A stretch of 63,940 nucleotides of DNA, counting the filler, from Vicugna vicugna (taxonomy: Eukaryota), in assembly GCA_013265495.1 (NCBI GenBank). It is 76 parts of 73 records of this genome, joined end to end, with 100 filler letters (N's around TTAATTAATTAA, not from the genome) between each part and the next. Parts side by side here need not be neighbours in the genome. Positions count along the whole stretch, not along the records: positions 52,798 to 53,953 come from MU062869.1; 75 more parts are not named here. One strand, written 5' to 3'. Both the position numbers and the translations under genes were made by a program. Below, piece after piece: positions 1-63,940 of this stretch; the first letter of the stretch is position 1; the number at the start of each line of letters is the position of its first letter. A model generated the notes under the pieces. That model was not told the origin of the DNA. It saw only the letters and a program-made list of their open reading frames with translations, and did no database searches.

Positions 1-782
1 CTGTGATGGAAAAATCACTTCAGCTGGGGATAATCAGGGAATAAAAGAAGAGGAAAAGGGCTTGGAGTAGAGTACAAGAGAAGGACAGAAGGTCAGGGAG
101 CCTGGGGGCTTGGAAGCGGGGCCTCGGGAGAGAGAGGAGCAGAGGTGTTGAGGGACTCGGATACGGAACCAGCTCCTGCAACTTTCCGCGCACCCAAACC
201 ACACAGCTTTTAATTGGGTCGAAGACTGTCTCCGGTCTGGATGTCACCCTGGGCAGAACCTTGAGAATCGAAGGTAAGGGCAGCACTCACGTAGGGGTTC
301 CCTGAGAACTTTGGTCAAGTCCACAGTGCCTTTTCTAGTCATGTGCCTTCACCTGTTCTTTATCTCAGGATCTGAGAAGCAGGAGGAAGGAACTCAGGGA
401 GAGATCCAGGAAGACANNNNNNNNNNNNNNNNNNNNNNNNNNNNNNNNNNNNNNNNNNNNNNNNNNNNNNNNNNNNNNNNNNNNNNNNNNNNNNNNNNNN
501 NNNNNNNNNNNNNNNNNNNNNNNNNNNNNNNNNNNNNNNNNNNNNNNNNNNNNNNNNNNNNNNNATGGTAAAATTAACACTAACAATTGAAATTTTGTTA
601 AATAGCCTGCGACTGTTATTTGTATCACTTGAATGTATGCAGGTGTATTTCTATGAACATTTATAGGTTCACACAACCCCACCAGTCCCTCTTGCTCCCA
701 TCGGAGATGGGATTTCTCAAGCATAGTGCCTCTCCTACTTGTGTGGGCTACGCTGCGTGTCCTCGCCTGGGGCCGGATGCTG

Positions 783-882
783 NNNNNNNNNNNNNNNNNN
801 NNNNNNNNNNNNNNNNNNNNNNNNNNTTAATTAATTAANNNNNNNNNNNNNNNNNNNNNNNNNNNNNNNNNNNNNNNNNNNN
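783..882. other. Artificial scaffold-joining spacer N44-TTAATTAATTAA-N44 (first of ~75 copies; last at 63676-63775)
   Basis: The same 100-bp cassette recurs every ~0.3-1.6 kb. The 12-mer is palindromic with stops in all six frames, and the sequence class changes abruptly across each copy. Confidence 0.98.
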
Positions 883-2096
883 AAGGCACTTGCCAAGGTC
901 TGGCCATAGAGGGCCGGTGGGTTTCCCTGGTTGACGAGGAACCAACAGGCCGTTAGTCCCCTATGGGTCTAAACATCTCCTGAATTCCTCCGGGTGACAC
1001 TGAAATGCAGTGAGACACGGAACTTTCTTAAGTTGTTACAATCTTCATGGTGAGCCATTCAACTCTCTCCTCATTCTTGGCTAAGAAAGCACGATAAACA
1101 CAGGCCAGAAACTCATCAGCCTGTTGGTTGACTGTTGGTTGCTATCCGTCTGGCGCCCCCTCTTGTAGGAGACTTTATCACATCACCCAGGGCTGACCCG
1201 GCTCAGGATTATAGCTGATCTTCCGGAGGTGGCATCACTTGCTACTGACACGAAGCAGGCAAGTTAACCACTTCCCAAACACTGAGGCTCCTCCTGGGAG
1301 GAACCTGCAGACCCCCANNNNNNNNNNNNNNNNNNNNNNNNNNNNNNNNNNNNNNNNNNNNTTAATTAATTAANNNNNNNNNNNNNNNNNNNNNNNNNNN
1401 NNNNNNNNNNNNNNNNNAGTTTAATTTATTTGGTTATAATACAAATTTGGGAACACTTTTTTTCTAAGGAAGTTGCTTTTTAAAATATTTGGATCTGATA
1501 TAATTGTGATTTATTACAAGTCAAAAAACCCCAGAAAATATCAAAAGTTTGAGCAATTGACAATGGATATTTGAAAATGGATAATTGAAAAGAGATATTT
1601 GACAGTATCTCATTTCCATACTCATAAAGGAAGACAAGAAGGGTTGCAGATGCACTTTCTCATCTATTGATATTATGCTATCAGATCCTAATAACATATC
1701 TGATGTTGTATATATATCTGATGTGTATATAGTTTCAGATGCATTAAAAAGCTATTTTTAAGACATTCAAAAACTAATTGTTGTAAGTTTATTAAAGGAA
1801 TAAACTCAAAATGTTTTCATCTTTAAAATATTAAAAAACTATTTGAGAATTAATATTTTAAGAGACTAGTTTTATTCTCCATTTCAAACTTGGGGATTGT
1901 AAATAAATAGAAACATGTATGAAAATCAGTTTTAGAAAAAAATATGGATAGCCATATATTTTGTTCTACAATATTCTTTTCTTTCTTGTTTTAAACNNNN
2001 NNNNNNNNNNNNNNNNNNNNNNNNNNNNNNNNNNNNNNNNTTAATTAATTAANNNNNNNNNNNNNNNNNNNNNNNNNNNNNNNNNNNNNNNNNNNN

Positions 2097-2446
2097 GGAA
2101 ACATTGTCAGTGCGTGGGGGAGCTCGAGAGAAATCTCCATGTAGCTCTCTTCATTCACAGGAGATCCCTGTTCGGGTTATTCCGGGAAAAACCTTCACTG
2201 ACCTTGGGGAGGCAGCGTATGACACTGGGATATCCTGCAAACCACCCTAATATTCCCTTGCACAGACACATTAGGAAAACCCTAAGGGTAGAGGAGCTTA
2301 GGCATTCCGTTAGAACCCACGCGCTGCCGAACGTTGGTGGAACCTCCCCACGCTCAGGATTCCGGAAAAATTTTCAGTGTGTGGGGGAGCTCGAGAGACA
2401 ACTCCACGCAGCTCTCTTCAGTCACAGGTGTTCCCTGTTCGGGGAA
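2097..2446 (+). repeat. Satellite A (267-bp GC-rich monomer), ~1.3 copies
   Basis: Motifs GGCATTCCGTTAGAACCCACGCGCTGCCGA and CTCAGGATTCCGGAAA are shared with 8 other fragments. Strand is an arbitrary convention. Confidence 0.95.
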
Positions 2447-2546
2447 NNNNNNNNNNNNNNNNNNNNNNNNNNNNNNNNNNNNNNNNNNNNTTAATTAATT
2501 AANNNNNNNNNNNNNNNNNNNNNNNNNNNNNNNNNNNNNNNNNNNN

Positions 2547-2985
2547 TCCTGGGCTCTCAGATGTCTGCCTGTGATCCCTTAACAGATAAAGCACATTCTT
2601 CACTGGGCATGTTTCCCCTAACAAACTAATAGCCCTGGGTAGTGCCTAATCTCACAACAGCTCAGGCTGGCTTGTTTGAGCCCACCTTTTCAGACTCATA
2701 AATCCCCGGTGTCCCTTCACGGACCCTAAACTTCTTACTTCACCTACAGCCAATCAGAGACTTGTGCACAAGCCGATCAGTCACCTTGTGACCTGACCTT
2801 ATAAAAGACTCCAACAATTGGCCCTCGGCGCTCACATTGGCACCTCTCATCTCTGTGGCCTGCTGTTGTCTCTGGCAGTGTACCCCTAATAAACTCCTTT
2901 ACCATTTCCTCCCTCATCTCTGGTAAACTCTTTTGCCAACCCGTGTCACCGGCCCATCACGGACTGTCCCACTGTGGACCACGAC
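2547..2985 (+). mobile_element. ERV-type LTR (5' end cut by contig edge)
   Basis: Ordered CCAAT (2750), TATAAAA (2800) and AATAAA (2888), followed by a U5-like CT-rich segment. The 3' end is approximate and the subfamily is unassigned. Confidence 0.7.
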
Positions 2986-3513
2986 GCTTATCCTTGCTTG
3001 TCCCTGGGCAGTGTTCCTGGGTCCCTCCTCCAATTTGTGCTGCTTCAGCACGCCCATCCTCTCCTGAAGCCATAAACACAAACACACACACACCGCCCCG
3101 GCCCCCACCTTGTTACTATTCCTAGATTCTGTGGGGGAGAGAGTTGCAAGGGCCGTTGGTGCATTTTTGATTTGCATTAAGAACTTGAGTGAGATTTGTT
3201 TAAGCCTCAGAGGACATTCCAGAGTCTAGAATCTAGAGTGAGACTGTTTCATCTCTTCTGGGAGAAGTCATCCAGGACATGGCCCTTTTCACTGGGAGAA
3301 GTCACCTAGGGAGACTCTTCCTTCTTGCCTTTCCTCCTTCTACAGACAATTTATTGAACCCCACTGTGAGCCAGGCACTTGCTGGGCACTGAGTAATTTC
3401 AAGAGAAATGAGANNNNNNNNNNNNNNNNNNNNNNNNNNNNNNNNNNNNNNNNNNNNTTAATTAATTAANNNNNNNNNNNNNNNNNNNNNNNNNNNNNNN
3501 NNNNNNNNNNNNN

Positions 3514-4320
3514 TTTATTCTTTTAAATTGTTCAATTCAATGGTTTTTAGTATAATTAAAAAATTGTACACCCATCGCCAGTAATTCCAGAGTATTTTCA
3601 TCATCTAAAGAAGGAAACTCTGTGCCCATAAACAGTCACAACTCATTCTCCATGTCCCCAGCTGCTGTCAACTAATTTATTTTCTGTCTGTATTCTAAAT
3701 TTTTCATATAAAAAGATTTGTGTATTTGCATAGTCCAAACATTTCATATAAAAGGAATCATAATATGTGGCCCTTTATTTTATGTCCATCTTCTTTATTA
3801 TGTCCATCTTCTTTCACGTAGTATAATGTGTTTAAGATTCATCTGTGCTGTAACGTGTCCATATTTCATTCCTTTTTGTGGCTGAATAATATTCCACTAC
3901 AGAGATACTTCACATTCTATTTATCCACTCATCGGTTGGTAGATGTTTGAATTGTTTCTGCTTTTAACTATTATGAATAACTACTTTGAATGTTCACTGA
4001 ACAAGTTTTTATATGAACATAATCTTTCACTTCTCTTAGTTATATACCTAGGAGTGGAATTGCTGGATCGTATCATAACTCTGTGTTTAGTTTTTAGAGA
4101 AGCTGCCTATTTTCCACAGTAGCTGCCCCGTTTTGCATTCCCACCGGCAGTAGATGAGTTTAGTTTCTCCACATCCTTGTGAACAGTGGTTACTGTCAGT
4201 TCTTTGGATTAGAGCTGTCCTAGTGGCTGTGCAGTTACATCGTTATGGGTTTGATTTGCATTTCCCCACATGATGTCTGATGGCGTTGAGCATCCTTTCA
4301 TGTGCTTATTGGCAACAGTG
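3514..4320 (-). mobile_element. Old L1 (L1M-type) ORF2 3' end and 3'UTR, antisense
   Basis: Typical antisense L1 motifs: GGCTGAATAATATTCCA, TATATACCTAGGAGTGGAATTGCTGGATC, TTGCATTCCCACCGGCAG, GAGCATCCTTTCATGTGCTTATTGGC. Confidence 0.9.
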
Positions 4321-5679
4321 ATTTCTTAAAACTTTTTCCTTTAGGTAGTTTCCTGTTAAAGTTTATTCANNNNNNNNNNNNNNNNNNNNNNNNNNNNNNN
4401 NNNNNNNNNNNNNTTAATTAATTAANNNNNNNNNNNNNNNNNNNNNNNNNNNNNNNNNNNNNNNNNNNNAAGCAGGCGGACAAATATCTGGAACAGTTTG
4501 TTACAAATAATTTCCCCACTGAAAATTTAAAAATAAAATGAAAGAGATGAAATGCTCTACTGACCTCACGTGAATGGGCTTCCTTCGGTGCTCGATTGTT
4601 CTGTAACCCCGATTGAGAGACTCAGGAGAGTCAGCATGGCTCCTGGGAGTCCCCAAGTTACTGCCCACCAGCACGCTGACCACCATCACATCTGCCAGGT
4701 TTGAATTGCAAAGAAGAGACCAACTTCTGAAAGGCACAGAATATGTTAACAAGGGAAGAAAAGGCTGCAGTCAGTCCTGGAACAGAGGCCCTGAGAGCAG
4801 AGGCCAGAAGTCTGCAGGTGAACTGCTGTGGCCCTGGGGCAGGAAGGGAACACAGGGGAGACTTCTCCCTCGGGTAGGAGATATAAAGCCTGCATCGTTC
4901 TCACCTGGNNNNNNNNNNNNNNNNNNNNNNNNNNNNNNNNNNNNNNNNNNNNTTAATTAATTAANNNNNNNNNNNNNNNNNNNNNNNNNNNNNNNNNNNN
5001 NNNNNNNNTTTTTTTTTTTTAAGGTTTATGCTACCACTTGTACTTTGGGCTTTTTCTGGATCTTTGTAGTATTTGTAAAATACTATTTAAGAAAACCAAG
5101 ACTGCCTATACTTGTTAATTATTTCATTTCTCACAAAGATGCCTTGGTAAAAGTGTTTTTCTTCGTGGTAAAACACAGCAAATTGATTTACAAAACCATA
5201 TGAGCCTATATGAAGTCTAAAAATGTATTTATAAAAACACTGTGTATGATGTAGCAAATCCTGAAGAGCAAAGCCTCTTATCACAAGACAAAAAAATAAC
5301 TTCTTTAGTTTTAAAATTGTATTATTATTGAAGAATTCTTATTTGCTTACTTTTAAAAATGGTTAAAGTTTTCTTACTTTAAATATTTAGCATAGTCACT
5401 GAATCAGAAAGTTCTGAAAGGCTCATAAAGGAATGAGTTTATAGGAGGTCACTAAAATATAAAATAATAAATAATTCAGAAGTGCAAAAATAAATTCTTC
5501 TTCTTCCACTACTCTGACTGCACTAATATCATCGTGTTACATTATGTACAAGAAAACAAAGAATGTCAAGAAGGGTAATNNNNNNNNNNNNNNNNNNNNN
5601 NNNNNNNNNNNNNNNNNNNNNNNTTAATTAATTAANNNNNNNNNNNNNNNNNNNNNNNNNNNNNNNNNNNNNNNNNNNN

Positions 5680-6142
5680 TCACTGGAATGGAACACAGAG
5701 GCAGAAATAAAATATCACATCTATGGTCAAATAAACTATGAAAAAGGAAAAAAAAATATACAAAGCCTAAAACAAAGATTTAAGCAAGTGATGTTGAGAA
5801 AGCTAGACAGCTACATGTAAATCAATGAAATTAGAATACTCCCTCACACTTTACAAAAATAAACTCAAAATGTTTTAAATATCTGAATGTAATACATGAC
5901 ACAAAAACTACTGGAATCTCAAAAAGTCAAAACAAGACATAAATTGTAGCGAAACTTTCTTATTTCATTNNNNNNNNNNNNNNNNNNNNNNNNNNNNNNN
6001 NNNNNNNNNNNNNNNNNNNNNNNNNNNNCTAATTAAACACCTTCTACACACCAAAATAAACAATATGGAAACATAAAATTCCAAATGGAAGAAAAACTTA
6101 GGAAACAATGCAATCAACAAGAGGCTAATTTCTAAAATACAC
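5680..6142 (+). mobile_element. Degenerate L1 ORF2 fragment
   Basis: A-rich, with L1-like CACATCTATGGTCAA, GACAGCTACATGTAAATCAATGAAATTAGAA and AAAATAAACTCAAAAT; frame is disrupted. Confidence 0.8.
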
Positions 6143-6280
6143 NNNNNNNNNNNNNNNNNNNNNNNNNNNNNNNNNNNNNNNNNNNNTTAATTAATTAANN
6201 NNNNNNNNNNNNNNNNNNNNNNNNNNNNNNNNNNNNNNNNNNATCTGTCATCTCCCCTTTGTGCTGCTGTTTTTACTTTA

Positions 6281-6427
6281 AAAAAATTTGGGGGGGGTAA
6301 GGTAATTAGATTCATTTATTTATTTACTTACTTTTAACTTACTTACTTAATGAAAGTACCGGGAATTGAACCCAGGACCTCATGCATGCTAAGCACGCAC
6401 TCTACCATTGATCTATGCCCTCCTCCC
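6281..6427 (-). mobile_element. tRNA-derived SINE, camelid Vic-1 type
   Basis: The reverse strand reads GGAGGAGGGCATAGATCAATGGTAGAGTGCGTGCTTAGCATGCATGAGGTCCTGGGTTCAATTCCCGGTAC (A and B boxes), then a TAAA-rich tail with CTAATTACC and a C-run. This matches my recollection of the Tylopoda Vic-1 SINE. Confidence 0.85.
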
Positions 6428-6989
6428 TGTACTATTGTTTTTAACCAAGTGTTTGATGATCCCATGTTGTGCTCTTATGTTTTTATTTGACATTTCTTAT
6501 TGAGTATGAATAAGGAGTTTCGAGAGGAAACATATGGCACAGTCAAAAAGGGTATAAAAAAAGATTTTTTTTTTTTTTTTTTCCACAGGCATGTAGACAG
6601 GGTTAGGGGAATCAACAAAGTTTGGTGAGACATCCAGGAGCAAGCAACAGGAGGAATGGATTACTGCCCGTAGCCTGAAAAGCCCGTAACAGAAAGGATG
6701 CGTTCTGGTCAGTGATGATGAGTGAGGTCAAGGGGAAACCATTCAGGAGCTGCGGCCTCGGACGAACAAAGACATAGCACAGTTGTAACAAAGCAGGAAA
6801 AATGTGGGGAATAAACACCCCCACCTCTCTCTTCGCTCCTTCTCCAGANNNNNNNNNNNNNNNNNNNNNNNNNNNNNNNNNNNNNNNNNNNNTTAATTAA
6901 TTAANNNNNNNNNNNNNNNNNNNNNNNNNNNNNNNNNNNNNNNNNNNNCTGTATATGGTACAAGGTGGGCATCTGGGCAAAGGGTGGCT

Positions 6990-7600
6990 TCCAGATCCAT
7001 CACTCCACAGTTCTGGAGGCCAGAAGTCCAGGGTGGGTCAGCGGGGCTGCCTTCCTCCTGGAGGCTCTAGGGGGGATCGGACGAAACCCCAGAAGCCCGG
7101 GACATAGTTTATGAGCCAGTCTGTGGGTGGACCCACCACGTGGAATCCTAATGTGCTCCCTCCCTCCTCGGACACCCAGAAAGAATCCACGATCTTGTAG
7201 ATGGATGATGTGAATTCACGTCTTCTGAGTTCAGTTCTCACCAAAACCTCAGACAGTATGTCAACAAACAAAAAGAGGAAAACAAAGTCTGCTTAAGAGG
7301 CACAAGCCTACACGACTGTAAGACTAAGCAAGCTGTCACCGGTGTTGTTGAGGCCAAATTGCTAAGCCACTCAGGGCCGATCTTTTTGGGAGGACAAGAT
7401 GTGTGGTTGGAAGCGGCTCCAGACCCATGTCGGTCTCTGATGACTGCTGTGACAAAGGACACAAACCAAGTGTCTTTACACAACATGGATTTATCACCTG
7501 GCGTATCTGGAGGTCAGCGGTCCAACACAGGTCTTGCAGGGCTAAAATCTAGGTCTCGGCTGAGCTGGGCTCCATTCCCAGGCTCTAGAGGAGGACCCTG
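6990..7600. mobile_element. MaLR (MLT1-like) LTR fragments at ~6990-7075 and ~7435-7600
   Basis: CACAGTTCTGGAGGCCAGAAGTCC...GGAGGCTCTAGGG and CTGCTGTGACAAA...GGGCTAAAATCTAGG...GGCTCTAGAGGAG are typical MLT1 motifs. Confidence 0.65.
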
Positions 7601-7619
7601 GCTGTGTCCTGACATGTGA

Positions 7620-7881
7620 CATGAAACGGATGTCTGGCCTTTCCCCCTCCTGACACAGAGCTCCTAAAACCCTCGGGGTTTCCTAAGGGATCAGAGTGAA
7701 GAAGATGAAATGGGTGCATTTTGTTATCCATGTAGCAAGCCTCTTCAACCATGCCAGGGTTTAAGGTAATGAAGTGACTTTTGGAAAGTCGTTAAGGAGG
7801 AGGGCCAGTTGCCAAGGGAGCCAACCAAGCGATCTCAGGCTGGACCCTCCAGGGAGCGGAGAGGTGCTGGAGGTTGAATCA
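7620..7881. mobile_element. MER21-like LTR fragment
   Basis: CCTGACACAGAGCTCCTAAAACCCT, GTTGCCAAGGGAGCCAACCA and GCTGGAGGTTGAATCA resemble the MER21 consensus. Confidence 0.65.
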
Positions 7882-8859
7882 NNNNNNNNNNNNNNNNNNN
7901 NNNNNNNNNNNNNNNNNNNNNNNNNTTAATTAATTAANNNNNNNNNNNNNNNNNNNNNNNNNNNNNNNNNNNNNNNNNNNNGCTTCTGACCCCGGCGAGA
8001 CTCTGCCCCAGGGGCGGTGACTGACGCGGGGGTGTGCCTGTTTCCCGGGCCCTGCCCCGGGGGACGCTGGCTGCGGTTCAGGCCCTCTGGTTTCCTGCAG
8101 CCCCCGACCTCCTCAGCCACGTGCCCAGGAGGTCACTACTCGGCAGTCACGCGGAGGGTCCCGTTTTCTACCCCAAGGAGCTGTCCCCAGTGACCTTTTT
8201 GCCTGTGGTCTGTGGTCCAACACTCACTCGCACTAGAATGGAACGAGTTAAGCAGGTGGAGATTGCCAGTAAGGGATTCGGAGGAGAGGACCAGGGAGAG
8301 AAAATGAATGAAGTGTGAAGGGAATCTGGGGAGGTGAAACCGGCGCCCCATCTTGCTGGCGTTCTTTGTCTGTCTGTCCACGTAACCCCTCCCGGAGACA
8401 GTGCCGCTGCCCCCGGGCTGGAAGCGCTGTGCAGGTTTATGTCCTCTCATGGGGCACTCTTGATGTGTGGCTGACCTGGGATATAGAATGTTCTACTAGA
8501 CGTAGCTGCCAGGATGGTGTGAAACCATCGACAGCCCACTACACAAGCAGGAGTTTCAGAGCTGCAGCCTGCCTCCNNNNNNNNNNNNNNNNNNNNNNNN
8601 NNNNNNNNNNNNNNNNNNNNNNNNNNNNNNNNNNNNNNNNNNNNNNNNNNNNNNNNNNNNNNNNNNNNNNNNCACGCGGGCACGAGGGCCGTGGAGATTG
8701 CAGGCCGGTGGTGTGGTGCTCAGGTGGGGGCTGGTCTTACCCCCGGGGCCATTTCAGGTTTCCTAACACCAGGCAGCTTTCTAAACAGAAAGGGAAAGTA
8801 TTTTGCTAGGTCATTATTAAAGACATCTTTTTAACACTGACCTGTTTTTCACTGCCTAG

Positions 8860-9028
8860 GCATTTGAGAAGTACCTGAAAGACGCCGTGGAGCGCAGCAG
8901 GTGTAACCTGGCAGCGAGGCTTGCTGCGGGATCTGCGCCGGGATCTGCCCCGGACTGCTAGGAATGGCTGCCCTTCCTGTCCCTGTACTGCCTCCCACAG
9001 GGCAGAGTATCTCTTCTGCGCCTGCAAG
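8860..9028 (+). CDS. Candidate pair of small internal coding exons (8860-8900 and 9001-9028) of an unidentified gene
   Basis: Acceptor CTGAC..TTTTTC..CTAG|G, weak donor CAG|GTGTAA, strong acceptor CCTCCCACAG|G and donor AAG|GTAAGG. Spliced, they give 69 nt = AFEKYLKDAVERSRAEYLFCACK. Confidence 0.4.
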
Positions 9029-9147
9029 GTAAGGGCATCCATCCACANNNNNNNNNNNNNNNNNNNNNNNNNNNNNNNNNNNNNNNNNNNNTTAATTAAT
9101 TAANNNNNNNNNNNNNNNNNNNNNNNNNNNNNNNNNNNNNNNNNNNN

Positions 9148-9539
9148 AGAAGCCGCCCCTGGCTCCGCCGCCGGGGAGAGCAGAGCGAATTGACCGGCTT
9201 CCCTGCGGCAGACCCCTCCCCCCGTGGGCCCCGCAGCTTAAACGACACCGCCTCCGCTCCCCACTCAGCAAGCTGAGGGGGCAGGTGTGTCCGGCCACCT
9301 GGGGAAGCAGAGGCCGCTCCCAGGCCGGGCAGCCGGGAAAAGGCAGCTATTCCACCAGTTCGCCAGGGGCAGCCCCGCTCCGCCCCTCTGCCGCTCCCGC
9401 CGCCCCCTGACCTAACCGCCCCACCNNNNNNNNNNNNNNNNNNNNNNNNNNNNNNNNNNNNNNNNNNNNNNNNNNNNNNNNNNNNNNNNNNNNNNNNNNN
9501 NNNNGAAGAGAAGAACCGGCTTGCCCAGGCAGCCTCCCA

Positions 9540-9571
<32 letters not shown>

Positions 9572-9617
9572 GGCCGCCCCAAAGCATTGTACTAGCCTCC
9601 CGGGGTCAGGCTGACTG
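9148..9617. promoter_or_regulatory. CpG-island-like fragment with (CCG)10 at 9541-9570
   Basis: Very GC- and CpG-rich, with GC boxes (CCGCCC), a perfect CCG run and an adjacent GCGGCCGC. Confidence 0.65.
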
Positions 9618-10012
9618 NNNNNNNNNNNNNNNNNNNNNNNNNNNNNNNNNNNNNNNNNNNNTTAATTAATTAANNNNNNNNNNNNNNNNNNNNNNNNNNN
9701 NNNNNNNNNNNNNNNNNAAGATTGTTTCTAATTTCCAAAATAATATTGAATTAAAGCTACTTTATACGAAAGTATTAAGAAAGAAAGTAATTGCTGCCAG
9801 TCTTGCAGATAGTCTGAAAGGAGTTCCAGAATTGAATTATGGAGAATTAACTGGATAAATCAATCTGGAAGTAGATTTACCACTGGTGCAGCATTTAGAA
9901 ATGAAAAGAGCCGGAAGTAGTCTTTCGATGGAATCTCAAAGTACGCTCAGTTCTTTCCTGGTTTCTAGGACCAGGAAGAGCAGTACTACCTTTCTCTACC
10001 TAAAAAGGAATG

Positions 10013-10209
10013 TGGAGGAGTAGGAGGAGGTGGAGGAGGGGGAGGAGGTGAAGGAGGAAGAGGAGGTGGATGAGGAAGAGGAGGTGGAGGAGTATGTGGA
10101 GGAGGAGGAGGTGGATGTGGAATTGGAGGAGGAGGAGGAGGTGGAGGAGGTGGAGGAGAAGGTGGAGGAGGAGGAGATTGAGGAGGAGGAGGACGAGTTG
10201 GAGGAGGTG

Positions 10210-10244
<35 letters not shown>

Positions 10245-10298
10245 GAAGGAGATGGTGGAGGAGGAGGTGGAGGAGGAGGTGGAGGAGGATGTGGAGGA
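10013..10298. repeat. Imperfect (GAG/CCT)n trinucleotide repeat
   Basis: About 95 triplets of GAG with GTG/GAT/AAG variants, running into the contig end. Confidence 0.95.
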
Positions 10299-10469
10299 NN
10301 NNNNNNNNNNNNNNNNNNNNNNNNNNNNNNNNNNNNNNNNNNTTAATTAATTAANNNNNNNNNNNNNNNNNNNNNNNNNNNNNNNNNNNNNNNNNNNNCA
10401 CGACCAACTTTGTTTATCGCATCACTTTGAGGGTACAGTAACACTAAAAAGTGATCGATGTAATTTTAG

Positions 10470-11266
10470 TGGAATAAAAGATAATTTAAAAATGTACAGA
10501 TAAGTCACTTGATAGAATTCAATTTTCATTCGTGCCTTAAAAAAAAAGCTTACAAGCTAGATGCAAAAGGGAAATTCCTTAAGCTAATAAAGAATGCAAA
10601 AATCCTATAACAAACATATACTTCATGGTGAAATGCTGAAGGCTTTCTTTTGAAGGTGAGAAACAAAATCAGATTGTCTCTCACTACCACTTGTATTTAG
10701 CATTGTGCTGGAGGTCCTAGCTGGTTCAAGGAAGCAAGCCAAAGAAGTAAAAGGCATTAGATTTGAGAGAAAGAACTAAAACTCATTACTAGTGGATATG
10801 ATTGTGTTAATAAAATCTAAATAAATCTACAGATGAATCACTAAGTAAATTTAATAATTTTGATGAAATCAAAGTTGAGATAAATTTCACTTTTCTATAT
10901 GAAAACAGGTTATGACTTTTTAGATACTATATCATTGCTCAATATCACCAAAGAATAACTAATACTTCGGAATAAACGTAACACAAGTATATTATATAAG
11001 AAAACGTTTTGCAGGAAAATGTAAAAGATAGCAAGATATACCTTATTCATCATTGAACTCAATTATTATCAATATGTCAGTTCTTCTCTAATAGTTCTCT
11101 ACATCTATAAATTCAATGTAATCCTTATATAAATCCCAACTACTATTTTTGGAGGGCACAGAACTTGACCAAAACTTGTTCTAACATTTATACAGAAAAG
11201 CAAGGGGCCGAGAATAGATAGGACATTATTGACATAGTACAATAAAATAGTAGGGTTTATTAACTA
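10470..11266 (+). mobile_element. Ancient L1 ORF2 (RT region) relic
   Basis: CTTCATGGTGAAATGCTGAAGGCTTT, TTTAGCATTGTGCTGGAGGTCCTAGC and AATTCAATGTAATCC; many stops. Confidence 0.8.
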
Positions 11267-11366
11267 NNNNNNNNNNNNNNNNNNNNNNNNNNNNNNNNNN
11301 NNNNNNNNNNTTAATTAATTAANNNNNNNNNNNNNNNNNNNNNNNNNNNNNNNNNNNNNNNNNNNN

Positions 11367-11578
11367 CCATTGAACAATGTGGGGACTAGGGACATTGACC
11401 CAATGCACAGTTGAAAATCTCTGTATAACCCACAGTTGGCCTCCTATACCCGAGGTTCCTCTCATTCTTAAGTTCAACCACTGAGGACCAAGTAGTGATG
11501 TAATATTTACTATTGAAAAAATCTGTGCATAAGTGGACCCCTGTAATTCAAACCCATGTTGTTCAAAGGTCAGCTCTG
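11367..11578. mobile_element. Tigger2a-like non-autonomous DNA transposon (Tc1/mariner-Tigger MITE)
   Basis: TIR remnants CCATTGAACAA ... TTGTTCAAAGGTCAGCT, with internal GTTGAAAATCTCTGTATAAC and ATAAGTGGACCC...TTCAAACCCATG. Confidence 0.75.
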
Positions 11579-11659
11579 TGTGTGTTTATATATGTGTGTT
11601 TGTGTGTGTGTGTGTGTGTAACATTTATAAATAAACACTGTATGATTAGGATCACAGTT

Positions 11660-12311
11660 AATAAAATAAATGCATGACATCCACACTGAAACCTATAAGA
11701 CAGGCCTTAGGGGAACTAAAGAAGGCCTAAATTAATGGTGAAACATGCCATGATCATAGATTTGAAGAGTCAATATTATGAGTATTTCTTCTGGTTGATC
11801 TATGGATCCAACAATTCCCAGTAGATTTTTTAAAAAAATTAAATAGTTTAGAAATTAAATTGATTATAAAATTTATATGGGAATACAAATGCATAAAATA
11901 ACCCTTAAGATACCTTGGAAGAGAAGAACATAGTTGGAGTATTTAAACTATCTGATTTCACATCTTACCACAAAGCTACTGTAATTTAGAAAGTGTGATA
12001 TTTGTATACGAATGGACACATAGAACAAAGAAGTAGAATAGAGTCTACATTTAGACCCACATATATACAGTCACTTGAGTTTTGGCAAAGATGCTTGTGC
12101 AACTTGGTAGGGAATTTAGAGTCTTTATAACAAATGGTGTTAGAACAACTGGATAAACTCGTAGGGGAAAAAGTGAACAGTAGCTCGTACCGCACACCAT
12201 ACACAAAAATTCATTCAAGGTGGATCATAGATCTAAACATAAAAGCTTTGTTTTCTAGAATAAAAAAAGAATATTATCTTCATGACCTTGGGATAGGCAA
12301 TTTTTTTTTTT
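11660..12311 (+). mobile_element. Old L1 ORF2 fragment, preceded by a (TG)n tract at ~11576-11619
   Basis: AAAGCTACTGTAAT, GACCCACATATATACAGTCACTTGA, AACAAATGGTGTTAGAACAACTGGATA and CACACCATACACAAAAATT. Confidence 0.85.
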
Positions 12312-13940
12312 NNNNNNNNNNNNNNNNNNNNNNNNNNNNNNNNNNNNNNNNNNNNTTAATTAATTAANNNNNNNNNNNNNNNNNNNNNNNNNNNNNNNNN
12401 NNNNNNNNNNNCATGAGCGACATTTTCAGAGGAAGACATGTCAATGGATATGTAAATTCTGAAAAACATACGTACACACTGACTCAACATCACTTTTAGG
12501 AATCGTTTCCTTTAGGAAAAAAAAAATATCAGTCCAAAAAGATGTATCCATCAGGGCATTTAGACAGCACTGATTACAATGGTGGGAAGAAAAACTGAAA
12601 TGAAATCATATTCAGCAATAGAGAATTGGTTACATAAGTAATTGTGCATTTTTCATTCCCCAATGGAGAAGGAATTTCTAGAGTCACTTGAAAGGAGNNN
12701 NNNNNNNNNNNNNNNNNNNNNNNNNNNNNNNNNNNNNNNNNTTAATTAATTAANNNNNNNNNNNNNNNNNNNNNNNNNNNNNNNNNNNNNNNNNNNNTGG
12801 CCCCTTAAGGATAAATAGCATTGCTCTGAAAATGGCAAACGCTGCTAACTGAAACACCAAAGCTGCATGGTCTGGGCTTTCCTCCAACCCAGGCACAGCC
12901 CTGCACCCCCTCAGCCTCAGTCTGCAGCCCTCGAGAAGATCTAATTCACATGCAAGGCTGTGAACAGCAGCTAAGAATGACGACTCCCAACGTGTATCTC
13001 TAGTCNNNNNNNNNNNNNNNNNNNNNNNNNNNNNNNNNNNNNNNNNNNNNNNNNNNNNNNNNNNNNNNNNNNNNNNNNNNNNNNNNNNNNNNNNNNNNNN
13101 NNNNNNNNNNNNNNNNNNNNNNNNNNNNNNNNNNNNNNNNNNNNNNNNNNNNNNNNNNNNNNNNNNNNNNNNNNNNNNNNNNNNNNNNNNNNNNNNNNNN
13201 NNNNNNNNNNNNNNNNNNNNNNNNNNNNNNNNNNNNNNNNNNNNNNNNNNNNNNNNNNNNNNNNNNNNNNNNNNNNNNNNNNNNNNNNNNNNNNNNNNNN
13301 NNNNNNNNNNNNNNNNNNNNNNNNNNNNNNNNNNNNNNNNNNNNNNNNNNNNNNNNNNNNNNNNNNNNNNNNNNNNNNNNNNNCACCTCAGAAGGCACTG
13401 GATTCTCACACAGAAGGCCCAGGAGAAGGGACTCAAGGTTCTCCCGTGGTCTCAGCTTTGAAGGGCCTGAGGTCTGGGGGAGCTCCTAATAAGCAGAAAC
13501 ACTTGAAAGTGAGCAGATGAGGATGTGGGAACCCAGGCAAAGCTGTTCTCACTCCAACTCCTGGGCTCACGGGAGCCACGGGAAAGGCCTGTGTCCAGGG
13601 TACAGCCTGGCCATCACAGATCCCAGCCTGCAATTGCCAACCCGGACAGCCTAGACTCCATCTACTTGCGACACTTACTTCTGTTCTGTTCACCACCCAG
13701 AATGTGATGGACTCATTCAGATATTCTGGCCTGTCTCAAGTGAGACAAATTCAGTGAAAAATGAAGTGTCCACATTTGGACTAGAGCATGAAATGGAAAC
13801 AAGGCCTCATGGTCAGCATGATGGTGGAGGCCACACCCTTNNNNNNNNNNNNNNNNNNNNNNNNNNNNNNNNNNNNNNNNNNNNTTAATTAATTAANNNN
13901 NNNNNNNNNNNNNNNNNNNNNNNNNNNNNNNNNNNNNNNN

Positions 13941-15399
13941 CTCGGACTTCCCCGAAGAGGGAACACCTGTGACTAAAGAGAGCTAAGTGGAGTTCTCTCT
14001 CGAGCTCCCTCACGCACTGACAATCGTTCCGGAATCCTGAGCGTGGGGAGGTTCCACCAACGGTCGGCAGCGCGTGGGTTCTAACGGAATGCCTAAGCTC
14101 GTATCCCTTGAGGGTTTTCCTAATGTCTCTGTGCCAGGGAATGCTANNNNNNNNNNNNNNNNNNNNNNNNNNNNNNNNNNNNNNNNNNNNNNNNNNNNNN
14201 NNNNNNNNNNNNNNNNNNNNNNNNNNNNNNNNNNNNNNNNNNNNNNNNNNNNNNNNNNNNNNNNNNNNNNNNNNNNNNNNNNNNNNNNNNNNNNNNNNNN
14301 NNNNNNNNNNNNNNNNNNNNNNNNNNNNNNNNNNNNNNNNNNNNNNNNNNNNNNNNNNNNNNNNNNNNNNNNNNNNNNNNNNNNNNNNNNNNNNNNNNNN
14401 NNNNNNNNNNNNNNNNNNNNNNNNNNNNNNNNNNNNNNNNNNNNNNNNNNNNNNNNNNNNNNNNNNNNNNNNNNNNNNNNNNNNNNNNNNNNNNNNNNNN
14501 NNNNNNNNNNNNNNNNNNNNNNNNNNNNNNNNNNNNNNNNNNNNNNNNNNNNNNNNNNNNNNNNNNNNNNNNNNNNNNNNNNNNNNNNNNNNNNNNNNNN
14601 NNNNNNNNNNNNNNNNNNNNNNNNNNNNNNNNNNNNNNNNNNNNNNNNNNNNNNNNNNNNNNNNNNNNNNNNNNNNNNNNNNNNNNNNNNNNNNNNNNNN
14701 NNNNNNNNNNNNNNNNNNNNNNNNNNNNNNNNNNNNNNNNNNNNNNNNNNNNNNNNNNNNNNNNNNNNNNNNNNNNNNNNNNNNNNNNNNNNNNNNNNNN
14801 NNNNNNNNNNNNNNNNNNNNNNNNNNNNNNNNNTGTCGGCAGCGCGTGGGTTCTAACGGAATGCCTAAGTTCGTCTCCCCTGAGGGTTTTCCTAATGTCT
14901 CTGTGCCAGGGAATGCTAGGGGTGATTGCAAGATATCCCAGTGACCAAGACTGCCTCCCCAAGGTCAGGGAAGTTATTTCCCGGACTTCCCCGAACAGGG
15001 AACCCCTGTGACTGAAGACAGCTTCGTGGAATTGTCTCTCGAGCTCACCCACGCACTGAAAATGTATCCGGAATCCTGAGCGTAGGGAGGTTCCACCAAC
15101 GGTCGGCAGCGCGTGGGTTCTAACGGAATGCCTAAGCTCGTCTCCCCTGAGGGTTTTCCTAATATCTCTGTGCCAGGGAATGCTAGGGGTGATTGCAGGA
15201 TATCCCAGTGACCGAGGCTGCCTCCCCAAGATCAGGGAAGTTATTTCCCGGACTTCCCCGAACAGGGAATACCTGTGACTGAAGAGAGCTGCGTGGAGTT
15301 GTCTCTCGAGCTCCCCCACGCAATGATAATGATTCCGGAATCCTGAGCGTGGGGAGTTCCACCAACAGTCGGCAGCGCGTGGGTTCTAACGGAATGCCT
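13941..15399 (-). repeat. Satellite A array (267 bp), gapped
   Basis: Tandem reverse-complement monomers with GGCAGCGCGTGGGTTCTAACGGAATGCCT recurring. Confidence 0.96.
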
Positions 15400-15499
15400 N
15401 NNNNNNNNNNNNNNNNNNNNNNNNNNNNNNNNNNNNNNNNNNNTTAATTAATTAANNNNNNNNNNNNNNNNNNNNNNNNNNNNNNNNNNNNNNNNNNNN

Positions 15500-16209
15500 C
15501 ATGTAGATGGAATCTATTCAAATTACATATGTCTAGGAGAGAATACGATCCAAGAGGGTTTTTGTGGGATCAAACTGTGATTCTTGAATCTGGTGATAGG
15601 AAGAACCTACAAAGTCAAAGTAAATATTTCAGAGTGCATAGGTAACTTGTTTGGTGGTTGAAACATCAGTCATGCGCATGTTCACAACTCAGAAATTCAA
15701 GTTTGAGGAATCTGTGATGCATGAAACATGTTCGTAATACGGAATGCCATGGTTATGTAAAAAATGTAAATTACATGTGTATTGGTGAGAATTCGCTCAA
15801 AGAGTGTTNNNNNNNNNNNNNNNNNNNNNNNNNNNNNNNNNNNNNNNNNNNNNNNNNNNNNNNNNNNNNNNNNNNNNNNNNNNNNNNNNNNNNNNNNNNN
15901 NNNNNNNNNNNNNNNNNNNNNNNNNNNNNNNNNNNNNNNNNNNNNNNNNNNNNNNNNNNNNNNNNNNNNNNNNNNNNNNNNNNNNNNNNNNNNNNNNNNN
16001 NNNNNNNNNNNNNNNNNNNNNNNNNNNNNNNNNNNNNNNNNNNNNNNNNNNNNNNNNNNNNNNNNNNNNNNNNNNNNNNNNNNNNNNNNNNNNNNNNNNN
16101 NNNNNNNNNNNNNNNNNNNNNNNNNNNNNNNNNNNNNNNNNNNNGTAATCCAGATGTCCTCAATTCAGGAATGTATATATGTCGAATCCGTCATGTATGT
16201 AGCATGTAC
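15500..16209 (+). repeat. Satellite C (~247-bp monomers, 741-bp trimer)
   Basis: CATCAGTCATGCGCATGTTCACAACTCAGAAAT is shared with 16310-16819 and 20289-21435. Confidence 0.92.
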
Positions 16210-16309
16210 NNNNNNNNNNNNNNNNNNNNNNNNNNNNNNNNNNNNNNNNNNNNTTAATTAATTAANNNNNNNNNNNNNNNNNNNNNNNNNNNNNNNNNNN
16301 NNNNNNNNN

Positions 16310-16819
16310 ATCTATTCAAATTAAATATCTCAAGGGTAGAATTCGCTCCAAGAGAGTTTTTCTTGGATCAAAGTGTGATTCTTCAAACTGGTGATAGTCA
16401 GAAGCTACGAAGTCAAAATAAATATTTCATAGTGCATAGGTAACTTGTTTGGTGGTTGAAACATCAGTCAGGCGCATGTTCACAACTCAGAAATGCATGT
16501 TTGAGGAATCCGTGATGCATGAAACATGTTCGTAGTANNNNNNNNNNNNNNNNNNNNNNNNNNNNNNNNNNNNNNNNNNNNNNNNNNNNNNNNNNNNNNN
16601 NNNNNNNNNNNNNNNNNNNNNNNNNNNNNNNNNNNNNNNNNNNNNNNNNNNNNNNNNNNNNNNNNNNNNNNNNNNNNNNNNNNNNNNNNNNNNNNNNNNN
16701 NNNNNNNNNNNAAGGTCAGTACATGCTCACAAGCCAGAAACGCATGATTGCCAAATCCGACATACATGTAGTAGGTACGGAACCCGAAATGCCATGTTGT
16801 TGGAATTCATGTAAATTAT
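16310..16819 (+). repeat. Satellite C
   Basis: Same monomer motifs in the same b-c-a order. Confidence 0.92.
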
Positions 16820-16919
16820 NNNNNNNNNNNNNNNNNNNNNNNNNNNNNNNNNNNNNNNNNNNNTTAATTAATTAANNNNNNNNNNNNNNNNNNNNNNNNN
16901 NNNNNNNNNNNNNNNNNNN

Positions 16920-18106
16920 AGTCCCCTGTTCGGGGAAGTCCGAGAAATACCGTCCCTGACCTTGTAAAGGCAGACTCTGTCACAGGGATATCCTGCAAAC
17001 CCCCTAGCATTCCCTGGCACAGAGAGATTAGTAAAACCCTCAGGGGAGACGAGCTTAGGCATTCCGTTATACCCACGCGCTGCCGACCGTTGGTGGAACC
17101 TCCCACGCTCAGGATTCCGGAACCATTTTCAGTGCGTGGGGGAGCTCGAGACACAACTCCACGCAGCTCTCTCCAGTCACAGGTGTTCCCTGTTCGGGGA
17201 AGTCCGAGAAATAACTTCCCTGACCTTGGGGGGTCAGCCTTTGTCACTGGGATATCCTGCAAACCGCCCTAGCATTCCCTGGCACAGAGAAATTAGGAAN
17301 NNNNNNNNNNNNNNNNNNNNNNNNNNNNNNNNNNNNNNNNNNNNNNNNNNNNNNNNNNNNNNNNNNNNNNNNNNNNNNNNNNNNNNNNNNNNNNNNNNNN
17401 NNNNNNNNNNNNNNNNNNNNNNNNNNNNNNNNNNNNNNNNNNNNNNNNNNNNNNNNNNNNNNNNNNNNNNNNNNNNNNNNNNNNNNNNNNNNNNNNNNNN
17501 NNNNNNNNNNNNNNNNNNNNNNNNNNNNNNNNNNNNNNNNNNNNNNNNNNNNNNNNNNNNNNNNNNNNNNNNNNNNNNNNNNNNNNNNNNNNNNNNNNNN
17601 NNNNNNNNNNNNNNNNNNNNNNNNNNNNNNNNNNNNNNNNNNNNNNNNNNNNNNNNNNNNNNNNNNNNNNNNNNNNNNNNNNNNNNNNNNNNNNNNNNNN
17701 NNNNNNNNNNNNNNNNNNNNNNNNNNNNNNNNNNNNNNNNNNNNNNNNNNNNNNNNNNNNNNNNNNNNNNNNNNNNNNNNNNNNNNNNNNNNNNNNNNNN
17801 NNNNNNNNNNNNNNNNNNNNNNNNNNNNNNNNNNNNNNNNNNNNNNNNNNNNNNNNNNNNNNNNNNNNNNNNNNNNNNNNNNNNNNNNNNNNNNNNNNNN
17901 NNNNNNNNNNNNNNNNNNNNNNNNNNNNNNNNNNNNNNNNNNNNNNNNNNNNNNNNNNNNNNNNNNNNNNNNNNNNNNNNNNNNNNNNNNNNNNNTTGGG
18001 GAGGCAGCCTCTGTCACTGGGATATACTGCAAACCCCCATAGCATTCCCTAGCACAGAGAAATTAGGAAAACACTCAGGGGATACGAGCATAGGGATTCC
18101 GTTAGA
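16920..18106 (+). repeat. Satellite A array, gapped
   Basis: CCCTGTTCGGGGAAGTCCGAGAAA recurs at about one monomer spacing. Confidence 0.96.
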
Positions 18107-18206
18107 NNNNNNNNNNNNNNNNNNNNNNNNNNNNNNNNNNNNNNNNNNNNTTAATTAATTAANNNNNNNNNNNNNNNNNNNNNNNNNNNNNNNNNNNNNN
18201 NNNNNN

Positions 18207-18888
18207 CACTTATATCTCAGAACTGAGCATGTGGTGAGACGTTCGTTCATCAAGCCCCACGAGAACGGGTTGCAGGAGTAACACTTACTCGGGTTTCTCA
18301 GTCTGTTTCCTAGTGCCGGTTTGAAGTGCCTGCCGTTTTCACTGTAAAACCAAGATGGAGCTTGTACCTCCACATATATATATATGGAGTGGAGANNNNN
18401 NNNNNNNNNNNNNNNNNNNNNNNNNNNNNNNNNNNNNNNNNNNNNNNNNNNNNNNNNNNNNNNNNNNNNNNNNNNNNCACTTCCTCTCTCAGTCTGTTTC
18501 CTAGTGCCGGTTTGAAGTGACTACCGTTTTCACTGTAAACCCGAGTTGGGGCTTGTACCTTCCCATATATATGTATGAAGTGGAGTCGGCAACTGAACTG
18601 AAACTTTGTGTTCCCTTCAAGCTAGGTAAAGGACGGCTTTCACACACACTTATCTCTCAGAACTGAGCATATGGAGAGACGTTCGTTCATCCAGCACAAA
18701 GGGAACGGTTTGCAGGAGCANNNNNNNNNNNNNNNNNNNNNNNNNNNNNNNNNNNNNNNNNCTGTTTCCTAGGTTTGAAGTGCCTGCCGTTTTCACTGTA
18801 AAACAGAGTTGGAGCTTGTACATCCACATATATATGTGTGGAGTGGATTTGGCAACTGAAAAGAAACTTTGTGCTCCCTTCCCTTCAA
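18207..18888 (-). repeat. Satellite B (249-bp monomer)
   Basis: CTGTTTCCTAG...GGTTTGAAGTG occurs three times; reverse complement of 52798-53953. Confidence 0.93.
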
Positions 18889-18988
18889 NNNNNNNNNNNN
18901 NNNNNNNNNNNNNNNNNNNNNNNNNNNNNNNNTTAATTAATTAANNNNNNNNNNNNNNNNNNNNNNNNNNNNNNNNNNNNNNNNNNNN

Positions 18989-19267
18989 GCTTTCACACAC
19001 ACTTATCTCTCAGAAGTGAGCATGTGGAGAGACGTTCGTTCATCCAGCACCAAGGGAACGGGTTGCAGGAGAAACACTTACTCTGGTTTCTGAGTCTGTT
19101 TCCTAGTGCCGGTTTGAAGTGCCTGCCGTTTTCACTGTAAATCCGAGATGGAACTTGTAACTCCCCATATATATGTATGGAGTGGAGATGGCAACAGAAA
19201 ATTAACTTTGGGTTCCCTTAATGCTAGTTGAAGGACGGCTTTCACACACACTTATTTCTCAGAACTG
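18989..19267 (-). repeat. Satellite B
   Basis: GCTTTCACACACACTTAT at 18989 and 19238 gives a 249-bp period. Confidence 0.95.
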
Positions 19268-19367
19268 NNNNNNNNNNNNNNNNNNNNNNNNNNNNNNNNN
19301 NNNNNNNNNNNTTAATTAATTAANNNNNNNNNNNNNNNNNNNNNNNNNNNNNNNNNNNNNNNNNNNN

Positions 19368-19809
19368 CTGGAGCGATTTCCACCTAACAGATATGTAATT
19401 TATATGTATTTCTACAACATGGAATTCCGGGTTCCATACATGCTACATGTACGACGGATTTGGCAATCATGCATTTCTGACTTGTGAGCATGTGGATTAC
19501 AGACCTTTCACCCTCCGAACAAGGCTTATATAGACTTAGAAATATTTACTCTGACTTCATAGATTTTTCCTATCACCACGTTCTAAAATCGGACATTTGG
19601 CACCAGAAAACACTCTTTGNNNNNNNNNNNNNNNNNNNNNNNNNNNNNNNNNNNNNNNNNNNNNNNNNNNNNNNNNNNNNNNNNNNNNNNNNNNNNNNNN
19701 NNNNNNNNNNNNNNNNNNAACATGCATTGTTGTGAAGATGCGCATGACTGATATTACAACCAAAAAACAAGTTACCAATGCACTTTGAAATATTTACTTT
19801 GACTTGGTT
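19368..19809 (-). repeat. Satellite C
   Basis: Reverse complement of the 54054-54400 region (TTTCTGACTTGTGAGCATGTGGATTAC). Confidence 0.92.
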
Positions 19810-19909
19810 NNNNNNNNNNNNNNNNNNNNNNNNNNNNNNNNNNNNNNNNNNNNTTAATTAATTAANNNNNNNNNNNNNNNNNNNNNNNNNNNNNNNNNNN
19901 NNNNNNNNN

Positions 19910-19990
19910 TGCTGTACACCTGAAACTAACATTGTAAATTGACTACACTTCAAAAAAAATTAATTTAAAGAAATAAGTAAAAATAAAATC
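19910..19990 (+). mobile_element. L1 extreme 3' end with A-rich tail
   Basis: TGCTGTACACCTGAAACTAACATTGTAAATTGACTACACTTCAAAAAAAA. Confidence 0.8.
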
Positions 19991-20288
19991 AATGCCATTA
20001 AGACAAAATAAAAGAACACTCAAATCCCCTTAGCTGTAGGTTGTGGAGATTTATGGTTGCAAGCACCAACTCCACTGGATCACTGCAGCACTGGCTCTCA
20101 CTCTTTCTGACCAACAGAGAATCACTTGGCTTCACTGAGGTTGCTTTTCTTTTCTGTGAATTGTTACAGTTGCAACTAACGATGTATANNNNNNNNNNNN
20201 NNNNNNNNNNNNNNNNNNNNNNNNNNNNNNNNTTAATTAATTAANNNNNNNNNNNNNNNNNNNNNNNNNNNNNNNNNNNNNNNNNNNN

Positions 20289-21435
20289 GGTGGATGAAAG
20301 ATCAGTAATCCACATGCACACAAGTCAGAAACTCATGTTTACTGAATCCATCATGCATGCAGGCAGGTACGGATCCCGGAATGAAATGTTGATGGAAATC
20401 ATCTAAATTACATATCAATTAGGTGGAAATCGCTCCATAAGAATTTTTCTGAGCATAATGCACGAATTCGAATCTTGTGTTAGGGAAAGCTTGTGAAAAT
20501 GAGTACACGTGTCTAGATGAAAACATTCCATTTATAGAGGTTGAAAGATCAGTAATCCACATGCTCTCAACTCAGGAATGCATGTTTGTCAAATCCGTCA
20601 TGCATGTAGCATGTACGGAACACGGAATATCATGTACATGGAATCTATTCTAATTACATTTCTCTAGGGTAGAATTCACTCCAACAGGGTTTTTCTGTGT
20701 TCAAATTGTGATTCTTGTAGCTGGTGACAAGGAGAAGCTATGTAGTCAAAGTAAATATTTCAAAGTGCATAGGTACCCTGTTATGGTTGAAATATCAGTC
20801 ATGCGCATGTTCACAACTCAGAAATGCTTGTTTGAGGAATCCGTGTTGCATGAAACATGTTCGGAATACGGAATGCCATGGTTATGTAAACAATGTAAAT
20901 TACAGGTGTATTAGTGAGAATTCGCTCAAAGAGTTTTTTCTGGTGCCTAATGTCCTATTTTAGGATCTGGTGATAGAAAAAACCTATGAAGTCAGAGTAA
21001 ATATTTCAAAATGTATATATGCCTTGTTTGGTGGATGAAAGATCAGTAATCCACATGCTCACAAGTCAGAAACNNNNNNNNNNNNNNNNNNNNNNNNNNN
21101 NNNNNNNNNNNNNNNNNNNNNNNNNNNNNNNNNNNNNNNNNNNNNNNNNNNNNNNNNNNNNNNNNNNNNNNNNNNNNNNNNNNNNNNNNNNNNNNNNNNN
21201 NNNNNNNNNNNNNNNNNNNNNNNNNNNNNNNNNNNNNNNNNNNNNNNNNNNNNNNNNNNNNNNNNNNNNNNNNNNNNNNNNNNNNNNNNNNNNNNNNNNN
21301 NNNNNNNNNNNNNNNNNNNNNNNNNNNNNNNNNNNNNNNNNNNNNGCATGTAGCAGGAAATTGGAATTCCATGTAGATCGAATCAATTCAAATTACATAT
21401 CTCTACGATAAATTATGCTCCAAGAGTGTTTTTCT
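20289..21435 (+). repeat. Satellite C, complete 741-bp trimeric higher-order repeat
   Basis: GGTGGATGAAAGATCAGTAATCCACATGC at 20289 and 21030 (741 bp apart), with diverged subunit anchors at 20308, 20555, 20801 and 21049. Confidence 0.93.
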
Positions 21436-21535
21436 NNNNNNNNNNNNNNNNNNNNNNNNNNNNNNNNNNNNNNNNNNNNTTAATTAATTAANNNNNNNNN
21501 NNNNNNNNNNNNNNNNNNNNNNNNNNNNNNNNNNN

Positions 21536-21668
21536 GATGGAGGTGCTGCTGGTGTTTAGTGGGTGGGGGTCAGGGGTGTTCCTAGCACCTTACGACACAG
21601 CTCAGCCTCCCCCAGCAAGGATACATCCAACCCCAAATGTCCACAGTGCCACGGCTGAGAAACCCTGC
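21536..21668. mobile_element. MER20 (hAT-Charlie) fragment
   Basis: CCAACCCCAAATGTCCACAGTGCCACGGCTGAGAAACCCTG matches the MER20 terminus. Confidence 0.8.
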
Positions 21669-22511
21669 CTGTGTCCTCAGGATGAACAGTGCATCTCTTA
21701 CCAGAAGTCTGCTCATGTTGCTCTCGGAGGTAGAACAGATTTTCCCAGCATGCGGCACATTGTGCCACTTCGGGGTGAAGCCCTCAACCTTGATCTCAGG
21801 AGTAATGCAAATGCCATGTGACATGTTCTCTTCAGATAAGATTCTGTTTTCAAGACTTTCCCATTTTGGGGGGGGCAGGGGTAGCCTTTACTTTACTAAT
21901 AACTGCAACATACAGAAGATATAAAGCTTTTATTGCCGTCAAGTAAAGATGGAAGGTGGCTGTTACAGTCTACCTTTATGTTCATGCTGAGAAGTATGAT
22001 GTCATTTCAAGTAGCCTCTCTCAAAGCACTTGAATGTACTAGCAGCAAACTGCTAGACCTACAGAATTCAGGTCTCACACGTCTGGAGGTGTCTCCCGCG
22101 ACTGTCCCACGCTTATGACTCTTGTCCCCGAAGTCAGCAGCTGCTCCTCTGCTCTTTACTAACTTGGAAAATTGGAAAGTAGTCTGTGATAGACATCACT
22201 TATCACAGTGCCCTCCTTCCCCAGGTAAGGGTTCCCATAAGGCTAGAAGCCTAGGTATAGATAGAGATACTCTTGCCTCTTTTGCAAAAGTAAATGTGGG
22301 GAGTTTTAAAACAGTCGATCCTTTTCCAAAATCAGAGGGACTTCATGAGAAGTCTTCCTGTATTGAAAGGCCAGTAGTCAGAAATCTTAGGCAGTTCGTG
22401 CTCTGCTGACCNNNNNNNNNNNNNNNNNNNNNNNNNNNNNNNNNNNNNNNNNNNNTTAATTAATTAANNNNNNNNNNNNNNNNNNNNNNNNNNNNNNNNN
22501 NNNNNNNNNNN

Positions 22512-23660
22512 TAATCTCTATTGTATTTAATTCTTCTCTGATCTTTATTATTTCCTCCCTTCCGCTCCTTTTTGGGGCTTTTTGTTCTTCTTTTTCTAAT
22601 TCATTCAGGTGATGGTTTAACTTGTTTATTTGAGATTGTTCTTCTTTTCTGAGGAAGGCCTGTATCGCTATAAACTTCCCTCTTAGCACTGCCTTTGCTG
22701 TGTCCCAAGTTTTGAGTGGTTGTGCTTTCGTTATCATTTGTCTCAAGGTATTTTTTAATTTCAGCTTTGATTTCCTCATTGATCCATTGTTTTTTCAATA
22801 ATATATTGCTTAATCTCCACGCTTTCCTTTTTTTCTCCTTTGTTTCACTGTTGTTGATTTCCAGTTTCATGGCATTGTGGTCAGTAAAGATGCTTGAGAT
22901 AATTTCTATCTTCTTAAAATTGTTGAGGTTTCTTTTGTGCCCAAATACATGATCAATCATGGAAAATGTTCCATGTGCACTTGAGAAGAATGTATATCCT
23001 ATTTTGGGGGGGTGTAATGCTCTGAAAATATCCACCAAATCTAGTTTTTCTATCGTAGTACTTAATTTCTTTGTTGCCTAATTTTCTGTCTGGAAGATCT
23101 GTCTAGTGATGTTAATGCAGTGTTAAAATCTCCAACTATGATTGTATTCCCATCAATATCCCCCTTTATCACTGTTAGTAATTCTTGTATGTGCTTAGGT
23201 GCTCCTATATTGGGTGCATATATATTNNNNNNNNNNNNNNNNNNNNNNNNNNNNNNNNNNNNNNNNNNNNNNNNNNNNNNNNNNNNNNNNNNNNNNNNNN
23301 NNNNNNNNNNNNNNNNNNNNNNNNNNNNNNNNNNNNNNNNNNNNNNNNNNNNNNNNNNNNNNNNNNNNNNNNNNNNNNNNNNNNNNNNNNNNNNNNNNNN
23401 NNNNNNNNNNNNNNNNNNNNNNNNNNNNNNNNNNNNNNNNNNNNNNNNNNNNNNNNNNNNNNNNNNNNNNNNNNNNNNNNNNNNNNNNNNNNNNNNNNNN
23501 NNNNNNNNNNNNNNNNNNNNNNNNNNNNNNNNNNNNNNNNNNNNNNNNNNNNNNNNNNNNNNNNNNNNNNNNNNNNNNNNNNNNNNNNNNNNNNNNNNNN
23601 NNNNNNCATTGACAGTTACAGTAATTAATGATAGATGTGTTTATTGCCATTTTGAACTTA
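22512..23660 (-). mobile_element. Relatively young L1, ORF2 endonuclease/linker region
   Basis: Minus-strand ORFs VDIFRALHP..YTFFSSAHGTFSMIDHVFGHK..DHNAMKLEIN and WDTAKAVLRGKFIAIQAFL are L1 ORF2p; frameshifted. Confidence 0.96.
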
Positions 23661-24042
23661 NNNNNNNNNNNNNNNNNNNNNNNNNNNNNNNNNNNNNNNN
23701 NNNNTTAATTAATTAANNNNNNNNNNNNNNNNNNNNNNNNNNNNNNNNNNNNNNNNNNNNGAGGTCAGACGGCACAGCTGTTCACGGTCGCGTCTGTGCT
23801 GGGCTGACACCGCCTTAATTCTGGAATATAGATCAGCACTTTCCCAACCATGTACCCAAGAATGGAAGATTCTCCCCCATCGCATTTTAGGGACAAGAAG
23901 GAGGTGACTGTGATGTAGGCCTTCTGGAGCAGCCTTAAGCCTNNNNNNNNNNNNNNNNNNNNNNNNNNNNNNNNNNNNNNNNNNNNTTAATTAATTAANN
24001 NNNNNNNNNNNNNNNNNNNNNNNNNNNNNNNNNNNNNNNNNN

Positions 24043-24275
24043 AAGCAGAGTCAGTGTTTCTCCTGCAACCCGTTCCCTTTGTGCTCGTTAACTAACATCT
24101 CTCCGCATGCTCAGTTCAGACAGATAATTGTGTGTGAAAGCCGTCCTTCACCTAGCTTGAAGGGAACACAAAGTTTCTTTTCAGTTGCCAACTCCACTCC
24201 GTACACATATAAGGGAGGTACAAGCTCCAACACGGTTTTACAGTGAAAACGGCAGTCACTTAAACCCGGCACTAG
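24043..24275 (+). repeat. Satellite B monomer directly abutting an L1
   Basis: GTGTGAAAGCCGTCCTTCACCTAGCTTGAAGGGAACACAAAGTTTC...CCGGCACTAG. Confidence 0.93.
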
Positions 24276-25150
24276 TAAAACAAGAAGAAAACCTACGGAA
24301 TGGGAGAAAATGTTTGCAAGTGAATCCGACAAAGGCTTGATCTCCAAAATATATAAACAGCTCATACGACTCAATAAGAAAAAAATAAACAACCCAATCC
24401 AAAAATGGGCAGAAGACCTAAACAAGCAATTTGCCAAGGAAGACATACAAATGATCAAAAAACACATGAAAAAGTGTTCAATATCACTAATTATCAGAGA
24501 AATGCAAATCAAAACTACAATGAGGTATCACCTCACACCAGTCAGAATGGCCGTCATTCAAAAATCCAAAAATGACAAATGCTGGAGAGGCTGTGGAGAA
24601 AGGGNNNNNNNNNNNNNNNNNNNNNNNNNNNNNNNNNNNNNNNNNNNNNNNNNNNNNNNNNNNNNNNNNNNNNNNNNNNNNNNNNNNNNNNNNNNNNNNN
24701 NNNNNNNNNNNNNNNNNNNNNNNNNNNNNNNNNNNNNNNNNNNNNNNNNNNNNNNNNNNNNNNNNNNNNNNNNNNNNNNNNNNNNNNNNNNNNNNNNNNN
24801 NNNNNNNNNNNNNNNNNNNNNNNNNNNNNNNNNNNNNNNNNNNNNNNNNNNNNNNNNNNNNNNNNNNNNNNNNNNNNNNNNNNNNNNNNNNNNNNNNNNN
24901 NNNNNNNNNNNNNNNNNNNNNNNNNNNNNNNNNNNNNNNNNNNNNNNNNNNNNNNNNNNNNNNNNNNNNNNNNNNNNNNNNNNNNNNNNNNNNNNNNNNN
25001 NNNNNNNNNNNAAAAAACAAAAACAAACAAACAAACAAAAACAAAGCATAAATACAGGACAGAAATAGACTCATGGAGAGAATTCAGACTTGTGGTTACT
25101 GGGGTGTGGGGCGGGGTAGAGGGTGGGAAGGGATAGACTGGGATTTCAAA
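24276..25150 (+). mobile_element. 5'-truncated L1 (ORF2 C-terminus and 3'UTR)
   Basis: Open frame [59 protein letters not shown], with 3'UTR after the gap. Confidence 0.96.
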
Positions 25151-25250
25151 NNNNNNNNNNNNNNNNNNNNNNNNNNNNNNNNNNNNNNNNNNNNTTAATT
25201 AATTAANNNNNNNNNNNNNNNNNNNNNNNNNNNNNNNNNNNNNNNNNNNN

Positions 25251-25460
25251 GCCAGCCCACACTCAGGATAGCAGAAAACTTCTTCATGTGTATTCAGGTG
25301 GTGGGGATACCGAGTCCACGCTTTTTTCAAGGAGCACAGGTATTCCCATGTTGTGGGGTTTTGGTTAATAACCTCCAAATCCCATGGAGAAGCACTCGCT
25401 AATACTTGGATTTAGAGCCCAACCCACCCTTTCCCCAGCACTCCGTATCAGGCAACCAAA
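25251..25460 (+). repeat. Satellite D (heteromeric ~260-270-bp monomers)
   Basis: Near-identical to 40732-40939. Confidence 0.9.
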
Positions 25461-25560
25461 NNNNNNNNNNNNNNNNNNNNNNNNNNNNNNNNNNNNNNNN
25501 NNNNTTAATTAATTAANNNNNNNNNNNNNNNNNNNNNNNNNNNNNNNNNNNNNNNNNNNN

Positions 25561-25880
25561 TGGATCAGGGGGCACTCACTGCTACTTGGCCTCCAAGCAC
25601 AACCCCCAGGTTTCCCTCATGGCCTGGCCTAAAGGAACACTCAGGGAACAGAAGCTAAGGGATACTAATAGAACCCAAGTGCTGCTATCAGTTTGAGGAA
25701 CATCCCCACACTCAGAATACCAGAACACTTCATTGCGTGTGTGCTGGATGTAGGGAAAGAATCAAAGCATCTTTCAGGGGGCACATTTATTCCATGGTTG
25801 AGGTTGTAGGTTAAAAACCCGCATCCCATGGATACGCTCTCGCTAATACTTGTTTAGAGCCCAACCCCCACTTTCCCCCA
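25561..25880 (+). repeat. Satellite D
   Basis: Closely matches the reverse complement of ~57780-58100. Confidence 0.9.
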
Positions 25881-25980
25881 NNNNNNNNNNNNNNNNNNNN
25901 NNNNNNNNNNNNNNNNNNNNNNNNTTAATTAATTAANNNNNNNNNNNNNNNNNNNNNNNNNNNNNNNNNNNNNNNNNNNN

Positions 25981-26504
25981 AACCAGAATTTTGGACATGG
26001 AATGCAGAAATCGGAGTTTAGAATATAGAATAGAGTATACAGAATATAGAATTTAGAATAGAGAATGTAGAACACAGAATATAGAGTATAGATTTCAGAA
26101 TACAGAATTTGTTACATGGAATGCAGAACATAGAGTATAGAAAATATAATACATCTTAAAGAACCCAGAATTTAGAACATGGAATGGAGAACAGAGAATA
26201 TAGGATATAGAATACAGAATACAGCATATAGAAGGTAGAATATAGATTGTAGAACACAGAATATAGAATATAGAATAAAAAATATAGAACCCAGATTTTA
26301 GAACATGGAATGTAGGACAGAATATAGAATATAGAATACAGAAAGAAAATAGAATGTAGACTACAGAATACAGAATATAGAATACAGCATTCAGAACACA
26401 GAATTTAGAACATGGAATGCAGGACAGAACATACAATATAGAATACAGAAATAGAATGAAAAGTATAGAATGTAGAACACAGTATATAGGATATAGAATA
26501 CAGA
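25981..26504 (+). repeat. Satellite E, degenerate heptamer (AGAATAT)n
   Basis: AGAATAT/AGAATAC/AGAACAC/AGAATTT units with recurrent CATGGAATG. Confidence 0.95.
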
Positions 26505-26604
26505 NNNNNNNNNNNNNNNNNNNNNNNNNNNNNNNNNNNNNNNNNNNNTTAATTAATTAANNNNNNNNNNNNNNNNNNNNNNNNNNNNNNNNNNNNNNNN
26601 NNNN

Positions 26605-26835
26605 GGATGGATGGGTGGATGGATGGGTGGATGGGTGGATGGATGGGTAGATGGGTAGATGGATGGGTGGGTGGGTCAGTGGTTGGATGGATGATGGGTG
26701 GATGGATGGGTAGATGGATGGGTGGATGGGTGGATGGGTAGATGGATGGGTGGATAGGTGGATAGATGGGTGGATGGGTGGATGGATGGGTAGATGGATG
26801 GGTGGATGGGTGGATGGATGGTACTAGATGAATGA
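26605..26835 (+). repeat. (GGAT/GGGT/AGAT)n tetranucleotide repeat
   Basis: Directly visible. Confidence 0.97.
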
Positions 26836-27788
26836 NNNNNNNNNNNNNNNNNNNNNNNNNNNNNNNNNNNNNNNNNNNNTTAATTAATTAANNNNNNNNN
26901 NNNNNNNNNNNNNNNNNNNNNNNNNNNNNNNNNNNAGTTCCGGGCAAAGGGCCTTCTCTAGGGGGCCATCTGGCAGATTATATGAGGACAGTATACAAAA
27001 GAGTGGGAGGGTTGATGGTATAAATGCATTTTAATTTTTGCTCCGAAACTGATTCTGTCCTTCCGTTTTGTTAAGCAAGTGTTCTTGGGCCAGACATGAT
27101 TCTACTTTTTTCTTTCTATTTGATCATCCAAGAGGTTTAGATAGGGGATTTGTTTTAGGGTAAGAATCTTTAAANNNNNNNNNNNNNNNNNNNNNNNNNN
27201 NNNNNNNNNNNNNNNNNNNNNNNNNNNNNNNNNNNNNNNNNNNNNNNNNNNNNNNNNNNNNNNNNNNNNNNNNNNNNNNNNNNNNNNNNNNNNNNNNNNN
27301 NNNNNNNNNNNNNNNNNNNNNNNNNNNNNNNNNNNNNNNNNNNNNNNNNNNNNNNNNNNNNNNNNNNNNNNNNNNNNNNNNNNNNNNNNNNNNNNNNNNN
27401 NNNNNNNNNNNNNNNNNNNNNNNNNNNNNNNNNNNNNNNNNNNNNNNNNNNNNNNNNNNNNNNNNNNNNNNNNNNNNNNNNNNNNNNNNNNNNNNNNNNN
27501 NNNNNNNNNNNNNNNNAAGTTAAAGGTTATCAACCTAACTTAATAGGGAAAAGGGAAAGGAGAGAATTGGCTTCCATGACAGGTTTTCTTCTACATCTTT
27601 TGAATCTCAGTTGTCTTCAGCTTAAAGAGGTTTTGTATTAACTGTGAGTTCTATCTGACTTTTCATTCCTCGAACTTTGTTCTTCTTTNNNNNNNNNNNN
27701 NNNNNNNNNNNNNNNNNNNNNNNNNNNNNNNNTTAATTAATTAANNNNNNNNNNNNNNNNNNNNNNNNNNNNNNNNNNNNNNNNNNNN

Positions 27789-27997
27789 TATGTGATGTGG
27801 AAAAAGAGACTTAGCAGATATTATGAAGTTTACCCGCCATAAAATTGGAGATGACCAAGTGGTAAGCAGGTAGAACATATCGTATCACATGAGTCCTTAA
27901 AAGCGGGCACATTCTCCCACTGCAGCCAGTGAAGTGGGCTGAAGGAGAAGCTGGAGTCAGAACTGCCACCCCAACTGGCAATAGCAAAAGCCCCTCC
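27789..27997 (+). mobile_element. MLT1-like MaLR LTR fragment
   Basis: AAAAGAGACTTAGCAGAT...ATCACATGAGTCCTTAAAAGC. Confidence 0.55.
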
Positions 27998-28412
27998 NNN
28001 NNNNNNNNNNNNNNNNNNNNNNNNNNNNNNNNNNNNNNNNNNNNNNNNNNNNNNNNNNNNNNNNNNNNNNNNNNNNNNNNNNNNNNNNNNNNNNNNNNNN
28101 NNNNNNNNNNNNNNNNNNNNNNNNNNNNNNNNNNNNNNNNNNNNNNNNNNNNNNNNNNNNNNNNNNNNNNNNNNNNNNNNNNNNNNNNNNNNNNNNNNNN
28201 NNNNNNNNNNNNNNNNNNNNNNNNNNNNNNNNNNNNNNNNNNNNNNNNNNNNNNNNNNNNNNNNNNNNNNNNNNNNNNNNNNNNNNNNNNNNNNNNNNNN
28301 NNNNNNNNNNNNNNNNNNNNNNNNNNNNNNNNNNNNNNNNNNNNNNNNNNNNNNNNNNNNNNNNNNNNNNNNNNNNNNNNNNNNNNNNNNNNNNNNNNNN
28401 NNNNNNNNNNNN

Positions 28413-28581
28413 GACAAAGCCAACCCAAGACAAGACACGCCACAGTCAAACTGCTGGGAACGGAAGAAAAAGATAAGGATCTCAGATGCAGACAGAGGGA
28501 AACCACCTGCAGGGGAACACAGTTCAAAGGACAGCAGACTTCACGCTGGAAACGATGGAGACCAGCAGGAAGTGGCAGGAC
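28413..28581 (+). mobile_element. Old L1 ORF1 fragment
   Basis: Encodes RHATVKLLGTEEKDKDL..TCRGT, followed by ACAGCAGACTTCAC..GGAAACGATGGAGACCAG..AAGTGG (cf. L1 ORF1p TADFSSETMEARRQW). Confidence 0.7.
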
Positions 28582-28681
28582 NNNNNNNNNNNNNNNNNNN
28601 NNNNNNNNNNNNNNNNNNNNNNNNNTTAATTAATTAANNNNNNNNNNNNNNNNNNNNNNNNNNNNNNNNNNNNNNNNNNNN

Positions 28682-29438
28682 TATGTAAATCTTATGATCA
28701 TTTGTTTCAGTCCTAAAAATAAATGTCTTGCATAATTTAGATAGGAACTCAGTTAGTTTGTGAATTACCTTGGGCATTATGGCCATTTTAACAATATTAT
28801 TGCTTCCATTACGAGACCATTGTGTATGTTTTCAATTCTTAAAATCTTTCTTGATTTCCTCAATCAATATTTCCTTTTTCTCCATGTATAAGTCATTTGC
28901 CACCTTGGTCAGAGTTATTCTTAAGCATTTTATAGTTTTGGGTGCAGTTATTAAAGTGGTTGTTTCCATAATTTGTTTTCCTGATGATTCAATGATAATG
29001 TAAAGAAATGTAATTGGTTTTTGTAGATTAATCTGACTACCTAGCCCAGTTCCTTTTTTAGCCTAAGTAATTTTTTGTGAAGCTTTTACAGTTTTCTATA
29101 AACAGTGTCATGTCTGCATAACATGACAATTTTACCTCTTCTTTCCCAGTCTGAAAAGTTTTGTTTATTTTCCTTGCCTGATCGTTGTGGCTAGGAATTC
29201 CAAGACTATATTGAATTGAAATTGTGAGAATGGGCATCCTAGCCTTGTCTCAGGTTTTTGTGGGAAGGGTTCCAGTTTTTCACCATTGAGTATTTTGCTG
29301 GCTATATACTTGTCATAAATAGCTTTCATTATGTTGAGATATGGTCCCTCTATGCCCACTGTGATAAGAACTTTTACGTTAAATTTTATCAAATGCTTTT
29401 TCTGCATCTACTGAGATAATCATATCGTTTTTGTCTTC
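28682..29438 (-). mobile_element. L1 ORF2 RT fragment
   Basis: Minus-strand GIEGPYLNIMKAIYDK..ILNGEKLEPFP..TRLGCP..FNIVLEFLATTIRQ. Confidence 0.93.
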
Positions 29439-30093
29439 NNNNNNNNNNNNNNNNNNNNNNNNNNNNNNNNNNNNNNNNNNNNTTAATTAATTAANNNNNN
29501 NNNNNNNNNNNNNNNNNNNNNNNNNNNNNNNNNNNNNNTTCATTTTAGAATCTATGTGCACTTGCCTGTGTGTGTGTGTGTGTATGGTGAGAGTTTGGTT
29601 GTGGGGAGAAGCACTGTGAACTTACCCACCCTGTACTGAGAGCTGTAGGACCTCCTTCCCTGCTAAAAATGACCCTGCTCTTGTCACCACATCCCCACCC
29701 ATGACAGCACTTCTTTGTAATGAATGTACGTAATGTCCTGTTTGTCATGGACCAATGCAAACCATTTATAGTTCATAAAGTTATTTATATTTCCAATTAA
29801 AAGTACTCATATTTATGATGGATTTTGTTTTTACTCTTTATTTACCTTGGTGTCCGAACTAATGATAATAGAAGACCCATTTCCTAAGAGAAAGTTGACT
29901 TGCCGTTAAGAGACAGGATCCCTCGTGAACACATCCTCACCATTTGTTCTGACTGATGCATGACTTAATGTCATTGCAAGAGGAATTTCCCAANNNNNNN
30001 NNNNNNNNNNNNNNNNNNNNNNNNNNNNNNNNNNNNNTTAATTAATTAANNNNNNNNNNNNNNNNNNNNNNNNNNNNNNNNNNNNNNNNNNNN

Positions 30094-30921
30094 TTTTCTG
30101 TTGAATAATGCACGAATTCGAGTCTGGTGTTAGTGAAAACTTGTGAAAATGAATACACGTGTCTAGATGAAAATATTAGTTTTATAGAGGATGAAAAAAC
30201 AGTAATCCACATGCTCTCAACTCAGGAATGCATGTTTGTCGAATCAGTCATGCATGAAGCATGTACGAAACGCGGAATATCATGTAGATTGAATCTATTC
30301 AAATTATATTTCTCTTGGGTAGANNNNNNNNNNNNNNNNNNNNNNNNNNNNNNNNNNNNNNNNNNNNNNNNNNNNNNNNNNNNNNNNNNNNNNNNNNNNN
30401 NNNNNNNNNNNNNNNNNNNNNNNNNNNNNNNNNNNNNNNNNNNNNNNNNNNNNNNNNNNNNNNNNNNNNNNNNNNNNNNNNNNNNNNNNNNNNNNNNNNN
30501 NNNNNNNNNNNNNNNNNNNNNNNNNNNNNNNNNNNNNNNNNNNNNNNNNNNNNNNNNNNNNNNNNNNNNNNNNNNNNNNNNNNNNNNNNNNNNNNNNNNN
30601 NNNNNNNNNNNNNNNNNNNNNNNNNNNNNNNNNNNNNNNNNNNNNNNNNNNNNNNNNNNNNNNNNNNNNNNNNNNNNNNNNNNNNNNNNNNNNNNNNNNN
30701 NNNNNNNNNNNNNNNNNNNNNNNNNNNNNNNNNNNNNNNNNNNNNNNNNNNNNNNNNNNNNNNNNNNNNNNATGTACGGAACCCAGAATACCATGTGGAT
30801 GGAATTCATGTAAATTACATATCTATTTGGTTGAAATAGCTCCAGAAGCATTTTTGAGTGAAAAATGCACTAATTCGAATCTGATGTAGGGAAAGCTTGT
30901 GAAAATGAATACACGTGTCTT
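30094..30921 (+). repeat. Satellite C, gapped
   Basis: CTTGTGAAAATGAATACACGTGTCT on both sides of the gap. Confidence 0.92.
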
Positions 30922-31021
30922 NNNNNNNNNNNNNNNNNNNNNNNNNNNNNNNNNNNNNNNNNNNNTTAATTAATTAANNNNNNNNNNNNNNNNNNNNNNN
31001 NNNNNNNNNNNNNNNNNNNNN

Positions 31022-32456
31022 GTGAATTCTACCCTAGAGATATGTAATTTGATTAGATGCCATCTAAATCATATTCTGTGTTCCGTACATGCTACATACA
31101 TGATGGATTCGACAAATATACATTCCTTAGTTGAGGTCATCTCCTCTATAAATGTAATAGTTTCATCTTGACACGTGTACACATTTTCACAAGCTTTCCC
31201 TAAAACCAGGTGCGAATTCGTGCATTTTTCACAAAAAAAATTTCTGGAGCGATTTCCACCTAATAGGNNNNNNNNNNNNNNNNNNNNNNNNNNNNNNNNN
31301 NNNNNNNNNNNNNNNNNNNNNNNNNNNNNNNNNNNNNNNNNNNNNNNNNNNNNNNNNNNNNNNNNNNNNNNNNNNNNNNNNNNNNNNNNNNNNNNNNNNN
31401 NNNNNNNNNNNNNNNNNNNNNNNNNNNNNNNNNNNNNNNNNNNNNNNNNNNNNNNNNNNNNNNNNNNNNNNNNNNNNNNNNNNNNNNNNNNNNNNNNNNN
31501 NNNNNNNNNNNNNNNNNNNNNNNNNNNNNNNNNNNNNNNNNNNNNNNNNNNNNNNNNNNNNNNNNNNNNNNNNNNNNNNNNNNNNNNNNNNNNNNNNNNN
31601 NNNNNNNNNNNNNNNNNNNNNNNNNNNNNNNNNNNNNNNNNNNNNNNNNNNNNNNNNNNNNNNNNNNNNNNNNNNNNNNNNNNNNNNNNNNNNNNNNNNN
31701 NNNNNNNNNNNNNNNNNNNNNNNNNNNNNNNNNNNNNNNNNNNNNNNNNNNNNNNNNNNNNNNNNNNNNNNNNNNNNNNNNNNNNNNNNNNNNNNNNNNN
31801 NNNNNNNNNNNNNNNNNNNNNNNNNNNNNNNNNNNNNNNNNNNNNNNNNNNNNNNNNNNNNNNNNNNNNNNNNNNNNNNNNNNNNNNNNNNNNNNNNNNN
31901 NNNNNNNNNNNNNNNNNNNNNNNNNNNNNNNNNNNNNNNNNNNNNNNNNNNNNNNNNNNNNNNNNNNNNNNNNNNNNNNNNNNNNNNNNNNNNNNNNNNN
32001 NNNNNNNNNNNNNNNNNNNNNNNNNNNNNNNNNNNNNNNNNNNNNNNNNNNNNNNNNNNNNNNNNNNNNNNNNNNNNNNNNNNNNNNNNNNNNNNNNNNN
32101 NNNNNNNNNNNNNNNNNNNNNNNNNNNNNNNNNNNNNNNNNNNNNNNNNNNNNNNNNNNNNNNNNNNNNNNNNNNNNNNNNNNNNNNNNNNNNNNNNNNN
32201 NNNNNNNNNNNNNNNNNNNNNNNNNNNNNNNNNNNNNNNNNNNNTTCTCACAAATAAACATGTAATTTACATTGTTTACATAACCATGGCATTCCGTATT
32301 ACGAACATGTTTCATGCATCCCGGATTCATCAAACTTGAATTTCTGAGCTGTGAACATGCGCATGACAAATGTTTCAAACACCAAACAAGTTACTTATGC
32401 ACTATGAAATTCTTATTTTGACTTTGTAGCTTCTGCCTATCACCAGTTTCAAGAAT
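31022..32456 (-). repeat. Satellite C, gapped
   Basis: Reverse-complement monomer motifs (GTGAACATGCGCATGAC). Confidence 0.92.
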
Positions 32457-32654
32457 NNNNNNNNNNNNNNNNNNNNNNNNNNNNNNNNNNNNNNNNNNNN
32501 TTAATTAATTAANNNNNNNNNNNNNNNNNNNNNNNNNNNNNNNNNNNNNNNNNNNNATAGAAACACTTGTTTTTTATTATAATTGTGGCTCCTAGATTGC
32601 ACTGGTTTTCAGTATGCATTTTTTTTTATAAATTTATTCTTATTTTTAAATAAG

Positions 32655-32749
32655 CACTTGTGTTTATTTATTTTCATGAAGGTACTGGGGATTGAAGCCA
32701 GTTGTGCATGCTCAACAGGTGCTCTAAAACGGAGTAAAACCCACCCTCC
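32655..32749 (-). mobile_element. Degenerate Vic-1-like SINE
   Basis: GGTACTGGGGATTGAA...GCATGCT...GCTCTA...CCCACCCTCC aligns with 6355-6427. Confidence 0.65.
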
Positions 32750-33574
32750 TTGTCTGCACTTTAAAATAAATATTTCAATACACAAAATATTTCTTAAACA
32801 CCATCATGGGTCCTATTTTCTGCATAGACAATTGAATACATATGCCATCTCAATACGAATAAATGTCGTAGGGACATACCTTTCTAAATCTAATCTGTTT
32901 ACGTGTTTAAAAACGATCATAGGTAGTGATAAACACGAGAATTGGATCCACTACTTCTTAGGGTTTGCTTTGCCATCATGGGAAATTACGTTCTACAGAG
33001 AAGGCTAATTGGGTCTCTTTGATATTTGGATGATTTTGCAATGTTCAAGGCTTTCAAAAGCTGACCGTTTTGTATTTTAAACTAACTACAAAGTTATCTT
33101 CTAGAAGTTGGAAGTCCTTAGCTTGTGAAGTACCCAGTAATTCAGTGTGTATGTCTGTGTCTCTGTGAATGTGTGTGTGTGTGATTTCAGAAATGTAGCA
33201 ATAAGTTCCATATAGCCTTGATACCTTTCTCCTCCAGTTCAAGGTGTAGGTATATATTTACACNNNNNNNNNNNNNNNNNNNNNNNNNNNNNNNNNNNNN
33301 NNNNNNNTTAATTAATTAANNNNNNNNNNNNNNNNNNNNNNNNNNNNNNNNNNNNNNNNNNNNATATTACATTTACTGTCTCTTCCCCTCGTGTCTTCAC
33401 AGCGTGAGATTTCAAATAAGAGGCACGTTGTATTGAACCAAAGAAATGCATTTGGTTTGAGCTTAACTCAGAAATGGTCTTTTTACCAAGTAGCTCTATT
33501 TTGGTGCCCACATACCTGCCATGCACCAAGAGCTTCATGTTACTTATAAAAGTTACAATAATGCTATAAGCTCC

Positions 33575-33680
33575 GTGCTATTTCCCCCATTTTACAAATA
33601 TTGCAGCTGAGGCTTACAAAGGTTAAATACTAAGTTCTAATTACTGGTAAGTGACAGAGCTGAGGGTTTGAATTTGTCTA
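33575..33680. mobile_element. MIR fragment
   Basis: CCCCATTTTACAAAT..CTGAGGCT..AGGTTAAAT..GGTAAGTGACAGAGCTG is the MIR core. Confidence 0.75.
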
Positions 33681-33727
33681 CCTCCACAGAGAGGATGCCA
33701 GCCCCTCCTATTGAAGAAGTGTAACTA

Positions 33728-34016
33728 CAGCAGCCTCCACTTATCTGTGGCTTTGCTTTGCACTGTGTCAGTTACTCAGTCACCTGCAGTCTGAAAATGC
33801 TGAATGGTAAATTCCAGAAATAAACAATTCATAAGTTTCAAACTGTGGCCATTCTGAGTAGCATTGTGAAATCTTGGTCAGCCTGTGCCTTCAGCTCCAT
33901 CTCACCCTAGATGTGAATCATCCGTTTTCCAGCATATCCTCGCTGTATACTCGAACCTTCTCTTAGTGTAAGGGGGAAAAAAGAAAAAACAGTATATATG
34001 TAGGATTTGATAGTAT
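33728..34016. mobile_element. MER44/Tigger7-derived DNA transposon
   Basis: TA|CAGCAGCCTCCACTTATCTGTGG terminus, AAATTCCAGAAATAAACAATTCATAAGTTT and GTGAATCATCC. Confidence 0.75.
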
Positions 34017-34649
34017 NNNNNNNNNNNNNNNNNNNNNNNNNNNNNNNNNNNNNNNNNNNNTTAATTAATTAANNNNNNNNNNNNNNNNNNNNNNNNNNNN
34101 NNNNNNNNNNNNNNNNCAGGTGGAGTTGGAGGTACCCTTGAGACATCTAAGTGCAGTGTCATGAGCTCACAGAGGAGGTATGGGCCCGGGCTGTGCATTT
34201 TCCTATAATCTCAATCCCTGAGGACGCCCAGGTATTCATCACTGAGCATGAAGTCATACTTGACAGGACAAGTGAATAGTAGTATCATCTCTGTCATCAA
34301 AACTCACGTCTCTTTATTCATCACTCACTTTGCTAATTGGGAACTTACAGAGATCACTTCACCGCCCTTCCCTGGGCTCAGGCTCCACAGAAAAGAGCTG
34401 GTGATTCTCCCTCTTTTCCAGGAGAGGACACATTTAGCTGGTAGACTTCTATACCTCCCCAGACTTAGAATTTTAGTTTGTTGGTTTAATTCTATTTTCT
34501 GTTGGCCATCTCCTGACAGGAGAGACGTTTTACCTCATGATCAGGTTTCAATTAGCTGTTACTGAGAATTGCTGATCTGATCCATAGTGTATGTATTCTA
34601 TTAACTTTGTAGAGTACTTATCATTTTTCTGTCTTTGCCCTTTAATTTT

Positions 34650-34870
34650 GTTTGCCCCTTCAATTTTCTATCCTATTTGGGGCCTTAATTTATTTTTTAA
34701 TTAAAAAATGTCTGTTAGCAGTTAAGAAAACAAAAGCAAAGAAAAGATGCACATGATAGAGTTTGCCCCTTCAATTTTCTATCCTATTTGGGGCCTTAAT
34801 TTATTTTTTAATTAAAAAATGTCTGTTAGCAGTTAAGAAAACAAAAACAAAGAAAAGATGCACATGATAG
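34650..34870. repeat. 110-bp direct tandem duplication
   Basis: 34650-34759 and 34761-34870 differ at one base. Confidence 0.95.
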
Positions 34871-36076
34871 CTAAATTTACAAAATATCTAGTATGTTTTC
34901 TGTCTCAGCGATGGAGGGTTCTAAAAACTCGTGAAAACCTTCATTACATAAGNNNNNNNNNNNNNNNNNNNNNNNNNNNNNNNNNNNNNNNNNNNNTTAA
35001 TTAATTAANNNNNNNNNNNNNNNNNNNNNNNNNNNNNNNNNNNNNNNNNNNNCAGCATGAGAGATATGTAAGGCCATCTGGCCTCTCAACATAGAAACGA
35101 TGCCCCCGCAGTCATTCTTAAAATTGTAATCTCCTGGCTCCACCAGGGAGCAGAGGCCATGGCCTGTTGTCCACCAAGTTTTGTTTTCTTGCACAACAGC
35201 TACAATGGGGTGAGTAAACACCGGACCAGAAAATCTACAAAGCCCTCGTGTACTATTTCCTGACACTTGCAGGTCACCAAAATACCCCANNNNNNNNNNN
35301 NNNNNNNNNNNNNNNNNNNNNNNNNNNNNNNNNNNNNNNNNNNNNNNNNNNNNNNNNNNNNNNNNNNNNNNNNNNNNNNNNNNNNNNNNNNNNNNNNNNN
35401 NNNNNNNNNNNNNNNNNNNNNNNNNNNNNNNNNNNNNNAAAGGGACTGTTCTTTGTTTATGGGCTAGGGAGTATTTGTGGCTGTCTGACCAGAACCTTCA
35501 AAAGTAGAGCTCTTGGTGAGAGTGGAAGCATGGCACCCACGTCTCATGAGCTCAACTACCCAACAGCCTCATCTAGCCAAGACTGTGGCCAACACCAGGG
35601 GTCCATGCTGTTGAGTGTTGGGTCTGGAGAGCAATGCCNNNNNNNNNNNNNNNNNNNNNNNNNNNNNNNNNNNNNNNNNNNNNNNNNNNNNNNNNNNNNN
35701 NNNNNNNNNNNNNNNNNNNNNNNNNNNNNNNNNNNNNNNNNNNNNNNNNNNNNNNNNNNNNNNNNNNNNNNNNNNCCTCAAGTGCAGAAAATCCCCAAAA
35801 AGACCCCTGCTTGAGTGAATGGGTCACCTATAAGCCAACTGTTCTCGGGCCGCCTAAGAAGCAACACAGTATATACAGTGAGCCACCCACTCATTGAAGT
35901 CCCCAAGGCTCACAGCTCCCTAATGTGACAACAGGTACCCCCAGCAAACAGAAGACCCTTACTTTATAATTGACTTNNNNNNNNNNNNNNNNNNNNNNNN
36001 NNNNNNNNNNNNNNNNNNNNTTAATTAATTAANNNNNNNNNNNNNNNNNNNNNNNNNNNNNNNNNNNNNNNNNNNN

Positions 36077-37220
36077 CCATGCTCAGGATTCCGGAACCAT
36101 TGTCAGTGCGAGTGGGAGCTCAAAAGATAAATAGACTCAGCTCTCTTCCGTCACAGGTGTTCCCTGTTCGGGGAAGTCCGAGAAATAACTTCCCTGACCT
36201 TGGGGANNNNNNNNNNNNNNNNNNNNNNNNNNNNNNNNNNNNNNNNNNNNNNNNNNNNNNNNNNNNNNNNNNNNNNNNNNNNNNNNNNNNNNNNNNNNNN
36301 NNNNNNNNNNNNNNNNNNNNNNNNNNNNNNNNNNNNNNNNNNNNNNNNNNNNNNNNNNNNNNNNNNNNNNNNNNNNNNNNNNNNNNNNNNNNNNNNNNNN
36401 NNNNNNNNNNNNNNNNNNNNNNNNNNNNNNNNNNNNNNNNNNNNNNNNNNNNNNNNNNNNNNNNNNNNNNNNNNNNNNCCCTGGGATACAAACCCCCCTA
36501 GCATTCCCTGGCACATAGACGTTTGGAAAACCCTCAGGGGAGACGAGATTAAGCTGTCCGTTAGAACCCACGCGCTGCCGACCGTTGGTGGAACCTCCCC
36601 ACGCTCAGGATTCCGGAAACATTGTCAGTGCGAGAGGGAGTTCGAGAGACAACTCCACGCAGCTCTCTTCAGTCACAGGTGTTCCCTGTTCGGGGAAGTC
36701 TGAGAAATAACTTCCCTGATTTTGGGGAGGCAGCCTCTGTCCCTGGGATATCCTGCAAACCCCCCTAGCATTCCCTGGCACATAGACGTTTGGAAAACCC
36801 TCAGGGGAGACGAGCTTAGGCATTCCGTTTGAACCCAAGCGCTGCCCACCGTTGGTGGAACCTCTTCAAGCTCAGGATTCCGGAAACATTGTCAGTGCGA
36901 GAGGGAGTTCGAGAGACAACTCCACGCAGCTCTCTTCAGTCACAGGCGTTCCCTGTTATGGGAAGTCCGAGAAATACCTTCCCTGTCCTTGGGGAGGCAG
37001 CCTCTGTCACTGGGATATCCTGCAAACCCCCCTAGCATTCCCTGGCACAGAGACATTAGGAAAACCCTCAGGGGAGACGAGCTTAGGCTTTCCGTTAGAA
37101 CTCACGCGCTGCCGACAGTTGGTGGAACCTCCCCACGCTCAGGATTAAGGAAACATTGTCAGTGCGACGGGAAGGTCGAGAGACAACTCCACGGTGCTCT
37201 CTTCATCACAGGTGTTCCGT
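36077..37220 (+). repeat. Satellite A array
   Basis: About 3 contiguous monomers after the gap. Confidence 0.96.
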
Positions 37221-37320
37221 NNNNNNNNNNNNNNNNNNNNNNNNNNNNNNNNNNNNNNNNNNNNTTAATTAATTAANNNNNNNNNNNNNNNNNNNNNNNN
37301 NNNNNNNNNNNNNNNNNNNN

Positions 37321-38487
37321 ATTTTTTCTGGTTTCAGACGTTTGGATTATTGATTTACTCATACACCCTTTTGCTCTATTTAAATTTCTAATTCCTTCTT
37401 CATTAAGTATTAGAAGACATATGTTTCTGGGAAATTGTCTTTTCTAGGTAATTCAAATCGTTGACTAGTGGTAATATCTTATGATGCTTTGCATCTCTAC
37501 AACTTCAGTTGTAAAATCTTCTCTTTCATTTCTTATTTTATTTGAGTCTTTATTTTCTTAGACAATCTAAAGGTTTGTCCAGTTTATGTTTAAAAGAAAC
37601 AGACTTTGGTATTTTTTTTTTATCTTTTCAATTGTTTCTCTTGTTATTTGCCTTATTCTCATTCATTGAATTTTCTTCTATATTCTTTCTGTTTTCTCCT
37701 GGATTCGTGAGGTGTAAATATAGTGTGAATATTTGTATTTAATTTATAATTAAATATTTTTTATTTCTTTATTATTTATTGATTAATTAATTAATTTATT
37801 CATTTATTTATCTTTGAATTACTGCAATTTACAATGTGTGAATCTGTGGGTTTATCACAGTGTTCCCATACATGCATATATTTGTGTGCCTAGTAAATAT
37901 TACTTCAAGATATTTAACTTACTGCCCTGTGTCATAAAAAATAATTTTGAAAAAATATATCTTTATATATATTGGATAACATTTATAAATCTACTGATCC
38001 CAGATTTATCCTCTCGCAGCCCATTTCCGCAGTAATTATAAATTTGTTTAGTAGATCTGCGACTGTGTTTCAGTTTTGTAGATGAAGCCATAGTGTTCTC
38101 AACCAAATTTTTTTTTNNNNNNNNNNNNNNNNNNNNNNNNNNNNNNNNNNNNNNNNNNNNNNNNNNNNNNNNNNNNNNNNNNNNNNNNNNNNNNNNNNNN
38201 NNNNNNNNNNNNNNNNNNNNNNNNNNNNNNNNNNNNNNNNNNNNNNNNNNNNNNNNNNNNNNNNNNNNNNNNNNNNNNNNNNNNNNNNNNNNNNNNNNNN
38301 NNNNNNNNNNNNNNNNNNNNNNNNNNNNNNNNNNNNNNNNNNNNNNNNNNNNNNNNNNNNNTTTTGAATTTCCCTTTGATATATACCCAAAAGTGGGATA
38401 GTTGGGTTGTATGTTGTCTATTTATATTATTTAGAGGAATCCCCATCCTGGTTTCAACAATGAGTGAACCAAACTACATTCCATTCC
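37321..38487 (-). mobile_element. Degraded L1 ORF2 piece (37321-37740) plus an L1 3' end (~37780-38487)
   Basis: T-rich antisense L1; GATATATACCCAAAAGTGGGATAG and AACCAAACTACATTCC; degenerate (ATTT)n tail. Confidence 0.75.
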
Positions 38488-38587
38488 NNNNNNNNNNNNN
38501 NNNNNNNNNNNNNNNNNNNNNNNNNNNNNNNTTAATTAATTAANNNNNNNNNNNNNNNNNNNNNNNNNNNNNNNNNNNNNNNNNNNN

Positions 38588-39583
38588 TTTATCTTTCTCT
38601 ATGGCCTTTGTTGTAAAGTCTATTTTGTGTGAAGTCAGTACTGCTAGTCCTGCTTACTTTTCATGTCCATTTGCATGGAATACATTTTTCAATCCTCTGA
38701 CTTCATTTATGTGTGTTCCTCTTACTAATGGGGTCTCTTGTATCTTCATTATGTAGGGTCTTGTTATGTTATCCCATCTGACAATATTTATCTTTTTAAT
38801 CAGGCACTTTGTCTATTAAAAATTGTGATAATTATTGATAGACTGGTGTTTATATCCATTTTGAACTTCATTTCCCTTTTGATTTTGTATTTCCTTTTTG
38901 TTCATTTCTTTCTCTTTTGTGGCTTGATAATTTTTTTTATTATCCTGGTTTCTTTCTGGATTTGTGAATTCATTGTAAGCTTTTGAATTATGGTTGACCT
39001 GTTTTTTATGTATACTGACCCATTACTATATCTATTTATTTTAACTGATAGGAATACAAATTCTAACCCATCCTAAAGAGAAGAGAATCCAGAAGAAAAG
39101 TCTCTGTATTAACTGTTTCACACTCTGACACTTAAAAATTTTGATGTCCTGTTTTACAACATCATGTTTATGCAATTGTAAGTCATTGTAATTATTGCCT
39201 TTCTAATTATGCCTTTCTCTTTTCTATAACATCCTGCTTCTTTTTGTTTAACAGTAGATCTTTCATTATTTCTTTTTCTGTTGCTAAATTCTTCTATATT
39301 TGTTTTTTTCAGAAGTTATTTATCTCTCCTTCTATTCTAAAGGATATCCTTGCTTGATAAATTATCTTAGATTACAGCTTTCTTTCATTCAGGGCTTTGA
39401 ATATGTCTTGCCACTGCCTTCTGCCTGTTGTAATTGTGTAGGAACATGTTTAAAAATATAATGTATATAATTTTATGTATATGTAAAGAATACTTAGAAA
39501 TGAAGTTAACAATTGAGATGAAAACCTATACATTAATATATAGAAAACATTGATGAAGGAAATTAAAACAGATCCAAAGAAAT
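38588..39583 (-). mobile_element. Degraded L1 (ORF1/ORF2 junction region), with a plus-strand ORF2 piece at ~39480-39583
   Basis: AAAGTCTATTTTGT..CCATTTGCATGGAATA..; terminal AGAATACTTAGAAAT..AAAACATTGATGAAGGAAATTAAA. Confidence 0.8.
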
Positions 39584-39683
39584 NNNNNNNNNNNNNNNNN
39601 NNNNNNNNNNNNNNNNNNNNNNNNNNNTTAATTAATTAANNNNNNNNNNNNNNNNNNNNNNNNNNNNNNNNNNNNNNNNNNNN

Positions 39684-39770
39684 ACAGCAAATAAGTGGCA
39701 AAGGCAAGATTCGAATTTAGCAGCCTGGTTCCAGAGTTTATGTCCTTAACTCACTGCTCCATGCTCCTCA
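39684..39770. mobile_element. MIR fragment
   Basis: AATAAGTGGCAAAGGCAAGATTCGAA..CCTGGTTCCAGAG..CTTAAC. Confidence 0.65.
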
Positions 39771-40439
39771 CCAGTGGCCTGATGTGAAAAGAAGGAGGTC
39801 GGATGACTAGAACGGATATGGGGATGGTCAGCATCTCCCCCTCATCCTTTGGCTTCTCTCTCTGCAGCCCGCAGGACTCCCAGGGCCATATCTGATAACC
39901 TCTGCAGACTGTAAGGTTAGCAAATTAGAAGGATCCTAAGCTTATAGAGGGGACTTAGCTTGCTGGGGTTTCTGCAAGAGGAATGGATCCTGGTTGTTGG
40001 GAGCTCAAGCAGGCCTCGAACATAGGCACCTCTGTTCCCTGGGAGTGAGGACTCCAGACAAATGATCATAATTACGCCCAATAAAAATGAGTGCTCGGAG
40101 ACCAAGGTCCACATTTCAGAACAATAACTGGAAGACGGCATCTTTCAATTAATTGGAATGCCCCCAAACAAATATTAAAACTAGTAAATCTATTTGGAGT
40201 CAGTTCTCTGACCCAGAGTGATTTACCTTAGAACTGAGCCATAAAATTCAGCAAGGACTGACTTCCCACGCTGAATGTCACCTTCCCAGCTGCCTCTTAC
40301 CAATAACCCTAAATCAGTCCCGGAGAATTAAGAGATTCGNNNNNNNNNNNNNNNNNNNNNNNNNNNNNNNNNNNNNNNNNNNNTTAATTAATTAANNNNN
40401 NNNNNNNNNNNNNNNNNNNNNNNNNNNNNNNNNNNNNNN

Positions 40440-41252
40440 GGATTCTATTAAAAGCAAGACGCTGATGTCAGTTGGAGGAACTACACCACACTCAGCATAC
40501 TGGAACACAGCCTTGTGTGGTGGGGAGATTTGAAGCCCCACTCCACGCAGATGAATGGGTGCTCAGGTATTTCAATTTATGGAGAATTCATCTAAACACT
40601 TCCTCAGTCCATCGGGGACACTCGCTACTATTTGGCCTCAAAGCCCAACCCCCAGGTTTNNNNNNNNNNNNNNNNNNGATTACAAGCTAAGGGATTCTAT
40701 TAGAACCCAGCCGCTTCTGTCACCTGAAATTGCCAGCCCACACTCAGGATAGCAGAAACCTTCATCATGTGTGTTCTGGTGGTGGGGATACAGAGTCCAC
40801 GCTCTTTTCAAGGAGCACAGGTATTCCCATGTTGTGGGGTTTTGGTTAATAACCTCCAAATCCCATGGAGAAGCACTCGCTAATACTTGGATTTACAGAC
40901 CAACCCACCCTTTCCCCAGGACTCCGTATCAGGCAACCATACAGGGTAGACAAGTTAAGCGATTTTATAAGAACCAAGGCCCTTCTCTCAGTTGGAGGAG
41001 GCTGCCCACTCTCAGGATAACTGTGCAAGTGTTCGTGTGTGTGCTGGAGGTGTGGAAACAGACTCCACGGATATTTATGGGGGCACAAGTGTTCCCAAGT
41101 TAGGGATGTAGTTTAAACACCTCCACAAACCATAGAGAGGTCATCGCAAATACTTGGTTTCGGAGCCCAAACCACACTTTGCCCAATCTCCCGCCTAGGC
41201 TTTCCATCAGGGAAGACAACAAATGGATTCAATTAGAACCCAGGCGCTGCTG
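40440..41252 (+). repeat. Satellite D, ~3 different monomer types in tandem
   Basis: GATTyyATwAGAACC anchors at 40693, 40961 and 41226 (268 and 265 bp apart). Confidence 0.92.
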
Positions 41253-42334
41253 NNNNNNNNNNNNNNNNNNNNNNNNNNNNNNNNNNNNNNNNNNNNTTAA
41301 TTAATTAANNNNNNNNNNNNNNNNNNNNNNNNNNNNNNNNNNNNNNNNNNNNCATATGTTGGTTTCAATGTAGCGTTTCCAAATTATAGGTTAGAGCATC
41401 AACGTTTTCAGAAAGTCAGCATTTGCTGACGGCAGCACTGGACTTGGCTCAGCTTTGCTCTTGGCTTTGGCATATTATGGGATGACTCAGCAGATGATTC
41501 CGTCCTGAAAAAAAGTTACTTAGGGAAGAATCAATGGACTTCATTGTCCTTTGAGCTCTGATCAGGGCACCTGCAAGCTGTCTCGCTTTGTGACTATCCT
41601 TTGAGAAAACGGGGAAACAAAAAGCAGCAAGAAGTTGATTTAAGCAGAGGAAGAAAGAGTGAATGATTCAGGCATTTTCTCGGACATTCATCACCGCGTG
41701 GCAGCCTGATGGGGAGTCCCGAGCAAGGAGCCACTTACACCGAGAGATTTATTGGGCCAGGAGCTGCTGCATGTGGAGGAGCTAATGAAGATGCTAAGAA
41801 GGAAAAAAAATTGACTTCAGGAGCAGAGCGGGGAGCTCATTCCAGATAAGGAATAAATTCCATTCAATGAAANNNNNNNNNNNNNNNNNNNNNNNNNNNN
41901 NNNNNNNNNNNNNNNNNNNNNNNNNNNNNNNNNNNNNNNNNNNNNNNNNNNNNNNNNNNNNNNNNNNNNNNNNNNNNNNNNNNNNNNNNNNNNNNNNNNN
42001 NNNNNNNNAGGGTCATTTATGTTTCAAAGGGTCCAGCCAGCAGGTTGCTCATGGGGAGCTGCAGGGTCATCTCCGGTGGGAGGTCAGAAACATCGCTGTT
42101 NNNNNNNNNNNNNNNNNNNNNNNNNNNNNNNNNNNNNNNNNNNNTTAATTAATTAANNNNNNNNNNNNNNNNNNNNNNNNNNNNNNNNNNNNNNNNNNNN
42201 CTCCTCCAGCCCTGGCAGACTGCCCTCTGATTCTTAAACAGGCCATGTTCACCGCGCTTCATGTCTGGCCCATAGAAATATCTGTTACTTTCTGAGCATG
42301 GCTCTGCTTTCACAAGATGGGCTGCATTGTCACT

Positions 42335-42955
42335 AGAGAAGACAGTGTGGAGGTTCCTTTAAAAACTGAAAATGGACTTAACTCATGATCCAGCCTTCAC
42401 ACTCCCAGGCATATGTCAGAAGAAAACTCTAATTCAAAAAGTCACATGCACCTCAATGCTCACAGCAGCAGTATTTATAATAGCCAGGACATGGCAACAA
42501 CCCAAATGTCCATCGACAGGTGACTGGATAAAGAAGTAGTAGCATATTTATACAATGGAATACTACTCAGCCATGAAAAAACAAATAATGAAATTTGTAG
42601 CAACATGGATGGACGTAGAGATAGTCATTCTAAGTGAAGTAAGCCAGAAAATGAGAAAAATGCCATATGATATCACTTATATGTGGAATCAAAAAAAGAC
42701 ACAAATGAACTTAACTACAGAAGAGAAACAGACCCACAGACATAGAGAAACAAACTTACGGTTCACAGGGAGAGAAGGAGATGGGAAGGGATAAATATGG
42801 GGATTCAAAAACTGCCCCTCTTGTGGAGTTATGGAAATGTTAGCTATCTTGATCATGGTGATGGTTTTCTGGGTGTAGACATTTATAATACATGAGAATT
42901 ATGTGTATTTTATTGTACAGGAATTATACCACAATAAATGTGCCCTTAAAAAAAC
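42335..42955 (+). mobile_element. 5'-truncated L1 3' end with poly(A)
   Basis: MEYYSAMKK..FVATWMDVEIVILSEVSQ (ORF2 C-terminus), then 3'UTR, AATAAA and an A-run. Confidence 0.92.
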
Positions 42956-44070
42956 AGGAAAATGGTGGCATTTTGTCCTACGTTTTTATGTGTCTTAAGT
43001 GAGTGGGTNNNNNNNNNNNNNNNNNNNNNNNNNNNNNNNNNNNNNNNNNNNNTTAATTAATTAANNNNNNNNNNNNNNNNNNNNNNNNNNNNNNNNNNNN
43101 NNNNNNNNTCTGGGCTATGAGAAAGCCTGGACCCTGCACCTGGCCCTGACTGTATAACCCACATATCATTTTTATCATTGCATTTATGCCAGGGATCCTC
43201 CTGAAGTGGGTCAGATTCAGTGACCAAGGACACATTCAGCTGTCTGTTTATAAAAGGAGGAGGCCACTTGGACTCTTGTTCACTGGGAACCCAAATGTAA
43301 AAAGTCCCCAGTTTCTCCACACCAAACGAGCACAAAAGAGAAATTACCATTTTTTTCAAATACAAAAAAAAAAACCAAAAACCCAGAATCTTGATGTGGC
43401 AAGTATGTCTGCTCACTGAGAGCGCAGGACTCAGCATTTTCTGTTCTTCTCTAGTATAGCTAATTAAAACGAATTCTTTTTACACAGTTAGTCAATACAG
43501 GTGTGATGTCAATATGATGTGGAAGATTCTAGGCACGTGAATAATTTGTGCCAAAACAAAACTAGGGGCACGTTTCTATTTAAAAAGGCATAACTTTTGT
43601 GTTAGCAGGATGGATTTTAGTGGCTTCAAGAATTTGTAGGGTTTTCAAGTCAAAGCTGAGAGTGAGGATAAAAAGAAAGCAGGGCTGTCTCCACCTTTGC
43701 CTTAAACATATTGATTTACTAACGGCAGTAACATTTAAAATTTTATGGACCTGGTCTTACTGGAAATGTGTGTTCTCATGGGCTGATAACTATCTCATGG
43801 GCTGATAACTAGAGCAGTGAGACCCGGCCCCCCAGCACTGAAGGAAGCGGAGTTTACTGACTATGATGCAAAGAAAAGGTACCAGTGGAGATTGAAGTCT
43901 GCTGGTATTATTTCTTTTATGCTTCTGAGAAATTTTAATTTTATCTTTTCTTGAAAAAGTAAATATTTTANNNNNNNNNNNNNNNNNNNNNNNNNNNNNN
44001 NNNNNNNNNNNNNNTTAATTAATTAANNNNNNNNNNNNNNNNNNNNNNNNNNNNNNNNNNNNNNNNNNNN

Positions 44071-45013
44071 ATGTGGGGTTTCGGCTCTAATACCAAGTAT
44101 TAGGCAATGCATCTATAGGGGAAGTTGAGAAATTGTACCTAAAACCAGCAACGTCACCTGAAAGATGCCTGGATTCTGTTTCCCCACTTCCAGCACACAA
44201 ACGAGGAAGTGTTCTTCTATCCTGAATGTGGGGAGTTTCCTCCAAATGACAGCAGCACCTGAGGTCTAATAGAATCCGTTAGCTTGACTTCCTTGAGTGT
44301 TTTCCTAGGCCGGGCTGTGAGCGAATGTGGGGNNNNNNNNNNNNNNNNNNNNNNNNNNNNNNNNNNNNNNNNNNNNNNNNNNNNNNNNNNNNNNNNNNNN
44401 NNNNNNNNNNNNNNNNNNNNNNNNNNNNNNNNNNNNNNNNNNNNNNNNNNNNNNNNNNNNNNNNNNNNNNNNNNNNNNNNNNNNNNNNNNNNNNNNNNNN
44501 NNNNNNNNNNNNNNNNNNNNNNNNNNNNNNNNNNNNNNNNNNNNNNNNNNNNNNNNNNNNNNNNNNNNNNNNNNNNNNNNNNNNNNNNNNNNNNNNNNNN
44601 NNNNNNNNNNNNNNNNNNNNNNNNNNNNNNNNNNNNNNNNNNNNNNNNNNNNNNNNNNNNNNNNNNNNNNNNNNNNNNNNNNNNNNNNNNNNNNNNNNNN
44701 NNNNNNNNNNNNNNNNNNNNNNNNNNNNNNNNNNNNNNNNNNNNNNNNNTCCGACTGACAGCAGCGCCTGGGTACTATTGGAATCCCTTTGCTTGTCTTC
44801 CCTGATGGTATGCCTAGGCGGGAGTGCGGGGGAAAGGGTGGTTTGGGTTCCAAAACCAAGTATTTGCGAGTACCTCTCTACGTTTAGTGGAGGTTTTTAA
44901 ACTACATCCCTAAAGGGGGAACACCTGTGCCCCCATATACATCCGTGGAGTCTGTTTCCAGACGTCCAACACACACACAAACACTTGCACAGTTATCCTG
45001 AGAGTGGGCAGCC
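44071..45013 (-). repeat. Satellite D, gapped
   Basis: 44750-45013 is the reverse complement of the 41000-41252 monomer type. Confidence 0.9.
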
Positions 45014-45664
45014 NNNNNNNNNNNNNNNNNNNNNNNNNNNNNNNNNNNNNNNNNNNNTTAATTAATTAANNNNNNNNNNNNNNNNNNNNNNNNNNNNNNN
45101 NNNNNNNNNNNNNAAAATAAGTTGGCTTTATATAACTACTTTCTAGATAAATGATTAAGTTTTGGGTTTTTTTTATCATTTTCTTCTTAAAAATAGGCTA
45201 TTAATTACACAATATGTATTTTCCTTCAAGTTCATACTTTTTTCCCTAAACTATCTTGACTTGTTTAGATAAGTTAACCCATAGTCTGATTTATTTTAAA
45301 CACTCAGTATGTTCTTCTGTCTGTTGCTTTATTAGAGAGCAAGAATTCCTTATTATTTTTAATAAAATATACTTGCAGGAAACTATACTGGCATTCTTTC
45401 ATTCACAGAGTCAAGCAATGAGCAATGATTCCTGTTTTGTTAGATCAGGTGTCTAAGCCTCTCAACTTCCAAAAGATTAAATGGACAAAGTTAAAAACGC
45501 CATAAATGATTGAATAAGTAAGTTTATTGTGTTCCTTTATTAAAAGTATAAATATGGGTCAGCCNNNNNNNNNNNNNNNNNNNNNNNNNNNNNNNNNNNN
45601 NNNNNNNNTTAATTAATTAANNNNNNNNNNNNNNNNNNNNNNNNNNNNNNNNNNNNNNNNNNNN

Positions 45665-46528
45665 TGCAATCACCCTTAGAATTCCCTGGCACAGAGACAT
45701 TAGGAAAAAACTCAGGGAAAACGAGGTAAGTAATTCCGTTTGTACCCACGCGCTGCCATAAGTTGGTGGAACCTCCCCACGCTCAGGATTCCGGATAGAT
45801 TGTCAGTGCGTGGAGGATCTCGAGAGACAACTCCACGCAGCTCTCTTCAGTCACAGGTGTTCGCTGTTCGGGGAAGTCCGAGAAATACCTTCCCTGACCT
45901 TGGGGAGGCAGCCTCTGACACTNNNNNNNNNNNNNNNNNNNNNNNNNNNNNNNNNNNNNNNNNNNNNNNNNNNNNNNNNNNNNNNNNNNNNNNNNNNNNN
46001 NNNNNNNNNNNNNNNNNNNNNNNNNNNNNNNNNNNNNNNNNNNNNNNNNNNNNNNNNNNNNNNNNNNNNNNNNNNNNNNNNNNNNNNNNNNNNNNNNNNN
46101 NNNNNNNNNNNNNNNNNNNNNNNNNNNNNNNNNNNNNNNNNNNNNNNNNNNNNNNNNNNNNNNNNNNNNNNNGGGATATCCTGAAATCACCCCTAGCATT
46201 CCCTGGCACAGAGACATTAGGAAGACCCTCAGGGGAGACGAGCTTAGGCATTCCGTTAGAACCCACGCGCTGACGACAGTTGGTGGAACTTCCCAAAACT
46301 CAGGATTCCGGAACCATTTTCAGTGCGTGGGGGAACACGAGACACATCTTCACGCAGTTCTCTTCAGTCACAGGAGTTCCCTGTTCGGGGAAGTCCGAGA
46401 AATACCTTCCCTGACCTTGGGGAGGCAGCCTCGGTCACTGGGATATCCTGCAATCACCCCTAGCATTCCCTGGCACAGAGAATGTTCCCTGTTCGGGGAA
46501 GTCCGGGAAAAACTTTCCCTGAGCTTGG
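45665..46528 (+). repeat. Satellite A array containing one truncated monomer
   Basis: Standard motifs, with a short 108-bp unit at 46376-46483. Confidence 0.95.
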
Positions 46529-46628
46529 NNNNNNNNNNNNNNNNNNNNNNNNNNNNNNNNNNNNNNNNNNNNTTAATTAATTAANNNNNNNNNNNNNNNN
46601 NNNNNNNNNNNNNNNNNNNNNNNNNNNN

Positions 46629-47165
46629 TACAGAATACTGAATATAGAATTTAGAATATAGAATATAGAACACTGAATATAGAATATAAATACGGAATGC
46701 CGAATAATGAATATAGTTTATTGAATTAAGAACACAAATTATAGAATATATACAAGAGAATATAGAAACCAGAATTTAGAAATGGAATCAGAACACAAAA
46801 TTAAGCATATAGAATGCAGAATACTGAATATAGAATGTAGAATACCGAATGCAGAACACAGAATTTAGAGGAGAGTATACAGAATATAGAAGCCAGAATT
46901 TAGTACATGGAATGCAGAACTCAGAATTTAGAATATAGAATACAGTATACTGAATACAGTATGCAGAATAAAGAATACAGAACACATAATTTAGAATATG
47001 AAAATCAGAATACAGAAAACAGAATTTAGATCATGGAATGCAGAACAGAGAATTTAGAATATACAATGCAGAATTTACAGAGAATTTAGAATATACAATG
47101 CAGAATTTTGAATATAGAGATTTGAACATATAATGCAGAACACAGAATATAGAATACACAATAAT
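46629..47165 (+). repeat. Satellite E (AGAATAT)n
   Basis: Same units as 25981-26504. Confidence 0.95.
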
Positions 47166-48091
47166 NNNNNNNNNNNNNNNNNNNNNNNNNNNNNNNNNNN
47201 NNNNNNNNNTTAATTAATTAANNNNNNNNNNNNNNNNNNNNNNNNNNNNNNNNNNNNNNNNNNNNTATTGTTTTGTTTTGTTGGGTTTTTTTTCTTGTTT
47301 CCTACTCACGAAGTCACAATTATAGCTTGCCCAACTTATGTGTCAATTCAGTGTATTAACATATGTTTTTTTCCTCAAGTCAGTTTCATCATTTCATTAG
47401 TCTGTGTGATGTCTCACCATGTCAGCCCTGGAGAGAGTTAGCATTTTCAGTTTCTGTCACAAATCAACCTAATTAAGAATGCATCGTGACTTTGAAATAG
47501 AGTGTTGGACCACAGAAATGTGTAAGTAGACAGATTTCCTTTCAACATATAATAAAGTTACATTTTTACATTTATTTTGGGGAAAAAAAAAAAAATCACA
47601 CTTTTGGATGAGGAGTTTGCTAATAATGGAATGTTTCCCCTTGGTGGCTCACTAGTTCTTAACTAACAGGAAACCTCAATCTCTTGGGGTTAATTATCTC
47701 AAAAGCTTAGTGGCTACATTTTTCTTTCCTTGAAATCAATAGCCGTATGTGTAAGTCTAAATTTCCCTTTCAAATAAATCATTCTGAAATTTAACTGAGA
47801 AAAAAAGTTTGTGAAAGTTTAAGTACAATATTAATATTCCAGATTATGGTTTGAAACTCTGTTACAATTGAAATGAAAGGGGACACCATCGAGATTTTAC
47901 CCTCACAAGTAGCTTCTGCCACCATGAATATGATTTTGTATTCTCCGGGGAATGGTGTAGAGGTCACCCTGACACCTAGCCCCCTAGTGGTNNNNNNNNN
48001 NNNNNNNNNNNNNNNNNNNNNNNNNNNNNNNNNNNTTAATTAATTAANNNNNNNNNNNNNNNNNNNNNNNNNNNNNNNNNNNNNNNNNNNN

Positions 48092-48865
48092 AAGTTTCTT
48101 TGTGTAGTACGGCCACGTTAACAATGTGAACTCTTTGAATCCAAGATCACAAGATATCTTTCCATTTCTTTGAATCATTTTAAATACTTTGTCAATGTTT
48201 TATAATTTTTAGTGTGTAGATCTTTCACATAAGTGGTTACATTTATTCCAAGATATTCCAGGGAATAGGATTATAAATAGAATTGCTTTCAATGTCCATT
48301 TTAGGGTATCTCATGATTAATGTGTAGAAATGCAACAGACCTCTTTACATTAATCTTGTACCCTGCTCCCTAGCTGAAATTATTTGTTATTCTTAACAGT
48401 TAGTGTGGAGCCCTTAGGACTCTCTGTGTAGATTGTTATTCCATCATTACTGGTGACAATTTTGCTTCTTTCTTTCCATTTTGTGTTTCTTATACTTCTT
48501 TTTCTTTTCCTTTTCGTTTATTGTATTACTAAGTTACAGAAGTTTTGAGAGTAGGAGTCCTTGTCTTGTTCCCGAATTTACCCAGAAGGCATTAAGCTTT
48601 TCCCCCTGAGTATTATAAATTGTTATTAATGGCCTTTACTATGCTGAGGGATGTTCCCATTATACACACTTTCATGAGATTTCTGTTCATGAATGTATGT
48701 TGATTTTTGACAAATCCATTTTCTGTGCGTATTGACATGGTCCTGTGAATTTTGTCCTTCCTTTATTAGATATGTGTCATGCTGATTGACTTGTGTATGT
48801 TGAACCATCCTTGTAACAAAATCCTTGTAACTCTGGAAGGAATCCAACTGATCATCGTGTATAAT
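48092..48865 (-). mobile_element. Degraded L1 ORF2 RT fragment
   Basis: TAGAAATGCAACAGA..TAATCTTGTACCCTGC, CCTTGTCTTGTTCC and GTATGTTGAACCATCCTTG. Confidence 0.9.
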
Positions 48866-48965
48866 NNNNNNNNNNNNNNNNNNNNNNNNNNNNNNNNNNN
48901 NNNNNNNNNTTAATTAATTAANNNNNNNNNNNNNNNNNNNNNNNNNNNNNNNNNNNNNNNNNNNN

Positions 48966-49457
48966 ATACAAAGCGAAGACAAAAATAACATAATATTTTA
49001 CCTCACACTACAGAGAAGGCCTGTCATCAAAATGTCTTCAAATAATAAAGAATGAGGTGGTTGTGGAGAAAAAGGGACTCTCCAACGCTGTTGGTGGGAA
49101 TGAAAATTGGTGCAACCACTTTGGGAACAGTATGGGAATTCCTTTACATAATAAAAATAGACCTATCATGTGGCACAGCAATCACACTCCTGGGCATATA
49201 AAACATAAAACCTGAAAACAAAGAATACTAGGGTAAAATATAAGAATTACACTGTGACATTGGATTTAATATGATTCTTCATATGTCTCCTCTGGCAAGG
49301 GAAGCAGAAACAAAACTAACAAAATACGATTGTATCACTCTAAACAGATTTACACTACAGAAGAAATGATCAATAAAATGAGAACTCAACAAACACAATG
49401 GGAATCTAGTGTTAATTTCCAATCTAGTGTTAATATCCAAAATTTATGGCAAACCCT
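48966..49457 (+). mobile_element. Degraded, rearranged L1 ORF2 3' fragments
   Basis: GTGGAGAAAAAGGGAC..CTGTTGGTGGGAATG..TGGTGCAACCACT, followed by a more upstream ORF2 segment. Confidence 0.8.
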
Positions 49458-49557
49458 NNNNNNNNNNNNNNNNNNNNNNNNNNNNNNNNNNNNNNNNNNN
49501 NTTAATTAATTAANNNNNNNNNNNNNNNNNNNNNNNNNNNNNNNNNNNNNNNNNNNN

Positions 49558-50058
49558 AAACAATCAGGCAAGACAAGCTAAGGGATCCCACTACAGTGCA
49601 GTCGCTGCTGTAAGTCGCAGGGTCTTCCGTACACTCAGGATTCCAGAAAAAATTATTCTGTGTGGGGGAGTTTTGCAGCCCCAATCCACGCAGTTGAATG
49701 GGGAAACAGGTGTTCCCCATTAGGAAGAAGTCCTCTAAATACTTCCTCAGTCCATCGGGTTGCACTTGCATATACTTGACTTCCTTAAACTAACCCCCAG
49801 CTTTCCCACGCAGCCCGGGTTTGGGAAACACTCAGGGAATACAAGCTAAGGGATTCTATTAGATCCCAGGCACTGCTGTCTGTTGGAGGAGATTCCCCAC
49901 ATTCAGGATACATGAACACGTCTTCTTGTGTGTGCTGCAGTTGGGGAAACTGAGTCCACGCATCTTTATGGCGGCACAGTTTTCCCGGGTTTGGGCTGTA
50001 GTGATAAACCTCAACATCCCATAGAGTGGCCCTCGCTAATACGTGGCTTTAGAGCCCA
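49558..50058 (+). repeat. Satellite D
   Basis: AAGCTAAGGGAT at 49575 and 49843 (268 bp apart). Confidence 0.9.
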
Positions 50059-50158
50059 NNNNNNNNNNNNNNNNNNNNNNNNNNNNNNNNNNNNNNNNNN
50101 NNTTAATTAATTAANNNNNNNNNNNNNNNNNNNNNNNNNNNNNNNNNNNNNNNNNNNN

Positions 50159-50713
50159 CAGGTGTGAGATGATAACATTGTAGTTTGGAGCTGCATTTCT
50201 CTGTTATTGAGCGATATTGAGCATTTTTTTATATGCCTATTGGCCATTGTGTGTCTTCATTGGAGAATTGCTTGTTTAGTTGTTCTGCCCATTTTTGGAT
50301 TTGGTTGTTTATTTTTTTCTTATTAAGTTGTATGAACTATTTATATAGTCTAGAAATTAAGCCATGGTCAGTCTCATCTTTTGCAAATANNNNNNNNNNN
50401 NNNNNNNNNNNNNNNNNNNNNNNNNNNNNNNNNNNNNNNNNNNNNNNNNNNNNNNNNNNNNNNNNNNNNNNNNNNNNNNNNNNNNNNNNNNNNNNNNNNN
50501 NNNNNNNNNNNNNNNNNNNNNNNNNNNNNNNNNNNCTGAGATGTAAATAATGTTTTACCTATGTTTTCTTGTGAGAAGTTTATAGTGTCTTGTCTAATAT
50601 TTAAGCCTTTAAGCCATTTTGAGTTTGTTTCTTTTTGGGTTTTTTGCGATTCTATTGTATGCTTTTGCTTTGTGGTTACCTTATTCTTCAAATATATCAA
50701 ACCATTACTATAT
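50159..50713 (-). mobile_element. L1 ORF2 C-terminal fragment
   Basis: Reverse-complement homologue of 24310-24545. Confidence 0.9.
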
Positions 50714-51795
50714 NNNNNNNNNNNNNNNNNNNNNNNNNNNNNNNNNNNNNNNNNNNNTTAATTAATTAANNNNNNNNNNNNNNNNNNNNNNNNNNNNNNN
50801 NNNNNNNNNNNNNAAATACACAATACTGCATTTCCATAAAGTGTGGGTCAGGAGTAAAGCAGTCTAATATTTTTTGAGGCTTTCATTTATAACCTAGCAA
50901 TTCCAGGATTTCTGTTATTCTGTCCACAGTCTTTAATTTTCTAATAAATAAAATTAAGCCACTAAATTTCAGTGAGGAAGTCACAAATAAACTATTAGAA
51001 AAGCCAGAGACTTTCAAATTATGAATGAAGATAGCAACTGATTAATTAATTTATAATTCGTTACACAAACATGAAACTATAAAGGATATTTCACTTACTG
51101 CGGCACTCTGAGGTTTACTACCAGCGGCCCAGGTAGTTCTTCTGTGTCTGGATGGTTCCAAAGTCTGGCATTATATAGAGNNNNNNNNNNNNNNNNNNNN
51201 NNNNNNNNNNNNNNNNNNNNNNNNNNNNNNNNNNNNNNNNNNNNNNNNNNNNNNNNNNNNNNNNNNNNNNNNNNNNNNNNNNNNNNNNNNNNNNNNNNNN
51301 NNNNNNNNNNNNNNNNNNNNNNNNNNNNNNNNNNNNNNNNNNNNNNNNNNNNNNNNNNNNNNNNNNNNNNNNNNNNNNNNNNNNNNNNNNNNNNNNNNNN
51401 NNNNNNNNNNNNNNNNNNNNNNNNNNNNNNNNNNNNNNNTATGTTCTGATAGAAATGATACAAACAAAAGAGAGGGAAGGGGGAGGAGAGAACTGACATG
51501 TGATGCAACTAAAGTTTTAACTTTTCAGAAGTCACAGCTACATCTATATAATATTTATCTTAGGATACTGTAGCTTTTTTTTTCTTTTTGAGGTATGGTT
51601 GGCACACACATTAGGTCAGTTTCAAATGAGTAACATAATCATTCCATACCTGTACATATTGTGAAACAGTCACCGCAAGTCAGTTGATGAGTCCANNNNN
51701 NNNNNNNNNNNNNNNNNNNNNNNNNNNNNNNNNNNNNNNTTAATTAATTAANNNNNNNNNNNNNNNNNNNNNNNNNNNNNNNNNNNNNNNNNNNN

Positions 51796-52300
51796 GTATA
51801 AGCGGCGGCAAAAGCGCGGTGTTCAGGAACTACTAATACCTGGGTTGCCACGAACCACAGCAGCGGCTGGGACCCGCCTCAGGATCTTAACGGGACGCGC
51901 GGCCGGGACCTCACCTCCGCACCCCTCCCTGGGCGCATCCTCAGCTGCACAGCCCAGGAGTCACCCGCAGGCTCCCGAGCAGCGCGCCCCCACCAGCGCC
52001 NNNNNNNNNNNNNNNNNNNNNNNNNNNNNNNNNNNNNNNNNNNNNNNNNNNNNNNNNNNNNNNNNNNNNNNNNNNNNNNNNNNNNNNNNNNNNNNNNNNN
52101 NNNNNNNNNNNNNNNNNNNNCGCCAGCTTCGTTCTGGGTGGGTTCCGGCTCCGCGCGTCTGCCCGTCTGCGCGTGCGCGCCCCTCCTCCTCCCGCCCGCA
52201 GCGCAAACCGCTCTGGTGGGTCTCCTGCTTTACCGGCCCTGGCCCCTGGCGCTGGGAGGAGCCAGGTGGGGCCCCTCCTGCTCGTCCCGCCGGGTCTCCA
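51796..52300. promoter_or_regulatory. CpG-island/promoter-like fragment
   Basis: CpG-rich, with NRF1-like GCGCGTGCGC (~52169), ETS-like TTCCGG (~52143) and RFX X-box-like GTTGCCACGAAC (~51844). Confidence 0.55.
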
Positions 52301-52797
52301 TCCCCAGAGCCTTCACCTAGCCATCGACTGGGTCCTGGCACTGAACTAGAACCACGACTGCCCTAGGCCAGGCCTCACCCACCCAGCCCCACTTCCCCTG
52401 CTCAACTTCCCCTCCCTGTTACTACCCTCCCACAACTGGCCAGGCCCAGTCTCCCACCAGACCTTGAAGACAGGGCTCCTTCTCCTCACACCGAGGTCCC
52501 TGCCCTGACACTCCATCCTGCTAGGTCCTAACCTATGGCCCCTACACCCACAAGCTTACCCCTCATGCCTCAGCACAGGACACCCAACATCCTGAAATTG
52601 TCCCCCCCACCTCTCAGCCAGGTCATTTCCACTCTGATTGGGCCCCACACCCCTCAACCTTTACCCCCACACCATGGGATCCCCTTCACTCTGAGTGNNN
52701 NNNNNNNNNNNNNNNNNNNNNNNNNNNNNNNNNNNNNNNNNTTAATTAATTAANNNNNNNNNNNNNNNNNNNNNNNNNNNNNNNNNNNNNNNNNNNN

Positions 52798-53953
52798 GAA
52801 GGGAACACAAAGTTTCTTGTCACTTGCAAACACCACTCCATAGAAATATAAGGGGAAGAACAAGCTCCAACTCGGTTTTACAGTGCAAACTGCAGGAACT
52901 ACAAACCGGCACTAGGAAGCAGACTGAGAATCAAGAGTACGTGTTTCTCCTACAACCCTTTCCCTTTGTGCGGGATGAAAGAACGTCTCTCCACATGCTC
53001 AGTTCGGAGAGATAAGTGTGTGTGAAGGCCGTCCTTCACCTACCTTGAAGGGAACACAAAGTTTCTTGTCACTTGCAAACACCACTCCATAGAAATATAA
53101 GGGGAAGAACAAGCTCCAACTCGGTTTTACAGTGCAAACTGCAGGAACTACAAACCGGCACTAGGAAGCAGACTGAGAATCAAGAGTACGTGTTTCTCCT
53201 ACAACCCTTTCCCTTTGTGCGGGATGAAAGAACGTCTCTCCACATGCTCAGTTCTGAGAGATAAGTGTGTGTGAAAGCCGTCCTTCACCTANNNNNNNNN
53301 NNNNNNNNNNNNNNNNNNNNNNNNNNNNNNNNNNNNNNNNNNNNNNNNNNNNNNNNNNNNNNNNNNNNNNNNNNNNNNNNNNNNNNNNNNNNNNNNNNNN
53401 NNNNNNNNNNNNNNNNNNNNNNNNNNNNNNNNNNNNNNNNNNNNNNNNNNNNNNNNNNNNNNNNNNNNNNNNNNNNNNNNNNNNNNNNNNNNNNNNNNNN
53501 NNNNNNNNNNNNNNNNNNNNNNNNNNNNNNNNNNNNNNNNNNNNNNNNNNNNNNNNNNNNNNNNNNNNNNNNNNNNNNNNNNNNNNNNNNNNNNNNNNNN
53601 NNNNNNNNNNTTTACAGTGCAAACATCAGCAACTTAAAACCGGCACTAGGAAACAGACTGAGAAACCAGAGTAAGTGTTTCCCTGCAAACTGTTCCCTTT
53701 GTTCTGGATGAACGAACGTCTCTCCTCATGCTCAGATTTGAGAGATAATTGTGTGCGAAAGCCGTCCTTCAACTAGCTTGAAGGGAACACAAAGTTTCTA
53801 TTCAGTTGCAAACTCCAGCCCTTACATATATAAGGGGAGGTAAATCTCTAACTCGGATTTACGGTGCATACTGGAGGAACTTCAAAACGGCACTAGGAAA
53901 CACACAGCGAAACCAGAGTTAGTGTTTCCCTGCAACCCGTTCCCTTTGTGCTG
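52798..53953 (+). repeat. Satellite B array (249 bp)
   Basis: GGGAACACAAAGTTTC at 52801 and 53050; the ORF track shows identical ORFs 249 bp apart. Confidence 0.96.
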
Positions 53954-54053
53954 NNNNNNNNNNNNNNNNNNNNNNNNNNNNNNNNNNNNNNNNNNNNTTA
54001 ATTAATTAANNNNNNNNNNNNNNNNNNNNNNNNNNNNNNNNNNNNNNNNNNNN

Positions 54054-54737
54054 TCGTAATACGGAAATCCATGGTTATGTAAACAGTGTAAATTACATAT
54101 GTATTGCTGAGAATTCGCACAAAGAGTGTTTTCTGGTGCCAAATGTCCTATTTTAGAACCTGGTGATAGGAAAAAACTATGAAGTCAGTGTAAATATTTC
54201 TAAGTTTATATACGCCTTGTTCGGAGGCTGAAAGATCTGTAATCCACATGCTCACAAGTCAGAAATGCATGATTGCCAAATCCGTCATACATGTAGTATG
54301 TACGGAACCCGGAATGCCATGTTGTCGGAATACATTTAAATTAAATATTTGTTAGGTGGAAATAGTTCCAGAAATATTTTTCTGTAAAAAATGCATGAAT
54401 TCGAACCTGGTGTTAGGGAAAGTTTCTGAAAATGTGTACACGTGTCTAGATGAAACTATTCCTTTTATAGAGGAGGAAAGATTAGTAATCAAAATGGTCT
54501 CAACTCAGGAATGCATGTTTGTCAAATCCATCATGTATGTAGCATATACGGAACACGGAATATCATGTAGATGGAATCTATTCAAATTACATATCTCTAG
54601 GGTAGAATTCGCTCCAAGAGGGTTTTTCTCGGATCAAAGTGTGATTTTTGAATCTGGTGATAGGAAGAAGCTACAAAGTCAAAATAATTCACAGTGCATA
54701 TGTAACATGTTTGGTGGTTGAAACATCAGTCATGCAC
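54054..54737 (+). repeat. Satellite C, ungapped c-a-b-c series
   Basis: Subunit anchors at 54242, 54488 and 54732. Confidence 0.93.
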
Positions 54738-54837
54738 NNNNNNNNNNNNNNNNNNNNNNNNNNNNNNNNNNNNNNNNNNNNTTAATTAATTAANNNNNNN
54801 NNNNNNNNNNNNNNNNNNNNNNNNNNNNNNNNNNNNN

Positions 54838-55866
54838 CGCACTGACAATGGTTCCGGAATCCTGAGCGTGGGGAAGTTCCACCAAAGTTGGCAGCGCGTG
54901 GGTTCAAACGGAATGCCTAAGCTCGTCTCCCCTGAGGGTTTTCCTAATGTCTCTGTGCCAGGCAATGCTAGGTGTAATTGCAGGATATCCCAGTGTCAGA
55001 GGCTGCCTCCCCAAGATCAGGGAAGGTATTTCTCGGACTTCCCCGAACAGGGAACACCTGTGACTGAAGAGACCTGCGTGAAGTTGCCTCTCGTGCTCCC
55101 CCACGCACTGACAATAGTTCCGGAATCCTGAGCGTGGGGAGGTTCCACCAACGTTCGGCAGCGCGTGGGTTCTAACGGAATGCCTAAGCTCGTCTCCCCT
55201 GAGGGTTATCCTAATGTCTCTGTGCCAGGGAATGCTAGGGGTGATTGCAGGATATCCCAGTTTTTGAGGCTGCCTCCCCAAGATCAGGGAAGGTATTTCT
55301 CTGGCTTCCCTAAAGAGGGAACACCTGTGACTGAATAGAGTTGCGTGGAACTGTCTCTCGAGCTCCCCCACGCACTGACAATGTTTCCGGAATCCTGAGC
55401 GTGGGGAGGTTCCACCAACGGTCGGCAGCGCGTGGGTTCTAACGGAATGCCTAAGCTCGTCTCCCCTGGTGTTTTCCTAATGTCTCTGTGCCAGGGAATG
55501 CTAGGGGGGATTGCAGGATATCCCAGTGTCAGAGGCAGCCTCCACAAGGNNNNNNNNNNNNNNNNNNNNNNNNNNNNNNNNNNNNNNNNNNNNNNNNNNN
55601 NNNNNNNNNNNNNNNNNNNNNNNNNNNNNNNNNNNNNNNNNNNNNNNNNNNNNNNNNNNNNNNNNNNNNNNNNNNNNNNNNNNNNNNNNNNNNNNNNNNN
55701 NNNNNNNNNNNNNNNNNNNNNNNNNNNNNNNNNNNNNNNNNNNNNNNNNNNNNNNNNNNNNNNTATCCCAGGGCGTTGCCTCCTCAAGGTCAGGGAAGAT
55801 ATTTCTGGTACTTCCCCGAAGAGGGAACACCTGCGAATGAAGAGAGCTGCGTGGAGTTGTCTCTCG
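54838..55866 (-). repeat. Satellite A array
   Basis: GCAGCGCGTGGGTT at 54891, 55158 and 55425 gives an exact 267-bp period. Confidence 0.97.
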
Positions 55867-55966
55867 NNNNNNNNNNNNNNNNNNNNNNNNNNNNNNNNNN
55901 NNNNNNNNNNTTAATTAATTAANNNNNNNNNNNNNNNNNNNNNNNNNNNNNNNNNNNNNNNNNNNN

Positions 55967-56412
55967 GCTGCCGACCGTTGGTGGAACCTCCCCACGCTCA
56001 TGATTCCGGGAACGTTGTCATTGGGTGTGGGAGCTCGAGGGACAACTCCACGCAGCTCTCTTTATTCACAGGTGTTCCCTGTTCGGTGAAGTCCGAGAAA
56101 TACCTTCCCTGACCTTGGGGAGGCAGCCTCGGACACTGGGATATCCTGCAATANNNNNNNNNNNNNNNNNNNNNNNNNNNNNNNNNNNNNNNNNACGAGC
56201 TTAGGAATTCCGTTAGAACCCACGCGCTGCCGACCGTTGGTGGAACCTCCCCACGCACAGGATTCCGGAATCGTTGTCAGTGCGTGGGGGAGCTCAAGAG
56301 ACAGCTCCACGCAGCTGACTTCAGTCACAGGAGTTCCCTGTTCGGGGATGTCCGAGAAATACATTAAATGATATTGGGAGGCAGCCTCGGTCACTGGGAT
56401 ATCCTGCAATCA
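55967..56412 (+). repeat. Satellite A
   Basis: Standard motifs. Confidence 0.95.
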
Positions 56413-56512
56413 NNNNNNNNNNNNNNNNNNNNNNNNNNNNNNNNNNNNNNNNNNNNTTAATTAATTAANNNNNNNNNNNNNNNNNNNNNNNNNNNNNNNN
56501 NNNNNNNNNNNN

Positions 56513-57223
56513 CCGTATTCTATATTCTTTATACTAAGTTCTACATTCTATATTCTATATTCTATCATCAGTATTCTGTATTCTATATTGTAAATTCTGT
56601 GTTCTGCATTCCATGTTCTGAATTAAGGGTTTAATATACTTTATTCTATATTCTATATTCTGTGTTCCTCACACAATATTCTAAGTACTATATTCAGTAT
56701 TCTCTATTCTATATTCTAAATTCTGTGTGCTGCATTCCATGTTCTAAATTCTGTGTTTTATGTTCTCAATTCTATATCCTATATTTTGTATTCTTCATTC
56801 TATATTCTTCATTCTATATTCTGCATTCCGTATTCTATATTCTTTATTCTGTGTTTTACATTCTATATTCTAAATTCAATATTCAGTATTCTGTATTCTA
56901 TATTCTAAATTTTGTGTTCTGTATTCCTTGTTTTAAATTCTGGTTTCTGTATACTCTATTATATATCCTGTGTTTTGCATTCTATATTCAAATTCCTATA
57001 TTCAGTATTTGTATTTATATTCGAAGTTCTGTGTTCTGCACGAAGTTCTGTGTTCTGCATTCCATGTTCTAAATCCTTTCTTCTATATACTCTATTCTAT
57101 ATTCTATATTTTGCGTACTTCATTCTATAGCCTACAATCTATATTTTGCATTCCGTATTCTATATTCGATATTCTTTGTTCTACATTCTATATTCTAAAT
57201 TCTATTTTAAGTAATCTCTATAC
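56513..57223 (-). repeat. Satellite E (ATATTCT)n
   Basis: Reverse complement of the heptamer satellite, including CATTCCATG. Confidence 0.95.
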
Positions 57224-57323
57224 NNNNNNNNNNNNNNNNNNNNNNNNNNNNNNNNNNNNNNNNNNNNTTAATTAATTAANNNNNNNNNNNNNNNNNNNNN
57301 NNNNNNNNNNNNNNNNNNNNNNN

Positions 57324-58108
57324 TGGAGATGTTTAAACTACCACCCACAACTTGGGAATTACTGTGACTCCTGAAAATTGCGTGTGCTTTTTCCCCACGT
57401 CCAGCACACACAGGAAGAAGTGTTCTGGGGTTCTGAGTGTGGGGAGGTTCCTCCAAATGGGTTGTAATAGAATCCTTTAGCTTGACTTCCCTAAGTGTTT
57501 TCCTAGGCCTAGCAGTAAGCGATGGTGTGGTATGGGCTCTAAAGCCAAGTATTAGCGAGTGCATCTCTGTGGGTAGTGGAGGGTTTTAAACTACTTCCCC
57601 AACCTTGGAACACCTGTGCCACATAAAGATGCGTGGAATCTGTTTCACCACCACCATCACACACACGGAGACGTACTCAGGTGTCCTGATGGTGGGGAGG
57701 ATCCTCCAAATGACAGCAGCGCCTGGGTTCTAATAGAAACCCTTAGCTTGTATTCCCTGATGACATGCCTAGGCTGGAGAGTGGGGAAAAGTGGGGGTTG
57801 GGCTCTAAACCAAGTATTAGCGAGACCCTATCCATGGGATGTGGGTTTTTAAAGTACAACCCACAACCATGGAATAAATGTGCCCCCTGAAGATGCTTTG
57901 AGTTTTCCCTACATCCAGCACACACACGAAGATAAGCTCTGGTATTCTGAGTGTGGGGAAGTTCTTCAAACTGACAGCAGCACCTGGATTCTATTAGTAT
58001 CCCTTAGCTTCTGTTTCCTGAGTGTCTTTAAGCCAGGCCATGAGGGAAAGCTGGGGGTTGGGTTTGGAGGCCACGTAGCAGTGAGAGCCCCCTGATCCAC
58101 TGAGGAAG
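57324..58108 (-). repeat. Satellite D, ~3 monomer types
   Basis: TAwTAG anchors at 57465, 57731 and 57992. Confidence 0.92.
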
Positions 58109-58208
58109 NNNNNNNNNNNNNNNNNNNNNNNNNNNNNNNNNNNNNNNNNNNNTTAATTAATTAANNNNNNNNNNNNNNNNNNNNNNNNNNNNNNNNNNNN
58201 NNNNNNNN

Positions 58209-59564
58209 ACTTGAATTTCTGAGTTGTGAACATGCGCATGACTGAAGCTCAAAAACCAATTTACCTATGTATATTGATATATTTATTTTGACTTCGTAGT
58301 TTCTAACGATCACCAGTTTCAAGAATCACACTTTGATCCCAGAAAGAACCTCTTGGAGCAAATTCTAACCTAGAGATATGTAATTTGAATAGATTTCATC
58401 TACAAGATATTCCGTGTTCCNNNNNNNNNNNNNNNNNNNNNNNNNNNNNNNNNNNNNNNNNNNNNNNNNNNNNNNNNNNNNNNNNNNNNNNNNNNNNNNN
58501 NNNNNNNNNNNNNNNNNNNNNNNNNNNNNNNNNNNNNNNNNNNNNNNNNNNNNNNNNNNNNNNNNNNNNNNNNNNNNNNNNNNNNNNNNNNNNNNNNNNN
58601 NNNNNNNNNNNNNNNNNNNNNNNNNNNNNNNNNNNNNNNNNNNNNNNNNNNNNNNNNNNNNNNNNNNNNNNNNNNNNNNNNNNNNNNNNNNNNNNNNNNN
58701 NNNNNNNNNNNNNNNNNNNNNNNNNNNNNNNNNNNNNNNNNNNNNNNNNNNNNNNNNNNNNNNNNNNNNNNNNNNNNNNNNNNNNNNNNNNNNNNNNNNN
58801 NNNNNNNNNNNNNNNNNNNNNNNNNNNNNNNNNNNNNNNNNNNNNNNNNNNNNNNNNNNNNNNNNNNNNNNNNNNNNNNNNNNNNNNNNNNNNNNNNNNN
58901 NNNNNNNNNNNNNNNNNNNNNNNNNNNNNNNNNNNNNNNNNNNNNNNNNNNNNNNNNNNNNNNNNNNNNNNNNNNNNNNNNNNNNNNNNNNNNNNNNNNN
59001 NNNNNNNNNNNNNNNNNNNNNNNNNNNNNNNNNNNNNNNNNNNNNNNNNNNNNNNNNNNNNNNNNNNNNNNNNNNNNNNNNNNNNNNNNNNNNNNNNNNN
59101 NNNNNNNNNNNNNNNNNNNNNNNNNNNNNNNNNNNNNNNNNNNNNNNNNNNNNNNNNNNNNNNNNNNNNNNNNNNNNNNNNNNNNNNNNNNNNNNNNNNN
59201 NNNNNNNNNNNNNNNNNNNNNNNNNNNNNNNNNNNNNNGTAAATAAAATATCTTTCATCCTCTATAAAAGGAATATTATCATCTAGACTCGTGTACACAT
59301 TTTCACAAGCTTTCCCTAACACCAGTTTCGAATTCGTTGTTTTTTCACAGAAAAATAGTTCTGGAGCGATTTCAACCTAACAGATATTTTATTTACATGA
59401 ATTCCACCAACATGGCATTCCGGGATCCGTACATGCTACATGTATGACGGATTTGGCAATCATGCGTTTCTGACTTGTGAGCATGTGAATTACTGACCTT
59501 TCATCCTCCGAACTAGGCCTATATAGACTTAGACATATTTACTCTGACGTCATAGGTTTTTCCT
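58209..59564 (-). repeat. Satellite C, gapped
   Basis: Reverse-complement monomer motifs. Confidence 0.92.
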
Positions 59565-59664
59565 NNNNNNNNNNNNNNNNNNNNNNNNNNNNNNNNNNNN
59601 NNNNNNNNTTAATTAATTAANNNNNNNNNNNNNNNNNNNNNNNNNNNNNNNNNNNNNNNNNNNN

Positions 59665-60500
59665 AACATCCCTGAACTTGCTGAGGCAGCGTCGGTCACT
59701 GGGATATCCTGCAATCCCGCCTAGCATTCCCTAGCAGAGAGATATTAGGAAAATCCTCAGGGGAGACGAGCTTAGGCATTCCGTTAGAACCCACGCGCTG
59801 CCGACCGTTGGTGGTACCTCCCCACGCTCAGGATTCCGGAAATATTGTCAATGCGTGGGGGAGCTCGAGAGACAACTCCACGCAGCTCTCTTCAGTCACA
59901 GGTTTTCCCTGTTCGGGGAAGTCCGAGAAGTACCTTCCCTGACCTTGTGGAGGCAGCCATCCTGCAATCAACCCTAGCATTTTCTGGCACAGAGATATTA
60001 GGAAAAAACTCAGGGGAGACGAGCTTAGGCATTATGTTAGAACCCACGCGCTGCCGACCGTTGGTGGAACCTCCCCACGCTCAGGATTCCGGAAACATTG
60101 TCAGTGCTTGGGGGAGCTCGAGAGACAACTCCAAGAAGCTCTCTTAATTCACAGGGGTTACCTGTTCTGGGAAGTCTGAGAAATACTTTCCCTGACCTTG
60201 GGGAGGCAGCCTCGTGCACTGGGATATCCTGCAATCACCGCTAGCATTCCCTGGCACAGAGATATTAGGAAAACCCTCAGGGGAGACGAGATTAGGCATT
60301 CCGTTAGAACCCACGCGCTGCCGACCGTTGGTGGAACCTCCCCACCCTCAGGATTCCGGAACCATTGTCAGTGCGTGGGGGAGCTCGAGAGACAACTCCA
60401 CACAGCTCTGTTCAGTCACAGCTGTTCCGTGTTAGGGGAAGTCCAAGAAATAACTTCTTTGACCTTGGGGAGTCAGCCTCTGACACTGGGATATTCTGCA
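59665..60500 (+). repeat. Satellite A array (~3 monomers)
   Basis: Standard motifs; one monomer has a ~14-bp deletion near 59958. Confidence 0.96.
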
Positions 60501-60899
60501 NNNNNNNNNNNNNNNNNNNNNNNNNNNNNNNNNNNNNNNNNNNNTTAATTAATTAANNNNNNNNNNNNNNNNNNNNNNNNNNNNNNNNNNNNNNNNNNNN
60601 AAAGTATACCATCTTTCCAGTTAGGAGGTTATTTTAGATGCAGAAGTGTTTCTTAATTTTCTTTCTTTCTTTCTTTCTTTTTTCTTTTTTGTAATTTAAT
60701 TCTTTAGAAGGTCCAATAAAGATTGAAGGAGAAAGGAGGAAAGAAAAGCTGTCAGGGGTGAACATGAAATCATAAAACTTGCCAGATTTTAACTATTTTC
60801 CCAGTTAAAGTAGTTCTCTTTGCTCCAATTTAAAGAAACAACTTATAGTTTCCCATTTTTCATAATTCTTCAAAAATATATGTTGATTTAATAGTATTT

Positions 60900-61010
60900 T
60901 ACAGGGGGGAGGGGTGTGAGTAGGGACAGACTGGAAGTTCAAGATTTGTAAATACTGACAGGTATATATAGAATAGATAAACAAGCTTATACTGTATAGC
61001 ACAGGACAGG
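60900..61010 (+). mobile_element. L1 3'UTR fragment (artiodactyl type)
   Basis: GGGACAGACTGGAAGTTCAAGATTTGTAAATACTG..ATAGATAAACAAG..ATACTGTATAGCACAGG. Confidence 0.75.
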
Positions 61011-61702
61011 NNNNNNNNNNNNNNNNNNNNNNNNNNNNNNNNNNNNNNNNNNNNNNNNNNNNNNNNNNNNNNNNNNNNNNNNNNNNNNNNNNNNNNNNNN
61101 NNNNNNNNNNNNNNNNNNNNNNNNNNNNNNNNNNNNNNNNNNNNNNNNNNNNNNNNNNNNNNNNNNNNNNNNNNNNNNNNNNNNNNNNNNNNNNNNNNNN
61201 NNNNNNNNNNNNNNNNNNNNNNNNNNNNNNNNNNNNNNNNNNNNNNNNNNNNNNNNNNNNNNNNNNNNNNNNNNNNNNNNNNNNNNNNNNNNNNNNNNNN
61301 NNNNNNNNNNNNNNNNNNNNNNNNNNNNNNNNNNNNNNNNNNNNNNNNNNNNNNNNNNNNNNNNNNNNNNNNNNNNNNNNNNNNNNNNNNNNNNNNNNTC
61401 TGATAAGCCTATGATGCCCATTTAAATCAATCAGTTGCTCCATTGTCAGTTATCAGCCAGGATCTAATTTGATGTCTTTATAAAATATAAATACATATAA
61501 AAATAATATAAACCTACTATAAACAGAAATGACTTGCTTAGTAATATGAAAACTGAACAGCTATTTTTATCTCATTTAAAATGATGCCCTCAATTACTTT
61601 ATNNNNNNNNNNNNNNNNNNNNNNNNNNNNNNNNNNNNNNNNNNNNTTAATTAATTAANNNNNNNNNNNNNNNNNNNNNNNNNNNNNNNNNNNNNNNNNN
61701 NN

Positions 61703-62408
61703 AAAACCCTCAGGGGAGACGAGCTTAGGCATTCCGTTGAACCCACGTTCTGCCGACCGTTGGTGGAACCTCCGCACACTCAGGAATCCGGAAAAATTGT
61801 CAGTGCGTGGGGGAGCTCGAGGGACAACTCCACGCAGCTCTCTTCAGTCACAGGTGTTCCCTGTACGGGGAAGACCGATAAAAATCTTCCCTGAACTTGG
61901 GGTGGCAGCCTCTGACACAGGGATAACCTGCAATCACCCCTAGCATTCCCTGGCAAAGAGAAATTAGGAAAACCCTCATGGGAGACGAGCTTAGGCATTC
62001 CGTTGAACCCACGTTCTGCCGACCGTTGGTGGAACCTCCGCACACTCAGGAATCCGGAAAAATTGTCAGTGCGTGGGGGAGCTCGAGAGACAACTCCACG
62101 CAGCTCTCTTCAGTCACAGGTGTTCCCTGTTCGGGGAAGTCCGAGAAATACCTTCCCTGACCTTGGGGAGGCAGCATCTGACACTGGGATATCCTGAAAT
62201 CACCCCTATCATTCCCTGGCACACTGACATTAGGAAAACCCGCAGGGGAGACGAGGTTAGGCTTTCCGTTAGAACCCACGCGCTGCCGACATTTAGTGGA
62301 ACCTCCCCACGCTGAGGATTCCGAAACCATTGTCAGTGCGTGGGGGAGCTCGGGAGACAACTCCATGCAGCTCTCTTCAGTCACAGGTGTTCTCTGTTCG
62401 GGGAAGTC
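61703..62408 (+). repeat. Satellite A array
   Basis: AAAACCCTCA at 61703 and 61969. Confidence 0.96.
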
Positions 62409-63072
62409 NNNNNNNNNNNNNNNNNNNNNNNNNNNNNNNNNNNNNNNNNNNNTTAATTAATTAANNNNNNNNNNNNNNNNNNNNNNNNNNNNNNNNNNNN
62501 NNNNNNNNGGAGGACAACCTAAGAAAGGCACAGCCAGCTGGATAAGAGATGGCATACTTAATGGAGTTCCGTGATGAACTTTAAAACATTCCTTGATCAT
62601 TTAACATCCTGTGCTTACTGCAGTAGAATGGGGAGATAAATAGCTTAAGATTATTATCATTGTTATAACTTAAATGATATGTGAGGCATTGTGTATGTCC
62701 TATATAAAGCCTTCTTCTTAGAATCAAAAACAGAGAACTGCTTCGTTTCTCTCCACACAGTGTTTGTGTGTAAATGATATCGTGCCACTGACAGGGTTAA
62801 TTTAATTTGATGGNNNNNNNNNNNNNNNNNNNNNNNNNNNNNNNNNNNNNNNNNNNNNNNNNNNNNNNNNNNNNNNNNNNNNNNNNNNNNNNNNNNNNNN
62901 NNNNNNNNNNNNNNNNNNNNNNNNNNNNNNNNNNNNNNNNNNNNNNNNNNNNNNNNNNNNNNNNNNNNNNNNNNNNNNNNNNNNNNNNNNNNNNNNNNNN
63001 NNNNNNNNNNNNNNNNNNNNNNNNNNNNNNNNNNNNNNNNNNNNNNNNNNNNNNNNNNNNNNNNNNNNNNNT

Positions 63073-63675
63073 TGCATATAATGTCCTTTCTATCACTGTT
63101 ATGCATATAAAGCTGGCATCATAAAACATGTTTGAAATCTTTCACACCCTTCAAATTCTTGGAAGATTTGGGGAAGAATTGGTGAGAAATTTTCTTCAAA
63201 TGAATGACAGTAAAGACCAGTAAAGTCGTCTTGCAAATATTTTCTTGTTTGGGAAGTTTGGATTATTGATTTACTCCTATACACTTTTGCTCTATTTAAC
63301 ATTCTTATTTCTTCTTGATTCAGTATTGGAAGACATATGTTACTGGGAATTTGTCTTTTGTTGTAAGTCATTCAAATCGTTGTCTAGTGGTAATTTCTTA
63401 TGATGCTTTGCATCTCTACAACATCAGTGGTAATATATTCTCTTTTATTTCTAAGTTTAATTGAGTCTTTAATTTCTTTATCAGCCTAAACTTTTGTCCA
63501 CTTTATGTTTAAAAGAAAAAGACTAAGCTATATTTTTTTCATATTTTCAATTGTTTCTCTTATTTTCCTTACTATCATTCATTCAATTATCTTTTTTTTC
63601 TTTCAGTTTTCCCTAGAATTTGAGGTGAATAGTTAAGTAGTGTGAATCTTTGTATTTCATTTATTACTAAATTTT
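63073..63675 (-). mobile_element. Degraded L1 ORF2 fragment
   Basis: Minus-strand LPILNQEEIRMLNR..DDFTG..FEENFSPILPQIFQ resembles L1 ORF2p. Confidence 0.85.
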
Positions 63676-63782
63676 NNNNNNNNNNNNNNNNNNNNNNNNN
63701 NNNNNNNNNNNNNNNNNNNTTAATTAATTAANNNNNNNNNNNNNNNNNNNNNNNNNNNNNNNNNNNNNNNNNNNNCTTCCAG

Positions 63783-63854
63783 GTGTCCTGAGGCGTCATC
63801 CTGTCTTTGGAAGTAACAGAACTCTCTTCGACCATAACCTGTGCCAAGGGCTGG
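63783..63854 (+). CDS. Candidate 72-nt symmetric (phase 1-1) internal exon of an unidentified gene
   Basis: CTTCCAG| acceptor and G|GTGAGT consensus donor; only one frame is open: VLRRHPVFGSNRTLFDHNLCQGL. Confidence 0.5.
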
Positions 63855-63940
63855 GTGAGTGGATGTTTCCATTGCTCTGTTCATGGGAGCGAGTGAGTGC
63901 AGGTTGCACTTCTTCTCTGCCAACTGGGCATCGATGAATC

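What the first reader, a model, noticed from the sequence alone, without database searches (positions are those of the whole stretch)
53640..53800. Possible single satellite superfamily uniting A/D with B/C
Seen: short anchors in the same order and spacing. A reads TAGGAAA-35nt-AACCC-21nt-GAACCTCCCCACGCTCAG, and B (reading across copies) reads TAGGAAA-34nt-AACCC-22nt-GAACGTCTCTCCACATGCTCAG. Also D GGGGGCACAAGTGTTC ~ B GGGAACACAAAGTTTC, and D CTCGCTAATACTTGGATTT ~ C TTCGCTCAAAGAGTGTTTT. Inference: four major satellites may derive from one ~250-270-bp ancestor, each branch having a monomeric form (A, B) and a heteromeric form (D, C). This is the best candidate for an undescribed system here, but the anchors are short and could be chance.
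Basis: inference. Interest (0 to 1): 0.7.

Follow-up and report, generated by a model that had tools for sequence, protein, structure and literature searches.

The report
Camelid satellites share one ancestral unit
Four tandem-repeat DNA families of about 250-270 letters in this camel-family genome, one of them the published llama centromere candidate, line up end to end and likely descend from one ancestral unit, which is a known way for satellite DNA to evolve but a useful family tree for camelid centromere work.

Summary
The window is 76 tiny camelid scaffolds; 45 of 112 segments belong to four satellites: A (267 bp), D (~266, multi-type), B (249), C (3 x 247). A~D and B~C are certain. The cross-link is weak but real. 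The A+D and B+C profiles align collinearly on one strand, above all shuffles (0/400 up to 20-column blocks). Two non-overlapping halves each find the same register. Columns conserved within both branches agree 67 of 96 times (null 46%). D carries the signal (D-B 0/5000). By eye, B is the llama centromere candidate (Melters 2013) and D is alpaca VpaSat16 (7 x 266), whose subunit that paper does not mention. Two of the organisms holding B lack A and D proper but carry another A/D-branch relative: a library-type pattern. No protected motif or CENP-B box was found. Verdict: a real, old satellite superfamily made by ordinary processes, not found in print. This scan reported the same kinship earlier on other pieces of this genome.

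The parts
53611..53953 (+). Satellite B array fragment (247-249-bp monomers) that holds the finding; full monomer 53647-53893
53647..53735 (+). Best-conserved cross-branch block (TAGGAAA ... CATGCTCAG); 35 of the 67 four-way identical columns lie in the first 100 alignment columns (counted by eye)
53783..53798 (+). B anchor GGGAACACAAAGTTTC, aligned with D GGGGGCACAGG
52798..53291 (+). Satellite B, two 249-bp copies 99% identical; about 97% like the llama candidate centromere repeat at consensus level (by eye)
18207..19267 (-). Satellite B fragments (two scaffolds)
24043..24278 (+). Satellite B fragment ending at a LINE-like sequence
54054..54737 (+). Satellite C, higher-order repeat of three ~247-bp types in order C1-C2-C3
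20289..21073 (+). Satellite C, one whole 741-bp trimer period (44 bp recur at 97.7% at offset 741); further C fragments at 15500-16819, 19368-19809, 21346-21435, 30094-32456, 58209-59564
54838..55549 (-). Satellite A, homogeneous 267-bp monomers
59665..60500 (+). Satellite A; the stretch laid on four public runs. Further A at 2097-2446, 13941-15399, 16920-18106, 36077-37220, 45665-46528, 55764-56412, 61703-62408
57324..58108 (-). Satellite D, successive divergent ~266-bp monomer types; monomer 57772-58030 matches the start of alpaca VpaSat16 by eye
40440..41252 (+). Satellite D, monomer types in conserved order; further D at 25251-25880, 44071-45013 (-), 49558-50058

Best explanation
A, D, B and C are four tandem satellites that align end to end on one strand and likely descend from one ancestral unit of about 250-265 bp, which likely split early into an A/D branch and a B/C branch and was then likely amplified repeatedly by unequal crossing-over and gene conversion. 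Shown: the four families, their monomer sizes, the monomer types of C and D in fixed order, A~D and B~C homology, and a collinear cross-branch alignment with six short gaps (2, 1, 4, 6, 7, 5 bases) that give most of the 18-bp length difference. Inferred: (1) common descent of the two branches; (2) in each branch one array was homogenised as blocks of several diverged monomers (C trimer 741 bp; D probably 7- or 14-mers of 1863/3718 bp) and one as single monomers (B, A); (3) library-type turnover: B is shared by all six organism labels that hold it, while A and D are amplified only in some, and the others amplified a different A/D-branch member; (4) B is the likely centromere repeat, and the rest are likely heterochromatic, with no shared sequence-specific function.
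For: A~D z 49 and B~C z 26, 0/500 each. AD vs BC profile 24.5 bits, 0/150 in 4 of 4 settings, reversed control 13.1. 0/400 for column blocks of 1, 10 and 20, and 1/400 at 30, so order matters; the score is 23-31 bits wherever the monomer is cut. Columns with A=D and B=C agree across branches in 67 of 96 cases (70%; null 46+-4%, max 57%, 0/300). Non-overlapping halves each find the + strand and the expected register, 0/200 each, in both directions; without the first anchor block 1/200. D vs B consensus: 0/400 in 3 of 3 scoring schemes, 0/5000 (Gumbel p 4e-4) and 0/285 real unrelated windows; z 7.0 against a maximum of 3.3 for 75 GC-matched real windows. 8 of 8 D and 13 of 13 A near-full monomers pick the + strand and the expected register on B (copies are not independent). 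Runs X1 and X3 lay 286,694 and 120,589 contigs on A; X2 lays 131 and X21 2 of 11 million reads. On D, X1 lays 25,942 contigs; X2, X12 and X21 lay mainly on one 45-bp core whose loose ends continue A-like (about 72 of 105 letters, by eye).
Against: nhmmer with AD or BC profiles finds no cross-branch hit at E<10; single-family profiles reach only E 5.5 and 8. A-B alone is not significant, and its reversed control scores higher. AD-B beats its reversed control only 26.4 to 23.2. A-C is null; D-C is marginal (80/5000), and in 2 of 3 schemes it takes another register or strand. Only 3 of 5 C monomers align in register to D and 2 of 5 to A. The middle third (AD columns 89-176) and the shifted half 67-198 find no signal. 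Raw cross-branch identity is only 39-43%. Profiles rest on few copies (10 B, 12 D rows). No scaffold holds two families (0 of 76) and no intermediate monomer was found.
Confidence: 0.87

Rival explanations
1. Two unrelated satellite pairs (A/D and B/C) whose short likenesses are chance, picked after the fact.
For: No nhmmer cross-hit; A-B and A-C not significant, and reversed B scores above real B against A; middle third without signal.
Against: 0/5000 and 0/285 for D-B; two separate halves land in the same register; 67 of 96 agreement at doubly conserved columns; the result does not depend on where the monomer is cut.
Confidence: 0.06
2. Partial or convergent kinship: only a block of about 175 bp (AD columns 177-265 plus 1-88) or a set of protein-binding motifs is shared, through segment exchange or convergent selection, and the rest has a separate origin.
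For: The signal sits in two of three thirds; 35 four-way identical columns in the first 100 against 32 in the other 170 (by eye); the relative in runs X2, X12 and X21 is caught mainly on one 45-bp core.
Against: Conservation profiles of the two branches do not coincide (rho 0.07 and 0.15; 91/225 and 58/205 shifts reach them); shuffling in 20-column blocks destroys the score; the middle part still aligns collinearly and holds three of the six gaps, which lowers its score; no full CENP-B box.
Confidence: 0.07

Closest known systems
Lama glama 248-nt candidate centromere repeat, Melters et al. 2013, PMC4053949 (seen: passages of the main text, supplement 1 part 4, one row of Table S1)
   Same: B is this repeat: about 7 differences in 249 letters between the window's B consensus and the listed sequence (by eye); 45% GC, 2.9% of the genome.
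   Different: The table lists one repeat, with higher-order structure 'not found'; no relatives A, C or D appeared in what I saw; centromere status there is a computational guess from abundance.
Alpaca VpaSat16 (1863 bp), probably also VpaSat15 (3718) and VpaSat14 (1864), Mendoza-Cerna et al. 2026, PMC13751797 (seen: abstract, results, most of the discussion, passages, Table S3 with cells cut at 400 letters)
   Same: The first 400 letters of VpaSat16 read as two D monomers, the first matching 57772-58030; VpaSat15 reads as D on the other strand (by eye). 1863 = 7 x 266 and 3718 = 14 x 265.6.
   Different: The paper treats them as kilobase monomers. Its main text has no mention of VpaSat14-16, 'superfamily' or 'higher-order'. 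The match to VpaSat14 rests on length alone.
[quoted passage not shown] 2026, Genomics 118:111212; seen only as a citation in PMC13751797 and PMC13477059; paper not held)
   Same: A is abundant in some organisms and nearly absent from others that hold B, which fits a lineage-specific satellite. A 267-bp unit for SAC-SAT is recalled, not from a call.
   Different: Sequence identity of A with SAC-SAT is untested.
Satellite superfamilies under the library hypothesis (grasshopper orthologous superfamilies, PMC8822648; seen: passages)
   Same: Related families from one ancestor, amplified differently in related species, with low-copy counterparts left behind; little sign of functional motifs.
   Different: Here in a mammal, at about 40% cross-branch identity, with paired monomeric and multimeric arrays.
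Primate alpha satellite: monomeric and higher-order arrays, suprachromosomal families (PMC7767330; seen: passages)
   Same: One monomer family giving both monomeric arrays and higher-order repeats of diverged monomers.
   Different: No sequence kinship is claimed. The unit is 250-267 bp rather than 171; no full CENP-B box; here the centromere candidate is the monomeric array, not a higher-order one.

Membership tests
Satellite superfamily (library model) | Head-to-tail tandem arrays of each family | tested here: met
   Self-offsets 267, 249, 247/741 and 253-268
Satellite superfamily (library model) | Collinear sequence homology between families beyond chance | tested here: met
   not seen by nhmmer
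Satellite superfamily (library model) | Different members amplified in related species, with low-copy relics of the others | tested here: met
   A and D abundant in X1 (A also in X3), nearly absent in X2, X12 and X21, which hold another relative and low-depth D-like contigs; organisms are coded and depth is not copy number
Satellite superfamily (library model) | Intermediate monomers or mixed arrays linking the branches | tested here: inconclusive
   None in 76 short scaffolds; no genome held
Higher-order repeat (C) | Same-type monomers much closer than neighbours, in fixed order | tested here: met
   Three types, mostly 83-93% within (C2 variants 79-83%, one short fragment 76-84%) and 47-78% between, order C1-C2-C3, period 741
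Higher-order repeat (D) | Same-type monomers recur in fixed order with a defined period | tested here: inconclusive
   Three types recur at 88-95% with the same neighbours, but no scaffold spans a period; 7 x 266 and 14 x 266 come from published lengths
Llama candidate centromere repeat (B) | Sequence identity to the published 248-nt unit | tested here: met
   About 97%, by eye only
Functional centromere satellite | CENP-A occupancy and location at the primary constriction | not testable with these tools
   No ChIP or FISH data
CENP-B-box satellite | Full 9-base core of the CENP-B box (motif recalled) | tested here: not met
   Consensus 6-7 of 9; 8 of 9 in 5 of 47 monomers; none 9 of 9
SAC-SAT (for A) | Sequence identity to SAC-SAT and location at NORs | not testable with these tools
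   Paper not held

The most novel reading that the evidence does not exclude
All major 250-270-bp satellites of the camel family form one alpha-satellite-like superfamily older than the split of Old and New World camelids. Its centromere member B has barely changed for more than 11 million years, while the sister branch was re-amplified separately in each lineage (A and D in South American camelids, another member in camels). The rDNA-associated SAC-SAT would then be a repurposed cousin of the centromere repeat.
Probability: 0.4. Interest if true: 0.5.

Novelty: new member of a known kind. Interest (0 to 1): 0.3.

Why it matters
It turns four or five separately listed camelid repeats into one family tree, and it exposes a hidden 266-bp subunit in the published kilobase units VpaSat15/16. 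That helps annotate camelid telomere-to-telomere assemblies and choose CENP-A and FISH probes. It also offers a mammalian test of the library model in a group with a very stable karyotype. It implies no new mechanism.

Tried and rejected
No whole genome is held. An exact 23-base B pattern found 0 stretches in metagenome contigs and 0 in viral contigs, so no extra copies could be added. nhmmer cross-branch search was negative. An internal half-monomer duplication, suggested by one D-C alignment at offset 134, was rejected: 13/100 and 11/100. A protected shared motif was not supported (the AD branch alone has one conserved 20-column window, 15/2000, not mirrored in BC). A nested inside D is unresolved: A shares a 2-base gap with two D types, but D monophyly has support 63/0 and the alternative gives p-AU 0.43; C is one clade without B, 100/99. 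An RNA-gene origin was not supported: 2 Rfam hits in the window, neither in these satellites. A merged four-family profile hit 0 of 67 other segments at E<10. VpaSat08/09/11/12 (about 20 x 265 bp) were considered as D multimers and dropped: their first 400 letters do not look like D. Shares of words for runs that I did not lay are weak evidence only. Rows dropped before counts: fragments under 60 nt (alignments), under 100 nt (profiles), under 170 nt (trees) and under 225 nt (single-monomer test); A was thinned to 6 of 20 rows in the four-family tree; segment 50159-50389 was removed from B because it joined only through LINE-like sequence.

Full report
Setting. The window is a string of 76 tiny scaffolds joined by N-TTAATTAATTAA-N spacers, so neighbours in the window are not neighbours in the genome. 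Of 112 N-free segments (46,137 bases), 45 (15,223 bases) fall into four tandem families: A 15, C 15, D 8, B 7. No scaffold holds two of them. Consensus lengths are 267, 249, 248 and 270 for A, B, C and D, with mean within-family identity 0.88, 0.86, 0.72 and 0.69. No whole genome is held. The animal is a camelid, most likely South American: B differs from the llama repeat of Melters et al. at about 7 of 249 letters (by eye).

Observation. The coordinates lie in a B array. The anchors exist with the stated spacing at consensus level; the copy at 53647 lacks the AACCC anchor, and the C anchor is a composite. All five anchors lie on the single best path when an A+D profile is aligned freely, on both strands and circularly, to a B+C profile.

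Within branches. A~D (z 49) and B~C (z 26) are beyond doubt (nhmmer E down to 5e-30 and 7e-9). C has three monomer types in the order C1-C2-C3 with a 741-bp period. D has many types; three recur at 88-95% with the same neighbours.

Between branches, for. D vs B consensus beats every shuffle in 3 of 3 global scoring schemes (0/400 each), 0/5000 shuffles and 0/285 real windows from unrelated segments; z is 7.0 against at most 3.3 for 75 GC-matched real windows. The AD vs BC profile scores 24.5 bits, 0/150 in all 4 settings, against 13.1 for the reversed profile. Shuffling BC in blocks of 1, 10 or 20 columns never reaches the score (0/400 each; 1/400 at 30, 15/400 at 50), and the score holds wherever the monomer is cut, so it is the order of the likenesses that counts, not isolated motifs or my choice of phase. 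Each half, searched alone, lands on the same strand at the expected place (0/200 each, both directions). Where A equals D and B equals C, the branches agree in 67 of 96 columns, against 46% in shuffles (0/300), while other columns are at background (0.33 vs 0.31, 49/300). That is the pattern expected of old common descent. The alignment needs six short gaps.

Between branches, against. nhmmer finds no AD-to-BC or BC-to-AD hit. The middle third gives nothing (86/200). Pairwise cross-branch identity is 39-43%. Profiles are shallow and the scoring was chosen by me. I put common descent at about 0.87.

Other genomes. Laid on A, X1 and X3 give 286,694 and 120,589 contigs, X2 only 131 mostly short ones, and X21 2 of 11 million reads. 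Laid on D, X1 gives 25,942 contigs over all 30 bins, whereas X2, X12 and X21 pile up on one 45-bp core, with loose ends that continue like A (about 72 of 105 letters by eye), plus low-depth D-like contigs.

How it likely works. One ancestral unit split into two branches; unequal crossing-over and gene conversion (established model, not shown here) then homogenised some arrays as single monomers (A, B) and others as blocks (C, D), and lineages amplified different members. The order of events in the A/D branch is unresolved; B does not nest within C. I found no sign of a protected motif: conservation profiles of the two branches do not coincide, and there is no full CENP-B box (motif recalled). 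There is no internal half-repeat and no RNA-gene match. B is the likely centromere repeat only on the strength of its abundance in llama (2.9% of the genome).

What is known. B is in Melters et al. 2013 (PMC4053949; passages and supplements seen). D appears as VpaSat16 and probably VpaSat15/14 in PMC13751797 (abstract, results, most of the discussion and Table S3 seen; cells cut at 400 letters, the slide supplement unreadable), which does not mention a subunit or a superfamily. A may be SAC-SAT (unit length recalled; paper not held). Richardson et al. 2019 (PMC6598621; passages) has no satellite content. Vidal-Rioja 1987 and 1994 were seen only as cited in PMC13751797, where some camelid satellites are said to predate the family's split and others to be lineage-specific. 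Superfamilies under the library model and mixed monomeric/higher-order arrays are established (PMC8822648, PMC7767330; passages). Eight searches showed no paper reporting this kinship; repeat databases and the unheld papers could. Earlier notes of this scan reached the same reading on other pieces of the same genome; they are not independent support, and I read them after my own homology tests.

Verdict. A real but faint homology uniting four camelid satellites: a new member of a known kind. Interest 0.3.

Noticed in passing
runs X2, X12, X21 on window 57407-57451 and 60048-60091/60317-60361: Organisms B and F, which hold satellite B by the word index (X2 0.47, X12 0.41), lack A and D proper but carry a high-depth fifth relative of the A/D branch, about 69% like A over 105 letters by eye, plus low-depth D-like contigs. 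They are likely Old World camels (inference).
   Followed up: partly
window 57324-58108 vs PMC13751797 Table S3: Published kilobase satellites VpaSat16 (1863) and VpaSat15 (3718) appear to be 7- and 14-mers of the 266-bp D unit; the window holds about 11 D monomer types (from the alignment), more than a 7-mer needs.
   Followed up: partly
   Followed up: no
window 24043-24604: Satellite B stops at about 24278 and runs directly into LINE-1-like sequence (resemblance recalled; linked to 50159-50389): an insertion into the array or an array edge.
   Followed up: no
window 6351-6422 (-): tRNA-like Rfam hit, 47 bits, in AT-rich sequence; probably the head of a tRNA-derived SINE.
   Followed up: no
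window 2547-3413: The first 300 letters look like a retroviral-type LTR (TATA-like box in GC-balanced sequence); by eye only.
   Followed up: no
window 52798-53291: Two adjacent B copies are 99% identical against 86% between scaffolds: very recent local duplication or an assembly echo.
   Followed up: no
window 34650-34870: A 111-bp near-exact tandem duplication at a scaffold end, possibly an assembly artefact.
   Followed up: no
satellite B vs A profile columns 17-77: The complement (not reverse complement) of B resembles part of A about as well as real B does (E 0.27; 23.4 bits). No biological route is known to me; it is treated as chance and as a warning about the null.
   Followed up: partly
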